Below are positions 1 through 64,000 of a stretch of DNA of 64,000 nt, piece after piece (within the stretch, counting starts at the first letter, position 1; each line of letters begins with the position of its first letter). The notes below the pieces were generated by a model, which did not search any database, was not told the origin of the DNA, and worked only from the letters and a program-made list of their open reading frames with translations. A program made the translations under genes and the position numbers. Source of the stretch: Actinomycetota bacterium (GTDB lineage: Bacteria > Actinomycetota > UBA4738 > HRBIN12); the NCBI GenBank assembly GCA_040902745.1, contig JBBDWR010000014.1:6374-70373 (forward strand). The letters run 5' to 3'.

Positions 1-973
1 CCCCGACGGGCGCCTCATCGAGCAGCAGGCAAGCGGCACGTCGCTGATCGCCGGCCGCCATCAGACCTGGATCAACGTGCTCGCACCGGTCGAACGCGTC
101 CGGGCAGCGCGGGCGGAACGCGCATCCGGTGGGGATCTCCTGCGGGTCGGGAGGATCGCCACCGAGCCCGGCCGGGGCGCCGACGAACCGCTCGTCGCCG
201 ATCTTGGGGAACGCGGCCGCGAGCGCGCGCGTGTAGGGATGGCGTGGGTCCTCGAACACCCGACGCGCGGGACCCTCTTCCACGATGCGTCCCGCATACA
301 TCACGCTGAGCCGGTCACTGACTTCGGTGAGCACCGATAGATCGTGCGTGATGAACAGCATCGCCAGCCCCAGGTCGCGTTGCAGATCCTTCAACAGACG
401 GAGAACCTGCGCCTGCACCATCACGTCGAGCGCGGTCGTCGGCTCGTCGGCGATCACGAGCTTCGGCTCACATGCGAGCGCCATCGCGATCATCACCCGC
501 TGGCGCTGACCACCGGAGAACTCGTGTGAGAAGTCGCCCGAACGGCGAGCGGGGATCCCGACCTGCTCGAGCAGCTCCTCAACCCGAGCGTTGACGGCAC
601 GTCGCCCGGTCTGGGTCCCGTGCGCGAGCATCGCTTCGGCGATCTGATCGCCCACGCGGATCACCGGATCGAGCGAGTGCATCGCTCCCTGGAACACGAT
701 CGAGGCTTGCGACCAGCGGATCGCGCGGACCTCGCTGCGCGACATGCTCAGGACGTCGTGCCCGTCGAGCTTGACCTGGCCGGTGACTTCCGTGCCTTCG
801 GGGAGCAGACGCAGCAGCGCCAGTCCCATCGTCGATTTCCCACATCCCGATTCGCCGGCGAGTCCGACGAGCTCCCCGCGTTCGATCCGCAGGTCGATAC
901 CCCGGACGGCCGGGACGTTTCCACTCTCGGTCTTGTACGTCACGGCCAGGTCGGAGACTTCGAGGATGCTCAT
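1..973 (-). CDS. peptide ABC transporter ATP-binding protein (DppD/OppD-like); C-terminus runs off window start
   Basis: Minus-strand ATG at 973..971 overlaps the upstream permease stop (ATGA). Manual translation gives Walker A GESGCGKST, signature FSGGQRQR, Walker B LVIADEPTTALD and a Cys-containing oligopeptide-ATPase C-terminal tail. No stop codon before position 1. Confidence 0.85.
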   Translation of the reverse strand, partial: MSILEVSDLAVTYKTESGNVPAVRGIDLRIERGELVGLAGESGCGKSTMGLALLRLLPEGTEVTGQVKLDGHDVLSMSRSEVRAIRWSQASIVFQGAMHSLDPVIRVGDQIAEAMLAHGTQTGRRAVNARVEELLEQVGIPARRSGDFSHEFSGGQRQRVMIAMALACEPKLVIADEPTTALDVMVQAQVLRLLKDLQRDLGLAMLFITHDLSVLTEVSDRLSVMYAGRIVEEGPARRVFEDPRHPYTRALAAAFPKIGDERFVGAPAGLGGDPPDPQEIPTGCAFRPRCPDAFDRCEHVDPGLMAAGDQRRAACLLLDEAPVG

Positions 974-1881
974 CGGCGACGCAACCTCGGGTTGATGATC
1001 TCGTCGAGAGCGTAGCCGCACATCGTGAACGCAAGCGTGACGAGCACGATCGCGATGCCCGGCGCGGCGAGCCACCACCACGCGCCGAGCGTCGAGGCCC
1101 CCTCGGCGAAGGCGTTCTCAAGGATCGCTCCCCACGAGATCCGCGACGGATCGCCGAGCCCGAGGAACGACAGTGTCGATTCGGACAGGATCGCCAGCGC
1201 GACCGTCAGGATCGTGTTCGCGAAGATCACCGGGAACACGTTCGGCAGCACGTGGTGAGCGATCAGGTGCCGTTCCTTCGCCCCAAGCCCGCGGGCACGC
1301 TCGACGTACAGCCGCTCGCGCACCGACAACACCTGGGCCCGGACGAGCCGCGCCGTCCCCGCCCACGAGGTGAGCCCGATCACGAGCGTGATGATCAGCA
1401 GCGACTGCCCGAGGATCGCGGCCAGCGTGATCGCGAGCGCGAGCCAGGGGATCACTAGGAACCAGTCCGTCAAACGCATCAGCACGGAGTCGACGAACCC
1501 GCCCCGGTACCCGGCGATGATCCCGATCGCCGAGCCGATCACCATCGACACGACCGTCGCGAGCAGCCCCACCATCAGCGAGATCCGCGAGCCCCAGATC
1601 ACGAGCGAGAGCACCGACCTGCCGAAGTTGTCGGTCCCGAAGGGGTACTCCAAGCTCGGCGGGGCGAGGATCGGCCCGGACGCCGTCGTCTCATCGAGAT
1701 CGGAGAAGTCGGCGAGGAACGGTGCGAACACCGCGACGAGGATCGCCGCGACGAGGACCACGAGACCGGCCATGCCCATCTTGCTGCGCCGGAACGTCTC
1801 CCAGGTACGCCCAGCCGTCGCCCGGCGCCGCGCCCAGGCGAGCTGGCGGGACGAGGTCTGGGGCGCCATGACCTTCGCCAT
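970..1881 (-). CDS. peptide ABC transporter permease (DppC/OppC family)
   Basis: 303-aa ORF with multiple TM segments and a BPD-transporter inner-membrane signature. Start is coupled to the stop of the upstream permease. Confidence 0.85.
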   Translation of the reverse strand: MAKVMAPQTSSRQLAWARRRATAGRTWETFRRSKMGMAGLVVLVAAILVAVFAPFLADFSDLDETTASGPILAPPSLEYPFGTDNFGRSVLSLVIWGSRISLMVGLLATVVSMVIGSAIGIIAGYRGGFVDSVLMRLTDWFLVIPWLALAITLAAILGQSLLIITLVIGLTSWAGTARLVRAQVLSVRERLYVERARGLGAKERHLIAHHVLPNVFPVIFANTILTVALAILSESTLSFLGLGDPSRISWGAILENAFAEGASTLGAWWWLAAPGIAIVLVTLAFTMCGYALDEIINPRLRRR

Positions 1882-2807
1882 CAGGCCTCCCGCACCCGTG
1901 GATCGAGCCTGCCGTACACGAGGTCCGCCACCAGGTTCGCGACCACGACCGCGAGACTGAAGAACAGGAACATGCCCTGCAGCAGCTGGTAGTCCTGCGC
2001 GTCGAGCGCGGTCAGCGTGAGGTTCCCCACGCCCGGATAGCTGAAGACGATCTCGACGGTGAGCGCGCCGCCGATCACGAACCCGAAGCTGAGCGCGACC
2101 AATGTGACGGTGGGCAACATCGCGTTACGGACCGCGTGCCGCCACAGCACCTTGTCCTCGCGGACCCCCTTCGCCCGCACGGTGGTGATGTAGTCCTCGC
2201 CGAGCACGTCGAGCAGGGACGAGCGCATCAGGATGTAGTACTCACCGATGTAGGCCAGCGTCAGCGTCAGTGCCGGCAGGAACATGTGGTTCAGGATGTC
2301 GACGACGCTCGCGAACCCGGTGAACCCCGAGTCGATCGTCTCGAACCCTCCCTGCGGGAACCAACCGAGCGTCGTGGCGAACAGGGTCAGCAGCATCATC
2401 CCGAGCCAGAACTCCGGCATCGAATAGAACAGCAGCGAGACCCCCATCGAGGTCAGGTCCCCCTTGCTGCCGCGCCGCCACCCCCCGCGGATCCCCATGT
2501 ACAGGCCGATCGCGACCGTGAACACGGTCGAGACGCCGATCAGCAGCAGGGTCGGCCACAGGAACTCGAGGAACACCTCCGACACGGGCGCGGTGTAGAG
2601 CAGCGAGGTCCCGAGATCGAGACGGGCGAGGTCGCCGAGGTAGTCGAAGAACTGGGGCAGCAGCGGCTGATCCAGGCCCAGCTCGGTGATCTTCTGCTGG
2701 CGTTCGGTCTGGCTCAGCTGCTTGCCCTCGACCCGGGTAAGGATCGCCACCGGGTCGCTCGGCATGATCCGGAACAGGAAGAAGTTGAACGAGACGACGA
2801 ACAGCAT
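1881..2807 (-). CDS. peptide ABC transporter permease (DppB/OppB family)
   Basis: 308-aa multi-TM ORF. Typical DppB-like N-terminus and EAA-loop region. Same operon orientation as neighbours. Confidence 0.85.
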   Translation of the reverse strand: MLFVVSFNFFLFRIMPSDPVAILTRVEGKQLSQTERQQKITELGLDQPLLPQFFDYLGDLARLDLGTSLLYTAPVSEVFLEFLWPTLLLIGVSTVFTVAIGLYMGIRGGWRRGSKGDLTSMGVSLLFYSMPEFWLGMMLLTLFATTLGWFPQGGFETIDSGFTGFASVVDILNHMFLPALTLTLAYIGEYYILMRSSLLDVLGEDYITTVRAKGVREDKVLWRHAVRNAMLPTVTLVALSFGFVIGGALTVEIVFSYPGVGNLTLTALDAQDYQLLQGMFLFFSLAVVVANLVADLVYGRLDPRVREA

Positions 2808-2854
2808 CGTGAAGAGGGCCTGGCCGATCTTCTTCAGGACGTAGCCGCGTCCGT

Positions 2855-4654
2855 TCAGTCGCGTTCCTCCCGGCGGCGACGCACCAGCACGGTGGCCCCG
2901 ATCACGACCACCACCACAGCCACGATCGCGATCCAGATCCCCCCGGAGACACCGCCCTCGGCCTCGGCCGCGGTGCCGACGTTCCCGTCGGCGGGGCGCA
3001 ACGAGCGGATCGTGTACGGCGTGTACTGGTACATCAGGTACCCGTTCGGCGACGGGTTCTCCACGAAACCCGTCCAGCGATCCTGGCGGTAGGCCTCGAG
3101 GTCGTTCTCGTAGTACAGGACGATCTCCGGCGCGTTCTCATACAGGTGCCGCTGCATGTCGTCGACGAGCACCTCCCGCTCCTCCCGCTCGTACGCCCGC
3201 TTCTGACGTTCGTACATCCGGTCGTACTCCTCGTTCGAGTAGCAGGTGTCGCTCCAGAACAGGCACTGCTTCGTCGTGAACGTCGAGAGCATGAAGTCCG
3301 GGTCGGGGCCGAGCTCCCACCCGTAGATGTACATGTCGAAGTCGAGGTCGTAGTACCGGTCGAGGATCGCCCCGCTCGACATCGTCTCGCTCTGCACGTC
3401 GATGCCGATGTCGCCGAGCCAGTCCTCGAAGAACGGCACCATCCGCGCCGACCCCGTGTCGTTCGCGTCCGAGAACAGCCGAAGCTCGAGCGGATCCCCG
3501 TCCGGTGATTCGCGAACGCCGTCGCCGTCCGAGTCCTCGTACCCCGCCTCGTCCAGGATCGCGTTCGCCTCCGTGAGGTCGAACCCGATCCGCTCCTCCT
3601 CGGTCGGTTCGTAGTGCCACTGGGCGAACTGCGGCGCGATGATCGTCGAGCCGGGGACGCCGTACCCCTGAACGGCGACCTCGACGAGCCGCTCCTTGTC
3701 GATCGCGTGCGCGATCGCGCGACGTAGCTCGACGTCGAACAACGCCGGGTGGCCCGTGCTCTGCTCGTCACCGTCGTACAGGTTGAAGTTCAGGTTCGTG
3801 AAGTTCGCGGAGCCGCCGACGTGGGTGCCGATGTCGGGCTCGTCCTGGAGCGTCTCGAACAGGTTCGCGGGGATGTACTCGCCGTAGTCCACCGTTCCCC
3901 GCTGCAGCGCCTGCACGACCGCCTCGTCGGTGCCGAACTGACGGAACACGACCTCGTCGACCTGCGGCGCTCCCCGGTAGTAGCTCGGGTTGGCCTCCAT
4001 CCGGAGGAACTGCCCCTTCTTCCACTCCGCGATCGTGAACGGCCCCGAGACGACGGGGAAGTCGTCGTTCGGGTATTCGAGGAACTCCTCCACGCTCATG
4101 TCGCCGAAGACGTGTTCGGGGAGCACGAGGATCCCGGGGAGTCCGGGCTGCGCCGTCGGCTTCGTGGTCTTCCAGACGATCGTGCGGTCGTCGGTCGCCT
4201 CGATCGAGTCGGTGAAGGGGAAGTTGTCGATGTATTCGCCGATGTCGTTGTCGACGATGAAGTTTGCGAACCACTCGAAGTCGTGGGCGGTCAGGGGTTC
4301 CCCGTCGCTCCAGGTGAGCCCCTCCCGCAGCGTGAACGTCCAGGTCAGGCCGTCTTCGCTCTGGGTCCAGCTCTCGGCGAGGCCGGGGACGGTGCTGAGG
4401 TCGTCCTGTGCGAAGTCGAGCAGCGTCTCGTACATGAACGAGTAGACGAAGCCGTCGATCGCGTTGACCTGGGAGATCGGGTTCACATTCCGGACCTCGC
4501 GCGTGTCGCCGATCGTGAAGACCACGGGCCCGTCGGCGTCGGCGTCGGAGGGCGAGGGGGTCGCTTCCTGGGCCGACGCGAGCGAGACCCCGATCGGGCC
4601 CGCGAGCATCGCTCCCGCGATCAACGACAGCACGAACCGACGGATCTTCGCCAT
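2855..4654 (-). CDS. ABC transporter substrate-binding protein, family 5 (peptide/nickel), with N-terminal signal peptide and C-terminal TM anchor
   Basis: 599-aa ORF. N-terminus MAKIRRFVLSLIAGAMLAGPIGVSLASAQE looks like a signal peptide with an ASA-Q cleavage site. SBP_bac_5-like body. C-terminus GGIWIAIVAVVVVVIGATVLVRRRREERD is a hydrophobic helix followed by a basic tail. Confidence 0.8.
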   Translation of the reverse strand: MAKIRRFVLSLIAGAMLAGPIGVSLASAQEATPSPSDADADGPVVFTIGDTREVRNVNPISQVNAIDGFVYSFMYETLLDFAQDDLSTVPGLAESWTQSEDGLTWTFTLREGLTWSDGEPLTAHDFEWFANFIVDNDIGEYIDNFPFTDSIEATDDRTIVWKTTKPTAQPGLPGILVLPEHVFGDMSVEEFLEYPNDDFPVVSGPFTIAEWKKGQFLRMEANPSYYRGAPQVDEVVFRQFGTDEAVVQALQRGTVDYGEYIPANLFETLQDEPDIGTHVGGSANFTNLNFNLYDGDEQSTGHPALFDVELRRAIAHAIDKERLVEVAVQGYGVPGSTIIAPQFAQWHYEPTEEERIGFDLTEANAILDEAGYEDSDGDGVRESPDGDPLELRLFSDANDTGSARMVPFFEDWLGDIGIDVQSETMSSGAILDRYYDLDFDMYIYGWELGPDPDFMLSTFTTKQCLFWSDTCYSNEEYDRMYERQKRAYEREEREVLVDDMQRHLYENAPEIVLYYENDLEAYRQDRWTGFVENPSPNGYLMYQYTPYTIRSLRPADGNVGTAAEAEGGVSGGIWIAIVAVVVVVIGATVLVRRRREERD

Positions 4655-4835
4655 CCCGTTCCCCCTCCGCTCGTTGTTCCGTTCCGTCCCCGAACGGCCG
4701 GATGATTACAGGGTCGGCCGCCGAAAGTCCAGGCAGTGTTCGGAGAACGAGTCCTTGAGCGGAAGAACCCATCCACGCACGGAGGAACGCTCCAGGCTCG
4801 ACCCGCGACGGGCTCGACGGTAGGCTTCCACACCC

Positions 4836-7829
4836 ATGCCCGAGGTCCCCCGCTCACCGGAGTCCGCCTTTCCGCCCGAGCCGCCGGAGTTCGACCCTCG
4901 ACACCACGGGTTGGTGGACCAGATCCCTGCCGTGACCTACGTGATGCCACCCGGATGGCCCGAGCATCCGTGCGTCTACATCAGCCCACAGCTCGAAACG
5001 CTGCTCGGCTACTCCCCCGAGGAGTGGATGGACGACGCCGAGATCTGGCTACGGGCACTACATCCGGACGACCGCGAGCGTGTCGTCTCAGTCAGCAGGA
5101 GTGTCGACGAAACGCACGAGCCCTGGGACATGGAGTACCGGCTGCGCCGTCGCGGAAACGACGAGGTCTGGGTATGGGTCCACGACCGCGCGACGAACCT
5201 GCGTGATCGGTCCGGCACGCAGATGTGGCACGGCGTCCTGATCGATATCACGCAACGCAAGCACATCCAGGAAGCATTGCGCGCATCCGAGGACAAGTAC
5301 CGGACGCTGGTGGAGCAGATCCCCGCAGTCGTGTACGTCACCACCAACTCGCCGCAACCCGAGTCCATGTTCCTCTCGCCCCAGGTCGAACAGCTCACGG
5401 GCTACAGCGTCGAGGAGCTCACCTCAAGCGAAGGGGAGGGTGGCATCTACCACCGGCGGATCCTCACCGAGGACCTGGAGAAGATCTCCGGTACCTGGTT
5501 CGAAGCCGTGCAGGAGGAGCAGCCCTTCGAATGGGAGTACCGATTCCGGCGCAAGGACGGAAGGCTCGTGTGGCTGCGAGACCACTCCGTGCCGATCCCC
5601 AGTGTCGGCAAGAGCCCGGCGCTGCGCCAGGGAGCGATCTTCGACATCAGCGAGCAGAAGCGCCACCAGGACGCGCTGTACGAGAGCGACGAGCGCTACC
5701 GCACGCTCGTGGAGCAGGTGCCCGCGATCGTGTATCTCGTCTCCAACGGAGAGCCACCCGAACTCGTCTACGTGAGTCCTTCCGTACGGACGATCACCGG
5801 CTTCGACGAGGAGGAACTGCGAGCCGACCCGCGATTGTGGCTCTCGCGCGTGCCACGCGACGCCTTCGACGCCACCTCGGAGCGATGGACCGCCGCGGTG
5901 CAACAGCAGAAACCGTTGGAGCACGAGTACCCGTTCCTTCGCAAAGACGGCCTGCGCATCTGGCTGAAGGATCGCAGCGTTCCGCTGCGCGACGCCGACG
6001 GCAACGTCCGCTACCGGCAGGGCATCACACTCGACGTATCGGATCGCGTGAGACGCGAACAGCAACTGCGTGAGTCCGAGTCGATGTACCGGGCGCTCGT
6101 GGAGAACATCCCCGCCGTCGTCTACATCATCGCGCCCGACGGCGACGGCTCCACGCTGTACGTGAGCCCCCACGTGGAGCGTCTGCTCGGCTATACGCGC
6201 GACGAGTGGCTCGACCAGCCGGACATCTGGATGGAGCTGCTGCATCCCGACGACCGCGAGCGCGTCCTCGACGCCTACGACCGCGCGAACGAATCCGGTG
6301 GGGTGTGGAGCGGCGAGTACCGCCTGATCGCCGACGACGGGCGCGTCGTGTGGTTCCGAGACGACGCGACGCTGGTGCGCGATAGCGCCGGCAACCCGCA
6401 GTTCTGGCAGGGCGTACGCCTCGATATCACCGTGCAGAAGCAGGCGCAGGAGGACCTGCGCACTGCCCGGGACGACCTGGATGTGCGCGTTCGGGAACGC
6501 ACGGCGATGCTGGAAGAAGCGAACGAGATGATGATGCTCGAGATCGCCGAACGGAAGTCGACCGAGCAGCAACTGCGACGCGCCGAAGAGAAGTACCGCG
6601 GACTCGTCGAGCAGATCCCCGGCGCCGTCGCCTACCTCTGGGAGGTGGATGACTCCGGGACGTTCACTGAGGCCTACACCAGCCCTGCGATCGAACACCT
6701 CCTCGGGTACACGGTGCACGAGTGGCACGAGGGTGAGTTCTGGCGGAGCCGTGTGCATCCCGACGACTACGAAGCGATGAAGGAGGCGACCCGCCGCTCT
6801 GAGCGCGACGGGGAGGCGTTCGATCAAGAGGTGCGCTACCTCCACAAGGACGGGAAGGTCGTCTGGGTGCACGAGAAGGCGGCGCTCATGGAGCGCGGGC
6901 CCGACGGCAGACCGAAGCTGTTCAATGCCGTGATGCTCGACATCACCGCGCGCAAGGAGGTCGAGACGAGGATCCGTGCGGCCGAGGACCGACATCGCGT
7001 GGTGCTCGAGCAGATCCCCGGGGCGGTCGCCTACGTGTGGGAGACCAGCGACGGGAAAGGGAGTCGCTCGTTCGACTACACGAGTCCACAGATCTCCGAC
7101 GTCCTCGGCTATACACCCGCGGAGTGGCGGTCTCGATCGACCTTCTGGACCGACCGCGTGCATCCGGACGATCGCGACCGGGTGTGGGACGCCACCGTCC
7201 GCTGCGAGGAGACGGGTGAACCTTTCGCGATGGAGTACCGCTACCTCGCCAAGGACGGCCGGGTGGTGTGGGTTCGCGATCAGGCAGTGCTCGTCGAGCG
7301 CTCACTCGAAGGGGCGCCGTGGATCTTCCAAGGCGTGTTCTTCGACATCACCGAGCGCATGCAGTACGAACGTCAGATCAAAGACGCGGAGAAGCGGTAT
7401 CGGACGCTGGTCGAACAGCTCCCGGCGATCGTGTACGTCGAAGCCGTCGATCACACCGACAGCACGGCGAGTCGCATCGTGTTCGTGAGTCCACAGGTCG
7501 AGGAGGTGCTCGGCTACAGCGCGGAGGAACTGATCACGGAACCCAACCACATGCAGCGGATCATCCATCCGGACGACTACCCCGGATTCCTCGAGGAGGA
7601 CCGCAGGTCTGGCCGCACAGGGACCCCGTTCTCCTTCGAGTACCGCGCGATCGCCAAGGACGGTTCGACCGTGTGGCTGCACAGCCGGGCGGCCCTTGTG
7701 CGCGATGAAGAGGGTCGCCCGAGATTCTGGCACGGGCTTGCCCTGGACGTGACCCATCTGCACCCGGAGCCGGCGCCGGCAGATAGCGCGGGGGGCGCTC
7801 GCGAGATCGAGGGCTCCGACCAGGCCTGA
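4836..7829 (+). CDS. multi-PAS/PAC sensor-domain protein (about 8 tandem PAS domains, no recognisable output domain)
   Basis: 997-aa ORF. Repeated ~125-aa units each begin with a YRTLVEQIPAVVYV-like motif and end with a W..G(V/I).DIT PAC-like motif. No HisKA/HATPase, GGDEF, EAL or HTH domain at either end. Confidence 0.8.
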   Translation: MPEVPRSPESAFPPEPPEFDPRHHGLVDQIPAVTYVMPPGWPEHPCVYISPQLETLLGYSPEEWMDDAEIWLRALHPDDRERVVSVSRSVDETHEPWDMEYRLRRRGNDEVWVWVHDRATNLRDRSGTQMWHGVLIDITQRKHIQEALRASEDKYRTLVEQIPAVVYVTTNSPQPESMFLSPQVEQLTGYSVEELTSSEGEGGIYHRRILTEDLEKISGTWFEAVQEEQPFEWEYRFRRKDGRLVWLRDHSVPIPSVGKSPALRQGAIFDISEQKRHQDALYESDERYRTLVEQVPAIVYLVSNGEPPELVYVSPSVRTITGFDEEELRADPRLWLSRVPRDAFDATSERWTAAVQQQKPLEHEYPFLRKDGLRIWLKDRSVPLRDADGNVRYRQGITLDVSDRVRREQQLRESESMYRALVENIPAVVYIIAPDGDGSTLYVSPHVERLLGYTRDEWLDQPDIWMELLHPDDRERVLDAYDRANESGGVWSGEYRLIADDGRVVWFRDDATLVRDSAGNPQFWQGVRLDITVQKQAQEDLRTARDDLDVRVRERTAMLEEANEMMMLEIAERKSTEQQLRRAEEKYRGLVEQIPGAVAYLWEVDDSGTFTEAYTSPAIEHLLGYTVHEWHEGEFWRSRVHPDDYEAMKEATRRSERDGEAFDQEVRYLHKDGKVVWVHEKAALMERGPDGRPKLFNAVMLDITARKEVETRIRAAEDRHRVVLEQIPGAVAYVWETSDGKGSRSFDYTSPQISDVLGYTPAEWRSRSTFWTDRVHPDDRDRVWDATVRCEETGEPFAMEYRYLAKDGRVVWVRDQAVLVERSLEGAPWIFQGVFFDITERMQYERQIKDAEKRYRTLVEQLPAIVYVEAVDHTDSTASRIVFVSPQVEEVLGYSAEELITEPNHMQRIIHPDDYPGFLEEDRRSGRTGTPFSFEYRAIAKDGSTVWLHSRAALVRDEEGRPRFWHGLALDVTHLHPEPAPADSAGGAREIEGSDQA
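5280..7760. repeat. diverged tandem array of ~375-nt PAS-encoding repeat units inside the multi-PAS gene
   Basis: Recurrent nucleotide motifs such as taccg(g/c)acgct(g/c)gtggagcagatccccgc...gtgtacgtc recur at roughly 375-nt spacing, mirroring the protein repeats. Confidence 0.6.
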
Positions 7830-7994
7830 GCTTCCAGCGGCCCCCCGGCCCTCGTGCCTGTAGTCGCGCCTCGCACCTGCTCCTAGCGACACCCGCAGCC
7901 GGAAGTCGGTATCGCCCGCTACCTGAGATTAGGTAGAACTGCCCATCTACCCGGCTTCGGGTACTGCCGATTACCGAAATAGGAGGAGTGGACC

Positions 7995-8591
7995 ATGGCA
8001 ACGACGGCAGCGGCACTGACGGGGTTCACCCCCCGGGCACACGCGCGGCACAGGCTCGCAGCACGCGTGGCCTTGTCGGCGCTGGTCGTCGCCGTTCTCG
8101 GACCACTCGCCGTGATGAACCTGGCCGCCGCGATGGACCCATCCTCGACCGGTGGAGGCCAGGGATTTGCCCAGGAGCGATCGATCGTCGCGTCCTCCAG
8201 CGGAGCGCTGTCATTCGATGCTGCGGCACCGGGTGCGACCGCGACCGAATACGTGACGGTACGCACGCCGGTCTCGAGCCCGGGCGTCGAACTGTCCGCG
8301 ACCGTCACCGGTACGGGCCTCGATCGATCGATCCAGATCCGCATCGTTCGCGGTTCCGGACGAGGGACGGCGTTTAGTCCCGACGTCACGGATCATTCGG
8401 ACCTGGGCCGGGGCGTGTTGTACGAAGGCACCCTCGCCGGGCTGGGAACCACCACGTTGGCCGACCCGTCCGCATCGTGGGCCCGGGACGAGGAGCACAC
8501 CTATCGGATCGTCGGCACACTCGACGACTCGAACGCCGCCCAGGGCCTGACCGCATCGGTCGATCTGGCCTGGGCCACTCGGCCCGACTGA
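7995..8591 (+). CDS. secreted hypothetical protein (signal peptide)
   Basis: 198-aa ORF preceded by a GGAGGAG RBS at 7981-7987. N-terminal basic region followed by a hydrophobic stretch (LSALVVAVLGPLAVMNLAAA). No recognisable catalytic motifs. Confidence 0.6.
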   Translation: MATTAAALTGFTPRAHARHRLAARVALSALVVAVLGPLAVMNLAAAMDPSSTGGGQGFAQERSIVASSSGALSFDAAAPGATATEYVTVRTPVSSPGVELSATVTGTGLDRSIQIRIVRGSGRGTAFSPDVTDHSDLGRGVLYEGTLAGLGTTTLADPSASWARDEEHTYRIVGTLDDSNAAQGLTASVDLAWATRPD

Positions 8592-8653
8592 ATCCCGGGG
8601 TCTTCGCTCGCTGTCGTCAGCGTGCGATCGGAGTGGTCTGCTACGGTCGGTCG

Positions 8654-9163
8654 ATGAGCAAGTCCCTGCTGGGAGACGCGTTCGCCCACCACGTGTGGGC
8701 GACGGTGCGATTGATCGACACGTGCCTCCCGTTCAGCTCGGAGCAGCTGGAGACATCCGTGCCCGGCACCTACGGTTCGATCCTCCAGACGCAGCGCCAC
8801 CTCGTCGGGGCCGACGCCTCGTACCTGTTCGTCGTGAGCGGAGAGCGCGTCCCTCAGATCGACGAGGACCACATGAGTCTGCAGGAACTTCGGGACACGA
8901 TGCAGGCGCACGACACCGCATGGTCGCAGCTCCTGGGAGAAGACCTCGATCCGGACGCCGTGTTGCAGCGGCGCCATGACGACGGATCGGTGACCCGCGC
9001 GCCGATGGGCATCCGGCTCGCGCAGGCGCTGCATCACGGAACCGATCATCGGAGCCAGATCTGCACCACGCTCACGACACTCGGGGTGCAACCCCCCGAC
9101 ATCGATGTGTGGGACTTCGGCTGGCAGGACGATCGCGTCGAAGAGGTTCCACCCTCGGCCTGA
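8654..9163 (+). CDS. DinB/YfiT-like (DinB_2) family protein
   Basis: ATG at 8654 gives MSKSLLGDAFAHHVWATVRLIDT...; His-rich four-helix-bundle signature typical of DinB-family metalloproteins. The longer 8477 start overlaps the upstream gene and lacks an RBS. Confidence 0.6.
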   Translation: MSKSLLGDAFAHHVWATVRLIDTCLPFSSEQLETSVPGTYGSILQTQRHLVGADASYLFVVSGERVPQIDEDHMSLQELRDTMQAHDTAWSQLLGEDLDPDAVLQRRHDDGSVTRAPMGIRLAQALHHGTDHRSQICTTLTTLGVQPPDIDVWDFGWQDDRVEEVPPSA

Positions 9164-9176
9164 CGCGGGCGGGGTC

Positions 9177-10448
9177 TCAGCGCTTCGGCGTAAGTTCGCG
9201 AGCCGATTCCGGCAACCACGGCCACAATGTTTCGGGCAGCGCGACGGACCCGTCGGCGCGCTGACCGTTCTCGAGCAGCGCGATCAGGGTGCGGCCCATG
9301 GCCGTGGCCGTGCCGTTGAGGGTGTGCAGCACCTCGACCGTTCCGTCGGCCCGGCGAACGCGCGTCTGGAGTCGCCGGGCCTGATAGTCCGTGCAGTTCG
9401 AACACGAGGTGAGTTCTCGGAACCGCTGCTGTCCAGGCAGCCATCCCTCGATGTCGTACTTCTTGGCCGCGGGCGCACCGAGATCCCCCACGGCGATGTT
9501 GACCACGCGATAGGGCAGGCCCAGGTTCGTGACGATCTTCTCCTCGATGCCGACCAGCCGTTCGTGCTCGTCCCACGACTGCTCGGGAGTCGTGAAACTG
9601 AACATCTCCACCTTGTCGAACTGGTGCACGCGGAACATCCCTCCCATGTCCTTGCCGTACGTGCCCGCCTCGCGGCGGAAACAGGTGGAGTACCCGGCGT
9701 AACGACGCGGGAGCTCGCTCTCGTCCAGGATCTCGCCCATATGAAGCGCGGCCAGCGGCACCTCGCTGGTCCCGACCAGATACAGGTCGTCTTCGCGCGT
9801 CTTGTACAGGCTCGCCTCGTCACCGGGGAGGAACCCCGTGCCGTACATCGCCTCCTCGCGGACCATCACCGGAGGGATCACCGGCAAGAAGCCCTCGGGC
9901 AGCAGGACGCCGAGAGCGTGCTGCACCAACGCGAACTGGACGAGCACGAGGTCACCCAGCAGGTACACGAAGCGAGATCCGGACGTTCGAACGGCGCGGT
10001 CGACGTCGAGCACGCCCAGCATCGTCCCCAGTTCGACATGGTCACGCGCCGCGAAGTCGAACGAGGGCGGCTCACCATGGGTTCGCACCGGCACGGAGTC
10101 GTCCTCGGTGAGCCCGTCGGGAGCACTCTCGTGCGGCAGGTTCGGCGTCTGTGCGAGGAGCGCCGTGAGTTGCGTCTGCACGTCGGCGAGTTCCGGTTCC
10201 TTCGCCTTGAGCGACGCGGACACCTCGGCCGCGCGAGAGATCAACACCTTCTTGTCTTCGCCCTCGGCGCCGCCGATCGCCTTGGACGCCTTGTTCTGCT
10301 CGGCGCGAAGGGCCTCGACCTCCGTGGTGAGCGCCCGTCGACGTTCGTCGAGCGTGAGCAGCTCGTCCACGGCGTCGGAAAGACCCCGGCGTGCGAGTGC
10401 GGAGCGGAACGTCTCGGGGTCGTCGCGGATCGCTTTCAGGTCCAGCAT
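9177..10448 (-). CDS. serS: serine--tRNA ligase
   Basis: 423-aa ORF with an N-terminal coiled-coil tRNA-binding arm and class II aaRS motifs (FRRE..G, GLPYRVV, GTATAMGRTL). Confidence 0.95.
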   Translation of the reverse strand: MLDLKAIRDDPETFRSALARRGLSDAVDELLTLDERRRALTTEVEALRAEQNKASKAIGGAEGEDKKVLISRAAEVSASLKAKEPELADVQTQLTALLAQTPNLPHESAPDGLTEDDSVPVRTHGEPPSFDFAARDHVELGTMLGVLDVDRAVRTSGSRFVYLLGDLVLVQFALVQHALGVLLPEGFLPVIPPVMVREEAMYGTGFLPGDEASLYKTREDDLYLVGTSEVPLAALHMGEILDESELPRRYAGYSTCFRREAGTYGKDMGGMFRVHQFDKVEMFSFTTPEQSWDEHERLVGIEEKIVTNLGLPYRVVNIAVGDLGAPAAKKYDIEGWLPGQQRFRELTSCSNCTDYQARRLQTRVRRADGTVEVLHTLNGTATAMGRTLIALLENGQRADGSVALPETLWPWLPESARELTPKR

Positions 10449-10473
10449 GTGTGTGCTACCTCCGGGCGATGCG

Positions 10474-10866
10474 TCAGGGGACGGAAACCTCCTTGCGCTC
10501 GCCCGGCGATCGCTCGGCCGACACGGCCGGCTGCTGACCTTGGCGCTCCATGATGCTCTGACCGTCGAAGGTCGCGCCTTCCTCGATCACGAGGCTCTTC
10601 GACGTGATGTTTCCCTCCACCCGGCCGCCGCCTTTGAGTTCGGCGCGACCCGTCACGGTGATCGTGCCGCGCAAGCGACCCGCCACCGACACGCTCTTGG
10701 CACGGATGTCGGCCTCGACCTGGCTGTTGGGACTCAGGACGACGTCGCCGTCGGCCTGGATCTGGCCCTTGACCTGACCGTCGACGCGGAGCGATCCCGC
10801 GGACACCACGGTGCCCTCGAGCTTCGCGCCGGCGCCGACGACCGTGACTTCGCCGCTGTGCTCCAT
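10474..10866 (-). CDS. bactofilin family cytoskeletal protein
   Basis: Repetitive beta-helical G/V/S-rich sequence (VVGAGAKLEGTVVSAGSLRVDGQVKGQIQADGDVVL...) typical of the bactofilin (DUF583) domain. Start could be 10875 (MRRMEHS) or 10866 (MEHS). Confidence 0.75.
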   Translation of the reverse strand: MEHSGEVTVVGAGAKLEGTVVSAGSLRVDGQVKGQIQADGDVVLSPNSQVEADIRAKSVSVAGRLRGTITVTGRAELKGGGRVEGNITSKSLVIEEGATFDGQSIMERQGQQPAVSAERSPGERKEVSVP

Positions 10867-10960
10867 CCGTCGCACCTCCCGTCGAGAAGGCTGCTCGGGA
10901 GCGCCGCCTGATCCTGTGGCTGCTCCTGAACGCCTTCGACCTCGTCGCGCTTGAAGATCG

Positions 10961-11500
10961 TCACGCCTTCACCGCCTCCCGGGGGCCGTGCAGCGCCTGG
11001 CGGATCGCCTCCGCCTCTTCCACCGAGAGGTTATAGGGGCTCTCCCCCGCTTGGACAGGTTTCGCGTACACGCGGGTGTCCTGTCGCCCGTTGATCGAGG
11101 TCAGCACCATCCCGTTGCCGGCATCGTCCAGCATCGCAGCGGAGAACGACAGCCTGCCGCCCACGTCCTCGAAGGCGTCGTACCGCACGAGTCCCACCCG
11201 CCGAACGGACGCGTGCAACAGTTCCTCGAGATCGAGATCGCGCTTGTGCAGGGAGCGCGCGGCTCCCTCGAGCCGTTTGATCGAATGCAGGTGATCCTCG
11301 AAGATCCCGCGAACCGCCGGGTCCAGCCCCTGAGGATCGACCGGCTGACCGTCGCGGCGCTTGCGGGCGGCCGAGCCGATCAGCAACGCGAGCAAAGCGA
11401 GCGCGCTCAGTCCCAGGCTGACGATCACGAGGATCGTGAGGGTTTCGTTCGGCAGCGTCATCGCACTCAGCGTGTCCTGGGTCGTGTGGATCGAACGCAC
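10961..11500 (-). CDS. DUF4446-like membrane-anchored protein
   Basis: 179-aa ORF with an N-terminal TM helix (LTILVIVSLGLSALALLALLIGSA) and a soluble domain. The DUF4446 assignment is from memory of this family's pairing with bactofilin in Actinobacteria. Confidence 0.5.
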   Translation of the reverse strand: MRSIHTTQDTLSAMTLPNETLTILVIVSLGLSALALLALLIGSAARKRRDGQPVDPQGLDPAVRGIFEDHLHSIKRLEGAARSLHKRDLDLEELLHASVRRVGLVRYDAFEDVGGRLSFSAAMLDDAGNGMVLTSINGRQDTRVYAKPVQAGESPYNLSVEEAEAIRQALHGPREAVKA

Positions 11501-11540
11501 GCGTCGTGAGCAGGGCGTTCGCGTGGAGGCATCGTATACG

Positions 11541-12365
11541 ATGACCGGCGCCGTGGACGAACGCGCGTTGGCCGAGCTGCTCGACGAGGTCGCCGCAGGG
11601 GCGATCGGGACCGGCGATGCGCTCGATCGGCTGCGCGATCTCCCCTACGAGTCCCTCGAGGATCTTCGGCTCGACCATCACCGCGAACTGCGCACGGGCG
11701 CCGCCGAGGCGGTGTTCGCCCCGGGCAAGACCCCGCGCCAGGTCGTGGACGCCGCCCGTGCGCTGGCCGCCCACGCCTCCGGCGCCGTCCTCGTCACCCG
11801 TGCCGACGCCCCTCGGGCACAAGCCGTGATGGATGCCTTCCCCGACGCGATCCACGACCCGCGCTCGGGGTTGATCGTCGTGCGGCCCGCGCCCCGGACT
11901 CTCGACGCCGACGCCCTCGGACAGATCGTCGTGGTCGCCGCGGGGACCTCCGATCTGCCGGTGGCCGAGGAGGCGGCGTTGACCGGGCAGGCCCTGGGCC
12001 ACGAGGTCGAGCGCATCACCGACGTCGGGGTCGCCGGCGTCCACCGGGTGCTGGAACACCGCGCCGCATTCGACGCGGCGGACACCGTGATCGTGGTCGC
12101 GGGTATGGAAGGAGCCCTGCCTTCGGTGATCGGCGGTCTGACCTCTTCGCCGGTGGTCGCCGTCCCGACGAGCGTGGGCTACGGCGCCTCGTTCGAGGGG
12201 CTGGCAGCGCTGCTCGGCATGCTCTCTTCGTGCGCGCCCGGGATCGCGGTGGTCAATATCGACAACGGCTTTGGCGCGGCACAGGTCGCCCACCGGATCG
12301 TGCGGACCTCGCAGACCTCCACGCCCGCCAACCGGGCTCGCCCAGTGCGTGACGAGGAGCAGTAG
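11541..12365 (+). CDS. larB: nickel-pincer cofactor biosynthesis protein LarB (PurE-like NaAD carboxylase/hydrolase)
   Basis: ATG at 11541 is chosen because the longer 11361 start overlaps the convergent DUF4446 gene. The C-terminal PurE/AIR-carboxylase-like domain (VVVAAGTSDLPVAEEA...VVAGMEGALPSVIGGLTSSPVVAVPTSVGYG) and the N-terminal extension are typical of LarB. Confidence 0.8.
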   Translation: MTGAVDERALAELLDEVAAGAIGTGDALDRLRDLPYESLEDLRLDHHRELRTGAAEAVFAPGKTPRQVVDAARALAAHASGAVLVTRADAPRAQAVMDAFPDAIHDPRSGLIVVRPAPRTLDADALGQIVVVAAGTSDLPVAEEAALTGQALGHEVERITDVGVAGVHRVLEHRAAFDAADTVIVVAGMEGALPSVIGGLTSSPVVAVPTSVGYGASFEGLAALLGMLSSCAPGIAVVNIDNGFGAAQVAHRIVRTSQTSTPANRARPVRDEEQ

Positions 12366-12367
12366 CG

Positions 12368-13588
12368 ATGCGTCTGCTGTTCTTCGATTGCATCGCTGGG
12401 ATCTCCGGCGACATGGCGCTCGGCGCACTCGTCGACGCGGGGGCCAGCCCCGATGCGATCCGGGAACCCCTGGCGGCGCTGCCGATCGAACCGTTCGAGT
12501 TGACCCTCGAGGACGTCGAGATCGACGGCATCGGAGCGACCCGGGCGAGCATCGATACGCCGGCGAGCGAAGTGATCCGCACGTACGCAAGCATCCGGCA
12601 GGTGTTGGATGCCGCCGACCTTCCCGAGAACGCTCGCACCCTCGCGCAGCGGATCTTCCGCAGGCTCGCGGAGGCCGAGGCGCGCATCCACCGCAAGGAA
12701 GTGGAGTTCGTCACCTTCCACGAGGTCGGTGCCGTCGACTCGATCGTGGACATCGTCGGGGTCGCACTCGCCCTCACCGACCTGCGGGCGGATCGCATCT
12801 TCAGCTCCGCCGTGCCGACCGGCATGGGTCTCGCGCGTGTCGACCACGGCATGATGCCGATCCCCGCTCCCGCGGTCGTCGAGCTGCTGCGCGGCGCGCC
12901 GCTGTATTCACGAGGCGTCCCCGTCGAGCTGACCACGCCCACCGGTGCGGCGATCCTGGCCGCAACGGTCGAGGGCTACGGGGAGATCCCCGCGATGCGG
13001 ATCGAGGCATCGGGCTACGGCGCCGGAACCCGCCGGCTCGATTTCCCCAACGTCCTGCGGGTTCTGGTCGGCGAAGAGGTGTCCTCGCGGGAACGCCCTC
13101 CGAGCGCGGAGCGACCCGACGGCGGCGACGTCGTGCTCGCGACGAACGTCGACGACCTCACCCCCGAACTCTCGGCTCACACGATCGGCCAGTTGCTCGA
13201 AGCGGGCGCGCAGGATGCCTGGATCACGCCGATCGTGATGAAGAAGGGCCGGCCGGCGGTGACGATCAGCGCGCTCTGCTCGTCAGAGCGCGCCGACGCC
13301 GTCCGTCGCGTGCTGTTCCGCGAGACCGGCACCCTTGGGATCCGAACCTCGCCCGTGGACAAGTGGGCGCTCGATCGCCGATCAGTGGACGTGGAAACCG
13401 CGGGGGGGACCGTCCGCGTGAAGGTCGGGACGCTGGAGGGCGAAGTGGTCAGCGTCTCGCCGGAGTACGAGGACGTCGCCCGGGCGGCGGCTGTGTCCGG
13501 GATACCGGCGCGAGCACTGGCCGCAGACGCCGTGGTGCGTGCCCGGGATGCGCTCCATCAGACCGCCCCTGCCGGAGAGTCCTCTTAG
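12368..13588 (+). CDS. larC: nickel insertion protein LarC (DUF111, pyridinium-3,5-bisthiocarboxylate mononucleotide nickel chelatase)
   Basis: The N-terminus MRLLFFDCIAGISGDMALGALVDAG is the hallmark DUF111/LarC start. 406 aa. The ATG lies 3 nt after the larB stop. Confidence 0.85.
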   Translation: MRLLFFDCIAGISGDMALGALVDAGASPDAIREPLAALPIEPFELTLEDVEIDGIGATRASIDTPASEVIRTYASIRQVLDAADLPENARTLAQRIFRRLAEAEARIHRKEVEFVTFHEVGAVDSIVDIVGVALALTDLRADRIFSSAVPTGMGLARVDHGMMPIPAPAVVELLRGAPLYSRGVPVELTTPTGAAILAATVEGYGEIPAMRIEASGYGAGTRRLDFPNVLRVLVGEEVSSRERPPSAERPDGGDVVLATNVDDLTPELSAHTIGQLLEAGAQDAWITPIVMKKGRPAVTISALCSSERADAVRRVLFRETGTLGIRTSPVDKWALDRRSVDVETAGGTVRVKVGTLEGEVVSVSPEYEDVARAAAVSGIPARALAADAVVRARDALHQTAPAGESS

Positions 13589-13632
13589 CCGGCGGCTGCC
13601 CTGGGCGGCGGCTGCCGACCCCGGACAGCCGT

Positions 13633-13678
13633 GAGGGCGCCGTCCCCACCGCTCACAGACGGTGAGTACGACGCCCTC
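13633..13678. terminator. GC-rich hairpin in convergent intergenic region (possible bidirectional terminator)
   Basis: GAGGGCG (13633-13639) pairs with CGCCCTC (13672-13678). A nested 5-bp stem CTCAC/GTGAG lies inside. Located between the larC stop and the small minus-strand ORF stop. Confidence 0.35.
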
Positions 13679-13695
13679 CCCGGGTCAGTTGTCGC

Positions 13696-13791
13696 CTAGT
13701 TGTTCTTCCACCCGGCTCCCGCGGCCATCAAAAAGGCAGCGAGCCATCCGAGGGAAACCACCAAGCGGCGATACCTGTTCATCACAGACAT
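13696..13791 (-). CDS. small hydrophobic ORF (31 aa) with strong Shine-Dalgarno
   Basis: Minus strand GGAAAGGAGG, 5 nt, then ATG. Product MSVMNRYRRLVVSLGWLAAFLMAAGAGWKNN is a single predicted TM helix. No homology was assessed. Confidence 0.3.
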   Translation of the reverse strand: MSVMNRYRRLVVSLGWLAAFLMAAGAGWKNN

Positions 13792-14076
13792 CAGCCTCCT
13801 TTCCCAGGCGGCACTCGAGGCACGTATCGGCAGATCGGGTGACGGCCTTTAGCGGGTCGGATCGATCCGTCGAGCCGTGCCTACAGCGGGGTCCGTCGCC
13901 GCCCGCTCATGCTTCGTATCACGGAACCGCGATTCGGGCAGATCACGCTGGTCGAAGCATGCAAGGCACCCCCTCCGATGATCTTCGGGTCCCCCATCAA
14001 GGGGGTGCCCAAGCACGTCGATATGCGGTGATATGACCGGGCAAGACCGGTATGTCTGCGCTGGCTGGAGCCGGGT

Positions 14077-14643
14077 ATGCGGCTGATCCTCACATCTGTG
14101 TCGATCGCGATCGTGATCGGCTACTTCGCGGGCGGGCGGCTTTCGGGCCTGGCCCGCCTCGATCTGCGATGGCCAGCGCTCGCGTTGGTCGGCGTCGCGC
14201 TGCAGTTCGCTCCTTGGTCGGGCATGCCGGGGTTCATCGCCCTGATCTTGTCGTTCGCGGGCCTGATCGCCTTCGCGCTGGCGAACGCGAAACAGGCGGG
14301 ATTCATCTTGATCGTCGTCGGCCTGGCGATGAACCTGACCGTGATCGCGGTCAACTCGGGGATGCCGGTGACCCGCGCTTCATTGGTCAGCTCCGGGCAG
14401 GCCGACACCCTGACCTCGCTCGTGGATGACGGCGGGAACAAGCACCACCTCGCCGGACCGACGGACGCGCTCGTGGTGCTCGGCGACTGGATCCCGCTGG
14501 GCCCCCCGGTCCGCCAGTCGATCAGCGTCGGGGACATCTTCGTGCACGCAGGGCTCGCGTGGTTCATCATCGTGGCGATGCGGCGGGGACGCAGCGGTGT
14601 TCCCGCGAGTGATCCGGATCCTGCGACGGAGGGGGCCAGTTGA
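14077..14643 (+). CDS. DUF5317-like integral membrane protein
   Basis: 188-aa ORF with 4-5 predicted TM helices. Its stop overlaps the start of the downstream histidine kinase, suggesting a functional partnership. Confidence 0.55.
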   Translation: MRLILTSVSIAIVIGYFAGGRLSGLARLDLRWPALALVGVALQFAPWSGMPGFIALILSFAGLIAFALANAKQAGFILIVVGLAMNLTVIAVNSGMPVTRASLVSSGQADTLTSLVDDGGNKHHLAGPTDALVVLGDWIPLGPPVRQSISVGDIFVHAGLAWFIIVAMRRGRSGVPASDPDPATEGAS

Positions 14644-16211
14644 CCGTGGCGGCCGAAGCGACACCCTCCACGCGCGTGCGCCCCGAGGCGCGGCCCAAGC
14701 AGCGGCTCGCCGTCCAGCTATGGCAGATGCTGATCCTCGTTATCACGCTGTTGTGGCTGGGGATCGGTCTCCCCCAATACCCGGACGAGATCCTGACGGG
14801 AGCGGTGATCCTGTTCATCGCGATCGTGATCGCGGTCGATCTGATCCCGGTACCAGCGTGGGGCGGGATGCAGTTGTCCCTGTCGTTCCCGATCCAGCTC
14901 GCGGTCGCGATGTCGTTCCCGGTGCCGATCGCCGGGTTGATCGCGTTCGTCGGATCGGTCGATCCTCGGGAGTTCCGCCGCGAGGTCTCGATCCTCAAGG
15001 CGCTGTACAACCGCGGTCAGATCGCGCTGTCGATCCTGCTCGGTGCCGCCGTGTTCCACGCGATGACTTCGTTGAACGCGAAGTGGTACGAGTTGCTGCC
15101 GGGCCTGCTCGCCGCAACGATCGTTGCATACGCGGCGAACACGCTGATCGTGGCCGTGCAAGCGTCACTGGAATCACGCGTACCCCTATGGCAGGTGCTG
15201 GCGAAGATGCACGGGGCGCGGCCGGTGGAGTTCCTCTTCTCCTACCTCGGCCTCGGTCTGTTCGGAGTCGTGATCGCGCGGTTCTACGAGTCCGAGGGCG
15301 TGTGGTCGGTTCTGGTCTTCTTGGCCCCGCTCGTGTTCGCGCGGCAGATGTACTTCCGCAGCCGGGCCCTGGCCGATCAGCTGGCAGAACAGAACCAGCT
15401 GCTCGCCGAACAAGCCTCCCGGCTGGAGGAGCTCCTGGTCAAGGAGACGGAGACGTCGAACGAGCTGCGAGAGCTGAACCGGATGAAGGGGGAGTTCGTC
15501 GCCGTCGTCTCGCACGAGCTCCGCACGCCGGTCACCGCATTGATCGGCTATGCGAAGACGCTCCAGCAGCGAGAGTTCGCAGAGGACGAAGTGTTGCGCC
15601 AGGAGTTCCTCGAGCGGATGGAGCGGCAGGGGGATCGGCTGCTGCGGCTCGTCGAGAACCTGCTCACCGCCTCACGCCTGGAGAGCCGCGAGCTGCCGGT
15701 GCAGGTTCAGCGCGTCCTGTTCGAAGACGTGTGCCGCGAGGTCGTCGAGGGGCTCGGCGAGGCGAGCCGCGTGGTCGTCGACGTCCCATCGGACCTACCG
15801 GTGTTGCACACCGACCGTCAGTTGCTGGGCCGGGTGGTGCAAAACCTTCTCGACAACGCGCTCAAGTACTCCCCCGATGGCGAGCCCTGCGAGCTGGGCG
15901 CGCGCGCGGATAACGACACCGTCATGTTCTGGGTCCGCGACCACGGTGTCGGGATCCCGCAGGACAAGGTGGAACGCATCTTCGAACGCTTCTATCAGGT
16001 CGACTCGTCCTCCACCCGGATCTTCCGTGGTGCCGGGCTCGGACTGTCCCTCGTCGCCGACCTGCTGGAACATCTGGGCGGACGGATCGAGGTCGACAGC
16101 GCACCGGACGAGGGCAGCACGTTCACGGTGCATGTTCCCGTGCATCATCCCGGAACCGCCGAGGGGCAGGATCCCCAGGAACACGGTGACCTCTCCTCGG
16201 CCGTCGGCTGA
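14640..16211 (+). CDS. sensor histidine kinase with polytopic membrane sensor domain
   Basis: TTG start overlaps the upstream stop. Six or so N-terminal TM helices, then a HisKA H-box (VVSHELRTPVTAL) and HATPase_c N/G1/G2 boxes (LLDNALKYS, DHGVGIP, GAGLGLSLV). No response regulator is adjacent. Confidence 0.85.
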   Translation: MTVAAEATPSTRVRPEARPKQRLAVQLWQMLILVITLLWLGIGLPQYPDEILTGAVILFIAIVIAVDLIPVPAWGGMQLSLSFPIQLAVAMSFPVPIAGLIAFVGSVDPREFRREVSILKALYNRGQIALSILLGAAVFHAMTSLNAKWYELLPGLLAATIVAYAANTLIVAVQASLESRVPLWQVLAKMHGARPVEFLFSYLGLGLFGVVIARFYESEGVWSVLVFLAPLVFARQMYFRSRALADQLAEQNQLLAEQASRLEELLVKETETSNELRELNRMKGEFVAVVSHELRTPVTALIGYAKTLQQREFAEDEVLRQEFLERMERQGDRLLRLVENLLTASRLESRELPVQVQRVLFEDVCREVVEGLGEASRVVVDVPSDLPVLHTDRQLLGRVVQNLLDNALKYSPDGEPCELGARADNDTVMFWVRDHGVGIPQDKVERIFERFYQVDSSSTRIFRGAGLGLSLVADLLEHLGGRIEVDSAPDEGSTFTVHVPVHHPGTAEGQDPQEHGDLSSAVG

Positions 16212-16254
16212 GTTCGGGTTCAAAGCGGACGCATCATCGGTCGATACCTGAGAG

Positions 16255-16845
16255 ATGGAGACCGCCTGGCGCTGGATCGCCGCGATCGCTGGGTGCCTCG
16301 CGCTCGCGTGGTTCCCCTTCGTGTTCGGGACACGGGTCCCTCTTCTGGGGCTCGTTGATCTCGGATTCCACGAGCTGGGGCACCTGCTCACCCATCCGCT
16401 ACCGGACGTGTGGACGGCTGCGATGGGCTCCGTCACCCAGGTCGCGGTTCCCACCGGGCTGGCCGGCTACTTCCTGTGGCGCCGTCGCGATGCGGCCGCC
16501 GCGGCCATCTGTCTCGCGTGGGCGGGGACCAGCGCCGCGGATGCGAGCGTCTACATCGCCGACGCGCCTCTCCAACAGCTCGAGTTGATCGGAGGACACC
16601 ACGACTGGGCGTTCGTGCTGGGGCGGTTGCAGCTCCTCGACGCCGCGGGGTCGATCGCGGGCGTTGTGCGGTTCGCAGGTGCGCTCCTGATCGTCGCCGC
16701 GCTCTCTTGTTGCGTACTCGGCTGGGCACGGCAACGACGCGACCGGGCGCCAACCCTGCGCAGAACGGCCGCGCTGTCGGTGCGGCCCGTCGCCCTCGAC
16801 GCCGGGCTCGTGCCCGACCCGGTCACAAGAGACCGATCGCGCTAG
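16255..16845 (+). CDS. hypothetical membrane protein with HExxH motif
   Basis: 196-aa ORF with about 5 TM helices. FHELGHLL sits in the first loop and could be a zinc-binding HExxH. No further family assignment. Confidence 0.45.
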   Translation: METAWRWIAAIAGCLALAWFPFVFGTRVPLLGLVDLGFHELGHLLTHPLPDVWTAAMGSVTQVAVPTGLAGYFLWRRRDAAAAAICLAWAGTSAADASVYIADAPLQQLELIGGHHDWAFVLGRLQLLDAAGSIAGVVRFAGALLIVAALSCCVLGWARQRRDRAPTLRRTAALSVRPVALDAGLVPDPVTRDRSR

Positions 16846-16885
16846 AGGAACAGGTGATTTTCACCTCTCGTGCTACGGTCGCGCC

Positions 16886-17323
16886 ATGGGTGAAGGCAAG
16901 GCGACCTCCTTCGAGCCGGTGCATGTCACCGGTGTAGTGACGGACGAGGTGGGCCGGCCACGCAACGACGGCACGCCTGGGAGCGAGCTCTATGCGGTCC
17001 CACTGAGATTGTCTCGAACACCGTCGTCGGAGTGGGGAGACTCCTTCGAGGCATGTTGGAACAACCCTCCCACGCTCTCGACCATGCACAGACCCGGGAT
17101 CGCCTCCGTCGTCGGGGACACCATCGTTTTGGGAAGCACGACGATCGACGAGATCGAGGAGCACCACCTCGCGACGGTCCGCATGTGCGTCGAGAAGGCG
17201 AATGAGCGCGAGGTCGCCCGGACGGAAGACGCGCGTCATCAACGAGAGAGCGACGACAACGCCCGGATGGCACATCGGGCCCACGTCGACGAGGTCGCTG
17301 ATCGCCTGAAGTTCGACGACTAG
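16886..17323 (+). CDS. hypothetical protein
   Basis: 145-aa acidic ORF with no recognisable motifs. Coding-like codon usage. Confidence 0.4.
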   Translation: MGEGKATSFEPVHVTGVVTDEVGRPRNDGTPGSELYAVPLRLSRTPSSEWGDSFEACWNNPPTLSTMHRPGIASVVGDTIVLGSTTIDEIEEHHLATVRMCVEKANEREVARTEDARHQRESDDNARMAHRAHVDEVADRLKFDD

Positions 17324-17334
17324 ATGTCGAGTCG

Positions 17335-18498
17335 ATGGCGCGGATCTTGTTCACGTTCGCGGGAGGCAGCGGTCATGCAGATCCGCTGGTGCCGATCGCC
17401 GAAGCTGCCAGCGCCGCTGGGCACAAGGTCGCTTTCGCGGGCGGGCGCTCCGGCGCGATCGTCGCCGAAGAGCAGGGATTCTCGGTGTTCCTGGCGTCGG
17501 ATGGAGCCGGTGGAGCACCTTCCACGATCGCACCGTTGCGTCCGCTCGACATGGAGCGCGAGTACGCGGTCCTGCGGGACTTCTATGCCGGCGTGGAGGC
17601 GAGTCGGCGAGCCGACCAGATCCTGGAGCTGTCGGAGCTATGGCGTCCCGACCTCGTCGTCTGCGATGAGGTCGACTTCGGCAGCATGGTCGCGGCGGAA
17701 CGTCTCGGCCTTCCTCACGCCACCGTCCTCGTCACGGCAGCCGGATCGTTCGTGCGACCCGACGTCGTCGCCGAGCCGTTGCGCAAACTCCGCGACCAGC
17801 TCGGCCTGACGCCAGGCCCGGAGCGAGCAGTGCCGCATGGTTCCCTGGTGGTCTCCCCGTTCCCACCGAGCTTCCGAGACCCCGCGTATCCCCTGCCGCC
17901 GAACTCGATCTCGATCCGGTCCGAGCCCGTCGGCGTTCGCGTGCCGGATCCCGCGCGGGCATGGGGGTCGGCGAACTCCGATCGCGCGACCGTTCACCTC
18001 ACCCTGGGCACGGTGTTCAACACCGAGTCGGGGGACCTCTTCGAGCGCGCGATCTCGGGCCTCCGGGAGCTCCCCGTCGAGGTCGTCGTGACGGTGGGCC
18101 GCGACCTCGACCCCGAGATGTTCGGCCCGCAACCGGCGAACGTGCACATCGAGCGCTTCATCCCGCAGTCGTCGCTGCTTCCCAACTGTGACCTGGTGGT
18201 CAACCACGGCGGTTCCGGCAGCGTGATCGGGGCCCTCGCTCACGGACTTCCGATGGTCGTCCTCCCGATGGGCGCCGGTCAGGCGCTGAACGCCGATCGC
18301 TGCGAACAGCTCGGGGTCGGGATCACGCTCGATGCCGCCCGGGCCGGCCCGCAGATCATCACAACGGCGGTCACCGAGATGTTGGACGATGCCGACTTCC
18401 GTTTCGCAGCCGAAGCCGTCCGGCGGGAGATCGCCGCGCTCCCCGGCCCGGCGACCGTGGTGCCTCTCCTCGAGCAACACATCGTGGATGGTGGGTGA
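17335..18498 (+). CDS. family 1 glycosyltransferase (MGT/UDP-glycosyltransferase-like, GT-B fold)
   Basis: N-terminus MARILFTFAGGSGHADPLVPIA and C-terminal nucleotide-sugar motif HGGSGSVIGALAHGLPMVVLPMGAGQALNADRCEQLGVG, typical of the MGT/OleD GT1 family. It ends at TGA 18496-18498. Confidence 0.85.
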   Translation: MARILFTFAGGSGHADPLVPIAEAASAAGHKVAFAGGRSGAIVAEEQGFSVFLASDGAGGAPSTIAPLRPLDMEREYAVLRDFYAGVEASRRADQILELSELWRPDLVVCDEVDFGSMVAAERLGLPHATVLVTAAGSFVRPDVVAEPLRKLRDQLGLTPGPERAVPHGSLVVSPFPPSFRDPAYPLPPNSISIRSEPVGVRVPDPARAWGSANSDRATVHLTLGTVFNTESGDLFERAISGLRELPVEVVVTVGRDLDPEMFGPQPANVHIERFIPQSSLLPNCDLVVNHGGSGSVIGALAHGLPMVVLPMGAGQALNADRCEQLGVGITLDAARAGPQIITTAVTEMLDDADFRFAAEAVRREIAALPGPATVVPLLEQHIVDGG

Positions 18499-18699
18499 GA
18501 GGGAACCCCCCGTCGACAGGCGGGCCGTTGGGCCGAACAAGAACAACAGCAGGCGCCCGTCCAGCAACAGGCAGCGCCCGCGGCGCCGAACACCGACGAC
18601 AAGCTCGCGCAGCTCAAGGACCTGGGTGAACTCAAGTCGTCGGGCGTTCTGACGGAGGCCGAGTTCGAAGCGCAGAAGGCGAAGATCCTGGCCGGATAA
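18499..18699 (+). other. SHOCT-domain coding segment in frame with the upstream GT1 gene, no start codon of its own
   Basis: The same frame as 17335..18498 continues after TGA as EGTPRRQAGRWAEQEQQQAPVQQQAAPAAPNTDDKLAQLKDLGELKSSGVLTEAEFEAQKAKILAG and ends at TAA 18697-18699. The last ~30 aa match the SHOCT consensus. There is no in-frame ATG/GTG/TTG before the domain. Confidence 0.5.
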
Positions 18700-18702
18700 G
18701 TG

Positions 18703-18760
18703 GGTGGGGGAGGGTGACCCCATGTCCTTTCGGACACAGGAACCTGAAGTGCATGTCCGG
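18703..18760 (-). repeat. degenerate partial copy of the tRNA-Leu 3' half (att-like relic)
   Basis: The 25-nt segment gtcctttcggacacaggaacctgaa is identical to the variable-arm and anticodon-stem region of the tRNA-Leu at 19683-19769. Flanking residual similarity (ggtggg.gagggg, acccc) is on the same strand and orientation. Confidence 0.6.
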
Positions 18761-18903
18761 GTGACGAAGGTAAGCCATCTACGGCCGCCAACGGTCATCT
18801 CGCGCGTGAGGCCCAGGGTCGAGCGACCGCATCTGACCGTCGATGTCCGAACTTTGCCCGATGGCGCGTCACCACGGCGTCACCCGCGCCGACGGCGAAG
18901 ACA

Positions 18904-19650
18904 TCAGCGCGACGCGGCGACCAACAGTTCAGCGAGACGCTCTGGCTGCTCGCGGAAGACCCCGTGACCCGTGTCGATCTCGACGACATCCGCGCCCACC
19001 GATGCCGCCATCACCCGTTGGGTCTCCGGAGGCACCAGCGTGTCGGCGATGGTCAGGACGTAGGTGCGGCGGCGGGAAGTCGGCAGATCACCGCGCCACT
19101 TCTCGCGCAACACGGCGATGCCCTGGGGACGCTGCGTTCGCTCGAGGTAGGTCCGCACCGAGTCCCGCTCGACCGGGTCGGCCGCGGCGACGTACCGGTC
19201 AATGTTCAGGGCACACAGACCAGGGGCGGCGCTGAGGATCAGTCCATCGAAGGCGGCGATCCCTGCTTCTTCGCCGGCCTCGAAAGGATCGCCGCCGACG
19301 AGGAGGTCCAACACCGACACGCCATCCCGCGGGATCCAAGCCGCGACGAACACCACCGGCACGTCGGGGTGCTCCACGGCGATCCTCGAGGCGGTGAAGC
19401 CTCCGAACGAGTAGCCGACCAGCACGACGTCAGCCAGGTCATCGGGGAGGACGGCGCGCACGGCGTCCGCGTACTCCTCCAGGCTCGCGTCGGCGTCCTC
19501 ACACGGCAGATCGACGACGATCACCGCGTGACCGGCCGCCTCCAGAGGATCGATCAGCGGCTCCATCGTGGCGGGCGTGTCCCAGGCGCCGGGAACGACG
19601 AGGAACGTGGTCATAGGCAGACCCTCCGGCTCGGTGAGAGCATCGAACAC
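18904..19650 (-). CDS. alpha/beta hydrolase fold protein
   Basis: 248-aa ORF with GYSFGG (GxSxG nucleophile elbow) and a typical N-terminal beta-strand TFLVVPGAWD. The start may be 19650 or the internal M at 19614. It lies entirely between the tRNA-Leu and its partial copy. Confidence 0.75.
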   Translation of the reverse strand: MFDALTEPEGLPMTTFLVVPGAWDTPATMEPLIDPLEAAGHAVIVVDLPCEDADASLEEYADAVRAVLPDDLADVVLVGYSFGGFTASRIAVEHPDVPVVFVAAWIPRDGVSVLDLLVGGDPFEAGEEAGIAAFDGLILSAAPGLCALNIDRYVAAADPVERDSVRTYLERTQRPQGIAVLREKWRGDLPTSRRRTYVLTIADTLVPPETQRVMAASVGADVVEIDTGHGVFREQPERLAELLVAASR

Positions 19651-19682
19651 CGAGAGGGGTCATCGCCGCAAGTCGCGCAACC

Positions 19683-19769
<87 letters not shown>

Positions 19770-19921
19770 GAGTGGAACCGGAATGGTAACAGGGCACTTG
19801 TTGCCCATCGTGCCTGCTCCGGGGCATCGGGGAACACGTTGCTAGGATGTGCCGAACCCGGCCGGAGCCCGATCCGCCGAACCGGACCGGCACACGCGAT
19901 CCTGACCCCGGAGCAGTCCGC

Positions 19922-20671
19922 ATGGCCATCCTCCGAGACTTCGAACGCCGCCTCGAAGGCATCGTCGAGGGCTCGTTCGCGAAGGTGTTCCGCGGTGGTC
20001 TGCAACCCGTGGAACTCGCCAAGCGCGTCCTCAAGGAGATGGACTCAGGCAAGACCGTCGGCGTCCGCGAGATCTGGGCCCCCAACCGATTCGCCTTCAC
20101 CGTGTCCCAGGCGGATCACGAACGGTTCGCCAACGCCGAGGGGGCGCTCGTGGACGAGCTCCAGCAGGTATGCCGCGATCACGCGATCGAACGCCGCTGG
20201 GGTCTGCTCGGCCCGCCCGAAGTGACCTTCGAGGTCGATGAGGCGCTCGGCAAGGGTCGGTTCCGATGCGACGCCACGCTGGTCGAAGGAGCGGAGCGGC
20301 TGGAACCATGGAAGATGCAGGCGCCTGCTCCGACGGCTGCTCCCACCCCCACCCAGGGCACCGCGCTCGGTGATCCCAACGGACCTGTGGTGCTCGCCTT
20401 CATGGAGAACGGCGTCGCCGGACGCACGGTTCGCATCCAGAAGCCCAAGGTGACGATCGGCCGGCTCCCCGAATGTGACGTTGTCGTCTCGGATCCGGGC
20501 GCGTCGCGCCATCACGCCCAGATCGAGCAGCGTGACGGCGGCTACGTGCTCACCGACCTCGGTTCGACCAACGGAACGCTGGTGAACGATCAGCCCGTCA
20601 CCACCTATCGGATGCAACTGGGCGATCGCATCATGATCGGCGAGACCGTGCTCGAACTTCGGGAGGGCTGA
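19922..20671 (+). CDS. fhaA: FHA-domain protein FhaA (DUF3662 N-terminal domain + C-terminal FHA)
   Basis: N-terminus MAILRDFERRLEGIVEGSFAKVFRGGLQPVELAK is the conserved FhaA/DUF3662 start. The C-terminal FHA module has GR...D..V.D...SR.HA....G...L.DLGSTNGT. Confidence 0.85.
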   Translation: MAILRDFERRLEGIVEGSFAKVFRGGLQPVELAKRVLKEMDSGKTVGVREIWAPNRFAFTVSQADHERFANAEGALVDELQQVCRDHAIERRWGLLGPPEVTFEVDEALGKGRFRCDATLVEGAERLEPWKMQAPAPTAAPTPTQGTALGDPNGPVVLAFMENGVAGRTVRIQKPKVTIGRLPECDVVVSDPGASRHHAQIEQRDGGYVLTDLGSTNGTLVNDQPVTTYRMQLGDRIMIGETVLELREG

Positions 20672-20673
20672 GG

Positions 20674-21150
20674 GTGTCTCGGTTCGCGCTGACCATGTTG
20701 CAGATCGGCTTGCTCCTGCTGCTGTACCTGTTCATCTGGCGGATCGTCCGTGCCGTCGGCTCCGGGATGTCCGACCGTGCCACCAAGCCGGCCCCGGCCG
20801 TGCCCGCCGCTCCTAGCCCCGCCGCGGCGAAACCGCGTCGGCGCAAAGCGGCAGGCCCGCCGAGTTCGGTCATCGTGCGCACACAGCAGGGAAAGAAGGC
20901 GAGTACTCACAAGCTCGACGGTGACGACGTCGAGATCGGCCGCGCCGCGGGATGCGCGATCACGTTGGACGACACCTACGCATCACAATCACATGCACGG
21001 CTGTCGTATCGCGACGGCGCGTGGGCGATCCAAGACCTGGGCTCGACCAACGGGACGTTCCTCAACGAACGGCGTCTCGAAGGCACGAGCGAGGTCCGCG
21101 CCGGGGACCGCATCCGCATCGGCACCACGATCCTGGAGTTGCGCGCGTGA
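20674..21150 (+). CDS. fhaB: membrane-anchored FHA-domain protein FhaB
   Basis: GTG start after a GGAGGG RBS. N-terminal TM helix and a C-terminal FHA domain (GR...C.I.LDD...S..HARL...DGAW.IQDLGSTNGT). Confidence 0.8.
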   Translation: MSRFALTMLQIGLLLLLYLFIWRIVRAVGSGMSDRATKPAPAVPAAPSPAAAKPRRRKAAGPPSSVIVRTQQGKKASTHKLDGDDVEIGRAAGCAITLDDTYASQSHARLSYRDGAWAIQDLGSTNGTFLNERRLEGTSEVRAGDRIRIGTTILELRA

Positions 21151-22394
21151 AGGCGACCGTCGCGGCGGCGACCGACATCGGCAAGGTCCGCTCCGGCAAC
21201 GAGGACGCCTACCTCGTCGAGGTTCCCCTCATCGCGGTCGCCGATGGGATGGGCGGGCACCAAGGCGGTGAGGTCGCCTCGCACCTGGCCCTGGAGACGA
21301 TCGAAACGCTGTTCAAGCATCAGCGAGGAACGTTGGCCGAGCAGGTTGCCGAGGCGAACCACGCGGTGCACGAGCGCTCGCTGCGCGACGCATCCGTGTC
21401 GGGGATGGGGACCACCCTCACCGCTGCGGTCGCCGACGGCGATCGGCTGCGACTCGCACACGTCGGAGATTCCCGTGCCTACCTGGTTCGCGACGGAGAG
21501 CTGCGCTCGCTCACCGAAGATCACACGATGGTGCGGGAGATGGAACTGCGCGGCGAGCTGACCGCCGAAGAGGCGTCGGCCCATCCCCACCGCAGCGTTC
21601 TGACGCGCGCGATCGGGACCGATTCCGACGTCCGCGTCGACGAGGGCATCGTCGACCTCGTCGACGGCGACCGTCTGCTGCTGTGCACCGACGGCCTGAC
21701 GGGCATGGTCGACGACGACCGGATCCTCGCCGTGCTCCGCGACACACCCGACCCGTCCGATGCCGTTCGCATCCTGGTCCGCGAGGCCAACGAGAACGGG
21801 GGGGTCGACAACGTCACCGCCGTGATCGTCGACTTCTCCGGCGAACCCGGCAGAGCGGCGAGCGCCCCCGGACCGGCGACCGGCGCGACCCGCGTGTCCA
21901 CCTCGACGATGCCGGACCGGGGCCCGACGCCGCCTCCTCCCCCCGCCGGCGGGGCCAAGCGGCGGTCGTTCCCGCTGGGAAAGGTCGCGATCTGGGTCGG
22001 CGTGTTCGTCCTGGTCTTGGTGGTCGCCCTCGTTGGAACCCGTCTGTATCTCGACCGACAGTGGTACGTCGGCGTCGAAGGAGACAAGGTCGCGATCTTC
22101 CGCGGCGTTCCCTCCGAACTGCTCGGGTTCGATCTCTCGAGCCCGGCGGTGGTCACGCCGGTCACGGCGACGCAGGCGCAGCAACTGCAATTCTTCTCGG
22201 GTCTCGCGGAAGGGATCTCGGTCTCGGACCGCGCCGCGGCCGATGAGATCGTGCGCCAGATCGAACAAGACCTGGCAGAGCTCGAGCGCCAGCAGGAGCA
22301 GCAGGATGCAAACGGCACCAACGCCGGTGGCGGCAACCAGAACGGGGGCGGTGGCGGCGGGGGCGCCCAGCCCGACGCGAGGCCGGCACCGTGA
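21147..22394 (+). CDS. pstP: PP2C-family Ser/Thr phosphatase PstP with C-terminal TM segment
   Basis: GTG start overlaps the fhaB stop. PP2C motifs DIGKVRSGNEDAY, VADGMGGHQGGEVAS and DGD. A C-terminal TM helix is followed by a Gly/Gln-rich tail. Confidence 0.85.
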   Translation: MKATVAAATDIGKVRSGNEDAYLVEVPLIAVADGMGGHQGGEVASHLALETIETLFKHQRGTLAEQVAEANHAVHERSLRDASVSGMGTTLTAAVADGDRLRLAHVGDSRAYLVRDGELRSLTEDHTMVREMELRGELTAEEASAHPHRSVLTRAIGTDSDVRVDEGIVDLVDGDRLLLCTDGLTGMVDDDRILAVLRDTPDPSDAVRILVREANENGGVDNVTAVIVDFSGEPGRAASAPGPATGATRVSTSTMPDRGPTPPPPPAGGAKRRSFPLGKVAIWVGVFVLVLVVALVGTRLYLDRQWYVGVEGDKVAIFRGVPSELLGFDLSSPAVVTPVTATQAQQLQFFSGLAEGISVSDRAAADEIVRQIEQDLAELERQQEQQDANGTNAGGGNQNGGGGGGGAQPDARPAP

Positions 22395-23740
22395 GCAGGG
22401 TCGAGACCACCGAGGACCGCTGGCTCCGAGGTGTCCTGCCGCTACTGTCCGCGCTCGCCATCGCCCTCGGTGCGTACGTGCTCGTCGGACTGGGCAAGAA
22501 GGGGAAGTTCCCGGCGACACTGTCGTTGTACGGGGCGATCTTCATCGTCGGGTTCGCGGCGGCGTTCCTCGTGATCCGTCGGTACGCGCCCAAGACCGAC
22601 CCGGTGATGTTCCCGGTGGCAGGCGCGCTCGCCGGGATCGGGTTCGCCGTGATCTTCCGGCTCGACGGGAACCTCGCGGCCGAACAGAGCACGTGGCTGA
22701 TCGTCGGGCTCCTCGCGTTCTGCGCGACCCTGATCGTGGTGCGGGATCATCGTCAGCTCGACGCGTACACCTACACGATCGGGTTGATCGGCGTCGCGTT
22801 GCTGTTGCTGCCGATCGTGCCCGTGATCGGGCAGACGATCAACGGCGCCCGGCTGTGGGTACAGATCGGTCCGATCGGGTTCCAGCCCTCGGAGCTCGGC
22901 AAGGTCTTCATCGTCGTGTTCCTCGCCTCATACCTGTCGGCCAAGCGGGAGCTGCTGCGCGTCGGGACCGGCGGATGGGGTCCCCTGCGGCTGCCCCAAG
23001 CCCGACACCTCGGTCCCTTGCTGCTCGCGTGGGGCGCGTCCCTGATGATCCTGTTCGTCCAGAAGGACCTGGGCGCGTCGCTGCTCTACTTCGCGATCTT
23101 CGTCGTGATGCTGTGGGTCGCCACCGGCCGCCCCGCCTACCTGGTGATCGGCGTGCTTCTGTTCGCTGCCGGTGCGTGGCTCGGCTACCTCGCCTTCAGC
23201 CACGTGGAGACCCGCGTCGATCTATGGCTGCACGCGCTGGACCCGAGCATGCTGCGCGAGGGCGCGAGCCAGCTCGCCGAGGGCCAGTTCGCGATGGCGA
23301 GCGGCGGGATCCTCGGCAGCGGACTCGGACAGGGCGTTCCGTACCGGATCCCGTTCGCGGTAACCGACTTCATCTTCGCGGCCATCGGTGAGGAACTGGG
23401 GTTGCTCGGAACCACCGCGGTGCTGTTGCTGTTCGTCGCTCTCGTCGGGAGGGGATTGCAAACGGCGCTCCGTGCCACGGACGACTTCGGCAAGCTGCTC
23501 GCGACCGGGCTTGCGACGCTCGTCGGCCTTCAGGCGTTCGTGATCATCGGCGGCGTGACGCGGGTGATCCCGCTGACCGGGGTGACACTACCGTTCATGA
23601 GCTACGGCGGCTCGAGCTTGGTGAGCAACTTCATCATCCTCGCGTTGCTGGTGCGCGTCGCGTCCGGCCCCGCTCCACAACGCGGACCGCTGCGGGGGCC
23701 GCGTCGCGCGGGGATCGAGGAGGAACCCCCCGATGGATAG
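22391..23740 (+). CDS. rodA: SEDS-family peptidoglycan glycosyltransferase RodA/FtsW
   Basis: 449-aa polytopic membrane protein with the FtsW/RodA/SpoVE signature region (QPSELGK, FIFAAIGEELG..G, PFMSYGGSS). Confidence 0.85.
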   Translation: MSRVETTEDRWLRGVLPLLSALAIALGAYVLVGLGKKGKFPATLSLYGAIFIVGFAAAFLVIRRYAPKTDPVMFPVAGALAGIGFAVIFRLDGNLAAEQSTWLIVGLLAFCATLIVVRDHRQLDAYTYTIGLIGVALLLLPIVPVIGQTINGARLWVQIGPIGFQPSELGKVFIVVFLASYLSAKRELLRVGTGGWGPLRLPQARHLGPLLLAWGASLMILFVQKDLGASLLYFAIFVVMLWVATGRPAYLVIGVLLFAAGAWLGYLAFSHVETRVDLWLHALDPSMLREGASQLAEGQFAMASGGILGSGLGQGVPYRIPFAVTDFIFAAIGEELGLLGTTAVLLLFVALVGRGLQTALRATDDFGKLLATGLATLVGLQAFVIIGGVTRVIPLTGVTLPFMSYGGSSLVSNFIILALLVRVASGPAPQRGPLRGPRRAGIEEEPPDG

Positions 23741-25247
23741 CCAGATCCGCCGCCTCGCTGTGGGCCTGCTCGTGCTGCTCGTGATCCTGCTCTTCGGCGT
23801 CAACTACGTGCAGGTGTTCGCCGCCGACTCGATCGCCGACAACCCGGCCAACGCGTACCGCCAGTTCGTCGCCGAGTCGGAGGTCGATCGCGGGCGGATC
23901 CTCGCGAACGACGCGCAGACGCCGCTCGCGATCTCGCGCGAGACCAACGGGGAGTTCACCTACCAGCGCCGGTATCCGCGGGGTGAGCTGTATGCCCACC
24001 TCACCGGCTACTACTCCTTGTTCTTCGGTCGCACGGAGTTGGAGGGGTCGTTCAACGAGTACCTGTCGGGTGACGCGCCGGAACTGCTCCCCCAAACGCT
24101 CGGAGACTTCATCCAGGGCAACCCGAAACGCGGCGCGTCGATCGTCACCACGCTCGACCCGGATCTGCAGGAACTCGCGATGGACATCGTGGGCGGGATG
24201 AGGAACGGGGGCGCCATCGTGATGATGGAGCCCGACACCGGCAACGTCCTGGTCTCCGCCGCCAATCCGACCTTCGACCCGAACGCGCTCTCGACGCAGG
24301 ACTCGGAGGCGGCGGAGAAGGCGATCACCGCCCTCAACGACGACCCCGCCAAGCCGTTGCTGTCGCGAGCGAGCGACGAGTTGTACCCACCGGGATCGGT
24401 GTTCAAGATCGTCACGGCGGCGGCGGCACTCGAGAACGGCTACACACCGAGCAGCAGGATCCGAAATCCCCTCGACCTCACGTTGCCGCAGACCACGGAG
24501 ACGCTGGAGAACTTCGGCGGGTCACACTGCCTGGGCGGCGCATCCGAGATCACGCTCGCGCAAGCGTTCCAGATCTCGTGCAACGTCTCGTTCGGCACGC
24601 TCGGGCTCGAACTCGGACCCCGCAAGCTCGGGCGACAGGCGCAGGCGTTCGGCTTCTGTCTGTGGAACCCGCCCGGATCGTGCCTCACCGACACGGTTCC
24701 GTTCGACATCCCCTACACCGCCGGCCGCTACCCCGACACGGAGTACTTCGTGGACAACGAACCGCTGGTTGCGTTCTCCGGTATCGGGCAGGCCGACGTC
24801 GCCACGAACCCGATGTCGATGGCGATGGTCGCCTCGGCCGTCGCGAACGATGGGGTGTTGATGCGACCTCGCCTGGTTTCGGAGGTCCGGGACCCGCAGG
24901 GCCGCGCGATCGAACGGTTCGAACCGGATGAGGCCGGTGTCGCGGTATCGCCCGAGACCGCACAGGACCTCACCGACATGATGGTGAGCGTCGTGGAGCC
25001 GGGGGGCACGGGGACCGCGGCGGCGATCTCCGGGGTGAGCGTCGCGGGCAAGACCGGCACGGCGCAGACGCGCGAGGGGGCGTTTCCCCACGCGTGGTTC
25101 GTCTCGTTCGCCCCCGCCGAGGACCCGCAGGTTGCCGTTGCGGTTATCGTGCTCAACGGTGGCGACCTCGGGAACGAGGCGACCGGAGGGGCGATCTCGG
25201 CGCCGATCGCGAAGCAGATGATCGAAGCTGCGCTGGAGGGAGGGTAG
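23733..25247 (+). CDS. pbpA: class B penicillin-binding protein (PbpA-type transpeptidase)
   Basis: N-terminal TM, then a transpeptidase domain with SxxK (SVFK), SxN (SCN) and KTG (KTGTA) motifs. Confidence 0.85.
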   Translation: MDSQIRRLAVGLLVLLVILLFGVNYVQVFAADSIADNPANAYRQFVAESEVDRGRILANDAQTPLAISRETNGEFTYQRRYPRGELYAHLTGYYSLFFGRTELEGSFNEYLSGDAPELLPQTLGDFIQGNPKRGASIVTTLDPDLQELAMDIVGGMRNGGAIVMMEPDTGNVLVSAANPTFDPNALSTQDSEAAEKAITALNDDPAKPLLSRASDELYPPGSVFKIVTAAAALENGYTPSSRIRNPLDLTLPQTTETLENFGGSHCLGGASEITLAQAFQISCNVSFGTLGLELGPRKLGRQAQAFGFCLWNPPGSCLTDTVPFDIPYTAGRYPDTEYFVDNEPLVAFSGIGQADVATNPMSMAMVASAVANDGVLMRPRLVSEVRDPQGRAIERFEPDEAGVAVSPETAQDLTDMMVSVVEPGGTGTAAAISGVSVAGKTGTAQTREGAFPHAWFVSFAPAEDPQVAVAVIVLNGGDLGNEATGGAISAPIAKQMIEAALEGG

Positions 25248-27083
25248 ATGGCGAACGGCGACATGAGTTCTTCCGTGCTGAACGGGCGCTACTCCCTGGA
25301 GGCCCTGATCGGCGAGGGTGGGATGGCGAAGGTCTATCGCGCGACCGACCAGCAGCTCGACCGCACGGTCGCCGTCAAGATCCTCAAGCCCGAGTTCGCC
25401 AGCGACGACTCGTTCGTCGATCGGTTCCGCCGCGAGGCGCAGACCGCCGCGAAACTCAACCACCCCAACCTCGTCGGCGTCTACGACACGGGTGACGAGG
25501 GCAACATCCACTACATCGTCATGGAGCACATCCAGGGACGTACCCTGGCCGACTTCTTCGCAGGCGGTGGGCGACTGGCGCCGATGAAGGCGGTCCAGCT
25601 CGTGGAGCAGGTCGCCGGGGCGCTTTCGTACGCGCATCAGCAGGGGGTCGTGCACCGCGACATCAAGCCCGGCAACATCATGGTGACGCGCGAAGGTGAG
25701 GTGAAGGTCACCGACTTCGGCATCGCTCGGCTCATCACGACGCAGCACACGATCGCCCAGACGGCCGCGGTGCTCGGGACGGCGGCCTACCTCTCTCCGG
25801 AACAGGCTCGGGGCGAAGTCGTCGACGAGCGTTCCGACATCTACTCCTTGGGGTGCGTGCTGTACGAGTCGCTGGTCGGCAAGGCGCTGTTCGAGGGCGA
25901 CTCGCCGGTCGCGATCGCCTACAAGCACGTGAACGAGCAGCCGCCACCTCCGTCGTCGCTCAACGCCGACGTGAACCCCGACCTGGACGCGGTCGTGATG
26001 CGTGCGCTTTCCAAGAACCCCGTGAACCGCTACCAGACGGCCGACGACTTCCGCCATGACCTCGAGGCGCTTCGCAACGGCGGCCAGGTCTCCGCGACGC
26101 CACTGCTCGGTGCCGCTGCCGCCACCACGCAGGTGATCCGTCCCGGTGCGCCGGGGCCGACGACCTCGGTGCTGCCTCCCGAGGAGGAGGAGAACAACCG
26201 GCGGAAGTGGATCATCGGCATCATCGTCGGGGTGCTCCTGATCGGCGCCTTGATCGCCGGAGCGTGGTGGCTCGCGAGCTCGGTGCTCAGCGACGAAGGT
26301 GGGACGAAGAAGGCGATCCCGGAAGGGATCGTTGGCTCCACCGAGGAGGACGCAACGGGCGTCCTCACGGATGGAGGGTTCACGAACGTCTCTTCCAGGG
26401 CTGTTGACGACGTACCCGACGACGACTTCGAACCCGGTGACGTCTCCGCCGTGGATCCCGCAGAGGGCAAGGTCGTCCCGCTCGATCGCGAGATCGTTCT
26501 CACAGTGGTCCGGGAGCCCGGCGAGGAGGCCGTCCCGAGCGTCGCAGGTCTGAGCGGTGCTGAGGCCACAGCGCTGCTCGAGGGCGAGCCGTACTTCTTC
26601 ACGGTCCAGACGGTGGATCGATTCGACGAGGCGCCGGTAGGAACCGCCGTGCGCACCAACCCAGCGTCGGGCGAGTCACTCGCCCCGCAGTCCGAGATAA
26701 CGCTCGTGATCTCCAAGGGACCGGAGCAGGAGCCGTCCCCGGACCCGATCCTGCCCGTCGTGCCGAACGTCGTGTGCCGCCCCGAAGGCGCGGCCGTCAA
26801 CAAGCTCACGAAGAATTTCCAAGCAGAGTTCGCGGGCGAATCTGCTAATCCGTCGTGCCCGGGCCCGGGTCGCGTCTCCAAGCTGCAGCCTGTAGCCGAG
26901 TCGTCACTCGCAGAAGGGTCCGTGGTGCGGTACTGGCTCACGCCGGAGGAGCCAAGCCCGCCGTCCTCATCGAGGGAAGGGTCCAATGAGGGACCCGGAT
27001 CGGGCGACGACAATGGCAAGGGCAAGGGCCACGGGCCCAAGGAGCGGTCTGGTCCGCCGCGGCGTGTCGGCTCATCGAAGTAG
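25248..27083 (+). CDS. pknB: Ser/Thr protein kinase PknB with extracellular PASTA repeats
   Basis: Hanks kinase motifs GEGGMAKVY, VAVK, HRDIKPGNIM, DFG, SPEQ. A TM helix (WIIGIIVGVLLIGALIAGAWWL) is followed by PASTA-like repeats. It is the only kinase gene in the cluster. Confidence 0.9.
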   Translation: MANGDMSSSVLNGRYSLEALIGEGGMAKVYRATDQQLDRTVAVKILKPEFASDDSFVDRFRREAQTAAKLNHPNLVGVYDTGDEGNIHYIVMEHIQGRTLADFFAGGGRLAPMKAVQLVEQVAGALSYAHQQGVVHRDIKPGNIMVTREGEVKVTDFGIARLITTQHTIAQTAAVLGTAAYLSPEQARGEVVDERSDIYSLGCVLYESLVGKALFEGDSPVAIAYKHVNEQPPPPSSLNADVNPDLDAVVMRALSKNPVNRYQTADDFRHDLEALRNGGQVSATPLLGAAAATTQVIRPGAPGPTTSVLPPEEEENNRRKWIIGIIVGVLLIGALIAGAWWLASSVLSDEGGTKKAIPEGIVGSTEEDATGVLTDGGFTNVSSRAVDDVPDDDFEPGDVSAVDPAEGKVVPLDREIVLTVVREPGEEAVPSVAGLSGAEATALLEGEPYFFTVQTVDRFDEAPVGTAVRTNPASGESLAPQSEITLVISKGPEQEPSPDPILPVVPNVVCRPEGAAVNKLTKNFQAEFAGESANPSCPGPGRVSKLQPVAESSLAEGSVVRYWLTPEEPSPPSSSREGSNEGPGSGDDNGKGKGHGPKERSGPPRRVGSSK

Positions 27084-27093
27084 GCTGGACGCG

Positions 27094-28704
27094 ATGTCCC
27101 TCTGGTTCTCGCGCGAGGAGTTCTCCGACAGCGAGCGGGCCCTGCTGTCCCGGTACTTCTCTAATCTCGATCTGCCGGTCTTCGCGCTGATCAACATGCC
27201 GGAGGTCGTCAAGGGGGCACTGTTCGCCCGGTATTCCCGCACCCCGAAGTCTCTGCGGCGGCTGTTCCTCGACGAGTTCGCCGAACAGGTCGCATCGGGC
27301 AAGGCGCCGGAACCGACGATGGGCGAAGAACGCGCGGAGAAGCTGTTCGACCGCGTCTTCGTGGAATACGGCGACGACTCCGTCGCCCAGCTCGGTGGCG
27401 TCCACCTCGCCTGCGAGCAGGCTTCCCAGCTGCTGTGCAAACAGCTCGAGTGGGGCCGCCTGGCCGCGTACTTGGAGCAGTCGACGCGCTACATGCGCTA
27501 TGACGACAAACCGGGGGGGCGATGGCGCGTCACGATGCCGCCCGAACTCGAAGGTACTCCGCACGCAGCCTCGTTCTCCGCGTTCGTCGACCTCGCGCTC
27601 GAAACCTACGGGCGGCTCTTCGAGCCGATGCAACAGTGGTACCGCGAGCGCTTCCCGCAGGAGGCGACCGACTCCGACTTCGTCTATCGCTCGACGATCC
27701 AAGCCAAGACCTGCGACACGCTGCGCGGCCTGCTCCCGGCGGCGACTCGATCCAACCTCGGGATCTACGCCACGGGACAGGCCTACGAGCAGCTCCTCCT
27801 TCGTCTGCGCGCACACCCGCTGCAGGAGATGCGCGAGTACGGCGACCTGATGCTGACCGAGCTGCGCACGGTGATCCCGGCGTTCCTCAAGCGCGTCGAC
27901 GTCGAGGATCGCGGCGTGGCGTGGTCGCGCTACCTGGCCGATCGCCGCGAGGCCACCCAGGAGATCGCCGCGAAGTTCCTCGAAGGTGTGGAGGTGGCCG
28001 ATCGCGAGGAGGTCACACTCGTCGACTCCGATCCCGACGGCGAGGTCAAGGTCGTCGCCGCGGCCCTGTACGCGTCCAGCGAACTGCCGGACGATCGTCT
28101 GCACGAACTCGCGCGATCGATGACCGTCGACGAGCGCAGCGCCGTGCTCACGGCCTATGTCGGCGAGCGGAGCAACCGGCGCCACAAGCCGGGCAGAGCT
28201 TTCGAACGCACCGGCTACCGATTCGACGTGCTCTGCGACTACGGCGCCTTCCGCGACCTACAGCGTCACCGCCTGCTCACGGTGGAATGGCAGCACCTGA
28301 CGACGACCCACGGGTACGAGCTGCCGGCCGACATCGAACGCGCGGGATTCTCCGGGGACGCCCGCGAGGTGCTCGAGCGCTCCGCGAACCTCGAACGCGA
28401 GCTGCGGGCGGCAGGCTTCGGAGACGCGGCACAGTACGCCGTCTCGCTCCAATACCGGATCCGGTTCGTGCTCCAGATGAACGCCAGAGAGGCGATGCAC
28501 CTGGCCGAGCTGCGGAGCGCGCCCCAAGGCCACCCCGTGTACCGCCGGGTCGCTCAACGGATCCACGAGCTGATCGCCGACCAGGCAGGGCACCGAGCGA
28601 TCGCAGCCGCGATGCAGCACGTCGACCACTCCGACGTGGACCTCGAACGTCTCGACGCCGAGCGCCGAACCGAAGCCAAACGCCGGGCGGTCGCGGACTC
28701 CTAA
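27094..28704 (+). CDS. tandem-duplicated ThyX-fold protein (FAD-dependent thymidylate synthase-like, two fused Thy1 domains with diverged motifs)
   Basis: ATG at 27094. Both halves align to the ThyX core. Against the canonical RHR-IASYNELSGRYS motif, half 1 has WGR-LAAYLEQSTRYM and half 2 has RHR-LLTVEWQ. Each half also has an LP..TR...NAR..L..L.LR....Q.E block. Confidence 0.6.
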   Translation: MSLWFSREEFSDSERALLSRYFSNLDLPVFALINMPEVVKGALFARYSRTPKSLRRLFLDEFAEQVASGKAPEPTMGEERAEKLFDRVFVEYGDDSVAQLGGVHLACEQASQLLCKQLEWGRLAAYLEQSTRYMRYDDKPGGRWRVTMPPELEGTPHAASFSAFVDLALETYGRLFEPMQQWYRERFPQEATDSDFVYRSTIQAKTCDTLRGLLPAATRSNLGIYATGQAYEQLLLRLRAHPLQEMREYGDLMLTELRTVIPAFLKRVDVEDRGVAWSRYLADRREATQEIAAKFLEGVEVADREEVTLVDSDPDGEVKVVAAALYASSELPDDRLHELARSMTVDERSAVLTAYVGERSNRRHKPGRAFERTGYRFDVLCDYGAFRDLQRHRLLTVEWQHLTTTHGYELPADIERAGFSGDAREVLERSANLERELRAAGFGDAAQYAVSLQYRIRFVLQMNAREAMHLAELRSAPQGHPVYRRVAQRIHELIADQAGHRAIAAAMQHVDHSDVDLERLDAERRTEAKRRAVADS

Positions 28705-29206
28705 CCGGCTACGGCCCGCGGAAGCCGCGCACGATCTTGGCGGCCTCGTCCTCGTGCCGCACCGGCACCGTGAAGCGGAACGGGCCTTCGTAGCCGGGCA
28801 GGCCCGGGCTGCCTCCTTAGGCCTTGCGCTCGGCGACCGTGCGAGCCGGCGAACCGACCGCAGCAGCTCGGGCCACCCCCCGCAGGATCGGGGCCGACGA
28901 GCGCGATGCCGAGCAGGGTTGCGACGGTGGTGGGCACGTGCGTATCCAACCACGCTGGGAGCGATCATCGGCGCCCGGACCGTGAGGGCGAGAGCGGGAA
29001 GGTTTGCCGTAAGCTGTGCGAACTCCGATGGACCGTCAATCCACCTTCTTGCTGGCCATGGCCATGCTGATCGCCGCCGGGGCCGCCGTTTCGGCGGCCG
29101 GGTGGACCCTGTTCGTCCGCGACCGGCGCTCCCACCGGCCCGCCGCCGCGACCGCCGGAGTACCCACTCCCGACGCGACCCATCACGAGGCTTCAGAGGA
29201 GCGGTA

Positions 29207-30499
29207 ATGCTCGAGCTCCTCGACCTCCGCGAGCGGAGGGAGCGCCTCGAGCCTCGACGTCTCGAGCCGGACCCTGCCGTCACCGAACCCGTGAGGGAAC
29301 TGATCTCGCGCGTCCGCAGCGAGGGCGACGACGCCCTCGTCGAGCTCGCCTTGCGATTCGATGGAGCGGACCTGGGCGCGACCGGCCTGCTCGCGACGCC
29401 GGACGAGTTCGAACGCGCCCAGGCACAGCTTCCCGCGCAGCTGCGTGATGCGATCGATGCGCTGATCGATCGCATCATCGATCTGCACCGCCGCCAGCTC
29501 CCGCACCAATGGTCGGACGAGCGAGACGGGACGAGGTTCGGCGAGATCGTGCGCCCGCTGCGCGCGGCGGGCTGCTACGTGCCCGGCGGGAGAGCGGAGT
29601 ACCCCTCTTCGGTCGCGATGACGGTCGTCCCGGCAGTCGTGGCCGGGGTCGAGGAGATCGTCGTCTGCACCCCAGGTCGAACCGACGGCGCCCTACCGCC
29701 CACGGTGTTGTACGCCGCGTTCCGGGCGGGAGCTACGCGCGTGGTCAAGACCGGCGGGGCGCAGGCGGTCGCCGCGATGGCGTTCGGCACCGACAGCGTG
29801 CCCGCGGTCGACCGGATCGTCGGACCGGGTAACGCCTACGTGACGGAGGCGAAACGTCAGGTCGCCGGGTTCGTGGGCATCGACGGCCTCGCCGGCCCCA
29901 GCGAACTGACGGTGGTGGCCGACGCCGCGGCGGATCCGGTGTTGATCGCGATCGACCTGATCGCGCAGGCTGAACACGACCCCGAGGCAAGCACGAACCT
30001 CGTCACCACCGACCCGGCGCTCGTCGAGGCAGCAGCCGAGCGATTGACCGTCGAAGTCGTGCGAGCGGGGCGGCGGGAGATCGTGGAGCAGGCGCTGACC
30101 CACAACCGCGCCTACCTCGTCGCCGACCTGACCCAAGCCGCCGAGGTCGTCGACGACCTCGCGGCGGAGCACCTCCAATTACTGCTCGCCGACCCTCGGG
30201 CGTTCGTCGAAACGATCCGCAACGCTGGAGCGATCTTCTTGGGACCGTGGACGGCAGTGCCGTTCGGCGACTACGGGGTCGCATCCAACCACGTGCTCCC
30301 AACCGCCGGGACGGCGCGGTTCGCCTCGGGCCTGCGCGCGTCCGACTTCGTCACCGTCAGCTCCGTGATCGAGATGGAGCCCGCCGCAGTGCGTTCGCTG
30401 TCGCCCTCGGTGGTCGCGATCGCCGAGAGCGAAGGGCTCGTCGGCCACGCTCGGGCCGTCCGCGTGCGCGACGAACGCGCGATCGAGGAGGAGACATGA
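29207..30499 (+). CDS. hisD: histidinol dehydrogenase
   Basis: ATG at 29207. HisD core motifs (YVPGGRAEYPSSV, NAGAIFLGPW, E...NHVLPT). 430 aa. Confidence 0.9.
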   Translation: MLELLDLRERRERLEPRRLEPDPAVTEPVRELISRVRSEGDDALVELALRFDGADLGATGLLATPDEFERAQAQLPAQLRDAIDALIDRIIDLHRRQLPHQWSDERDGTRFGEIVRPLRAAGCYVPGGRAEYPSSVAMTVVPAVVAGVEEIVVCTPGRTDGALPPTVLYAAFRAGATRVVKTGGAQAVAAMAFGTDSVPAVDRIVGPGNAYVTEAKRQVAGFVGIDGLAGPSELTVVADAAADPVLIAIDLIAQAEHDPEASTNLVTTDPALVEAAAERLTVEVVRAGRREIVEQALTHNRAYLVADLTQAAEVVDDLAAEHLQLLLADPRAFVETIRNAGAIFLGPWTAVPFGDYGVASNHVLPTAGTARFASGLRASDFVTVSSVIEMEPAAVRSLSPSVVAIAESEGLVGHARAVRVRDERAIEEET

Positions 30500-31551
30500 C
30501 CGCCGAACCTCGCCCCGGGATCCGCGACACCGGGCCGTACGTGTCGCCCCAGCTCGACGTGCCCGCGCGACTGAACACGAACGAGTGTCCGTTCCCGCTC
30601 CCGGAGGACTTCTCGCGCGACCTCGCTCGCGCGGTCGCAGACATCCCGCTCAACCGCTATCCAGAGGGGCAGGCCACGCGCCTGCGGGAAGACCTCGCCG
30701 ACTTCGCGGGCCACATCCCGGAAGGCACGTGGGCGGCCAACGGATCCAACGAGGTCCTCACCCAGCTGTTGCTCGCCTACGGCGGGCCGGAACGCTCCGC
30801 GCTGGTGTTCGAGCCGACCTACCCGCTGCACTCGCGGTTGTCGTGGCTGACCCACACCAGGGTCGAACGAGGCGAACTCGGCGGGGGCTTCACCCTGGGC
30901 GACGAGGAGATCGCACGCGCCGTCGCCGTCACACCCGACGTCATCTTCGTCTGTTCCCCCAACAACCCCACCGGAAATGTGCAGTCGCCCGCATCGGTAC
31001 GCACGCTCGCCGAGGCGGTGCCCGAGGCGCTCGTGATCGTCGACGAGGCCTACATCGAGTTCGGGGGTGAGAGCGCGTTGCCGCTGGTCGCGTCACACCC
31101 GAACGTCGTCGTGGTCCGTACGCTTTCGAAGGCGTTCGCGCTGGCGGGGGTTAGGCTCGGCTACTGCCTGGCCGATCCTAAGGTCGTCGACGACCTGCGG
31201 GTGGTGCGGCTCCCCTATCACCTGTCGTCGCTCACCCAGGCTGCAGGGATCACCGCCCTGCAGCACGTTGCCGAGGCGACGTCGATGCTCGGCGCGGTGC
31301 GCCGAGAACGCGATCGGATCGTCGAGGTGCTCTCGGGGTTCGAGGGCGTGACGGTGTTCCCGAGCGACGCGAACTTCGTGCTGTTCGCTCCTCCCGATGG
31401 GTGCGATGCGCGCGAGCTGTGGCAGCGACTGCTGGATCGGGGGGTGCTGGTGCGCGATCTCACGTCGTCGATCCCCCAGGGGCTGCGCGTGACCGCGGGG
31501 GCCCCGCACGAGGTGGATCTGTTTCTCAAGGTGATGGAAGAGGTGCTATAG
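30496..31551 (+). CDS. hisC: histidinol-phosphate aminotransferase
   Basis: ATG overlaps the hisD stop. Class II aminotransferase with a PLP-lysine region (SKAFALAGVRLGY). 351 aa. Confidence 0.9.
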   Translation: MTAEPRPGIRDTGPYVSPQLDVPARLNTNECPFPLPEDFSRDLARAVADIPLNRYPEGQATRLREDLADFAGHIPEGTWAANGSNEVLTQLLLAYGGPERSALVFEPTYPLHSRLSWLTHTRVERGELGGGFTLGDEEIARAVAVTPDVIFVCSPNNPTGNVQSPASVRTLAEAVPEALVIVDEAYIEFGGESALPLVASHPNVVVVRTLSKAFALAGVRLGYCLADPKVVDDLRVVRLPYHLSSLTQAAGITALQHVAEATSMLGAVRRERDRIVEVLSGFEGVTVFPSDANFVLFAPPDGCDARELWQRLLDRGVLVRDLTSSIPQGLRVTAGAPHEVDLFLKVMEEVL

Positions 31552-32145
31552 ATGAGCGAAGCCCCGCGACGGTCAACCGTTGAACGCGCCACGAATGAAG
31601 CCCAGATCCACGTGGAGCTCACACTCGACGGGAACGGTGTCGCGAACGCCGACACCGGCATGCCCTTCTTCGACCACATGTTGGGACAGCTCGGAAAACA
31701 CGCCGGGTTCGACCTCGATGTGAGCGCGAAGGGCGACCTCGATGTCGACGGTCACCACACCGTCGAGGACGTGGGCATCACCCTCGGACAGGCATTGGCG
31801 GAGTCGCTCGGCGACAAGGCCGGGATCCGTCGGTTCGGATCGTGTTCGGTCCCGATCGACGAGGCGTTGGTCGACTGCGCGCTCGATCTATCGGGTCGTC
31901 CGTACCTGGTACACGAGGTCCCGGTACCGGCGGAGACGATCGGCAGCTTCGACACCGGCCTGACCGAGGACTTCCTCCAGGCCTTCACGACGACGGCCCA
32001 GATGACCTTGCACCTGCGGCTGGTCTCGGGGCGCAGCCCGCACCACGTCGTGGAGGCCGAGTTCAAGTCGCTCGCGCGCGCACTCGGCGACGCATGTGCG
32101 CTCACCGGCCGTTCCAGCATCCCGTCGACGAAGGGAACCCTGTGA
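31552..32145 (+). CDS. hisB: imidazoleglycerol-phosphate dehydratase
   Basis: 197 aa. Conserved IGPD motifs (DHHTVEDVGI, HHVVEA). Confidence 0.9.
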   Translation: MSEAPRRSTVERATNEAQIHVELTLDGNGVANADTGMPFFDHMLGQLGKHAGFDLDVSAKGDLDVDGHHTVEDVGITLGQALAESLGDKAGIRRFGSCSVPIDEALVDCALDLSGRPYLVHEVPVPAETIGSFDTGLTEDFLQAFTTTAQMTLHLRLVSGRSPHHVVEAEFKSLARALGDACALTGRSSIPSTKGTL

Positions 32146-32753
32146 CGACGGTCGCCGTCCTGGACTACGGCATGGGGAACCTGCACTCGGTCTCGCGCGC
32201 GCTCGCCAAGGTGGGCGCGACCGTGGAGGTGACCGGCGACGCCGAACTCGGCGCGCGCGCCGACGCCCTCGTCGTCCCCGGCGTGGGGCACTTCGGCGCC
32301 TGCATGCGCGCGCTCGCGCGCCACGGACTGGAGGATGTGGTTCGCCGGGTGGCTTCGTCCGGGGCCCCCGTGCTCGGGGTGTGCCTCGGGATGCAGGTGC
32401 TGTTCGAGCGGAGCGAGGAGGACGACGCGGACGGTCTCGGCGTGCTCTCCGGTGGATCTCGCAAGCTCCCCGACGACGTGAAGGTTCCGCACATGGGATG
32501 GAACGACGTGACCTGGATCGCACCGCACCCCTACGTCGCCCAGCTCGCTCCGGGAACGCGCTTCTACTTCGTGCACTCTTACGCCCCCGACGTGATCGAT
32601 GGGCTCACCGTGGGGACCGCCGAGTACGGACGAGCGTTCTCCGCGGTCGTCGCGCGCGACAACGTGTTCGCGACGCAGTTCCACCCCGAGAAGTCCGGGG
32701 ACGCCGGATTGCAGCTCTACGAGACGTTCGTGAAGGAGGCCGGTGCCAAGTGA
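32142..32753 (+). CDS. hisH: imidazole glycerol phosphate synthase glutaminase subunit
   Basis: GTG start overlaps the hisB stop. Class I GATase motifs (GVCLGMQ, HSY, FHPEKS). Confidence 0.9.
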
Positions 32754-33457
32754 TCGTGATCCCCGCGATCGACCTGCGAGGCGGGCGCGCCGTCCGGCTG
32801 TTCCGGGGCGACCCACAAGCAGAGACCGAGTACTCGACAGACCCTACCGAGGTGGCGAAGCGCTTCGAAGCCGAGGGCGCACGGCGGATCCACGTCGTCG
32901 ATCTCGATGCCGCGCTCGATACCGGCGACAACCGCGAGGTCGTGAAGGAGATCATCCGCAACGTCGCGATCCCGGTGCAGCTCGGAGGCGGCATCCGGTC
33001 GATGGACGCGATCGAGGAGGTGCTCTCTCCCCGGATGGCGTCGCGCGCCGTGCTCGGCACGGCCGCCGCCGCGGATCCCGACCTCGTTCGGCGGGCCGTC
33101 GAGAAGTTCGAGGATCACATCGTGGTCGCCGTCGACATCCTGGACGGCAACGTGATGGTGCGCGGATGGCAGGAGGCCGGAGCGCCGATCGACGAGGCGA
33201 TCCCCCAGCTGATCTCCGCCGGGGCCCCGCGGTTCCTCGTGACGTCGATCCAGAAGGACGGCACGATGGACGGCCCCGATCTCGCGCTGTACGAGCGGGT
33301 GACCGAGCTCGCGGGAGACGTCCCGGTGATCGCGAGCGGCGGCGTCCGCAACGCCGACGACGTGTGGGCCCTGCGGGAGCTGGCCTGCGAGGCCGTCGTG
33401 GTCGGCAAGGCCTTCTACGTCGGAACGCTGCAGCTCTCGGAGGTCGTCCGAGGATGA
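32750..33457 (+). CDS. hisA: ProFAR isomerase HisA (PriA-type in Actinobacteria)
   Basis: GTG start overlaps the hisH stop. N-terminus [15 protein letters not shown] and the (beta/alpha)8 phosphate-binding motif GGGIRS. 235 aa. Confidence 0.85.
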
Positions 33458-34221
33458 CGCTGGCCAAGCGCCTGATCCCGTGCCTCGATGTCGACGCTGG
33501 CCGCGTCGTCAAGGGAACCAACTTCGTCGACCTGCGCGACGCGGGCGATCCGGTGGAGCTTGCGGCCCGCTACGACGCGGAAGGTGCCGACGAACTCGTG
33601 TTCCTCGACATCACGGCGACCGTGGAAGGCCGCCGCAGCACGCTCGAGGTGATCGCGTCGACGGCGGAACAGGTCTTCATCCCGCTGACCGTGGGCGGGG
33701 GGGTTCGCAGCGACGACGACGTCAACGCCTTGCTCCGCGCCGGGGCCGACAAGGTGGCGATCAACTCCGCGGCGGTTCGCGACCCTGCGCTGCTCCAGCG
33801 GTGCGCCGATCGCTTCGGCACCCAATGTATGGTCGTTGCGATCGATGTACGGCGTCGCGACGACGATGACCGCTGGGAGGTCGTCGTCGACGCCGGCCGC
33901 ACCCCCACCGGTCGCGGGGCGGTGGAATGGGCCGTCGAAGCCACCTCGGAGCGCGGGGCCGGTGAGATCCTTCTCACGTCGATGGACCGTGACGGCACGG
34001 GCCAGGGCTACGACCTCGAGCTGCTCCGGGCGGTCGGAGGCGCGACGAACGTCCCGCTCGTTGCCAGCGGCGGAGCCGGCACGCCCGAACACTTCGCGGA
34101 CGCGGTGCTGGAGGGCACTGCCGACGCCGTCCTCGCCGCGAGTCGTTTCCACTTCGAGGAATTGTCGATCCGTCAGGTCAAGGAGTCGATGGCACAGCGC
34201 GGGATCCCGGTGCGACTGTGA
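33454..34221 (+). CDS. hisF: imidazole glycerol phosphate synthase cyclase subunit
   Basis: N-terminus [24 protein letters not shown] and the motifs GGGVRS and SGGAG. Confidence 0.9.
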
Positions 34222-34234
34222 CGGAGGGGACGCG

Positions 34235-34609
34235 ATGACCGAGCCCACCGACGGGGCGATCGATCGCGCCCCCGTGAGCCTGGACGGCCTGCGCTTCGAC
34301 GACCGAGGCCTGGTCCCGGTGATCGTGCAGGAGGCCGACACCGGCGACGTATTGATGTTCGCGTGGGCCAATCGCGAGTCTCTCGAGCGCACGTTGGAGG
34401 AGGGGCGTATGGTCTACTGGAGCCGATCCCGCCAGGAGCTGTGGCGCAAGGGAGATACGAGCGGCAACATCCAGCACTGGGAGGCTCTCCGCGCCGACTG
34501 CGACGCCGACGTCGTCCTCGCGCGCGTGCACCAGACGGGGCCAGCATGTCACACGGGCGAACGCTCGTGTTTCTTCCGTCCGCTATCGGGCGACGACGGA
34601 GCGACCTAG
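34235..34609 (+). CDS. hisI: phosphoribosyl-AMP cyclohydrolase (monofunctional, no HisE fusion)
   Basis: 124 aa. Motifs [21 protein letters not shown] and the zinc site C..GERSCF. Preceded by a GGAGGGGA RBS. Confidence 0.9.
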
Positions 34610-34645
34610 GCAGACGTCGGTGTGGTGGACGGCCGCTCGCGTGAC

Positions 34646-35056
34646 TCAGTCGGGCGCCGTGGGATCGATGACCGTTAGGCCCTCGAAGTGCTCGCGATAG
34701 AACCCTCGGTCGCGCGTCAGGAGCGCGTCCGCACGCTCCATGGCGTGGGCCCCGATCAGGAAGTCGGCAACGATCCTGGAACGTGGACCTCCGGACTCGC
34801 GGTATGGGCGCCAGATCCTCGCGGCGCGCTCCGCCGCCGGTCGACCGGCCGGTACGAACGCGACCTGCAGGCGGTCGAGAACTTGGTTCGCCGAATCAGT
34901 ATCGGGGAAGAGGGACGACACCTCGGCCCACACGACCTCGCCCGCGATCAGGCTTCCGTGCAGCAACGCGAGCCGAAGAGCGGCCCCCGAGGCAGCGCCG
35001 TATTCGTCGTCTTGGAGCAGATCGATGAGAACGCTCGAATCCGCTGCGGTGATCAC
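34646..35056 (-). CDS. vapC: PIN-domain ribonuclease toxin VapC
   Basis: 136 aa. PIN acidic residues (D6 in MITAADSSVLID, and DFLIGAHA). Start overlaps the upstream antitoxin stop. Confidence 0.8.
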   Translation of the reverse strand: MITAADSSVLIDLLQDDEYGAASGAALRLALLHGSLIAGEVVWAEVSSLFPDTDSANQVLDRLQVAFVPAGRPAAERAARIWRPYRESGGPRSRIVADFLIGAHAMERADALLTRDRGFYREHFEGLTVIDPTAPD

Positions 35057-35313
35057 GCGTCGCCCAAGGGATCGGGGTCTCCTCGCAGTTCGGCGAGCAC
35101 CTGTTCGGTTGTTCTGCCCGTCCGAAGGATGCCGCGAACCGACTCCACCGGATCTTCAGTCGGCGCCTTCCGCAGGACGATCCGGCCCTCCTCCTCGACG
35201 AACTCGACCTCCGTGCCAGGTCGTAACCCGAACCGCTCGCGAAGGCCCTTTGGGACCGTGACCTGTCCCTTCTCCGAAATCACGTGAGGCATACCTCCAT
35301 AGTAGGAATCCAT
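35053..35313 (-). CDS. vapB: AbrB/MazE/SpoVT-type antitoxin VapB
   Basis: Swapped-hairpin motif ISEKGQVTVPKGLRERFGLRPGTEVEF. Start is uncertain: ATG at 35313 (MDSYYGGMPHV), 35292 (MPHV, where GGAGG is only 2 nt upstream) or 35355. Confidence 0.7.
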   Translation of the reverse strand: MDSYYGGMPHVISEKGQVTVPKGLRERFGLRPGTEVEFVEEEGRIVLRKAPTEDPVESVRGILRTGRTTEQVLAELRGDPDPLGDA

Positions 35314-35406
35314 ACGGCTGTCGTCAAACTCGCGCGCAAGGGAGCGGCGACCCACCGATACACTGCCGGGGCTCTCGGAACTCGTCTGTGAGGTAGGTCA
35401 CCCCTC

Positions 35407-36282
35407 GTGCTGAAGCTCGTGATCCCGAAAGGCTCCCTGGAGGAGCAGACCCTGCGGCTGTTCGAGGCCGCCGACCTTGCGGTGCGCCGCTCCAGCGCCC
35501 GGGACTACCACGGCTCGATCGACGACGACCGGATCGAACGCGTGAGCGTGCTGCGCCCGCAAGAGATCCCCGCCTATGTGGAGGAGGGCCTGTTCGACAT
35601 CGGCATCACCGGCCGGGACTGGGTCGTAGAGACCGGATCGAACGTCGTGGAACTCGCCTCGCTCAGCTACGCGAAGTCGGGAACCGGCCACGGGACGAAG
35701 GTGGTCCTCGCGGTGCCGAACGAGCACCCGGCCGACAGCGCCGCCAAGCTACCTGCCGGGACGCGCATCTCGACGGAATTCGAGCACCTCACGCAGCGCT
35801 ACTTCGACGATCTGAACATCCCCGTGCACGTCGTGTGGAGCTACGGCGCGACCGAGGCGAAGGTTCCCGAGATCGTGGATGCGATCGTCGACATCACCGA
35901 GACGGGCAGCACGCTGCGCGCACACGGGATGAAGATCATCGAGACGCTGCTGGAGTCGGAGGTCCTGCTGATCGCGAACACCGTGGCGGCCGCCGATCCC
36001 GCCAAGAAGGCGGCGATGGACGACCTGGTCACCCTGTTGCTCGGCGCCCTTCGTGCCGAGGGCAAGGTGCTGATCAAGCTCAACGTCGGCAAGGGTGAGC
36101 TCGACAAGGTGCTCGAGATCGTTCCCTCGATGAAGGCGCCCACCGTCTCGGAGCTGTCCGACGGCGGGTTCGCGATCGAAACCGTGGTGGAGAAGCGCGG
36201 CGTGAATCGCCTGATCCCCGAGCTGAAGGCGGCCGGAGCGACCGACATCCTTGAGATGCCGATCACGAAGATCGTCCCCTAG
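35407..36282 (+). CDS. hisG: ATP phosphoribosyltransferase, long form
   Basis: GTG start. N-terminus LKLVIPKGSLEEQTLRLF. Catalytic domain plus a C-terminal regulatory domain. 291 aa. Confidence 0.9.
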   Translation: MLKLVIPKGSLEEQTLRLFEAADLAVRRSSARDYHGSIDDDRIERVSVLRPQEIPAYVEEGLFDIGITGRDWVVETGSNVVELASLSYAKSGTGHGTKVVLAVPNEHPADSAAKLPAGTRISTEFEHLTQRYFDDLNIPVHVVWSYGATEAKVPEIVDAIVDITETGSTLRAHGMKIIETLLESEVLLIANTVAAADPAKKAAMDDLVTLLLGALRAEGKVLIKLNVGKGELDKVLEIVPSMKAPTVSELSDGGFAIETVVEKRGVNRLIPELKAAGATDILEMPITKIVP

Positions 36283-36292
36283 CGCGTTCGGA

Positions 36293-37054
36293 TCAGGTCA
36301 CGTCGCGGCGGGAGAACCACGCGCCGGCGATCACGACACCGATCGCCGCGTACAGCAGCAGCTGCAACCCGGCGGTAGTCGCCGTGCGCCCGGAACCAGG
36401 GATGACGCCGTCGTTGAAGCCGATCAGGAAGATCGCGATGTTCTCCCCGATCAACCACGGCTGCAGGCTCGGCTTGAGGCCACGGATCAATCCCTCGGCG
36501 ACCGCGAGCCACGCGAACGCGATGCCCAACGCCGCCGCGGTGGTGCGCGACACCATCGCGATCGACATCGCGATCAGCGCGCCGATCGAGCACACGGCTC
36601 CTGCCCGAATCAGCGTTTCGCCGATGTCGGAAAGCCAGGTGCCGTCGACACCGTCCGTGACCCCGTTGATCGCGGCGGCCGCGGCGAGGAAGGCGACCAG
36701 GACGGCCTCGAGGACAACGGCCAAAACGAAGACGCCGATCGCCAATGCGATCACCTTTGCCACCAGCACGCGGAGCCGCCGAGGCTCCCAGGTCAGCTGG
36801 GTCGCGATGGTGCCGGCGCTCCAGTCCGCGCCAAGGAAGGACGCCCCCACCACCAGCGCACCGATCATGTAGAAGGGGCTGACACCGGGCAGCACGTCAG
36901 CGACCTCCACCAGGCTGAGCGGGCTTGGCTGTTTCGAGGTCGCGGCCGCGATCACGCCCGCCACGGCACTCAGGGCGATCGCCAACAGGATGCCGACGCG
37001 GGTCAGCCGGCGCGACCACAGGCGAAGGAACTCGATGCGGATCAACCGGATCAT
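36293..37054 (-). CDS. ABC-2 type transporter permease
   Basis: 253 aa with six predicted TM helices. Start is coupled to the upstream ATPase stop. Confidence 0.75.
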   Translation of the reverse strand: MIRLIRIEFLRLWSRRLTRVGILLAIALSAVAGVIAAATSKQPSPLSLVEVADVLPGVSPFYMIGALVVGASFLGADWSAGTIATQLTWEPRRLRVLVAKVIALAIGVFVLAVVLEAVLVAFLAAAAAINGVTDGVDGTWLSDIGETLIRAGAVCSIGALIAMSIAMVSRTTAAALGIAFAWLAVAEGLIRGLKPSLQPWLIGENIAIFLIGFNDGVIPGSGRTATTAGLQLLLYAAIGVVIAGAWFSRRDVT

Positions 37055-38052
37055 GGCGGCCCCGGCATCGTCGGTGGCCCCGGTATCGGCGGCGGCTCCG
37101 GCGTCGACCCGCCGCCGGCGATGTCACCCTCGCCCTCGGTCAACGCGAGGAACACCGATTCGAGATCTGCCTCGTCCGGTCGGAGCTCGCTCAGGTAGAT
37201 CCCCCGATCTGCAAGGACATGGGTGACACGGGACGCTTCGGCTCCGTCGATCTGCACACGCAAGTGGCCATCGCGAGCCTCCGTCGGGATCCCGGCAGCC
37301 TGCAACGCGGCGGCGGCGGCTGCGAGGTCGTCTGCGCGTACGAGCATCGCCTCCTGCTCCCCGGACGAGAGCACTTCGTGCACCGGGCCGGCCGCGACAC
37401 ATCTGCCGCGCGACAGGATCGCGACGCGGTCGGCGACCTGCTGTACCTCCGTCAGGATGTGGCTCGAGACGAAGACGGTGCGGCCCTCGGCCGCGAGGCG
37501 TCGAGTAAGTTCGCGCACCTCCCGGATCCCAGCGGGGTCCAATCCGTTGGCCGGTTCGTCGAGGATCAGCAGCGCCGGATCTTTCAACAGCGCCGCCGCG
37601 ATCCCGAGCCGCTGCTTCATGCCGAGCGAGTAGGTCTTCACGGTGGTGTCCGCACGATCGGCCAGACCCACGCGATCAAGTGTGGCTTCGATCGCGGCGG
37701 ACCCGATGCCCTCCACCCTCCCGAGCAGATCGAGGTTGCGGCGTCCCGTGAAGCGAGGGAAGAACGTCGGGGTCTCGACGATCGAGCCGATCCGGCCGAT
37801 CACCCCGGCGAGCCCACTCGGAGTATCCACGCCGAGGATGCGACACCTGCCCGAAGAGGGACGGACGAGTCCAAGCAGACAACGGATCGTCGTGGTCTTG
37901 CCGGCACCGTTGGGGCCGAGGAATCCGAATACACCACCCTCGGGGACGCTGAGATCCAGCCCGTCGACCGCGATGGTCCGCCCGCCACGCAGGCGTCGAT
38001 ACTCCTTTCGAAGTCCCTCTACCTCGATGATCGCACTGATACGTCGCTCCAT
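37051..38052 (-). CDS. ABC transporter ATP-binding protein (ABC-2/exporter type) with Pro-rich C-terminal tail
   Basis: ATG at 38052 (MERRISAIIEVEGLRKEY). Walker A GPNGAGKTT, signature LSLGMKQRLGIA, Walker B LLILDEPANGLD. C-terminal extension ends GGGSTPEPPPIPGPPTMPGPP. Confidence 0.85.
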   Translation of the reverse strand: MERRISAIIEVEGLRKEYRRLRGGRTIAVDGLDLSVPEGGVFGFLGPNGAGKTTTIRCLLGLVRPSSGRCRILGVDTPSGLAGVIGRIGSIVETPTFFPRFTGRRNLDLLGRVEGIGSAAIEATLDRVGLADRADTTVKTYSLGMKQRLGIAAALLKDPALLILDEPANGLDPAGIREVRELTRRLAAEGRTVFVSSHILTEVQQVADRVAILSRGRCVAAGPVHEVLSSGEQEAMLVRADDLAAAAAALQAAGIPTEARDGHLRVQIDGAEASRVTHVLADRGIYLSELRPDEADLESVFLALTEGEGDIAGGGSTPEPPPIPGPPTMPGPP

Positions 38053-38158
38053 CCGCTGCCGGGCAGACCCGACCGGAGCACACACTAGCCGCAGCTGATG
38101 CCTCGACACGACGGTTGTGCGGAGTGCGAAACCAGGAACCCGAGGGACCGAGGACCGA

Positions 38159-38189
38159 TTGACAGCGGCCATGTCCTTCCGGCACAATC
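38159..38189 (+). promoter_or_regulatory. candidate sigma-70-like promoter upstream of aceA
   Basis: TTGACA (38159-38164), a 19-nt spacer, then CACAAT (38184-38189). The spacer is longer than optimal. A 19-codon uORF ([19 protein letters not shown]) follows. Confidence 0.25.
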
Positions 38190-38381
38190 ACCTCATGTTT
38201 GAACCGTCGTTCAGCCAAGCTGTGGATCGACGGGGCTTCGTAGCTATCGCCTAAGGCGTGCACCGGGCCCTTCGCCCGAGCACGCCGAGACCTCTCGCCG
38301 CGGCGGGGGGTCTTTCTCGTTCCGGTCGCCGGATCGAGCAACCCACCACCAGTACCGACCAGGGCACGAAAGGACCGAGAG

Positions 38382-39725
38382 ATGACGAGCCAGGGGAACG
38401 AGGAGCGGATCCGCCGAGGGGCGGAAGAACTCGAGAAGCGCTGGGAGACCGACCCACGGTGGAGCGGCGCCGAGCGCAACTACTCTGCAGAGGAGGTCAT
38501 CCGCCTTCGGGGCTCCTTCTCGATCGAGCACACCGTCGCTCGACGCGGCGCCGAGATCCTGTGGGACCTCGTCAACTCAGAGGACTACGTCGCCGCCCTC
38601 GGCTGCCTGACCGGCGGCCAGGCGGTCGAGACCGTGAAAGCGGGGCTGAAGGCGATCTACCTGTCGGGATGGCAGGTGGCCGCGGACGCCAACCTCGCGG
38701 GACACACCTATCCCGACCAGTCGCTGTACCCGGCGAACTCCGTCCCCGCCGTCGTGAAGCGGATCAACAACGCCTTGCAGCGCGCGGACCAGATCGCATG
38801 GGGCGAGGGCAAGGGCGCCGACGTCAACTGGATGGCGCCGATCGTCGCGGACGCGGAGGCGGGCTTCGGTGGCACGCTCAACGCCTTCGAGCTGATGAAG
38901 AGCATGATCGAGGCCGGCGCAGCCGGCGTGCACTACGAAGACCAGCTTGCGAGCGAGAAGAAGTGCGGGCACTTGGGTGGCAAGGTGTTGATCCCGACCA
39001 ACGCGTTCGTCCGCACGCTGACCGCCGCACGCCTGGCCGCCGACGTGCTCGATGTGCCGACAGTGCTCGTCGCACGCACCGACGCCCTGGCCGCGACGCT
39101 GGTCACCAGCGACGTCGATCCCCGCGACAAGCGGTTCACAACCGGCAAGCGCACGCCGGAGGGCTTCTACTACGTGGACGAGGGGCTCGACGCGGCGATC
39201 GACCGCGGGATCAGCTACGCCCCGTATGCCGACATGTTGTGGTGCGAGACCAGCACGCCAGATCTCGAGGAGGCGCGGAAGTTCGCGGAGTCGATCCACG
39301 ACAAGTACCCGGGCAAGCTGCTCGCCTACAACTGCTCGCCATCGTTCAACTGGCGCAAGCACCTGGACGACGCGACGATCGCGAAGTTCCAGAAGGAGCT
39401 CGGCGCGATGGGCTACCGCTTCCAGTTCATCACGCTGGCCGGCTTCCACGCCTTGAACTCGAGCATGTTCGAGCTGGCCTACGGCTACGCACGCGAGGGC
39501 ATGACGGCCTACGTCGGCTTGCAGGAGCACGAGTTCGAGATGGAGAGCGACGGCTACACCGCGACGCGTCACCAGGCCGAGGTCGGCACCGGGTACTTCG
39601 ATCAGGTCTCACAGGTGATCACCAGCGGCGAATCCTCCACGCTCGCGCTCAAGGGGTCCACCGAAGAAGCGCAGTTCCTCGAAGAGGGAACGTCGCACCG
39701 CAAGGACATCGAACCCAAGCACTGA
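38382..39725 (+). CDS. aceA: isocitrate lyase
   Basis: 447 aa. ICL signature K(K)CGH(L) present as KKCGHLGGK. Conserved N-terminus and TIM-barrel motifs. Confidence 0.95.
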
Positions 39726-39752
39726 GGCATCGGCCCGCAGTAGGGTCACGGC

Positions 39753-41159
39753 GTGACCGAGCAAGCGCGGATCGTCGTGGTCGGGGCCGGACTGGCCGGC
39801 CTCGCGTGCGCATACCGGCTCTCGCAGGTGGGCGTGCACTCCGAGGTGTTCGAGGCCCGCGATCGGCTCGGCGGGCGGTGCTGGTCCGCGCCGGGGCTGA
39901 TCGACGGACAGGTGGCCGAGCACGGCGGCGAGTTCATCGATCCGGACCACGTGCATCTGCACCGGCTGATCGGCGAACTCGGTCTCGAACTCGAGGACCG
40001 GGGGACGGCCGGCAAGGCCGAGGGTCCGACCGACGGCGCCTTCGTCACCGAAGGTATGACCGTCCCGCGCGCAGCGGTGGATGCCGACGTGCCCGCCTTC
40101 GTTCGCGCACTGGAAGCTGACCTGCAACGAGCGGGCGAGGACTGGAGCCACGACCGCGCCGGCTCCGAGGCCAAGTCGCTCGACTCGATGTCCGCGCAGG
40201 TGTGGTTCGACGCGAACCTGCCGGATCCGTCGGGCCCGCTGGCCAAGATGCTGCGCACGCTCACGCTCAACATGTTCGGCGCTCCTCCCGAGCGGATCAG
40301 CTCGCTCGTGGTGCTGGAGTTGTTCGCCTCGTTGGCCGACGAGCCCGACGGCGGGTCGATCTTCGGATGGATCAGCCGAACGATGAACGGCACGACGCAC
40401 GTGCGCGGGGGCAACGATCTCGTCGTCTCGGGCATGGCCGATCGGTTGCCATCGGGATCGATCCACATCCGAACCCCGCTCGAGGTGCTCCGGCGCAGCG
40501 AGAACGGGCGTGTCGCCATGCGCTTCGGCGGTCTGGACGAGGAAGTCGTTGCCGATCGTGTCGTGCTCACGCTCCCGTTCACCGCGTTGCGCGAGGTCGC
40601 GATCGACGATGCGGGGCTGTCTCCCGAGAAGCTCGCGAGTATCCGCGAGCTCGGGATGGGTACCAACACCAAGCTTCTCCTGGGCATGCGGCGTCGGGTC
40701 GCCGCGCACGAGAGTTGGCGCGGATGGGCCGCGAAGGACGAGCCGGATCTGTTCGCGTGGGACACGACGATCGCGCAACCGGGAGCCTCCGCGATCCTGA
40801 CGGTGTTCACCGGGGAACGGGTCTTCGATGCCACCGATCCGCACGGTCCGCCTCCGGAGTCGGTCTTGCGTGAGGGCCTGGCCGCCGCGGATGTGATGGC
40901 GCCGGGACTCGCCGCGTCGGCGGGCGGCGTCGCTTGGCTCGACTCCTGGCCCGACGATCCTTGGAGCCGCGGCTCCTACGCCGTGTTCCTTCCCGGGCAG
41001 GTCACCCGATGGCTGGGCTTTCTCGGCCTGCCCGAGGGTCCCGTGCACTTCGCGGGGGAACACACCTCCACCACCGCGCAGGGCTACCTGGAGGGAGCGG
41101 TCGAGAGCGGGGAACGCGCGGCGCGTGAGGTTCAGGCCTCGGTCGGCATCCCCGCCTGA
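39753..41159 (+). CDS. flavin-containing amine oxidase (MAO/putrescine oxidase-like)
   Basis: GTG start. N-terminal FAD dinucleotide-binding motif RIVVVGAGLAGLACAYRL...EVFEARDRLGGR. C-terminal FAD-contact motif FAGEHTS. Confidence 0.8.
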   Translation: MTEQARIVVVGAGLAGLACAYRLSQVGVHSEVFEARDRLGGRCWSAPGLIDGQVAEHGGEFIDPDHVHLHRLIGELGLELEDRGTAGKAEGPTDGAFVTEGMTVPRAAVDADVPAFVRALEADLQRAGEDWSHDRAGSEAKSLDSMSAQVWFDANLPDPSGPLAKMLRTLTLNMFGAPPERISSLVVLELFASLADEPDGGSIFGWISRTMNGTTHVRGGNDLVVSGMADRLPSGSIHIRTPLEVLRRSENGRVAMRFGGLDEEVVADRVVLTLPFTALREVAIDDAGLSPEKLASIRELGMGTNTKLLLGMRRRVAAHESWRGWAAKDEPDLFAWDTTIAQPGASAILTVFTGERVFDATDPHGPPPESVLREGLAAADVMAPGLAASAGGVAWLDSWPDDPWSRGSYAVFLPGQVTRWLGFLGLPEGPVHFAGEHTSTTAQGYLEGAVESGERAAREVQASVGIPA

Positions 41160-41200
41160 TCCCGTCGGACGTTCGGCCGTCCGCGTGTCACCATCGACGG

Positions 41201-42130
41201 GTGGATCTTCCAGAACTCTTCGCCGTCGACGATGTCATCGTGATCGACGGAGGCATGTCGACCGCGCTCGCCGCGCGCGGAGTGGATCTGTCGGGCGAGC
41301 TGTGGACCGCCCGCGCCCTGCGAGACGATCCCGAGGCGGTGATCGCGGCACACCTGGATTTCCTCCGGGCGGGAGCGCGCGTCGTGATCACCGCGAGCTA
41401 CCAGTCCTCCCTCGAAGGACTGCGGCGCGTCGGGATCGGCGATGACGAAGCGCGCGCCCTGATCGCCAAGAGCGTCGAACTCGCTGCCGAGGCGCGGAAA
41501 AGGTTCGGCGCGGAGCGCCCGCAAGCGGGACCGGTGCTGGTTGCCGGATCCGTCGGGCCGTTCGGCGCGATGCTCGCGCAGGGTCAGGAGTTCACGGGCG
41601 ACTACGGCAATGACGTCGGCCGCGACGAGCTGATCGCCTTTCACCGGCCACGGGTCGAGTTGTTGCTGGACGCCGGCGCCGATCTGCTCGCGGTCGAAAC
41701 GATGCCGCGGGTCGATGAGGCAGCCGCGGTGCTCGAGGCGCTCCGCGAACGTCCCTGGGGACGGGCCTGGCTCAGCTTCACGGGCCGCAAAGGTCGGACG
41801 GCTGCGGGCGACCCGATCGAGGACGCCGCGCGGCTGGCGGACGCTTCGTCCCAGGTGGTGGCCGTCGGCGTGAACTGCACGCCGCCCGGAGAGGTGGCGG
41901 ACCTGTTGGGGAGGATCCGATCGGTGACGACCAAACCTCTGGTGGCCTATCCCAACGCCGGGGGGCGGTGGGACGCGGTCGCCAGGGCGTGGGCACCCGA
42001 ACCACGCGATCGCTTCGACGAGGACGAGGTTCGGAACTGGCTCCGCACGGGCGCGACCCTCGTGGGCGGCTGCTGCGGGATCGGGGTGCAAGGCGTTGCC
42101 GACGTCGCCGAATTCGTGCGTCACGGCTGA
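41201..42130 (+). CDS. homocysteine S-methyltransferase-domain protein (MmuM/BHMT/MetH Hcy-binding module)
   Basis: VIVIDGGMSTALAARG matches the DGG(L/M)(A/S)T motif of the S-methyl_trans (Pfam PF02574) fold. A zinc-ligand Cys pair, GGCCG, lies near the C-terminus. 309 aa. Confidence 0.75.
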   Translation: MDLPELFAVDDVIVIDGGMSTALAARGVDLSGELWTARALRDDPEAVIAAHLDFLRAGARVVITASYQSSLEGLRRVGIGDDEARALIAKSVELAAEARKRFGAERPQAGPVLVAGSVGPFGAMLAQGQEFTGDYGNDVGRDELIAFHRPRVELLLDAGADLLAVETMPRVDEAAAVLEALRERPWGRAWLSFTGRKGRTAAGDPIEDAARLADASSQVVAVGVNCTPPGEVADLLGRIRSVTTKPLVAYPNAGGRWDAVARAWAPEPRDRFDEDEVRNWLRTGATLVGGCCGIGVQGVADVAEFVRHG

Positions 42131-42302
42131 CGATCCGAATCTCACCATCTGTGTGACCGGCAGTCATGCTCTGCTCCGGATGACCTATTCCGGGGGTGAC
42201 CTTGCTGTCTGTATCATGAGCCCTCGTTTCTACGGGGTGTGACGTAACCCGCGGTCATCTTTTTGGCTCCCCACGCGACGAGCCGGAACGAAAGGCGCCG
42301 AC

Positions 42303-42956
42303 ATGGAATCCGATCTCGAAGTACTGCGGCGGGCGTTGATCGGCGCGGACCGCGATCTCGCTCTCGCCGCGACCAACCGCCTCGTCGACGACGGCACCGA
42401 TCCCACCGTGATCCTCGAGCGGGGCATGGCAGAGGCGATGTTCACGCTCGGCGAGATGTGGAAGCGGGGCGAGGTGTTCCTGCCCGAGGTCGTTGCATCG
42501 GCCGAGGTCTTCAAGCAGTGCAATGCGATCGTCGAGCCGGTGCTGCTCGCGCAGAAGTCGGGTGACGAGGAAGCCAACAAGCTGGTCGTGCTCGCCACCG
42601 TCAAGGGCGACCTGCACGACTTGGGCAAGAACATGGTCGCGGCGATGCTGCGCACGTCCGGGTTCGACGTCCACGATCTGGGCAAGAACACCAGCGCGGA
42701 CACGATCGTGAAGACGATCAACGAGTTGAGCCCGGACATCGTCGGTCTGAGCGCGCTGCTGACCACGACCGTCCCCTATCAGGAGACCGTCATCAAGGTG
42801 CTCGAGCGCGAAGGACTGCGCGACAAGGTCAAGGTGATGGTGGGCGGGGGCCCCGTGACACCGGAGTGGGCCGAGAAGATCGGGGCCGACGGGTACGCGA
42901 ACAACGCGCCCGAGGCCGTCGAGATCGCCAAGAAGCTGGTGGGGCTGTCGCAGTGA
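42303..42956 (+). CDS. cobalamin-binding corrinoid protein (MtbC/MtgC-like; B12-cap + Rossmann B12-binding)
   Basis: 217 aa. DxHxxG cobalamin-ligand motif GDLHDLGKN. N-terminal helical cap domain. A GGG loop at the C-terminus. Confidence 0.85.
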   Translation: MESDLEVLRRALIGADRDLALAATNRLVDDGTDPTVILERGMAEAMFTLGEMWKRGEVFLPEVVASAEVFKQCNAIVEPVLLAQKSGDEEANKLVVLATVKGDLHDLGKNMVAAMLRTSGFDVHDLGKNTSADTIVKTINELSPDIVGLSALLTTTVPYQETVIKVLEREGLRDKVKVMVGGGPVTPEWAEKIGADGYANNAPEAVEIAKKLVGLSQ

Positions 42957-43837
42957 GCGCCTTGTTCGGTTCCGTCGGCGACACCGTGCTCTCCGGCCCG
43001 GGCGGAGAGCTCCGGATCGGCGACGACCATCCGTTCGTCGTGATCGGCGAGCGCATCAATCCGACGGGGCGCAGCAAGCTGACGGAGCAGTTCGTCGCGG
43101 GGGACTATTCGCTGGCGAAGGCGGATGCGGTCGCGCAGGTCGAGGCGGGCGCGCGCGTGCTCGACCTGAACGCCGGGATCCCCGGCTACGACGAAGCCGA
43201 GATGCTCACCGCGCTCGTCCGGGCGGTGCACGAGGTCGTCCACGTTCCGCTGTGCATCGACTCGTCTACGCCCGAAGCGCTCGAAGCGGCGATCCCCGCG
43301 GCACAGGGCAAGGTGCTGATCAACTCGGTCACCGCCGAGCAGGAGTCGATGGATCGATTGCTGCCGCTGGTGGCCAAGCACGGAGCCGCCGTCGTCGGCA
43401 TGGCCAACGACGAGGAGGGCCCCTCGATGGATCCGACCGTCCGGCTCGCGTGCGCCCGCAAGATCGTCGAAACAGCCGCCGCCCACGGGATCGTCGCCGC
43501 CGACGTCGTGATCGACCCGATCGCGATGCCGATCGGCGCGGCTCCGGATGCGGCGACCGCGATGTACGAGACCGTTCGGCTGATCCGGACCGAGCTCGGG
43601 GTGAACACCTCCTGCGGGGCGTCGAACATCTCGTTCGGGATGCCCGACCGGCACGAGATCGACGCGGTGTTCTTGCCGCACGCGATCCTCGCCGGCATGA
43701 ACGCCGCCATCACCAACCCACTGCACCGGCCCGTACGCAAGGCGATCCTGGCAACGGACGTGTTGCTCGGGCGCGACGAGATGGCGATGGCCTGGATCAC
43801 CGCACATCGAGCCGAACTCGCGTCGGCGGAGGCATGA
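42953..43837 (+). CDS. pterin-binding methyltransferase (methyl-H4folate:corrinoid methyltransferase, AcsE/MtrH/MtgA-like)
   Basis: GTG start overlaps the upstream stop. TIM-barrel Pterin_bind features (VIGERINPTG, LDLNAG, INSV, GASNISFGMP), as in the MetH folate module. Confidence 0.8.
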   Translation: MSALFGSVGDTVLSGPGGELRIGDDHPFVVIGERINPTGRSKLTEQFVAGDYSLAKADAVAQVEAGARVLDLNAGIPGYDEAEMLTALVRAVHEVVHVPLCIDSSTPEALEAAIPAAQGKVLINSVTAEQESMDRLLPLVAKHGAAVVGMANDEEGPSMDPTVRLACARKIVETAAAHGIVAADVVIDPIAMPIGAAPDAATAMYETVRLIRTELGVNTSCGASNISFGMPDRHEIDAVFLPHAILAGMNAAITNPLHRPVRKAILATDVLLGRDEMAMAWITAHRAELASAEA

Positions 43838-43841
43838 TCGC

Positions 43842-45704
43842 GTGAGCCGCAAGCTCGAAGTCACCTACCTGCCGAGCGGCAAGACCGCACACGTGCCCGA
43901 GGGAACCTCGGTGTTCAACGCGGCGCACTGGGCAGGGCTGCCGATCGATTCCACGTGCGGCGGCCGGGGGACGTGCGGCAAGTGCAAGGTCCGGATCGTC
44001 GAAGGCGCCGGCGAACGGACGGTCGCCGACTACCGGCACGTCTCGAGCGAGGAGATGCAACAGGGGTGGCGCCTGGCGTGTCAGCAGGAGATCCACGAGG
44101 ACACGGCGTGCGACGTCCCCGCCCTGCTGCGCTCACCGAAGGCCGCGACGATGGGCGTGAACCGGTTCGTCTTGCTGGAGCCCAACGTGCAGAAAGTGCT
44201 GCTCGATCTCCCCGACGGAGCTCTCGAGGACGCACGCAGCCATATCCGTCGGATCCGCGAGACCCTGCTCGATGTCGAAGGCATCGAGATCGTTACCGCC
44301 CCGTCGGTGTTCCCGCGCATCCCGCGTGCGCTCGCGGACGAGAACACGCGGGTGACCGCCACCGTGGTGGGCGAGCACCTCGTCGACGTGGAGGCCGGCG
44401 ACACGCGAGAGCGGGTGTTCGGCATCTCCCTCGACATCGGGACCACCACCGTCGTTGCGACGCTGATCGACCTTCGCTCCGGCGCGGCCGCGGCGGTCGA
44501 GTCGACGATCAACCGACAGGCCCCCTACGGCGCGGACGTGATCGCGCGCATGGGACACGCGATGACCGGCGAGGACGCGATCGAGGAGCTGCGCGCCGCG
44601 ATCGTCGACACGGTGAACGGCTTGGTCGAGAGCGTCTGCTCGACCGCGGGCGTCGCGCGAGAGGATGTGTTCGAACTCGTCGCCGTGGGCAACGCCACGA
44701 TGCTGCACCTGCTTCTCGGGGTCGACCCCCGCTCCATCGCGCTCTCGCCGTTCGTGGCGACCTTCCTCGAGGCGCAGCAGGTCCGCGCCGCCGATATCGG
44801 CGTGCAGATCCATCCCGAGGGACGCGTCGATCTGTTCCCGTCGATCGGCGCTTACGTCGGGGCCGACATCGTCGGAGACATCGTTGCGACAGGGCTCGCA
44901 CGCGATCCGGAGAAGCGGCTGCTGGTGGACGTCGGGACCAACGGCGAGATCGCGCTCGGCAACGCGGACCGTGTGATCGCGACCTCGGCGCCTGCGGGTC
45001 CCGCGTTCGAGGGCGGGCAGATCCTGCACGGGATGCGGGCGACCGAAGGAGCGATCGAAGGTGTCGTGTTGGACGCCGACGGTGTGCACCTGCAGGTGAT
45101 CGGGGGCGACGTGACCCCGCGCGGGATCTGCGGCTCCGCGCTCATCGACATCGTGGCGCAGCTGCGGCTCACCGGACTGATCAAACCGAACGGGATCTTC
45201 GTCCCTCCCGAGGACCTCGTGGGACACCCCCTCGGGGATCGGGTGATCGATCGCGAAGGCATCCGCGCGTTCTTGCTCACCGACGACGTCGTGTTGACCC
45301 AGCTCGACATCCGCGCCCTCGCAGAGGCCAAGGCCGCGATCTCCACGGGGATCGAGGTCGTGATGGACCGGCTCGGTTTGCGCGCAGCGGACCTGGACGA
45401 GGTGATGCTCGCCGGCTCGTTCGGCACCTACATCAACCCCGCGAGCGCCCGGGTGATCGGGCTCGTGCCTGCGGTCCCCGTCGAGCGCATCAAGGCGGTC
45501 GGCAACGCGGCCAGCGAGGGTGCCAAGATGGCCCTGATGTCGTTCCGCGAACGCGAGGTCGCGTTCGAGCTTCCCGGGTTCGTCGAGTACGAGGAGCTTT
45601 CCGCGGTGGATGATTTCAACGATCGCTATATCCGTAACGTGGCCTTCCCACCGCTCGAGGCAGTCGGGGTCGAGCCGACGATCGACGTCGGAGGGGTTCG
45701 ATGA
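43842..45704 (+). CDS. corrinoid reductive-activation protein (RACo/RamA-like: N-terminal 2Fe-2S ferredoxin + ASKHA-fold ATPase, DUF4445)
   Basis: GTG start 5 nt after the upstream stop. Plant-type ferredoxin Cys motif CGGRGTCGKC...C. A long C-terminal ATPase-like domain. 620 aa. Confidence 0.8.
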   Translation: MSRKLEVTYLPSGKTAHVPEGTSVFNAAHWAGLPIDSTCGGRGTCGKCKVRIVEGAGERTVADYRHVSSEEMQQGWRLACQQEIHEDTACDVPALLRSPKAATMGVNRFVLLEPNVQKVLLDLPDGALEDARSHIRRIRETLLDVEGIEIVTAPSVFPRIPRALADENTRVTATVVGEHLVDVEAGDTRERVFGISLDIGTTTVVATLIDLRSGAAAAVESTINRQAPYGADVIARMGHAMTGEDAIEELRAAIVDTVNGLVESVCSTAGVAREDVFELVAVGNATMLHLLLGVDPRSIALSPFVATFLEAQQVRAADIGVQIHPEGRVDLFPSIGAYVGADIVGDIVATGLARDPEKRLLVDVGTNGEIALGNADRVIATSAPAGPAFEGGQILHGMRATEGAIEGVVLDADGVHLQVIGGDVTPRGICGSALIDIVAQLRLTGLIKPNGIFVPPEDLVGHPLGDRVIDREGIRAFLLTDDVVLTQLDIRALAEAKAAISTGIEVVMDRLGLRAADLDEVMLAGSFGTYINPASARVIGLVPAVPVERIKAVGNAASEGAKMALMSFREREVAFELPGFVEYEELSAVDDFNDRYIRNVAFPPLEAVGVEPTIDVGGVR

Positions 45705-46354
45705 CGACCACGGGCGCGCGGACGGCGTTCTTGGCATGCGGGGCACTCGCGAGAGAGACGCAGCAGCTGATCGCGATCAATGGCTGGGACGCGGACGTGC
45801 ACGGTGTGTCTGCGGTCCACCACCTGATGCCGCCACGCATCGTGGAGGACGTCGACCGTAAACTCGGCGATCTCACGCAGCGCTACGACAAGGTGATCGT
45901 CGTGTACGGGGATTGCGGCACGGGCGGGCGCCTCGACGATGTGCTGGCCAAGTACGGATCGGCGGTGCGGCCCGCGGGCGTGCACTGCTACCAGTGGTTC
46001 GCCGAGGACGACTTCGAGGCGATCAGCGAGGACATCGGCGTGTACTTTTTGACCGACTGGCTGGTTCGGGCATGGGAGTCGGCCGTGATCCGGGGACTCG
46101 GGCTCGACCGGTTCCCCTGGCTCAAGGACACCTACTTCGAGCACCTCACCCGGATCATCTACTTCCGTCAGGACCCCGACGAGGATCGGGCGCTGGAGAG
46201 CAAGGCTCGCGAGATCGCCGCGTTCGTCGGCAAGCCCCTGGAGATCCGCGACACGGGGCTCTCGCCGCTGCAATCGCTGCTTGCCCCCCTGTTCGACATG
46301 CAGATCGACGGGGGAGACGACGTGGAGTTGGAGGACGCCGATGTTCGACCGTGA
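45701..46354 (+). CDS. DUF1638 domain protein
   Basis: 217 aa. ATG overlaps the upstream stop, and its stop overlaps the mttB-like start. The association of this domain with methylamine methyltransferase loci is from memory. Confidence 0.6.
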   Translation: MTTTGARTAFLACGALARETQQLIAINGWDADVHGVSAVHHLMPPRIVEDVDRKLGDLTQRYDKVIVVYGDCGTGGRLDDVLAKYGSAVRPAGVHCYQWFAEDDFEAISEDIGVYFLTDWLVRAWESAVIRGLGLDRFPWLKDTYFEHLTRIIYFRQDPDEDRALESKAREIAAFVGKPLEIRDTGLSPLQSLLAPLFDMQIDGGDDVELEDADVRP

Positions 46355-47789
46355 CAGCGCACCCAAGATCCTGAGCGAGGACAACCTCGACGCGATCCAC
46401 GAGCACGCGATGCAGATCCTCGAGGAGATCGGGATGGACGTGATCCACGAACCCGCTCGCGACCTCCTCGCCAAGGAGGGACAGAAGATCGACGGGGAAC
46501 GCGTGCGATTCGATCGCGGTTGGATCGCCGAGCGGGTCGCGCAGGCTCCTTCCTCGTTCACCCTCCGAGCGCGTAACCCAGAGCGCAGCGTGGTGATCGG
46601 CGGCGGAACACCGGTGCTGACCAACGTCGGCGGCCCGCCGTTCTGCTCCGACCTGGACAACGGCCGGCGCAGCGGCACGATCGAGGATCACGTGCGCCTC
46701 GTGCAGCTCACGCAGGCGGCGGGGGCGCTGACGTGCGTGCAGAGCGGCGCGGTGGAACCGGTGGAGCTACCGGTGGAGACGCGGTCGCTGGACATGGACT
46801 ACTCGGTTCTGCGCTGGACGGACAAGCCGTTCACCGGCTACGGCACCAGCGGCGCCAAGTCCGTCGACGCGATCGAGATGGCGCGGATCGCGTGCGGCGG
46901 CACGGACGTTGTCGGCGACGATCCGGTGACGATGATCATCATCAACCCGAACTCTCCGTTGATCTGGGACACGCGGATGGCCGACGCGCTGATGCGCACC
47001 GCGGCGCAGAACCAGCCAACGGTGATCACGCCGTTCCTGCTCGCGGGGGCGACGTCGCCCGTGAGCGTCGCGGGAGCACTCGCGATCCAAGTCGCGGAGG
47101 CGCTCAGCGGCGTGGCGATCGCGCAGAGCGTGCGTCCGGGAGCGCCGTGCCTGTACGGATCGTTCTTCACCGCCACCGACATGCGGACCGGCTCGCCGGC
47201 GTTCGGGACGCCGGAGTCGGTGATCGGGATCCTCGCGGGAGCTCAGGTGGCCCGGCGCTACGGGCTGCCGTTCCGCGGTGGTGGCGGGCTGGCGTCGGCC
47301 AACTCCGTCGACGGGCAGGCGGCCGCGGAGACGCAGAACATGCTCTGGGCGACGATGCTCGCCGGGACCGACTTCGTGCTGCACGCGGCGGGATGGCTGG
47401 AGGGCGGGCTGTGCGCGTCGTACGAGAAGCTCGCGCTGGATCTGGAGCTGCTGTCGATCTTCGCGAAGCTCCGAGAGGGGATCGGCTTCAGCGAGGAAGA
47501 GTTCGGCTTCGACGCGTTGGCCGAGGTCGGTCCGGGCGGGCTGTTCCTCGGCTCCCCGCACACGATGAAGCACTTCAAGGAGTGGCTGTACATGTCGCCG
47601 CTTTTCCAGACACCGGACTTCGCGACGTGGGAATCCATGGAGTCCCTTACGGTGGCCGACCGCGCGAACGTCGCGTGGAAGCAGCTGCTGGAGGGATACG
47701 AGGACCCGGGACTGGACCCCGCGATCGACGAAGAGCTGCGCGAGTACATGGACAAGCGTAAGGCGGACCCACCCGAACCGGAGGACTGA
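46341..47789 (+). CDS. MttB-superfamily methyltransferase, non-pyrrolysine type (quaternary-amine/methylamine:corrinoid methyltransferase)
   Basis: 482-aa uninterrupted ORF with no internal amber codon. Its length and TIM-barrel pattern are characteristic of the trimethylamine methyltransferase family (Pfam PF06253). Translationally coupled to DUF1638. Confidence 0.8.
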   Translation: MFDRDSAPKILSEDNLDAIHEHAMQILEEIGMDVIHEPARDLLAKEGQKIDGERVRFDRGWIAERVAQAPSSFTLRARNPERSVVIGGGTPVLTNVGGPPFCSDLDNGRRSGTIEDHVRLVQLTQAAGALTCVQSGAVEPVELPVETRSLDMDYSVLRWTDKPFTGYGTSGAKSVDAIEMARIACGGTDVVGDDPVTMIIINPNSPLIWDTRMADALMRTAAQNQPTVITPFLLAGATSPVSVAGALAIQVAEALSGVAIAQSVRPGAPCLYGSFFTATDMRTGSPAFGTPESVIGILAGAQVARRYGLPFRGGGGLASANSVDGQAAAETQNMLWATMLAGTDFVLHAAGWLEGGLCASYEKLALDLELLSIFAKLREGIGFSEEEFGFDALAEVGPGGLFLGSPHTMKHFKEWLYMSPLFQTPDFATWESMESLTVADRANVAWKQLLEGYEDPGLDPAIDEELREYMDKRKADPPEPED

Positions 47790-47821
47790 GCGCCTTTCGG
47801 TCGGCGATGCTCGCCAGACCG

Positions 47822-47940
47822 TTGACGAGATCGCGGGAGGCTCTCGGGTCGCAGCGTCAACCTGTTGACGAACATTTCGTAAACGGGTTGACCGTATCGT
47901 GAGTGCGGGACAGGCGGGTGGCTCGTCAACAAGCTGACCG
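47822..47940. repeat. cluster of GTTGACG/CGTCAAC heptamers including two palindromic sites
   Basis: GTTGACG at 47822-47828. Palindrome CGTCAAC-ct-GTTGACG at 47856-47871. GTTGACC at 47888-47894. CGTCAAC-aa-GCTGACC at 47925-47940. All lie in a 177-bp convergent intergenic region. Confidence 0.5.
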
Positions 47941-47966
47941 GGCACGTGGCGGACCCTGCCCGGTCT

Positions 47967-48392
47967 TCAACCCTTGGTGATCTGGGCCTTCGCGCGCTCA
48001 ACGGCCATGCACCGATCCTCGACGTAGTCGATACCGGCTTCGTCCGCGATGCGCCGCGCGTCGTCGGAGACGATCCCCTGCTGGAGCCAGATCGCGTCCG
48101 TGCCGATCGCGACCGCTTGCCGGGCGACCTCCGCGGCGTCCTCGGACGGGCGGAACACATCGACCATGTCCACGTGCTCGGGGATGTCGGCGAGCGTCGG
48201 GTATGACTTCTCGCCGAACAGTTCATCGACGAGCGGGTTCACCGGGATGATCCGGAACCCGGCCGCCTGCATCGCCATCGGGACGGAGTGCGCGGACTTG
48301 TCCGGACTCCGAGAGGCGCCGACGACGGCGATCGTCGTCGACCTGCGCAGGATGCGCTCGGGGAGTTCCTCGTCGATCGCCATGCCGGTCAC
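47967..48392 (-). CDS. CoA-binding domain protein
   Basis: 141 aa. Rossmann-like motif IAVVGASRSPDKSAHSV typical of YccU/CoA_binding_2. Confidence 0.75.
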   Translation of the reverse strand: MTGMAIDEELPERILRRSTTIAVVGASRSPDKSAHSVPMAMQAAGFRIIPVNPLVDELFGEKSYPTLADIPEHVDMVDVFRPSEDAAEVARQAVAIGTDAIWLQQGIVSDDARRIADEAGIDYVEDRCMAVERAKAQITKG

Positions 48393-48432
48393 AACCTCCC
48401 GGATCCCCGGCGTGTTCCCCCGCCGGACCGGA

Positions 48433-49089
48433 TCAGCAACACCCGTGCCCGCGCCAGGTCAGGCGCGCCTCGCGGGTGATGTAGACGGCCATCGCGAGCG
48501 CGGCGACCGGGTCGGCCCACCACCAACCGAACAGCCCGTTGAGTCCGACGCCCACGAGCACGCCGAGGGAGAGCCACCAGCACGCCTCGGTCTGGAAGGC
48601 GTCCGCCTCGAGCGCATGCGAGTGCATCGCGGTCGCGACGCGGCGCTTCGCCCGGGCGAGCCACCACATCAGCGCCATCGACACGAGGGCAAGGACGATA
48701 CCGGCGATGCTGGGTTCCGGTTCCTCGCGTGCGACCAACGTCCGTACACCATCGAACGCGATCCACGCGGCCAGGGCGAAAAGGGACGCGGCGACCAGAC
48801 GTTGCGCGCGACGCTCGACCTGCGCGATGCGCAGCGCCTCGCCCGTGGAGCGCTCGGCGAGGAGCCGCCACACGATGACGCCGCCCGAAGCACTTTCCAC
48901 GAAGCTGTCGATACCGAACCCGAGGAGCGCGACGGATCCCGCGGCCACGGCGAGCGATACGCCCACGACCCCCTCCACCAGGTTCCATCCGATCGTCAGC
49001 GCCTCGAGCCCGAGGGCCCGGCGCAGAAGTGCATGCCGACCTGCGGAGCCGGGGACCGGAACCGGCGGTGACAGGGGATCGGTGGACAT
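48433..49089 (-). CDS. cation diffusion facilitator family membrane protein (TM domain only)
   Basis: 218 aa, about 6 TM helices, with Asp/His-containing TM motifs (GFGIDSFVESASG, HALEADAF). No C-terminal cytoplasmic domain. Confidence 0.6.
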   Translation of the reverse strand: MSTDPLSPPVPVPGSAGRHALLRRALGLEALTIGWNLVEGVVGVSLAVAAGSVALLGFGIDSFVESASGGVIVWRLLAERSTGEALRIAQVERRAQRLVAASLFALAAWIAFDGVRTLVAREEPEPSIAGIVLALVSMALMWWLARAKRRVATAMHSHALEADAFQTEACWWLSLGVLVGVGLNGLFGWWWADPVAALAMAVYITREARLTWRGHGCC

Positions 49090-49132
49090 GCTCCGATGGT
49101 CTCAGGAATCGATGAGAACGCGCACCACCCGA

Positions 49133-49147
49133 GAACGGGACCCGTTC
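49133..49147. promoter_or_regulatory. perfect palindrome GAACGGG-A-CCCGTTC upstream of the CDF gene
   Basis: 7-1-7 inverted repeat, 44 nt upstream of the minus-strand CDF start, inside the divergent CDF/sirA intergenic region. Confidence 0.35.
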
Positions 49148-49215
49148 CCGGGGAAGGATCTGCGCCGGTGCGAGGTTCCTGCACCATGGACACGATGGGA
49201 GTCCGCGGTCGCTCC

Positions 49216-49258
49216 TTGACGGTCTTTGCAGGTCGGGCGTACAGTTTGCACCTGCAAA
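49216..49258 (+). promoter_or_regulatory. candidate promoter with overlapping 9-bp inverted repeat (operator) for the sulfur assimilation operon
   Basis: TTGACG (49216-49221), 18 nt, then TACAGT (49240-45). Inverted repeat TTTGCAGGT (49225-33) / ACCTGCAAA (49250-58) overlaps the -10 element. A ~230-nt leader follows before the sirA ATG. Confidence 0.45.
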
Positions 49259-49483
49259 TCCCACTGGAGAGGTGGATATTCTCGTGATCCGCACACGCAC
49301 CGCCGGGCTGGTGGGGGCGATGATGCCCAGCCGTCTGTGTTGTCGTGTATTCCCCCGCGTCCGCACGACGGACGCTCGGGGGCGCGAGCGGTAGCCACCT
49401 TCTGCATCCGGGATCATCGTGGGGCCGCGTGAGCGGCCCTTTCGCATTCCAGGCCCAGCACCCGACAACGAGGCGCACGAGCC

Positions 49484-51193
49484 ATGGCAGACGAGCAACA
49501 GCCACGACCACAGCGGACCAAGCCCCGTCCTCGAGGACAGGGCCAGTGGGGCCTGGGCTACCACGAGCCCCTGAACGTCGCCGAGCAGATCAAGAAGGAA
49601 GACGACGGCCTCAACGTTCGTGAGCGGATCGAGCGGATCTACGCGCAACAAGGGTTCCGCTCGATCACGAAGCAGGACCTGCGCAACCGCATGCGGTGGT
49701 GGGGGCTGTACACGCAGCGTCGCCAGGGCGTTCCCGGTGGACGGACGGGGTCGGCGGAGCCCGAGGAGCTCGAGGACGAGTTCTTCATGCTGCGGATCCG
49801 CATGTCCGGCGGGCTGCTGACCTCCGAGCAGCTGCGGGCGGTGGGCGAGATCTCCTCCCGCTACGGCAGGGACGTCGCGGACGTCACCGACCGCCAGAAC
49901 GTGCAGCTGCACTGGATCCGGATCGAAGACGTGCCTGCGATCTGGGAGCGGCTCGAGGGTGTGGGGCTGTCCACCCAGGAGGCCTGCGGCGATACGCCTC
50001 GTGTGATGCTCGGGTGCCCGCTGGCGGGGGTCGATCGAACCGAGATCCTGGACGCCACGCCGGCGATCTTGGAGACGGAGTCCCGCTACATCGGCGACCC
50101 GGCCTTCAGCAACCTGCCGCGCAAGTTCAAGACCTCCATCTCCGGCTGCCGTCAGCAGTGCGCGCAACACGAGATCAACGACGTGTCCTTCGTCGGCGTG
50201 GAACGCCCGGACGGTTCCACCGGGTTCGACCTGTGGGTCGGCGGCGGGCTGTCGACCAGCCCACACATCGCGCAGCGCCTCGGCGTGTTCGTCGAGCCGG
50301 CTCGCGTTCCCGACGTCTGGGCGGGGGTCACCGGCGCGTTCCGCGACTACGGGTACCGGCGCACGCGCAACCGCGCGCGACTCAAGTTCCTCATGGCCGA
50401 CTGGGGTGCCGAGCGGTTCCGTGAGGTGCTCGAGAAGGAGTACCTCCAGGGTGCGCTGCCCGACGGGGATGCTCCGCCCACCTCGCTTTCGGCGCAGCGC
50501 GACCACGTGGGCGTGTTCGAACAACACGACGGCAAGGTCTACGTGGGCTTCGCGCCCAAGGCGGGGCGCACCTTCGGGCACCAGCTTTCCCTGGTCGCCG
50601 ACCTTGCATCGGAGTTCGGACAGGGACGGATCCGCACGACCACGCAGCAGAAGCTCGTGATCCTCGACGTGGATCCCGGGCGCGCGGACGAGCTGGTTGC
50701 CGAGCTGGACAAGGTCGACCTGCGCGCGCGGCCGAGCACCTTCCGCAAGGGGATGATGGCCTGCACCGGGATCGAGTTCTGCAAGCTGGCGATCACCGAG
50801 ACCAAGGGCCGGGCCCAACAGCTCTACACCGAGCTCGAGGAGCGGATGCCGGACTTCGACGAGGAGATCCGCATCCACGTGAACGGTTGCCCGAACAGCT
50901 GCGCGCGCTTCCAGGTCGCCGACATCGGCCTGATGGGCTGCCAGCTCACGCGGCCGGACGGCACGCGCTCGGAGGGGTTCTTGATCCACCTGGGCGGTGG
51001 ACTCGGCGAGCAGCCGGGCTTCGGGCGCAAGGTCAAGGGCGTGCGGATCTTCGCGGAGGACGCGACCGACTACGTCGAATCGTTGCTGCGCCGGTACGGC
51101 CATCGGCGCAACGGGCACGAGAGCTTCGCCGGGTTCGTCCGGTCGCTGTCCGAGGAAGAGCTCGCGCGGTTCGCGAGACCGGAGGGCCGCTGA
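49484..51193 (+). CDS. sirA: ferredoxin-dependent sulfite reductase (NirA/SirA type, siroheme-[4Fe-4S])
   Basis: 569 aa. Nitrite/sulfite reductase ferredoxin-like half-domains. Cys cluster CTGIEFC...C and NGCPNSC siroheme/4Fe-4S ligands. Confidence 0.9.
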   Translation: MADEQQPRPQRTKPRPRGQGQWGLGYHEPLNVAEQIKKEDDGLNVRERIERIYAQQGFRSITKQDLRNRMRWWGLYTQRRQGVPGGRTGSAEPEELEDEFFMLRIRMSGGLLTSEQLRAVGEISSRYGRDVADVTDRQNVQLHWIRIEDVPAIWERLEGVGLSTQEACGDTPRVMLGCPLAGVDRTEILDATPAILETESRYIGDPAFSNLPRKFKTSISGCRQQCAQHEINDVSFVGVERPDGSTGFDLWVGGGLSTSPHIAQRLGVFVEPARVPDVWAGVTGAFRDYGYRRTRNRARLKFLMADWGAERFREVLEKEYLQGALPDGDAPPTSLSAQRDHVGVFEQHDGKVYVGFAPKAGRTFGHQLSLVADLASEFGQGRIRTTTQQKLVILDVDPGRADELVAELDKVDLRARPSTFRKGMMACTGIEFCKLAITETKGRAQQLYTELEERMPDFDEEIRIHVNGCPNSCARFQVADIGLMGCQLTRPDGTRSEGFLIHLGGGLGEQPGFGRKVKGVRIFAEDATDYVESLLRRYGHRRNGHESFAGFVRSLSEEELARFARPEGR

Positions 51194-51345
51194 TGGCCTC
51201 CGGTACCCCGCGCGCCGTTCCCTTCTACTGTCCGTTCTGCGGCGAGCAGGACCTCCGCCCGGTGGACCCGAGCGGGTGGCACTGCCAGATCTGCGACCGG
51301 AACTTCGACCTGAGCTTCACCGGACTCGGGGAGAACCCGCGATGA
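51193..51345 (+). CDS. small zinc-ribbon protein (CysX-like) between sirA and cysH
   Basis: 50 aa. ATG overlaps the sirA stop (ATGA), and its stop overlaps the cysH ATG. CPFC...CQIC four-Cys ribbon. Confidence 0.65.
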   Translation: MASGTPRAVPFYCPFCGEQDLRPVDPSGWHCQICDRNFDLSFTGLGENPR

Positions 51346-52226
51346 GTGCCAACGACCCGCACGAACCGATCCACGAACCGGCGTTGCCCGTCTTCGACGA
51401 GGAGGCGCGCACGATCCACGAGGCGGCCGATCGTTTCGAACACGCGAGCGCGCAGGAACTGCTCGCGTGGGCGCTCGAACGCTTCCACCCGAAGATGGCG
51501 ATCTCGGCCGCGGGTGGCGTAGACGGCATGGCGATCATCGACATGGCCTGGAAGATCAACCCCCAGATCCGTGTGTTCACCCTGGACACGGGCCGGCTTC
51601 CGCCGGAGACCTACGCACTGTTCGAGGAGATCCGCGAGAGGTACGCGATCAAGGTCGAGTTCGAGTTCCCGGAGCGCACCGCCGTAGAGCAGATGATGTT
51701 CGTGTCCGGGCCGAACCTCATGTACCGCAGCGTCGAGGACCGGCTGTCGTGCTGCGAGATCCGCAAGGTGGAGCCGCTCAAGCGCAAACTCGCCACGCTG
51801 GACGCGTGGGTCGCCGGGTTGCGCCGCGACCAGTGGAAGACACGCAAGGCGATCGCGAAGGTCGAGCTGGACCGCGACCACGGCGGCATCGTGAAGCTGA
51901 ACCCGCTGGCCGACTGGAGTCAGAACGAGGTGTGGGACTACGTCCGCAAGAACGAGGTCCCCTACCACGAGCTGTTCGACCACGGGTACAGCTCGATCGG
52001 CTGCATCCCGTGCACCCGCCCCGTGCAACCGGGCGAGGACGAACGCGCCGGCCGTTGGTGGTGGGAGCAGGACACCGACAAGGAGTGCGGCATCCACTGC
52101 TCCGTCCAGCTGCTCGGGACCAAGACCGACGGCGAACGCGAGCACGAACGGGCGGCGATCGATGCCGACGCACTGACTCAGCACTCCCCCGGCGGCGGTC
52201 CGTCCGAGCCCGGCGGGGAGGGATAG
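51342..52226 (+). CDS. cysH: adenylyl-sulfate/phosphoadenylyl-sulfate reductase (thioredoxin-dependent, Fe-S type)
   Basis: PP-loop-like motif ISAAGGVDGMAII. Catalytic ECGIH. Fe-S ligands CC...C..C, typical of actinobacterial APS reductases. Confidence 0.9.
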   Translation: MSANDPHEPIHEPALPVFDEEARTIHEAADRFEHASAQELLAWALERFHPKMAISAAGGVDGMAIIDMAWKINPQIRVFTLDTGRLPPETYALFEEIRERYAIKVEFEFPERTAVEQMMFVSGPNLMYRSVEDRLSCCEIRKVEPLKRKLATLDAWVAGLRRDQWKTRKAIAKVELDRDHGGIVKLNPLADWSQNEVWDYVRKNEVPYHELFDHGYSSIGCIPCTRPVQPGEDERAGRWWWEQDTDKECGIHCSVQLLGTKTDGEREHERAAIDADALTQHSPGGGPSEPGGEG

Positions 52227-52228
52227 TC

Positions 52229-52879
52229 ATGCCCTTCGGGTTCCCCGTGCTGCTGGAACTCGCTGAGCGCCCGGTCGTCGTGATCGGCGCCGACGCGGTG
52301 CGGGAGCGTCGGGTCCGTCAGTTGCTGGAGTCCGGCGCGACGGATGTGGTGGTGATCGTCGACGGCGATGTTGAGGTCGCCGAAGAAGCCGATGAGCGCG
52401 TGCACGTCCACCGGCGCGCGTGGCGTCCCTCGGACCTGGATGGTGCGTGCCTGTGTCTCGCCGCGTCTCGCGACGCGACGGAGCGGGGAGCGCTCGCGGC
52501 CGCGGCTCGGGAGCGGGGCGTGCTCGTGAACGTGAACGACGACATCCCACGGTGCGACTTCGCGATGCCGGCGATCGTGCGCCGCGGCGAGCTGCTGCTC
52601 GCGATCGGCACCGGCGGCGCGTCGCCAGCGCTATCGCGCAAGCTGCGCGAGGAGCTCGGCGGCCGGTTCGGGCCGGAGTGGGAGGAGATCCTCCGCGTGC
52701 TTCGCGAGGTGCGGGAGGAGACGATCGGCGCCCTTCCCGACTTCTCCGACCGGGCGCGGCGCTGGCGCGAGGCGCTCGACACCGACGAGGCGGAGAAACT
52801 CGTGAGCGCCGGACGCTCGGACGAGCTGGCCGACCGGCTGCGATCGCGCCTGCTCGCGGGTCGCGAGGAATCGTCGTGA
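52229..52879 (+). CDS. precorrin-2 dehydrogenase / sirohydrochlorin ferrochelatase (CysG N-terminal-like, SirC/Met8 type)
   Basis: NAD-binding Rossmann motif VVVIGADAVRERRV at the N-terminus. 216 aa. ATG lies 2 nt after the cysH stop. Confidence 0.8.
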   Translation: MPFGFPVLLELAERPVVVIGADAVRERRVRQLLESGATDVVVIVDGDVEVAEEADERVHVHRRAWRPSDLDGACLCLAASRDATERGALAAAARERGVLVNVNDDIPRCDFAMPAIVRRGELLLAIGTGGASPALSRKLREELGGRFGPEWEEILRVLREVREETIGALPDFSDRARRWREALDTDEAEKLVSAGRSDELADRLRSRLLAGREESS

Positions 52880-53640
52880 CCGGCCGGGTGATCCTGGTCG
52901 GCGCGGGCCCGGGTGATCCGGAGCTGATCACCGTGCGCGGTGCACGGGTGCTCGCCGAAGCCGACGTGGTCGTCTACGACCGACTCGCCCCGCCGGAGCT
53001 GCTGGACCTCGCTCCCGACGCCGAACGCCTCTACGTCGGCAAGGAACCGGGCACGTCGGCGATGAAGCAGGAGCAGATCGGAGAACTGCTCGTGGCACGC
53101 GCGCTCGCAGGCCAGGTCGTCGTTCGCCTGAAAGGCGGCGACCCCTTCGTGTTCGGCCGCGGCGGCGAGGAGATGCTCGCGTGCGTTGACGCGGGCGTCC
53201 CCTGCGAGGTGGTTCCCGGCGTGACGAGTGCCGTAGCCGCTCCCGCCCTGGCAGGGATCCCCGTGACCCACCGCGGGATCGCGCAGAGTTTCGCGGTGGT
53301 CACCGCCAGCACCGCGCATGGCGACGACGTCGATCTCGCCCGCGTCGCCACGGCAGTCGACACGTTGGTGATCCTGATGGCCGCGAGCAAGCTCGAAGCC
53401 GTGTGTGCGGAGCTGGTCGCCGCAGGCCGCGACCCAGCCGAGCCGGCCGCGATCGTCCAGTGGGCGGGAACGCCGGAGCAACGCTCGCTTACCGGCAGCT
53501 TGCGCGATCTTCCCACGCTGGCCGCCGCCGCATCGATCGGCCCGCCGGCGACGCTGGTCGTCGGAGCGGTCGCGAGCCTCGCACGGCGCCCGTTAGACGA
53601 TCCGCACGCCGAACCAGAACGTCACGCTGCTCCGCGCTGA
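52876..53640 (+). CDS. cobA: uroporphyrinogen-III C-methyltransferase (SUMT)
   Basis: GTG start overlaps the upstream stop. SUMT motifs VILVGAGPGDPELITVRG and VVRLKGGDPFVFGRGGEE. Confidence 0.9.
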   Translation: MTGRVILVGAGPGDPELITVRGARVLAEADVVVYDRLAPPELLDLAPDAERLYVGKEPGTSAMKQEQIGELLVARALAGQVVVRLKGGDPFVFGRGGEEMLACVDAGVPCEVVPGVTSAVAAPALAGIPVTHRGIAQSFAVVTASTAHGDDVDLARVATAVDTLVILMAASKLEAVCAELVAAGRDPAEPAAIVQWAGTPEQRSLTGSLRDLPTLAAAASIGPPATLVVGAVASLARRPLDDPHAEPERHAAPR

Positions 53641-53681
53641 CGTGAGCTGATCCGGTCGGCTCTCCGTGTAGCCTGCCCGTC

Positions 53682-54470
53682 ATGCCTGACGACGAGTTGC
53701 TACAGCGAGCGCTGGCGTTTCAGCTAGGGATCTCCGAACGGGAGTCCACCCGCACGGAACCCTTCCGGTGGGGGACGGCGTACTTCAACGACGATGTACC
53801 CGCCTCCTACGACCACAACTTCCTCGACGTCGAGATGGCGGTGCCGGGCGTCGCGCCCGAGGAGATCCTCGCCGAGGCCGACCGGATGCAAGGGGACGTC
53901 GGACTCACACACCGAGAGATGCGCCTGCTCTCCTACGAGGACGGTGAGCGGATGGCGCCGGCGTTCCGAGGACCCGGCTGGCGCGTGGAGCGCAACCTCT
54001 ACATGGCGATGCTCGCAGAACCTGAGGACGCGCCCGACACCTCCGCGGTGCGCGCCGCGACATGGGAGCAGACCCGGCCCGCGGTCGAGATCACCACGCG
54101 GCGAGCGCCGTATGCCACGAGCGACGCGGTGGCTCGGCAGCTGATCGACCGCGCGTTGATCACGATGGGTGCGATCGATACACGGTTCCTCGTTTCGGAG
54201 ATCGACGGGCAGGTCGCCAGCTACTGCCACCTGTACTCGGATGGGAGCGCGGCGCAGGTCGAGGACGTGAACACCCTTGACGAGTACCGGGGGCGCGGGC
54301 TCGCACAGGCGACCGTGTGGGCGGCGGTCGAACTGGCACGCTCGGAAGACCACGACTTCATCTGGCTGATCGCCGACGAGGACGACTGGCCACAGCACCT
54401 CTACCGCAAGCTCGGCTTCCGCGACATCGGTCGCACGATCTGGTTCGTGCGCGCCGGCACGCACGAGTGA
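53682..54470 (+). CDS. GNAT family N-acetyltransferase
   Basis: 262 aa. C-terminal acetyl-CoA motif YRGRGLAQATV. Confidence 0.6.
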   Translation: MPDDELLQRALAFQLGISERESTRTEPFRWGTAYFNDDVPASYDHNFLDVEMAVPGVAPEEILAEADRMQGDVGLTHREMRLLSYEDGERMAPAFRGPGWRVERNLYMAMLAEPEDAPDTSAVRAATWEQTRPAVEITTRRAPYATSDAVARQLIDRALITMGAIDTRFLVSEIDGQVASYCHLYSDGSAAQVEDVNTLDEYRGRGLAQATVWAAVELARSEDHDFIWLIADEDDWPQHLYRKLGFRDIGRTIWFVRAGTHE

Positions 54471-54471
54471 C

Positions 54472-55173
54472 TCAGACGAGCTCGAGCACCTGCGGCAGCC
54501 GCTCGATCCGGGTGCCGTCCCACTCGTCGGCCTCGGGGCGCAACATCTGCGTGTCTCCCTCGCTCGTATGCCGGATCAGCACCGGCTCCATGCCGAGCGC
54601 CGCCGCCCCGGACAGCTCACCGTAGGCACCGTCTCCCACGTACAGACACCGGGAAGGCTCCACACCGAGCCGGTCCGTGCAGTAGCGGTAGATCTCCGGG
54701 TCCGGTTTGCGCAGACCCACCTCGCAGCTGAACACCTCGACGTCGACGGAACCGGCCAGCGGGCTCGTGCGCCACAACTCGGGAGTGTCGGGTGAACACA
54801 TGCTGATCAGCCCCAGCGGGTACCCCCACCGGCGAAGTTCGGAAAGCGTGTGGACCGCCTCGTCGTGCGGCCGGAACAGGCGCCGATAGAGCGCCCGACG
54901 CGGTTCGAGCGCCGAGACGATCCGTTCGTCGGATGCATCGACTTGGAGCGTACCGAGGATCTGGTGCACGTTGTCCTCGACCGTGCCGACCGTGCCGAGC
55001 TGGCGGTCCATCGCGGTCGCTTCCCATCCCTGCAGGAACGCATCGGGATCGACCCCGAGCATCCGAGCCGCCTCCGCCACGGCGACACGGAACTCCTCGA
55101 CACCGAACTCCGGCACCAGCGTGCCGAACAGATCGAAGATCACCGCGTCGTAGCGAAAGACGGACGTGTTCAT
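54472..55173 (-). CDS. HAD-superfamily hydrolase
   Basis: Start at MNTSVFRYDAVIFDLFGTLV (HAD motif I DxDGT). Motif IV GDGAYGE near the C-terminus. Confidence 0.75.
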   Translation of the reverse strand: MNTSVFRYDAVIFDLFGTLVPEFGVEEFRVAVAEAARMLGVDPDAFLQGWEATAMDRQLGTVGTVEDNVHQILGTLQVDASDERIVSALEPRRALYRRLFRPHDEAVHTLSELRRWGYPLGLISMCSPDTPELWRTSPLAGSVDVEVFSCEVGLRKPDPEIYRYCTDRLGVEPSRCLYVGDGAYGELSGAAALGMEPVLIRHTSEGDTQMLRPEADEWDGTRIERLPQVLELV

Positions 55174-55571
55174 CCGTCGAGATCCGCGGTGCGTCGATGC
55201 ACGCACGCGATCGCGTCTTCCACTCCGCTCGAGCCGTCGAACGCATCCGACGCGACGGGCTCGCCGCTCGTACCTGCGGCGAGGTCGTTGGCGGCTAGCA
55301 GCTCACCCTCGAAGGTCGCAGCCGTCGGATCGGTGTCGGTCGCGAAGACCGCCACGTCGGGTTCCACGGACACGAGATCGGCCGGGACGCCGACGAACCA
55401 CGCACCGGGGCCGCCCGATACCGCGGCGAACCGCGCCGACTCGGGAGGAAACCCTGCGTCGACCACGACGGCAACCGGCGCATCGACACACTCAGGGTCC
55501 TCTCCCGAACAAGACCCGGCCAACACTGCGATCACGCATACGATGAACATCCCGCGATGCGCTGCGATCAC
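55170..55571 (-). CDS. secreted or lipoprotein-like hypothetical protein
   Basis: 133 aa. N-terminal hydrophobic segment FIVCVIAVLAGSCSGE with a Cys after a lipobox-like LAGS. Acidic Asp/Ala-rich mature region. Confidence 0.45.
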   Translation of the reverse strand: MIAAHRGMFIVCVIAVLAGSCSGEDPECVDAPVAVVVDAGFPPESARFAAVSGGPGAWFVGVPADLVSVEPDVAVFATDTDPTAATFEGELLAANDLAAGTSGEPVASDAFDGSSGVEDAIACVHRRTADLDG

Positions 55572-56209
55572 TCCGTGCGCTCCGCCGCTCGATCGGCTCG
55601 GACATCCCAGCCGTCTTCCAGCACCGAGTACAGCACCGCGTCGTGGAAGCCCTCGGAGCTTCTCGTCCTGCTGCGGAGCACGGATTCCTGCGCGAATCCG
55701 AGGCGCTCTGGGACCGCTCGGCTGCGCAGGTTATCGACGGCGACGAGGATCTCGGTCCGGTGCAGGCCCAACGTCTGGAAGCCGTACGTGGTCAGCGCCG
55801 CGACCGCGCGCGTGACGAGGCCACGGCCCTCGTGCGAAGCGGCGATCCAATAGCCGATCTCACCAAGCCTGTCGAGCGGCTCGAACCTCCCGAATCCCAT
55901 CGAGCCGACCGGCCGGTTCCGATGCCATAGCACGAGCGCGAGGCTGCGTCCCTCGGACGCCTCGAGCCGGGATCGTTGCAGGAACGCGAGCTCATGCTCG
56001 ACCTCCCGCGTGAGATCGACCCAAGGCAGCCAGGCGGCAAGCCGCTCCCGGTCGGCGTCGATCAGCTCGAACAGGGGGCCGGCGTCCTCGTCTCGGGGCG
56101 CGCGCAGCTCGGTCGATCCGTCGACCGCGACGACCGGCGCACCGGGTTCGTGCTGCATGGAGCGCCATGATGCCACGCGGTACCATCCGTTGGTCATGCC
56201 GAAGTCCAA
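55568..56209 (-). CDS. GNAT acetyltransferase (RimJ/RimL-like)
   Basis: 213 aa. GNAT motif A region HEGRGLVTRAVAAL. Alternative start at 56197. Confidence 0.65.
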   Translation of the reverse strand: MDFGMTNGWYRVASWRSMQHEPGAPVVAVDGSTELRAPRDEDAGPLFELIDADRERLAAWLPWVDLTREVEHELAFLQRSRLEASEGRSLALVLWHRNRPVGSMGFGRFEPLDRLGEIGYWIAASHEGRGLVTRAVAALTTYGFQTLGLHRTEILVAVDNLRSRAVPERLGFAQESVLRSRTRSSEGFHDAVLYSVLEDGWDVRADRAAERTE

Positions 56210-56471
56210 GCCGCGTCAGACGAAGAAGCAGAAGGTCGCCAGGCCTCGCAGCGCTTCGCAGCGCTATCAGCTGGAGCCCGACCGCAAGCAACCGCGCAAG
56301 GAGAGCCCCCGCTGGTACGGGCCGGCCCTGATGGCGCTCATGGGGATCGGCGTCGTGACCATCGTCGCGAACTACGTGTTCGGGATCGAGGGCACGGCGA
56401 GGAACCTCTATCTGTTCATCGGCCTCGGCCTGATCGCCCTGGGGTTCATCGGCACCACCCGCTGGCGCTGA
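56196..56471 (+). CDS. crgA: cell division protein CrgA
   Basis: 91 aa. MPKSKPRQTKKQK... basic N-terminus then two TM helices (WYGPALMALMGIGVVTIVANYVF, LYLFIGLGLIALGFIGTT). Typical CrgA architecture. Confidence 0.85.
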   Translation: MPKSKPRQTKKQKVARPRSASQRYQLEPDRKQPRKESPRWYGPALMALMGIGVVTIVANYVFGIEGTARNLYLFIGLGLIALGFIGTTRWR

Positions 56472-56643
56472 CCCTCTCGGACCTCGCGAATCACATCGGT
56501 GTTCTTTTCCACGGTGTTCTCCCCAGATGGGGGAAATCACACGCTTGTGATCCGCCGTTCATCGTCCGCTCGGTCTGTGGGAAACGGGGGTCCATTCACC
56601 GGCCGGACTGTGGAGAACCCTGGGGAAAAGGCGGGATCGCAGG

Positions 56644-56916
56644 TCAGGAAGCCGGGGCGGCCCCGCGAGGGCGGCGCACGACCTGCATACGCTCTCCGCA
56701 GTGTCGGGGGATCTGCAGCTCACCGATCCGGGTGACCTGGAACTCCGTTCCGCAATCCGAGCAGACCAGGAAGACGTCGAGCTCCTCAACGTCCTCCGCG
56801 TCCTGCTTCTCCCGCGCGGGCGGGCCGACGGAGATCCCCCGGATCACGCCGATCCCGACCCGCCAAATGAGAACGGCCACCACCAGCGCGAGCGGCACGG
56901 TCACCCACCACGGCAT
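56644..56916 (-). CDS. small membrane protein with C-terminal zinc-ribbon
   Basis: 90 aa. N-terminal TM helix MPWWVTVPLALVVAVLIWRV, then CSDC...HCGERM four-ligand ribbon. Confidence 0.5.
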   Translation of the reverse strand: MPWWVTVPLALVVAVLIWRVGIGVIRGISVGPPAREKQDAEDVEELDVFLVCSDCGTEFQVTRIGELQIPRHCGERMQVVRRPRGAAPAS

Positions 56917-57016
56917 GCCGTCAGGGTACGTCTCGCAAGCAACGGGTAGCCGAGGACCCCTCCGACGTGCCAGGATGTGCGCCGCACGCGCCACAGGCGA
57001 AACGGAGGTGGGAGCC

Positions 57017-58252
57017 ATGGAGCTCTTCGAGGCGGTGCGAGGGTTCTTCTTTCAGGCGGCCGATCGCTTGGGCTTGGACGACAGCACCCGAACGGTGCTC
57101 TCGAGCCCTCGTCGCGAGGTCGCGGTGCAGGTGAAGGTCCCTCGCGATGACGGATCGCTCGACGTCTTCCCCGGATGGCGCGTGCAGTACAACGGCGCCC
57201 GGGGCCCTTTCAAGGGTGGATTGCGCTTCCATCCCGACGCTTCACGGGACGAGTTCCGCTGTTTCGCCGCGCTGATGACCTGGAAGACGGCGCTGGTCGA
57301 CATCCCGTACGGAGGCGGCAAAGGCGGCATCCGAGTCGACCCGAAGTCACTGTCGGAGGGCGAGCTGGAGCGGATGTGCCGCTCGTTCGTCCGCGGGATC
57401 GCTCCGGTGATCGGTCCCGAGCAGGACATCCCCGCCCCCGACGTGAACACCGGTCCGCGCGAGATGGCCTGGATGACCGATCAGTACTCGCGATTGGTCG
57501 GTCGTGACTCTCCCGCCGCCTTCACCGGCAAACCCGTCGAATACAACGGCTCGCTCGGGCGCGACGCCGCAACGGGCCGCGGCGCAGTCGTGTGTCTCGA
57601 CCGGCTCGCGCACGCGCACGGCTGGGCCCGAGGAGATATCCGCATCGCGGTCGAGGGCTACGGGAACGCAGGGTCGTGGTTCGCGATCTTGGCGCACGCG
57701 CTTGGCTATCGGATCGTGGGCGTTTCCGATTCCCGGGGAGGGATCGCGCAACCCCAGGGACTCGATCCCCGAGCACTGCTCGACCACAAACGTGAGACCG
57801 GGTCGGTGGTGAGATTCGCGAACGCAGAGACGATCGACGGGGATGACATCATCGCGGCCGACTGCGAAGTGTTGGTGCCCGCGGCGCTCGAAGAATCGAT
57901 CCGCGAGGACAACTCCGAGCGGGTGCAAGCGTCGACCGTGCTCGAGGTTGCGAACTACCCCACCACGCCGAAGGCCGATCAGGTACTCGGTGAACGGGGC
58001 GTCTCCGTGATCCCCGACATCCTCGGCAGCGCCGGTGGCGTGGCCGTCAGCTATCTCGAATGGGTGCAGAACATCCAGCGAGAGCGGTGGGCGGAGGATC
58101 GGGTCAACGACCGGCTGCGCGAGCTGATGGAAGCGGCGACCGACGCGGTCATCGCACGCGCCGACGCGAATGGTGTGTCGCATCGGCAGTCGGCCTACGA
58201 GATCGCCGTCGAACGGGTGGGACAGGCCGAGCAGCGCCGCGGACGTCACTGA
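57017..58252 (+). CDS. gdhA: glutamate dehydrogenase (Glu/Leu/Phe/Val dehydrogenase family)
   Basis: 411 aa. Catalytic Lys motif PYGGGKGG. Rossmann motif GYGNAGS. Confidence 0.9.
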   Translation: MELFEAVRGFFFQAADRLGLDDSTRTVLSSPRREVAVQVKVPRDDGSLDVFPGWRVQYNGARGPFKGGLRFHPDASRDEFRCFAALMTWKTALVDIPYGGGKGGIRVDPKSLSEGELERMCRSFVRGIAPVIGPEQDIPAPDVNTGPREMAWMTDQYSRLVGRDSPAAFTGKPVEYNGSLGRDAATGRGAVVCLDRLAHAHGWARGDIRIAVEGYGNAGSWFAILAHALGYRIVGVSDSRGGIAQPQGLDPRALLDHKRETGSVVRFANAETIDGDDIIAADCEVLVPAALEESIREDNSERVQASTVLEVANYPTTPKADQVLGERGVSVIPDILGSAGGVAVSYLEWVQNIQRERWAEDRVNDRLRELMEAATDAVIARADANGVSHRQSAYEIAVERVGQAEQRRGRH

Positions 58253-58282
58253 CTGAGCGACACGGCACCGCGAACCAGCGCG

Positions 58283-59179
58283 CTACGCGCCCGCCTCGGC
58301 GCGGCGAAGCGCATCCTCGAATCCCATCGGCCGGATGTCGGGGAACATCGTGACCGCGGCGTCGCCCGTAACGACGAGCGGGACGGTCATCCCCTCGACG
58401 AGCGGACGGGCCACCGCCGTCGAAACCGAGGTCGTAACGCCGCACCAGATGCTGGACAAGCGAGGGGATAGGAACGGCACTTCGACCATCACCCGGTGCT
58501 TTCCGTCCCTATCGGCCACGCTCTTGAGCATGTCGCGGTAGGCGAGGACGTCGGCGCCGCCGATGTCGACGACGGTGTGGTGATCGGGCAGGTCCACGCT
58601 CCGTCCCGCTGCCAGGTAGTCGAGCACGTCGTCGATCGCGATCGGCTGCGACGGGGTGCGGACCCATCGAGGAAGCACCATCGCCGGAAGGCGGCGGACC
58701 AGGTCGGTCATCATCCGGTACGAAGCGCTCTGACGTCCGATCACCATCGCGGCGCGGAACTCCAGCACCGAGGGGCCGGCGGCGGCCAGTTCCCGCCCCG
58801 TCTCCTGACGGCTCTCCAAGTGCTCGGACAGCGCCGCGCCCGGCGGACCGAGCCCACCCAGATAGATCACGCGATCGATGCCGGCCCGCTTCGCCGCGGC
58901 ACCGAACGCCCGAGCGGCGTCGCGATCGGCTTGAGCGAAGGCTTGGGTGCCCGGCTCCATCGAGTGGACGAGGTAGTAGGCGACATCGATCCCCGCGAGG
59001 GCGGGAGCCAGACTCTCGTGGTCGCGTACGTCTATCCGAACCGCTCGAAGATCGGGGAACCGTCGGCGCAACTTGCGAGGGTCTCGACTCGCCACGACGG
59101 GGTGCTCTCCATCGCGCACCAGGCGCTCGGTCAGCGAACCGCCGATAGCGCCGCTGGCGCCTGTGACGAGGATGTCCAT
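58283..59179 (-). CDS. NAD(P)-dependent epimerase/NmrA-like SDR family protein
   Basis: Start MDILVTGASGAIGGSL (GxxGxxG). Atypical SDR fold length, about 300 aa. Confidence 0.75.
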   Translation of the reverse strand: MDILVTGASGAIGGSLTERLVRDGEHPVVASRDPRKLRRRFPDLRAVRIDVRDHESLAPALAGIDVAYYLVHSMEPGTQAFAQADRDAARAFGAAAKRAGIDRVIYLGGLGPPGAALSEHLESRQETGRELAAAGPSVLEFRAAMVIGRQSASYRMMTDLVRRLPAMVLPRWVRTPSQPIAIDDVLDYLAAGRSVDLPDHHTVVDIGGADVLAYRDMLKSVADRDGKHRVMVEVPFLSPRLSSIWCGVTTSVSTAVARPLVEGMTVPLVVTGDAAVTMFPDIRPMGFEDALRRAEAGA

Positions 59180-59221
59180 GCGCTCATCATGCCCTGTTCG
59201 GCTGGGTCCCAACCGTCGGGT

Positions 59222-61063
59222 TCAAGCAGGAAGAGCGATCCCGGGGACATGTCGCGCGACGAACTCGAGCCGAACGCGTTGTTGCCGCACGCGCTCGTCG
59301 ATCACGAACGAGGAGTGGCCGGTGTCGTAGCGGTACACGTCCGGGGGGTGTCCACGCTCGGTCAACGCAGCGATGTAGTTGTCGATCTGCCGGATCGGAC
59401 ACCGACTGTCGTTGGCTCCCGCGAGGATCAGCAGCGGCGTCTTCACGTTGTCGACGTAGGTGATCGGCGAGCGCTCCTCATACTGCTCGCGCAACTCCTC
59501 CGGCCCGGCGCCGAACAATCCGCGGTCCATCGCCTGCAGCGCGGGGGCTTCGTCCTCGTACGCGGCCACGTAGTCGGCAACGGGAACCCCGGCTGCCGCC
59601 GCAGCCCACCGATCGGGGTACATGCCGATCCCGAGTAGCGTCAGGTAGCCACCCCACGAGTCGCCGGCGATCACCGCGCGCGCGGGATCCGCAGTGCCGG
59701 AGGCGATCAGGTCGTCCAGCCCGGCGATAAGATCTTCCATCTCGGTGAAGCCGGGATCGCCGATGATCGCGTCGCGCCATGCGGCGCCGTACCCGGTGGA
59801 ACCGCGGTAATTGACCAACGCCACCGCGAACCCGGCATCGACCCACGCCTGAACCCCCGGTGCCCATTCGTCGTACCACTGCCAGGTGGGCCCGCCGTGG
59901 ATCTCCATCACGAGCGGGAAGGGTCCTTCGCCTGCGGGCGTCGCCACGAACCCGTGCACGCGCTGCCCCTTGGGGTTGCGGAACTCCCACGATCGGTACG
60001 CCGCACCATCGGGACCGCGTTCCGCGTCCGGTTCGAGGACGACCTCACCGTCGGTCGTCGCGACGCGGGACGAATGTGACCCTGCCGAGAAGCGCTTCCA
60101 CACCTTTCCGTCGGGGCGCACCCGCGCGGCGGAGACGACGCCCTCGGCGTCCCCGACCTCGCTCACGTCCCCTGAGGGGACCTCCACGCGAAGCAGCTGA
60201 TCTCCGCCGTCGTGGGAGATCGACACGAGGATCGCGCTCGAGTCGGGGAACCAGTCCCAGACCTCCGGTACTTCACCCGGGCGATCGATCGACAGGTCGA
60301 CGCGCTCGCCGGTGACGGGGTTCCACACCCCGGGCCGCTGCAGGTCCGCGCGCTCGTGCACGATCGCGAGGCGTTGGTCACCGCGTACGGGGCTCCACGC
60401 GAAGGGGGTGAGCCCCTTGTTCTCGCCGTCCCAGAGATCTGCCACGACGCTACCGGTGCGCACGTCGAACACTCGCAGTGCAGGGTGCAGCGGATCGCCG
60501 TGCTCGGCGTGCACCACGCACGCCAACGACCCGTCTGCCGACAACCCGCCATTGTTGAACCCGGGGATCTCCGAGCCGCCCAGCCCCGCAGCCTCATCGT
60601 GTCGGTACAGCTGTTTCGCCGGCGCTGCGTCGACCGAGACGTAGACGGCGAACCCGTCGCGTTCCCCTTGACCGACGGCGACGACGCCCTCGCGGATCGC
60701 CAGGCCCGACGGCCATCCATCGGGGATCCCATCGACCAGCAGCTCCGGCGCTCCGCCTTCGAACGGTGCGACGAGGTAGTGGCCGAACTCGTCTCCCGTG
60801 TCGTCGAGGAACCAGACGATGGAGGCACCGTCGGGGGTGGGAGAGCCTTCGTGCAACCCGACCGGATCGTCGGTGATCTTGCGACGCTCGTCCACAAGGC
60901 GATCCCACGCCCACAGCTGCCAGGAGCCTCCTTCGTTGGACGCGAACACCAGGCGGTCGGGAGCGTCCGGAGACCAGGCCGGCAATCCGACGGTGGGCGC
61001 TCGGAACCGCCGTTCCCAGGCGAGCATATGTGGGTCGGCGCTCATGGCGAGCGAGAGTAGCAT
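59222..61063 (-). CDS. S9 family serine peptidase (prolyl oligopeptidase/acylaminoacyl peptidase) with N-terminal beta-propeller
   Basis: 613 aa. N-terminal WD40/TolB-like propeller. C-terminal alpha/beta hydrolase with GDSWGG (GxSxG) and downstream D/H catalytic residues. Confidence 0.85.
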   Translation of the reverse strand: MLLSLAMSADPHMLAWERRFRAPTVGLPAWSPDAPDRLVFASNEGGSWQLWAWDRLVDERRKITDDPVGLHEGSPTPDGASIVWFLDDTGDEFGHYLVAPFEGGAPELLVDGIPDGWPSGLAIREGVVAVGQGERDGFAVYVSVDAAPAKQLYRHDEAAGLGGSEIPGFNNGGLSADGSLACVVHAEHGDPLHPALRVFDVRTGSVVADLWDGENKGLTPFAWSPVRGDQRLAIVHERADLQRPGVWNPVTGERVDLSIDRPGEVPEVWDWFPDSSAILVSISHDGGDQLLRVEVPSGDVSEVGDAEGVVSAARVRPDGKVWKRFSAGSHSSRVATTDGEVVLEPDAERGPDGAAYRSWEFRNPKGQRVHGFVATPAGEGPFPLVMEIHGGPTWQWYDEWAPGVQAWVDAGFAVALVNYRGSTGYGAAWRDAIIGDPGFTEMEDLIAGLDDLIASGTADPARAVIAGDSWGGYLTLLGIGMYPDRWAAAAAGVPVADYVAAYEDEAPALQAMDRGLFGAGPEELREQYEERSPITYVDNVKTPLLILAGANDSRCPIRQIDNYIAALTERGHPPDVYRYDTGHSSFVIDERVRQQRVRLEFVARHVPGIALPA

Positions 61064-61096
61064 CGCAGGACCGAACCGAAGGGCGAAGGAGGCGAG

Positions 61097-62395
61097 GTGT
61101 CGGGAGGCAACAAGACGATCGTGTTCTTCCCGGAGGGGGCTTTCGGGCCAACCAACAATTGCGTCGGGATCGGCGACGTGTTAAGGCGCCGCGGACATCG
61201 GGTGGTGTTCATCATCGAAGAATCGTTCACCGGAACGCTTGCCGCGAAAGGGTTCGAGGAACGCCTGATGCGGCTCGCTCCGCCCCCCGCGGTCGAAGAG
61301 GTGCCGGGCCAATTCTGGAAGGACTTCATCCGCGAGACCGCACCGGAGTTCCGCAAGCCGACGATCGAACAGATCGGATCCTTCCTGGCACCGACCTGGC
61401 AGGCGCTGGTGGACGGGGCAACCTACGTCGATGAGCGCCTCCGGGAGATCTACGACGAGGTGCAGCCGGACATCGTGGTGGAGGACAACGTCGTGTCGTT
61501 CCCCGCACTGCCGGCCGCCGACGTTCCGTGGGTGCGGATCGCTTCATGCAACCCGGCCGAGATCACCGACCCGGCGATCCCCCCGGTCTTCTCCGGCTAC
61601 GCGACGACCGACCCCGCCGGATGGAAGGAGTTCTGGGCCGAATACGACCGAGTGCTCACGCCGATCGCGTCGGCATTCTCCGAGTTCTGCGTGGAGCGCG
61701 GAGCGCCGCCGCTCCCACCGCGCTCGTTCATCCACGAGTCTGAGTATCTGAACCTCTACGTCTACCCGGAGGAAGCCGACTACCGACGGCAGGAGCCTCT
61801 CGGACCGACGTGGCACCGACTCGACTCCAGCGTGCGGACCACCGACGAGCCTTGGCCGATGCCCCCCGAGTTCGGAGGCGACGGCCGGCTGATCTACCTG
61901 TCGTTGGGATCGCTGGCGTCGGCGGACGTTACGCTGATGAAGCGGCTCGTCGCGACGCTCGCGGAAACGCCACACCACTACATCGTGAGCAAGGGACCGC
62001 AACACGACCGATTCGCGCTGGCGGACAATATGCACGGAGCGGAGTTCCTGCCGCAGACCTCGATCCTGCCGAACGTCGACCTTGTCATCACGCATGGAGG
62101 GAACAACACGGTCACCGAGGCGTTCCACTTCGGCAAGCCGATGATCGTGCTCCCGGTGTTCTGGGACCAGTACGACAACGCGCAGCGCGTTGACGAGCTC
62201 GGGTTCGGCGTCCGGCTTCCGACCTACGAGTTCGAGCCCACGGCGATGCACAACGCGATCGACGAATTGCTGGGCGGACGCCCCCGCCTCGATCGACTGG
62301 CCGAGATCTCCTCGAGGCTGCGAGCCGACCCCGGAACGACGAAAGCAGCGGACCTGATCGAGCGCGTCGCCGCCACGCGTGCGCCCGTGGGCTGA
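61097..62395 (+). CDS. family 1 glycosyltransferase (MGT/UDP-glycosyltransferase-like), second copy
   Basis: 432 aa. C-terminal sugar-nucleotide motif HGGNNTVTEAFHFGKPMIVLPVFWDQYDNAQRVDELGFG. Divergently transcribed from the S9 peptidase. Confidence 0.8.
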   Translation: MSGGNKTIVFFPEGAFGPTNNCVGIGDVLRRRGHRVVFIIEESFTGTLAAKGFEERLMRLAPPPAVEEVPGQFWKDFIRETAPEFRKPTIEQIGSFLAPTWQALVDGATYVDERLREIYDEVQPDIVVEDNVVSFPALPAADVPWVRIASCNPAEITDPAIPPVFSGYATTDPAGWKEFWAEYDRVLTPIASAFSEFCVERGAPPLPPRSFIHESEYLNLYVYPEEADYRRQEPLGPTWHRLDSSVRTTDEPWPMPPEFGGDGRLIYLSLGSLASADVTLMKRLVATLAETPHHYIVSKGPQHDRFALADNMHGAEFLPQTSILPNVDLVITHGGNNTVTEAFHFGKPMIVLPVFWDQYDNAQRVDELGFGVRLPTYEFEPTAMHNAIDELLGGRPRLDRLAEISSRLRADPGTTKAADLIERVAATRAPVG

Positions 62396-62410
62396 GTTCG
62401 GGCTCGGAGA

Positions 62411-63088
62411 TCACTCGTTCTGGTCGGGCTTGCCGCTGCCCTGACCGCCACCGGCGGACGCGCCGCCTCCATGAGGCTCACCGCCGCTCGCGGGGGCGCC
62501 ACCCGAACCGGAGCCGCTGCCCGCTCCCCCCTTGGAGGAACCGCCAACGGGGTCGCCCAGCGACCCGCCGGACCCGCCACCGCTCTGACTTCCGTCGGAG
62601 CCGGAGGTGCCGCTCTTGTCCTGTCCACTGCCTTGACCACTGCCCTGACCGCCACCGACGCCGGCGCCTCTGCCCTGGCCCTGGCCGTTGCCAGGATCGT
62701 CGGGCCGTCCGTGTTCATCGCCGGACTGTCCGGGCGGCTCCTGCGATGCGGAACCACTCCCATCGGGCCGTCCGGGGTGGTTTCCGGCGCCGTCCGCGGG
62801 CCCGACGGATCCGGAACGATCGCCCGTCTCCCGTTCACGACCGGCCGCTCCCGATGATCCGCCCGGGCCCGCGATCCCTCCGTCGGTTAGGTGCACATCG
62901 CCACCGTCCGCGTCGTGGCCGTTGCCGTCGCGAAGGTGGTTCCCGTCGAGGCTCATCGCCTGCTTCGCGCTCTGCACGAGCTTGCCGAGATCGGCGGGGC
63001 TGGCTGCCGCGAGCGTGGTGCCGAGCAGGATCGCCACGGCGACGGACCCGGACATCAACGAGGAACCCCTGCGGGCAGGCTTCGCCAT
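62411..63088 (-). CDS. secreted Gly/Ser/Asp-rich low-complexity protein
   Basis: Start MAKPARRGSSLMSGSVAVAILLGTTLAAASPA (signal or anchor), preceded by GGAG. The remaining ~190 aa are GQGSGQGSG / GGSGG repeats, predicted disordered. The 63247 start adds a non-coding-looking N-terminus. Confidence 0.55.
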   Translation of the reverse strand: MAKPARRGSSLMSGSVAVAILLGTTLAAASPADLGKLVQSAKQAMSLDGNHLRDGNGHDADGGDVHLTDGGIAGPGGSSGAAGRERETGDRSGSVGPADGAGNHPGRPDGSGSASQEPPGQSGDEHGRPDDPGNGQGQGRGAGVGGGQGSGQGSGQDKSGTSGSDGSQSGGGSGGSLGDPVGGSSKGGAGSGSGSGGAPASGGEPHGGGASAGGGQGSGKPDQNE

Positions 63089-63207
63089 CGTCTCCACAGT
63101 GTCGACTCGTCCGGTCGGCCGTCCAAGCCCCGAATGGGTCCAGATCCACGTCGGCCGCGCTCCAGCGCCATGGGCGTCGAGAGTCGGGGGTGATTGGGTC
63201 GAACGTC

Positions 63208-64000
63208 CTAGGCGCCTGCCGTGCGCTTTGCCTGGATCGCCCGCCACACGCGTTCGGGGCTGGCCGGCATGTCAAGGTGCTTCACCCCGAACCGCGCGAG
63301 GGCGTCGACCACCGCGTTCTGCACTGCAGGGGTGGACCCGATCGTCGCGGCTTCTCCGATGCCCTTGACCCCCAGCGGGTTGTGCGGCGTCGGAGTCTCC
63401 GTGTGGGCGTTCTCGAATGAAACCAATTCCGCGGCGCTCGCCATCGCGTACGTCGACAAAGTCGCCGTGAGGGGGTTCCCGTCATCGTCGTAGACGACCT
63501 CCTCGAACAGCGCTTGCGCGATGCCTTGGGCAAGACCACCGTGCACCTGGCCGTCCACGAGCATCGGGTTGAGGATCCGTCCGCAATCGTCGACCGCGAC
63601 ATGCCGACGTAGCCGAACGTCGCCCGTCTCGGTGTCGACCTCGACAAGGGCGAGATGGGCGCCGAACGGGAAGGTGGAGTCGGATTGACGGAAGACTCCC
63701 GACGCCGCCAGCCCCTGCTCGGATCCCTCCCGCGATCCATCGCTCGCAACCGTCGCGAGTTCGGCCCACGACAGGCTGCGGTCGGGTGCACCCGCGACAC
63801 CGAACGCGCCGTCCGAGAACACGATGTCGTCCTGTTCGACCTCGAGTTCGTCCGCAGCGAGTGCCTTCGCTCGCTCGATCACCCGCCCGCTTTGCTCCCA
63901 GAGCGCGGAGCCGGCGAGCTGGAGCGAACGCGACGCGTAGGTTCCGTCCCCCTTGGGCACTCGCCCGGTGTCCGAATGTACGACCTCCACCGCCGCGAAC
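63208..64000 (-). CDS. molybdopterin-dependent oxidoreductase large subunit (XDH/CoxL family), C-terminal part; N-terminus beyond window
   Basis: C-terminal MoCo-binding domain motifs ([19 protein letters not shown]) typical of aldehyde oxidase/xanthine dehydrogenase a/b hammerhead-MoCo proteins. The ORF is open at the window end. Confidence 0.8.

Follow-up and report, generated by a model that had tools for sequence, protein, structure and literature searches.

A gene in the window, by which is meant the whole 64-kb stretch of DNA analysed here, encodes a protein made of two ThyX repeats, and the motif that marks this thymidylate synthase is incomplete in both. Does such a protein make dTMP, how would active sites be assembled from two unequal halves, and does the location of the gene next to a protein kinase gene bear on its role? 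The two-domain thyX gene (27094..28704, stop codon included, on the plus strand, as are all the features described below) encodes 536 aa. The enclosing ORF spans positions 26986-28704 (+), and translation from an internal ATG at 27094 yields the 536-aa product. This ATG is taken as the real start, because the 536-aa product is identical to an NCBI entry (P0001, named "FAD-dependent thymidylate synthase"), and relatives of 533–537 aa cover 99–100% of it in alignment. No differences are seen among 29 close relatives at W120, G121, R122, E128-Y133 and R391-R393, a sign that the gene is under strong purifying selection. Scans for Rfam families and tRNAs around the gene revealed nothing relevant, and promoter-like or terminator-like sites were not found in a scan of the region 26800-29400.

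The preliminary description had read the product as two fused ThyX repeats, and this is borne out by profile searches. Pfam PF02511 (Thy1) matches the protein in two stretches (E=1e-35), and each half matches solved ThyX structures. In comparisons of an 88-member family profile with solved structures, aa 72-264 were aligned with M. tuberculosis (Mtb) ThyX (3gwc; E=2.4e-14), and aa 367-503 with T. maritima (Tm) ThyX (E about 2e-6). The diverse 88-sequence profile was needed, as a profile made from the 29 close relatives reached only E=0.26 against PDB, and no ThyX chain was found in PDB by single-sequence phmmer. TIGR02170, the NCBIfam thyX equivalog, assigns the protein 49 bits, below the cutoff of 87.9; this score and the phmmer result place the two-domain class far from the characterised single-domain enzymes.

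An AlphaFold2 monomer model built on the 88-sequence alignment confidently shows two ThyX domains (pLDDT 94.8, pTM 0.92); a shallow alignment had yielded a poor model (pLDDT 66), which was discarded. The N-terminal repeat (about aa 20-268; 27151..27897), the putative provider of the dUMP loop, was delimited by the family profile against 3gwc and by the secondary structure of the model. It is followed by a linker helix (aa 271-296; 27904..27981), modelled as a single helix, H271-296, with pLDDT >90, and by the C-terminal repeat (about aa 303-510; 28000..28623), the putative provider of the FAD site and the RHR motif, delimited by the family profile against T. maritima ThyX and by the model. The best 50 PDB matches of the model in Foldseek are all single-domain ThyX chains of about 210–245 residues, with TM-scores of 0.62–0.73 by target length and about 0.3 by query length, and no two-domain ThyX structure is found among these 50. 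Sequence likeness between the two repeats is weak (hhalign E=5.8e-4); the alignment is nevertheless collinear, and W120-G-R122 falls on R391-H-R393. The protein is a tandem-duplicated ThyX, with two ThyX folds in one chain.

The motifs of the two repeats are those first described. Repeat 1 reads W120-G121-R122-L-A-A125-Y-L-E128-Q-S130-T-R132-Y133, with Ala at the Ser position; repeat 2 reads R391-H392-R393-L-L-T396-V-E-W-Q-H-L (aa 391–402), with Thr at the Ser position and without SxRY. The motif RHR-x2-S-x-N-E-x-S-x-R-Y is complete only across both repeats, never within a single one. Residue conservation was counted in 88 diverse members of the family, 33–84% identical, and canonical positions were mapped through profile alignments.

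Residues of the dUMP side are kept by the N repeat. The segment L127-E-Q-S130-T-R132-Y133 (27472..27492) corresponds to the dUMP-binding or lid loop (Tm E86, S88, R90 and Y91; roles as in PMC6514825), with E128 found in 87, S130 in 88, R132 in 87 and Y133 in 85 of the 88 sequences. R211 (27724..27726), equivalent to Tm R147 and Mtb R172 in the Mtb alignment, is conserved in all 88. The C repeat has no SxRY loop, and thus no counterparts of Tm S88, R90 and Y91; the position aligned to Tm E86 is occupied by W (45 sequences) or R (29), that of Tm R147 by Q in 63 of 88.

The FAD side is kept by the C repeat. The canonical FAD-binding motif R391-H392-R393 (28264..28272), corresponding to Tm R78, H79 and R80, is conserved in 88, 85 and 86 sequences, respectively. 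Its counterpart in repeat 1, W120-G121-R122 (27451..27459), is degenerate in the first (W29/D29/R24) and second (G41/S12/A10) position, the third being R in 87 of 88. The segment N463-A-R465-...-L473-R474 (28480..28515) supplies the equivalents of Tm N163, R165, L173 and R174, involved in FAD and uracil binding (N in 83, R in 87, L in 85, R in 87 of 88). Corresponding positions of the N repeat are relaxed to S37/N31/T18 (Tm N163), Q59/R26 (Tm R165) and R44/K27 (Tm R174). Similarly, Tm R74 is matched by R387 in the C repeat (84/88), and by K (77) or R (6) in the N repeat. The FAD residues R78, H79, R80, N163 and R165 and the uracil-binding R174 (Tm numbering) are hence present in the C repeat in 83–88 sequences, residues E86, S88, R90, Y91 and R147 in the N repeat in 85–88, and all the canonical dUMP and FAD contact residues occur once per chain, nearly invariant. 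As judged from these alignments, the split is clean over the 88 members, the N repeat keeping the dUMP-loop set with most of the FAD-side set relaxed, the C repeat the reverse.

Two additional motifs lie at the place of a canonical loop. In the N repeat, the nearly invariant G93-D94-D95-S96 (27370..27381; D 85/88, S 87/88) falls, in the Mtb alignment, at the H-x-S/T loop (Mtb H69..S71). In the C repeat, the basic motif N361-R-R-H364-K-P-G-R368 (28174..28197), specific to this class, replaces, in the Tm alignment, the H-G-H-x-T/S loop (Tm H51..T55). R368 is conserved in 87, P366 in 78 and H364 in 66 of the 88 sequences, and the Chlamydia form of the motif is NRRHKSPR.

The protein had been regarded as unusual, but it has a great many relatives. 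Significant matches in a word-indexed search fall in at least 8000 clusters at 90% identity, the best 120 of which are all 530–557 aa long. An exhaustive search of representatives identified 984 clusters at 50% identity (E<=1e-30), with full-length matches to about 35% identity, and two signature peptides retrieved at least 597 confirmed relatives in genomes of GTDB species. The groups listed for the latter include Actinomycetota (Acidimicrobiia, Microthrixaceae), Acidobacteriota, Rokubacteria, Binatia, Dormibacterota, Gemmatimonadales and Chloroflexota; cluster names extend the range of the class to Woesebacteria, Chlamydiota and Verrucomicrobia. Members are marked by a length of about 510–560 aa, two Thy1 stretches, the motif LE-x-x-R...LE[QK]S[TS]RY, and then NRRHK-x-x-R and RDL[QH]RHR, all of which are found in the window protein. 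The same split signature was observed in members from Chlamydiota, CPR, Verrucomicrobia and Acidimicrobiia. One of the clusters, headed by sequence P0285, is named "FAD-dependent thymidylate synthase [Chlamydia trachomatis]" and "UPF0159 protein TC_0921". An approximate C. trachomatis sequence served as bait in the search for Chlamydia members, and the argument rests on the database sequence P0285 and its cluster.

By its sequence, the window gene thus belongs to a very common, known class that includes the studied Chlamydia enzyme. It is an ordinary housekeeping gene, and public annotation names it correctly. The idea that orthologues might prove to be common and already characterised two-domain enzymes with normal motifs holds in its first part only, their motifs being as non-canonical as those described above. 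Annotation of the class is inconsistent, as some members are named 'UPF0159' in UniRef, the C. muridarum and C. pneumoniae ThyX entries among those bearing the name 'UPF0159 protein', and TIGR02170 misses the class.

How the halves may be put together is suggested by the canonical enzymes. Reviews present ThyX as a homotetramer whose four sites are identical (PMC4913046, PMC6514825). In Mtb ThyX each active site draws on three subunits: the RHR motif and R199 of subunit A contact FAD phosphates and ribityl, and uracil; S71 and R190 of subunit B contact FAD phosphates; S105, R107 and Y108 of subunit C hold dUMP and cover flavin N5 (PMC6514825). Translated into Tm numbering, one subunit contributes RHR and R174, a second the S/T55 loop and R165, and a third the S88-x-R90-Y91 loop, which keeps dUMP above the flavin. 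The halves of the fused protein specialised after duplication and fusion, the C repeat retaining all the FAD-side residues, the N repeat only the dUMP-loop residues and the R147 equivalent. Two fused chains would dimerise to form a pseudo-tetramer, in which the two C repeats would pair around a two-fold axis, each binding one FAD, and each N repeat would lend its dUMP loop to one C repeat. Each of the four sites of a D2 tetramer is formed by three subunits, in the combinations (A,B,C), (B,A,D), (C,D,A) and (D,C,B). With the C repeats in positions A and B, and the N repeats in positions C and D, exactly two sites would be complete and two degenerate, and each 60-kDa chain would carry one FAD. 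The earlier proposal, by which some but not all of the four canonical sites would be complete, fits the conservation observed across the 88 sequences.

We therefore favour, with a probability of about 0.78, a housekeeping tandem ThyX of the Chlamydia type, which would carry out the normal conversion of dUMP, CH2-H4folate and NADPH to dTMP through specialised halves, in a two-site pseudo-tetramer. We infer that this particular protein is catalytically active, that it assembles as a dimer, and how many of its sites are live; the assembly and the two-site count derive from symmetry reasoning. No description of the two-domain architecture was found in the literature searched, which comprised sources other than Griffin 2005 (JBC) and Leduc 2004 (PNAS).

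A different arrangement of the same parts is possible. S96 of the N repeat aligns with Mtb S71 and is S in 87 of 88 sequences; given this invariance, the N repeat might take the second role, and supply the helper residues for the FAD phosphates. The number of live sites would also be two. That N463 and R465 of the C repeat are invariant speaks for the arrangement in which the C repeats are paired.

Within this favoured arrangement, R122 and G93-D-D-S96 would face the 'dead' sites and yet are invariant, which is not explained by simple decay. Nearly invariant across phyla are R122, G93-D-D-S96 and K116 in the N repeat, and N361-RRHKPGR368 and Q400 in the C repeat. Since such residues either would face the degenerate sites or replace the canonical His53 loop, the degenerate sites could have been kept as ligand sites of a second kind, binding for instance a regulatory nucleotide, NADPH or the folate tail. 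We put this forward as a tentative and rather unlikely addition. Were it true, the class would consist of ThyX enzymes that are asymmetric by nature, and whose reduction or regulation follows a mechanism unlike that of the homotetramers.

The location of the gene had been pointed out as a further peculiarity. The upstream neighbour is indeed pknB (25248..27083), which encodes a kinase with PASTA domains (Pfam Pkinase and PASTA), and the gap between its stop codon and the thyX start measures 10 nt. The two genes are probably co-transcribed. The thyX gene closes a classical fhaA-fhaB-pstP-rodA-pbpA-pknB cluster, and is followed by hisD-hisC. The order pbpA-pknB-thyX was found in 12 of 81 loci, all from the closest clade (63–70% identity). 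Adjacency to pknB is missing at the other 69 loci, including those of other Actinomycetota (Acidimicrobiia, Microthrixaceae), and thus reflects the gene order of one lineage, in which an operon was probably extended. The position is hence peculiar to one clade rather than a property of the family, and a meaningful link between the two genes is not supported.

Co-regulation of thyX with the PknB and cell-wall growth module, or its phospho-regulation by PknB, would be in line with the short gap and with the lack of promoter-like or terminator-like sites between the two genes, as with the conservation of the whole fhaA-fhaB-pstP-rodA-pbpA-pknB-thyX order in the 12 related loci, in one of which (L001) pknB and thyX overlap by 4 nt. 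Against such a link stands the rarity of the adjacency itself. Moreover, clustering of the neighbours at the 81 loci revealed no other neighbour conserved family-wide, and no partner tied to nucleotide or folate metabolism; co-transcription in one clade, in addition, is no proof of regulation by phosphorylation. We consider the link improbable.

A different chemistry, also raised by the preliminary description, is less probable still. The protein could have the ThyX fold and (hydroxy)methylate another pyrimidine nucleotide, as PolB does, or be a flavin enzyme unrelated to dTMP. The lack of a complete ThyX motif in either repeat, the TIGR02170 score, and the loss of the canonical His53 loop, in place of which repeat 1 has GDDS and repeat 2 NRRHKPGR, could be read in this way, as could the presence of 4p5a, presumably the structure of PolB, among the weak profile matches (E=0.014). 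True ThyX is, however, matched far more strongly, and the near-invariance of a full set of canonical dUMP and FAD contacts in each chain would be hard to reconcile with another reaction. The genomic context is that of a housekeeping gene (a cell-wall/kinase cluster and the his operon), and no biosynthetic cluster is present. Natural fusions of the two-domain class are telling: thymidylate kinase is fused to members P0189, P0193 and P0217, dUTPase to P0208, and the fused members carry the same split motifs. Thymidylate kinase acts directly after, and dUTPase directly before, thymidylate synthase, and fusions to these two enzymes make a different chemistry unlikely. The Chlamydia orthologue, which shares the split motifs, is the sole thymidylate synthase candidate in those genomes, and has been assayed as ThyX. 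Taken with the fusions, this leaves the different chemistry a very small chance.

It is hardly credible that the gene encodes a pseudo-enzyme, as an inactive or decaying paralogue kept while a working thyA or single-domain thyX lies at another place in the genome. Neither repeat conforms to the canonical motif, but the deviating positions are themselves the same in all 29 close relatives, the complementary residues are conserved in sequences down to 33% identity, and Chlamydia has no ThyX other than one of this design. Neither thyA or folA nor a second thyX was found in the 64-kb window by tblastn with approximate sequences of E. coli ThyA and FolA and T. maritima ThyX as queries.

In itself the window gene matters little, being one of thousands of orthologues of a class with a studied Chlamydia member. 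The wider value is modest, and lies in the class, widespread in Actinomycetota, Acidobacteriota, candidate phyla and Chlamydiota. Its conservation pattern predicts just two complete sites, and a diverged folate/NADPH side, as opposed to the four identical sites depicted in reviews. The lack of a solved two-domain structure among the best 50 Foldseek matches in PDB is relevant to the design of ThyX inhibitors against Chlamydia.

Three known systems are best compared with the window protein. The most distant is PolB, the ThyX-like UMP C5-methylase of polyoxin biosynthesis. PDB entry 4p5a, presumably PolB, is labelled only 'Thymidylate synthase ThyX' in the search table; it is a single-domain chain of 239 residues with a ThyX fold, and matches the C repeat much more weakly than Mtb ThyX matches the N repeat. 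The window protein is not closer to PolB than to ThyX, and its gene is surrounded by cell-wall/kinase and his genes, a nucleoside-antibiotic cluster not being found around it.

The canonical single-domain, homotetrameric ThyX enzymes of T. maritima (TM0449) and M. tuberculosis (Rv2754c) share their fold with each half of the window protein, and their FAD- and dUMP-contacting residues are all found in it, when both halves are summed. In contrast to these enzymes, the window protein has two diverged copies in one chain, and a replaced His53 loop; for every four domains it is predicted to form two complete sites, not four.

The closest system is C. trachomatis ThyX, which we take to be CT632. This protein (P0285, 529 aa) is of similar length, features two Thy1 stretches, and is collinear with the window protein over the full length (523 of 536 residues aligned, 38% identity, E=4e-107). 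It comes from a different phylum and a different genomic context. It carries LE-D-A-R...LEKSSRY in repeat 1, and NRRHKSPR and RDLQRHR in repeat 2, the same split motifs as the window protein. Positions 120-121, D-A in Chlamydia and W-G in the window protein, vary across the family. The C. trachomatis thyX gene has been cloned and expressed, and its product assayed for ThyX activity (PMC3498832); a catalytic study of the enzyme is cited in PMC2386288 as Griffin et al. 2005. Chlamydia have ThyX, and lack ThyA and Tdk (PMC4913046 Table 1; PMC5954106).

Immediately preceding thyX on the plus strand is the complete fhaA-fhaB-pstP-rodA-pbpA-pknB cluster (window 19847-27083). Its counterpart in L001, a related locus of the closest clade with the same pknB-thyX order, spans positions 3081-10004, with a 4-nt overlap between pknB and thyX. 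Among the 81 loci compared, thyX is added onto the fhaA-to-pknB cluster only in the clade of the window gene. Across the window, Rfam and tRNA scans detected a single RNA gene, a tRNA-Leu(CAG) on the minus strand at 19683-19769.

Downstream, thyX and hisD are separated by a gap of about 500 nt (28705-29206), in which Rfam, tRNA, promoter-like and terminator-like scans found nothing. The long ORF listed for hisD (28754-30499) is over-extended at its N-terminus, as is typical in high-GC DNA. The equivalent position in L001 (11615-16144) hosts three minus-strand genes, one of which encodes an ATP-dependent DNA ligase.

Additional domains were found at the N-terminus of some two-domain ThyX proteins, here denoted by representatives of clusters at 50% identity. 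A thymidylate kinase domain is carried by P0189, P0193 and P0217 (764-781 aa; three clusters), a dUTPase domain by P0208 (703 aa; one cluster). The Tmk-ThyX and dUTPase-ThyX chains are natural fusions of consecutive enzymes of the dTMP pathway. P0193 is encoded by three contigs in the NCBI, Logan and ENA collections. Other members feature about 100-220 extra terminal residues, located at the C-terminus in P0126 (717 aa), and at the N-terminus in P0183 (729 aa), P0152 (640 aa) and P0198 (667 aa). No Pfam match was found in these four extensions; members of the P0183 cluster occur on up to 12 contigs.

Database naming of the two-domain class is inconsistent. Chlamydia orthologues are called 'UPF0159 protein' in UniRef, FAD-dependent thymidylate synthase at NCBI, and the window protein, the sole class member scanned, falls below the cutoff of the NCBIfam thyX equivalog model. 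Some taxon labels look doubtful as well. Loci L026, L028 and L054 are assigned to Bifidobacteriaceae or Bifidobacterium breve MAGs, and L059 to a Burkholderiales MAG; their two-domain ThyX proteins, 57-60% identical to the window protein, resemble those of Acidimicrobiia. Mis-binning may be the source of these labels.

Two nearly invariant, class-specific motifs, both encoded on the plus strand, mark the two-domain proteins: GDDS in repeat 1 (window 27370-27381) and NRRHKPGR in repeat 2 (28174-28197). In single-domain ThyX, a canonical His-containing loop stacks on folate or NADPH; in the two-domain class, this loop is replaced by GDDS in the first repeat, and by NRRHKPGR in the second.

Follow-up and report, generated by a model that had tools for sequence, protein, structure and literature searches.

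The window analyzed here, 64,000 nt of DNA from an uncultured Actinomycetota bacterium represented by a MAG, contains six consecutive plus-strand genes: a homocysteine S-methyltransferase (HMT) gene followed by genes for a corrinoid protein, a pterin-binding methyltransferase, a RACo-type activator, a DUF1638 protein and an MttB homolog. This arrangement raises the question of whether the six products form a single machine, a MetH-like methionine synthase split into separate proteins, as the earlier note on this DNA had proposed, or whether two distinct units lie side by side.

Organization and control of the locus

We found the six open reading frames where the earlier note had placed them, and all its domain assignments passed the Pfam gathering scores (Table 1). 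The close joining of five genes that it had described was confirmed at all four junctions: a GTGA overlap between the corrinoid gene stop and the GTG start of the pterin gene (42953-42956), a 4-nt gap before the RACo gene (43837 to 43842), an ATGA overlap between the RACo and DUF1638 genes (45701-45704) and a 14-nt overlap between the DUF1638 and MttB genes (46341 to 46354). GGAGG-like ribosome-binding sites are present 5' of the RACo, DUF1638 and MttB starts. These five genes are a translationally coupled unit (unit 1, 42303-47789), separated from the HMT gene by 172 nt (42131-42302). Sulfate-assimilation genes are found downstream, and isocitrate lyase and amine oxidase genes upstream of HMT. 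In our judgment, the locus quite probably consists of two independent units, the five-gene corrinoid operon and a separate MmuM-type HMT unit that goes with these upstream genes instead of with the operon.

Table 1. Features of the locus (positions in the window)
Feature	Positions	Strand	Evidence or remark
Flavin amine oxidase family protein, 468 aa	39753..41159	+	PF01593 188.5 bits; outside operon
Unit 2: MmuM-type homocysteine S-methyltransferase (HMT), 309 aa	41201..42130	+	PRK09485; outside operon
Unit 1 including operators	42154-47789	+	-10-like element and paired palindromes of its own
Operator-like palindrome 1, TGACCGGCAGTCA	42154..42166	no strand	consensus TGAC[CT]-N3-[AG]GTCA
Candidate -10-like element, TATCAT	42212..42217	+	between the two palindromes
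Operator-like palindrome 2, TAACCCGCGGTCA	42245..42257	no strand	one mismatch to the consensus
Corrinoid (cobalamin-binding) protein, MtgC/MtbC-like, 217 aa	42303..42956	+	PF02607 and PF02310
Methylcorrinoid:tetrahydrofolate methyltransferase (MtgA/MtgD/MeTr-like), 294 aa	42953..43837	+	PF00809, PRK07535
RACo-type ATP-dependent reductive activator of corrinoid proteins, 620 aa	43842..45704	+	Fer2, RACo_linker, Raco_middle, RACo_C_ter
DUF1638 protein, 217 aa	45701..46354	+	DUF1638 Pfam 73.4 bits
Non-pyrrolysine MttB-superfamily substrate:corrinoid methyltransferase, 482 aa	46341..47789	+	PF06253 576.1 bits

The first palindrome starts 24 nt past the HMT stop codon and the second 91 bp after the first, the same spacing as in orthologs; the sequence of the second is identical in a 97% relative (L086). 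Across the fetched loci (1.39 Mb) the strict motif has 31 matches, almost all belonging to pairs with a spacing of about 91 bp that lie just 5' of the corrinoid gene; such pairs are present in 16 orthologous loci. Around the position of the -10-like element, orthologous upstream regions display CATCAT, TATCCT, TATCAT or TACACT (compared by eye, unaligned). A consensus sigma-70 scan returned no full promoter, and no riboswitch was found in the regulatory region of the operon. A TetR gene adjoins the operon in 9 related loci (half of them) and no TetR-family repressor gene occurs in this window; the two 13-bp palindromes would control operon expression, a TetR-family protein putatively acting as the repressor.

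Proteins of the operon

The corrinoid protein scores 53.5 bits with the Pfam model B12-binding_2 and 106.7 bits with B12-binding, and contains the quoted His-on motif (DLHDLG, residue 103). With the NCBIfam models MtbC (193 bits) and MtgC (192 bits) it stays under both cut-offs; among PDB entries, it matches 1y80 (158 bits) and MttC 7xcn_M (152 bits). The pterin-binding methyltransferase reaches 103.7 bits with Pterin_bind and 299.3 bits with PRK07535 (cut-off 259), and matches MeTr 2yck (142 bits) and D. hafniense 4o0q (137 bits), which we take to be MtgA of this species.

The activator scores 39.7, 43.6, 188.3 and 244.5 bits with Fer2, RACo_linker, Raco_middle and RACo_C_ter, respectively, and carries the cysteines of an N-terminal 2Fe-2S ferredoxin (Cys39/45/48/80). 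It matches PDB 3zyy, presumably Carboxydothermus RACo, over nearly its full length (373.8 bits, residues 6-604 of 620), and the AcsV NCBIfam model with 438.8 bits, under the cut-off of 800. It shares the four-domain architecture of C. hydrogenoformans RACo and AcsV, but would serve a small methyltransferase corrinoid protein rather than the CoFeSP of the acetyl-CoA pathway. The DUF1638 protein, whose family co-occurs with RACo/RamA-like activators, is a putative accessory protein. As the earlier note had stated, the MttB gene has no in-frame amber codon: from the ATG at 46341 it comprises 482 sense codons and zero internal stops. Its product matches PDB 4yyc (411 bits), D. hafniense MtgB (9yce/2qne, 377 bits), which is its closest characterized relative, and the pyrrolysine-containing MttB 7xcl (124 bits).

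Eighteen other loci of uncultured Actinomycetota have the order corrinoid protein, pterin methyltransferase, RACo, DUF1638, MttB, which is therefore far beyond a chance arrangement; it was seen in 15 genome loci whose MttB proteins are 61-70% identical as well as in L082, L084, L085 and L086 (83-97%). The same parts are also clustered in Dormibacterota and Alphaproteobacteria. This conservation supports a functional link between the five genes and, together with the domains, agrees with the earlier reading of a corrinoid methyl-transfer system with a non-pyrrolysine MttB donor methyltransferase, RACo and DUF1638.

Most likely, the five-gene system demethylates a betaine-like compound and hands the methyl group on to folate. 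The MttB homolog would bind an acidic quaternary amine (betaine) and methylate the Co(I) corrinoid protein, from whose methyl-Co(III) form the pterin-binding enzyme would carry the methyl group to tetrahydrofolate; methyl-H4folate would then enter C1 oxidation or assimilation. Cofactor oxidized to Co(II) would be re-reduced by RACo with its 2Fe-2S cluster and ATP, possibly assisted by DUF1638. Family memberships, gene order, conservation, operators and pocket residues were observed directly, and the direction of methyl flow, the substrate class and the roles of DUF1638 and the repressor are inferred.

Comparison with known systems

It no longer holds that all characterized systems belong to anaerobes. 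A split methionine synthase has been described in Phaeobacter inhibens by Price et al. 2018 (PMC5764234) and a glycine betaine demethylase/methionine synthase in Ruegeria pomeroyi by Mausz et al. 2025 (PMC12478193); the homologous system in aerobes is supported by genetics and proteomics, and the concept of a modular MetH is not new (PMC5764234, PMC12478193). The operon is of the MtgBCD, RamA and DUF1638 type already published for these two aerobes. A PF06253 MttB homolog, a B12-binding cap and domain protein, a pterin methyltransferase, a ferredoxin-DUF4445 activator and DUF1638 are common to both, as are a non-methanogenic bacterial host and H4folate as the proposed destination of the methyl group. 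On the other hand, the genes scattered in Ruegeria and Phaeobacter are here gathered in one coupled operon with TetR-type operators, the proteins are 31-55% identical to their alphaproteobacterial counterparts, the MttB pocket is without Tyr97 but carries Tyr167, the neighboring HMT is MmuM-type instead of MtgE/Bmt-type, and the host is an uncultured actinomycetote.

A parallel can also be drawn with the anaerobic glycine betaine:H4folate methyl transfer by MtgB-MtgC-MtgA with RamA in D. hafniense, whose MtgB active site is described in PMC13080624. Both sets include a substrate methyltransferase, a corrinoid protein, a methylcorrinoid:H4folate methyltransferase and a reductive activase. The window system differs in phylum, in its DUF1638 protein and in a full RACo/AcsV-type activator with an N-terminal 2Fe-2S domain.

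Is HMT part of the system?

If all six genes made one MetH-like machine, HMT would dock on the methylated corrinoid protein, and homocysteine and folate would both be fed. HMT does have the fold and zinc site of the MetH homocysteine domain (S-methyl_trans, 241.5 bits; the motifs quoted earlier are in place, with DGGMST at residue 16 and Cys226/Cys291/Cys292), it is the operon's neighbor both here and in the closest relatives L084, L085 and L086, sulfate-assimilation genes follow downstream, and in Proteobacteria MtgE, a separate PF02574 protein, is indeed a partner of MtgC and MtgD (PMC5764234, PMC12478193). However, HMT passes the MmuM equivalog model PRK09485 with 342.8 bits (cut-off 215) and fails the MtgE/BHMT model PRK07534 with 68.5 bits (cut-off 338). 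It shares the DGGxxT motif and the three zinc ligands with E. coli MmuM (YagD; PDB 5dml, 260 bits over 290 residues), from which its setting differs: no transporter gene adjoins it and the corrinoid operon follows instead. Where a homocysteine module is clustered with MttB or corrinoid genes, it is of the MtgE type in 13 out of 13 loci, including the Actinomycetota loci L069, L022 and L050, and these proteins are just 27-29% identical to the window HMT.

Position argues in the same direction, HMT lying upstream of the operators and outside the unit that they would control. In the window it comes 41 nt after the amine oxidase gene; among the window and its relatives, 35-41 nt separate it from the upstream gene and 172-213 nt, including the operators, from the corrinoid gene. 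Of the genes in this region it is the one that has diverged most from L084/L085, with 69-70% identity against 81-92% for the others. The earlier note had itself held that orthologous loci without HMT would point to chance adjacency; none of the 15 with 61-70% MttB identity has HMT, and by that reasoning the adjacency would be without function. Because the whole HisG-to-CysH region is syntenic in the close relatives, adjacency there reflects shared ancestry and is not independent evidence; a functional link between HMT and the operon that is confined to this lineage is conceivable. A single six-gene machine thus seems to us highly improbable. Of the two methyl routes proposed earlier, that into the H4folate pool is the likely one, given the methylcorrinoid:H4folate methyltransferase, and the direct one to homocysteine is not supported, HMT being MmuM-type.

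HMT is predicted to be an ordinary S-methylmethionine-dependent, cobalamin-independent enzyme of this type, which would form methionine from S-methylmethionine or AdoMet. Its homologs at about 50% identity have unrelated neighborhoods; one in Gaiellales overlaps an MFS transporter gene, reminiscent of mmuP-mmuM, which we take to be the transporter and MmuM gene pair of E. coli. The amine oxidase, earlier suggested to process the demethylated amine, is rarer beside the operon than HMT: it is confined to the window's own lineage and absent from L084 and all more distant orthologous loci. Its best PDB relatives (85-97 bits) are L-amino-acid oxidase, 4-methylaminobutanoate oxidase and putrescine oxidase.

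One could also assume, compatibly with the two-unit reading and as an addition to it, that the operon has a dual use as in Ruegeria pomeroyi. Corrinoid protein, pterin methyltransferase, RACo and DUF1638 would then also run in reverse as a methionine synthase, from methyl-H4folate over Co to homocysteine, the gene for an MtgE-type partner lying at another place in the genome. MetH is absent from about 70% of the marine genomes that have MtgBCD (PMC12478193), neither MetH nor MetE is found among the roughly 39 of about 55 candidate genes scanned (those outside 56-64 kb), and MtgE-type genes do occur in the other Actinomycetota named above. We nevertheless regard this as unlikely, since no MtgE-type gene is present in the window or within 10 kb of the 15 close orthologous operons, and a catabolic MttB gene under operator control is more in keeping with an inducible catabolic unit than with a housekeeping one.

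The substrate pocket of the MttB homolog

The pocket residues of the MttB homolog are G97, R312, H348, W352 and G356. R312 and H348, which bind the carboxylate in D. hafniense MtgB, are kept, but two of the four glycine-betaine-binding residues are replaced (Y97G and F356G); in MtgB these four are considered by the authors the minimum set for glycine betaine use, and Y97A and F356L raise the Km several-hundred-fold (PMC13080624). At 18 positions, one of them the gain S167Y, this clade departs from every Y97-type homolog, and eight of the 18 map to C-terminal ends of the predicted barrel strands (P about 9e-6). Because the pocket is remodeled (Y97G, S167Y, G356) with R312 and H348 kept, the substrate is probably an acidic quaternary amine, betaine-like, which need not be glycine betaine. 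The betaine class would rest on these two residues, of which H348 had also been part of the pattern by which the loci were gathered. This remodeled pocket in an Actinomycetota clade is the new, if modest, part of our analysis.

That the protein is a true MtgB, a glycine betaine methyltransferase in spite of its pocket, is possible, although we lean against it in view of the replaced residues and the clade-specific positions. Scanning roughly 39 of about 55 candidate window genes (those outside 56-64 kb) revealed no gene for a betaine transporter and none for dimethylglycine or sarcosine. In its favor, MtgB is the closest characterized relative, W352 could give a cation-pi contact beside the conserved R312 and H348, and glycine betaine is the genetically shown substrate of the aerobic proteobacterial system (PMC12478193). 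Moreover, in the Gaiellales-type loci L020 and L022 the MttB gene is followed by a TMADH/DgcA-like flavoprotein gene, as it is, judged by size and position, in L021, and such a flavoprotein could demethylate dimethylglycine.

Organization and assignment of the six genes

The DNA studied comes from a metagenome-assembled genome (MAG) of an uncultured Actinomycetota, and many ORFs in the window are spurious because its G+C content, counted per 2 kb, is 65-71% throughout. The six plus-strand ORFs singled out in the earlier note have a third-position G+C of 0.83-0.91, which is a composition of coding type. Their products all scored above the gathering thresholds of the Pfam profiles that the note had proposed as a check (6/6), and the motifs it had quoted were found again, i.e. 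DGGMST and a Cys-Cys pair in the homocysteine methyltransferase (HMT) and DLHDLG at residue 103 of the corrinoid protein. The ORF of the MttB homolog runs through 482 sense codons without an internal stop. The last five genes are tightly joined (GTGA, a 4-nt gap, ATGA and a 14-nt overlap, in this order), with GGAGG-type ribosome-binding sites ahead of the RACo, DUF1638 and MttB starts, and 172 nt lie between them and the first gene, encoding HMT.

Positions in the window of the six genes and of the elements preceding the corrinoid gene, with Pfam matches and closest solved relatives (scores in bits)
Feature	Position	Strand	Pfam match	Solved relatives (PDB)
HMT	41201-42130	+	S-methyl_trans (PF02574) 241.5	E. 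coli MmuM (5dml) 260, residues 6-295
Palindrome copy 1, perfect	42154-42166
-10-like TATCAT	42212-42217
Palindrome copy 2, one mismatch	42245-42257
Corrinoid protein	42303-42956	+	B12-binding_2 (PF02607) 53.5; B12-binding (PF02310) 106.7	1y80 158; MttC (7xcn_M) 152
Pterin protein	42953-43837	+	Pterin_bind (PF00809) 103.7	MeTr (2yck) 142; D. hafniense 4o0q 137
RACo	43842-45704	+	Fer2 and three RACo domains 39.7, 43.6, 188.3, 244.5	3zyy 373.8, query residues 6-604 of 620
DUF1638	45701-46354	+	PF07796 73.4
MttB homolog	46341-47789	+	MTTB (PF06253) 576.1	4yyc 411; D. hafniense MtgB (9yce/2qne) 377; Pyl-MttB (7xcl) 124

The predicted functions of the proteins of the five-gene block fit their relatives of solved structure, among them 3zyy, which we take to be the Carboxydothermus RACo, and 4o0q, presumably D. 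hafniense MtgA. The pterin protein passes the NCBIfam model PRK07535 (299.3 bits for a cut-off of 259), and the corrinoid protein reaches about 192 bits on each of the MtgC and MtbC models, under their cut-offs of 310-370. None of the six proteins matches PF02965, the AdoMet reactivation domain of the multidomain MetH, and their scores on the MetH model TIGR02082 are 73-143 bits for a cut-off of 1010.85. Exact-sequence searches gave no contig for the MttB and RACo proteins, and for the corrinoid protein only one of 4 kb from the same organism.

Conservation of the five-gene block

Scanning a collection of genomes with aligned MttB relatives gave 80 loci, numbered here L0xx and all derived from MAGs. 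Fifteen of them, from uncultured Actinomycetota, encode MttB proteins 61-70% identical to that of the window; at least one part is cut off or undetected in five of these 15, and the order corrinoid protein, pterin protein, RACo, DUF1638, MttB, on one strand, is found in those with enough upstream sequence. The same order is kept in L082 (83% MttB identity), L084 and L085 (84%) and L086 (97%), the last of which has frameshifts typical of long-read errors. RACo and DUF1638 genes are co-located with the system in 18 Actinomycetota loci and also in loci from Dormibacterota and Alphaproteobacteria. The arrangement varies in these other groups: in Dormibacterota the four partner genes are convergent and downstream of MttB, and the components of the system are dispersed over about 10 kb in Alphaproteobacteria and an Ilumatobacteraceae MAG. 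Judged by these comparisons of gene order, the five genes are conserved as a unit.

A control region between the HMT and corrinoid genes

The 190 nt upstream of the orthologous corrinoid genes contain a 13-bp palindrome, TGAC[CT]-N3-[AG]GTCA, which occurs in pairs whose starts are 88-95 bp apart, mostly 90-92 bp, and which flank a -10-like hexamer (CATCAT, TATCCT, TATCAT or TACACT). The strict motif has 31 matches in the 1.39 Mb of fetched loci, nearly all of them being the pairs of 16 orthologous loci. A TetR-family gene adjoins the system in nine loci, divergently in eight of them and after MttB in L025; neither the window nor the loci of its closest relatives contain a TetR homolog. From this position and co-occurrence, we infer that the palindromes are operators of a TetR repressor. 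Scans of 39500-48500 revealed no consensus sigma-70 promoter and only two terminator-like sites, both intragenic and fewer than expected by chance. The spacer between HMT and the corrinoid gene has no riboswitch: Rfam gave no match at the gathering threshold over the whole window and none at E <= 1 over 42080-42360. The five-gene operon has its own control region, and this region sits downstream of HMT.

The homocysteine methyltransferase is of the MmuM type

HMT was proposed in the earlier note as the homocysteine module of a MetH-like machine, and this reading is not supported. HMT passes the NCBIfam equivalog PRK09485 for homocysteine S-methyltransferase with 342.8 bits (cut-off 215) but reaches only 68.5 bits on PRK07534, the betaine-homocysteine/MtgE model (cut-off 338), and 73 bits on the MetH model. 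Its best solved relative is the E. coli MmuM, and its zinc site comprises three cysteines, Cys226 (GVNCTPP) and Cys291/Cys292 (GGCCG), as in the MmuM type. Apart from five close relatives, the homologs share 46-54% identity with it and come from Streptomyces, Kitasatospora, Gaiellales, Chloroflexota and Citrobacter (46%), where they are named homocysteine or S-methylmethionine:homocysteine methyltransferase (e.g. in Streptomyces). Three such homologs of about 50% identity lie in unrelated neighbourhoods, one of them overlapping an MFS transporter gene. A metagenome scan with HMT alone, whose patterns were too specific, gave no relatives.

PF02574 proteins of another type do occur beside MttB and corrinoid genes. 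They are encoded in 13 loci, including Alphaproteobacteria, a Roseiflexaceae MAG, the Ilumatobacteraceae locus L069 and the Gaiellales loci L022 and L050, and all are of the MtgE type; two of them were scored on PRK07534 (577.5 bits for L066 and 490.7 bits for L069), and their identity to the window HMT is 27-29%. No homocysteine module of either type is present in the flanks of the 15 orthologous loci with 61-70% MttB identity. The lesson for annotation is that a PF02574 gene beside corrinoid genes needs to be checked for MmuM versus MtgE type before being called a methionine-synthase module.

Adjacency of HMT to the operon is kept only in relatives with at least 84% MttB identity (L084, L085 and L086). 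Since the entire region from HisG and isocitrate lyase to sulfite reductase and CysH is syntenic between them and the window, this adjacency reflects shared ancestry and provides no independent evidence. In keeping with this, HMT has diverged most among the genes compared between the window and L084/L085 (69-70% identity versus 81-92% for the others). It begins 35-41 nt after its upstream gene, and 172-213 nt, with the operators inside, separate it from the corrinoid gene. In L084 (4062-6367) the MmuM-type gene starts 35 nt after isocitrate lyase; in the window (38382-42130) an amine oxidase gene lies between the two, with gaps of 27 and 41 nt, so that HMT may be co-transcribed with isocitrate lyase. 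At the start of L082 (1-1735), the 83% relative, no HMT is seen upstream of the operators and the L084 gene gives no more than faint traces in tblastx; as the scaffold has runs of N, the apparent absence may stem from loss, decay or misassembly.

Relation to known corrinoid systems

The central idea of the earlier note was a split MetH-like machine made of six genes, and the modular MetH part of this idea is already known. The methionine synthase reported by Price et al. (2018) consists of separate PF02574, PF00809 and B12-binding proteins, with a ferredoxin-DUF4445 protein and a DUF1638 protein for its reactivation (PMC5764234). Moreover, the statement that only anaerobic systems had been characterised is superseded by the work of Mausz et al. 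(2025) on the aerobic R. pomeroyi, where MtgC and MtgD have a dual role: they take part in glycine betaine demethylation together with MtgB, a member of the MttB family, and make methionine together with MtgE (PMC12478193). About 5% of marine mtgC reads were found to be actinomycetotal (PMC12478193). The MtgE/Bmt of P. inhibens also uses betaine and DMSP directly, as found in two later studies that build on these results, a preprint of 2025 and an article in FEBS J, with the E. coli MmuM as the S-methylmethionine-dependent control (10.64898/2025.12.19.695462; PMC12366255).

All components of an MtgBCD-type system are present in the window: an MttB protein without pyrrolysine, a corrinoid protein with B12 cap, Rossmann domain and DxHxxG motif, a pterin methyltransferase, and RACo with DUF1638. 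The MttB homolog would demethylate an acidic quaternary amine and load the methyl group onto the Co(I) of the corrinoid protein, from which it would pass to tetrahydrofolate; RACo with DUF1638 would rescue the oxidised cofactor. As far as sequence comparison can tell, HMT is probably a separate, cobalamin-independent MmuM enzyme and the five other genes an inducible catabolic operon, both statements being taken together.

[quoted passage not shown] However, HMT is not an MtgE/Bmt-type module, and across genomes the 15 orthologous loci show no association of a homocysteine module with the corrinoid genes, which makes a split MetH in this one locus highly unlikely. One could also assume that an MmuM-type HMT has been recruited, only in a shallow Actinomycetota lineage, as acceptor module for the methyl group of the adjacent corrinoid protein. 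Such a recruitment would combine, in one locus, a betaine demethylase and a split methionine synthase whose homocysteine module belongs to a family other than the proteobacterial MtgE; we hold it to be very improbable. Less remote, but still doubtful, is that the corrinoid and pterin proteins have a second task in making methionine, in partnership with an MtgE-type protein whose gene lies outside this locus, a dual use of the kind described in R. pomeroyi. We thus retain a catabolic operon beside an independent MmuM gene as the preferred reading. B12-dependent demethylation of the MtgBCD type, lately recognised in aerobic marine Proteobacteria, would then also be present in uncultured Actinomycetota, encoded there by a compact operon under operator control, with related operons in Dormibacterota; MAG names suggest that many of the Actinomycetota hosts come from soil surveys. 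The conserved operator pair and the clade-specific pocket of the MttB homolog are the sole new features of the finding.

The substrate pocket of the MttB homolog

With 283.1 bits on TIGR02369 (cut-off 525) and no in-frame UAG, the MttB homolog is not a pyrrolysine MttB. The D. hafniense MtgB binds glycine betaine via four residues, Y97 and F356 by cation-pi interactions and R312 and H348 at the carboxylate, and the Y97A and F356L mutations raise the Km several-hundred-fold (PMC13080624). In ungapped HMMER alignments to 9yce, the MttB homolog has G97, R312, H348 and G356, with W352 near, and so departs from the Y97/R312/H348/F356 motif of MtgB sensu stricto; H348 and W352 fall within the search pattern LHAAGWLE, their conservation among the fetched loci being partly by construction. 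G97 is invariant in the loci of the Actinomycetota clade (32/32), and a tyrosine is found at this position in Dormibacterota, Chloroflexota and alphaproteobacterial homologs.

Comparison of 33 G97-type with 47 Y97-type sequences gave 18 discriminating positions, including F34V, Y97G, G134Q, T136G, S167Y, V168G and Q282R. The barrel has eight strands, and eight of the 18 positions fall at -1 to +2 residues from a strand's C-terminal end, a zone that makes up 6.6% of the protein (binomial P of about 9e-6), the strands being those of an AlphaFold model with a mean pLDDT of 80.1 and low values in residues 234-241, 350-356 and 382-432. This clustering at the strand ends of the model argues that the catalytic face of the barrel is remodelled, with an aromatic residue lost at 97 and another gained at 167. 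Because all characterised members that use acidic quaternary amines share R312 (PMC13080624), the substrate would by analogy be of the betaine type. We tentatively propose, as a possibility of slightly less than even weight, that the G97/Y167 clade acts on a quaternary amine to which no MttB-family enzyme has been assigned so far. The rebuilt pocket in any case marks the clade as a candidate for a new substrate specificity, of which only about half a dozen have been assigned in the MttB superfamily.

Several neighbourhoods of MttB genes deserve mention. In the Gaiellales-type loci L020 (11426-13504) and L022 (11446-13542), no corrinoid genes adjoin the MttB gene of the G97 clade, and directly after it comes the gene of a flavoprotein of about 690 aa with Oxidored_FMN and Pyr_redox_2 domains; an ORF of L021 (11420-13480) matches it by size and position only. 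This flavoprotein belongs to the family of trimethylamine dehydrogenase and tertiary-amine demethylases, which hints at a tertiary N-methyl amino acid as the demethylation product. L022 (14962-20144) and L050 (14705-20163) encode a second MttB paralog of the Y97 type, 41-42% identical, with genes for an MtgE-type homocysteine methyltransferase and a corrinoid protein nearby, which looks like a separate MtgB/C/E-like cluster within Actinomycetota. Finally, a CarH-like regulator (MerR-HTH and B12-binding domains) is encoded immediately downstream of MttB on the opposite strand in L004 (11463-12404, minus strand), and an ORF of L011 agrees with it in size and position.

DUF1638

The DUF1638 protein has no sequence relative in the PDB. 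An AlphaFold model built from 37 sequences is confident, with a pLDDT of 89.9 and a pTM of 0.85, and the invariant residues include C13, H34, H41, D71-C72, H95-C96, W99, D119, R137 and R156, which, speculatively, would suit a metal or cofactor site. The only functional evidence on this family comes from the genetics of P. inhibens, in which the DUF1638 and RamA-like genes share the methionine-rescued fitness pattern of the split methionine synthase; the two families co-occur across Alphaproteobacteria (PMC5764234).

Neighbouring genes and other features of the window

The PF01593 amine oxidase gene upstream of HMT had been proposed to process the demethylated amine. It is present in the window and L086 only, being absent from L084, where HMT directly follows isocitrate lyase, and from every other locus, and its nearest solved relatives score only 85-97 bits, all of which speaks against this role. 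We also discarded the downstream sulfate-assimilation genes as a sign of a role in methionine synthesis, these being neighbours in the shallow clade only, where the whole region is syntenic. They form a cluster of sulfite reductase, PAPS/APS reductase and tetrapyrrole methylase (siroheme) genes at 49484-53640, with which both L082 and L084 show synteny.

The 177 nt that separate MttB from a convergent CoA-binding gene contain, at 47856-47938, a 14-bp palindrome, GTCAAC-NN-GTTGAC, in three copies (a perfect one at 47856 and ones with a single mismatch at 47879 and 47925), and a half-site at 47821; 0.08 matches per window would be expected by chance. The motif is absent from L082 and L084-L086, where extra genes occupy the position of the spacer. 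Elsewhere, the window carries the conserved actinobacterial cluster of FhaA, PP2C phosphatase, RodA/FtsW, PBP transpeptidase and PASTA Ser/Thr kinase (19847-27083). After it come a ThyX-family ORF of unusual length as called (26986-28704; 572 aa with two Thy1 stretches) and, further on, genes for histidine biosynthesis. An AIR-carboxylase-like gene abuts a nickel-insertion (LarC-type) gene at 11361-13588, which suggests nickel-pincer cofactor synthesis, and 4836-7829 encodes a 997-aa protein made mostly of PAS domains (seven PAS_3 stretches).
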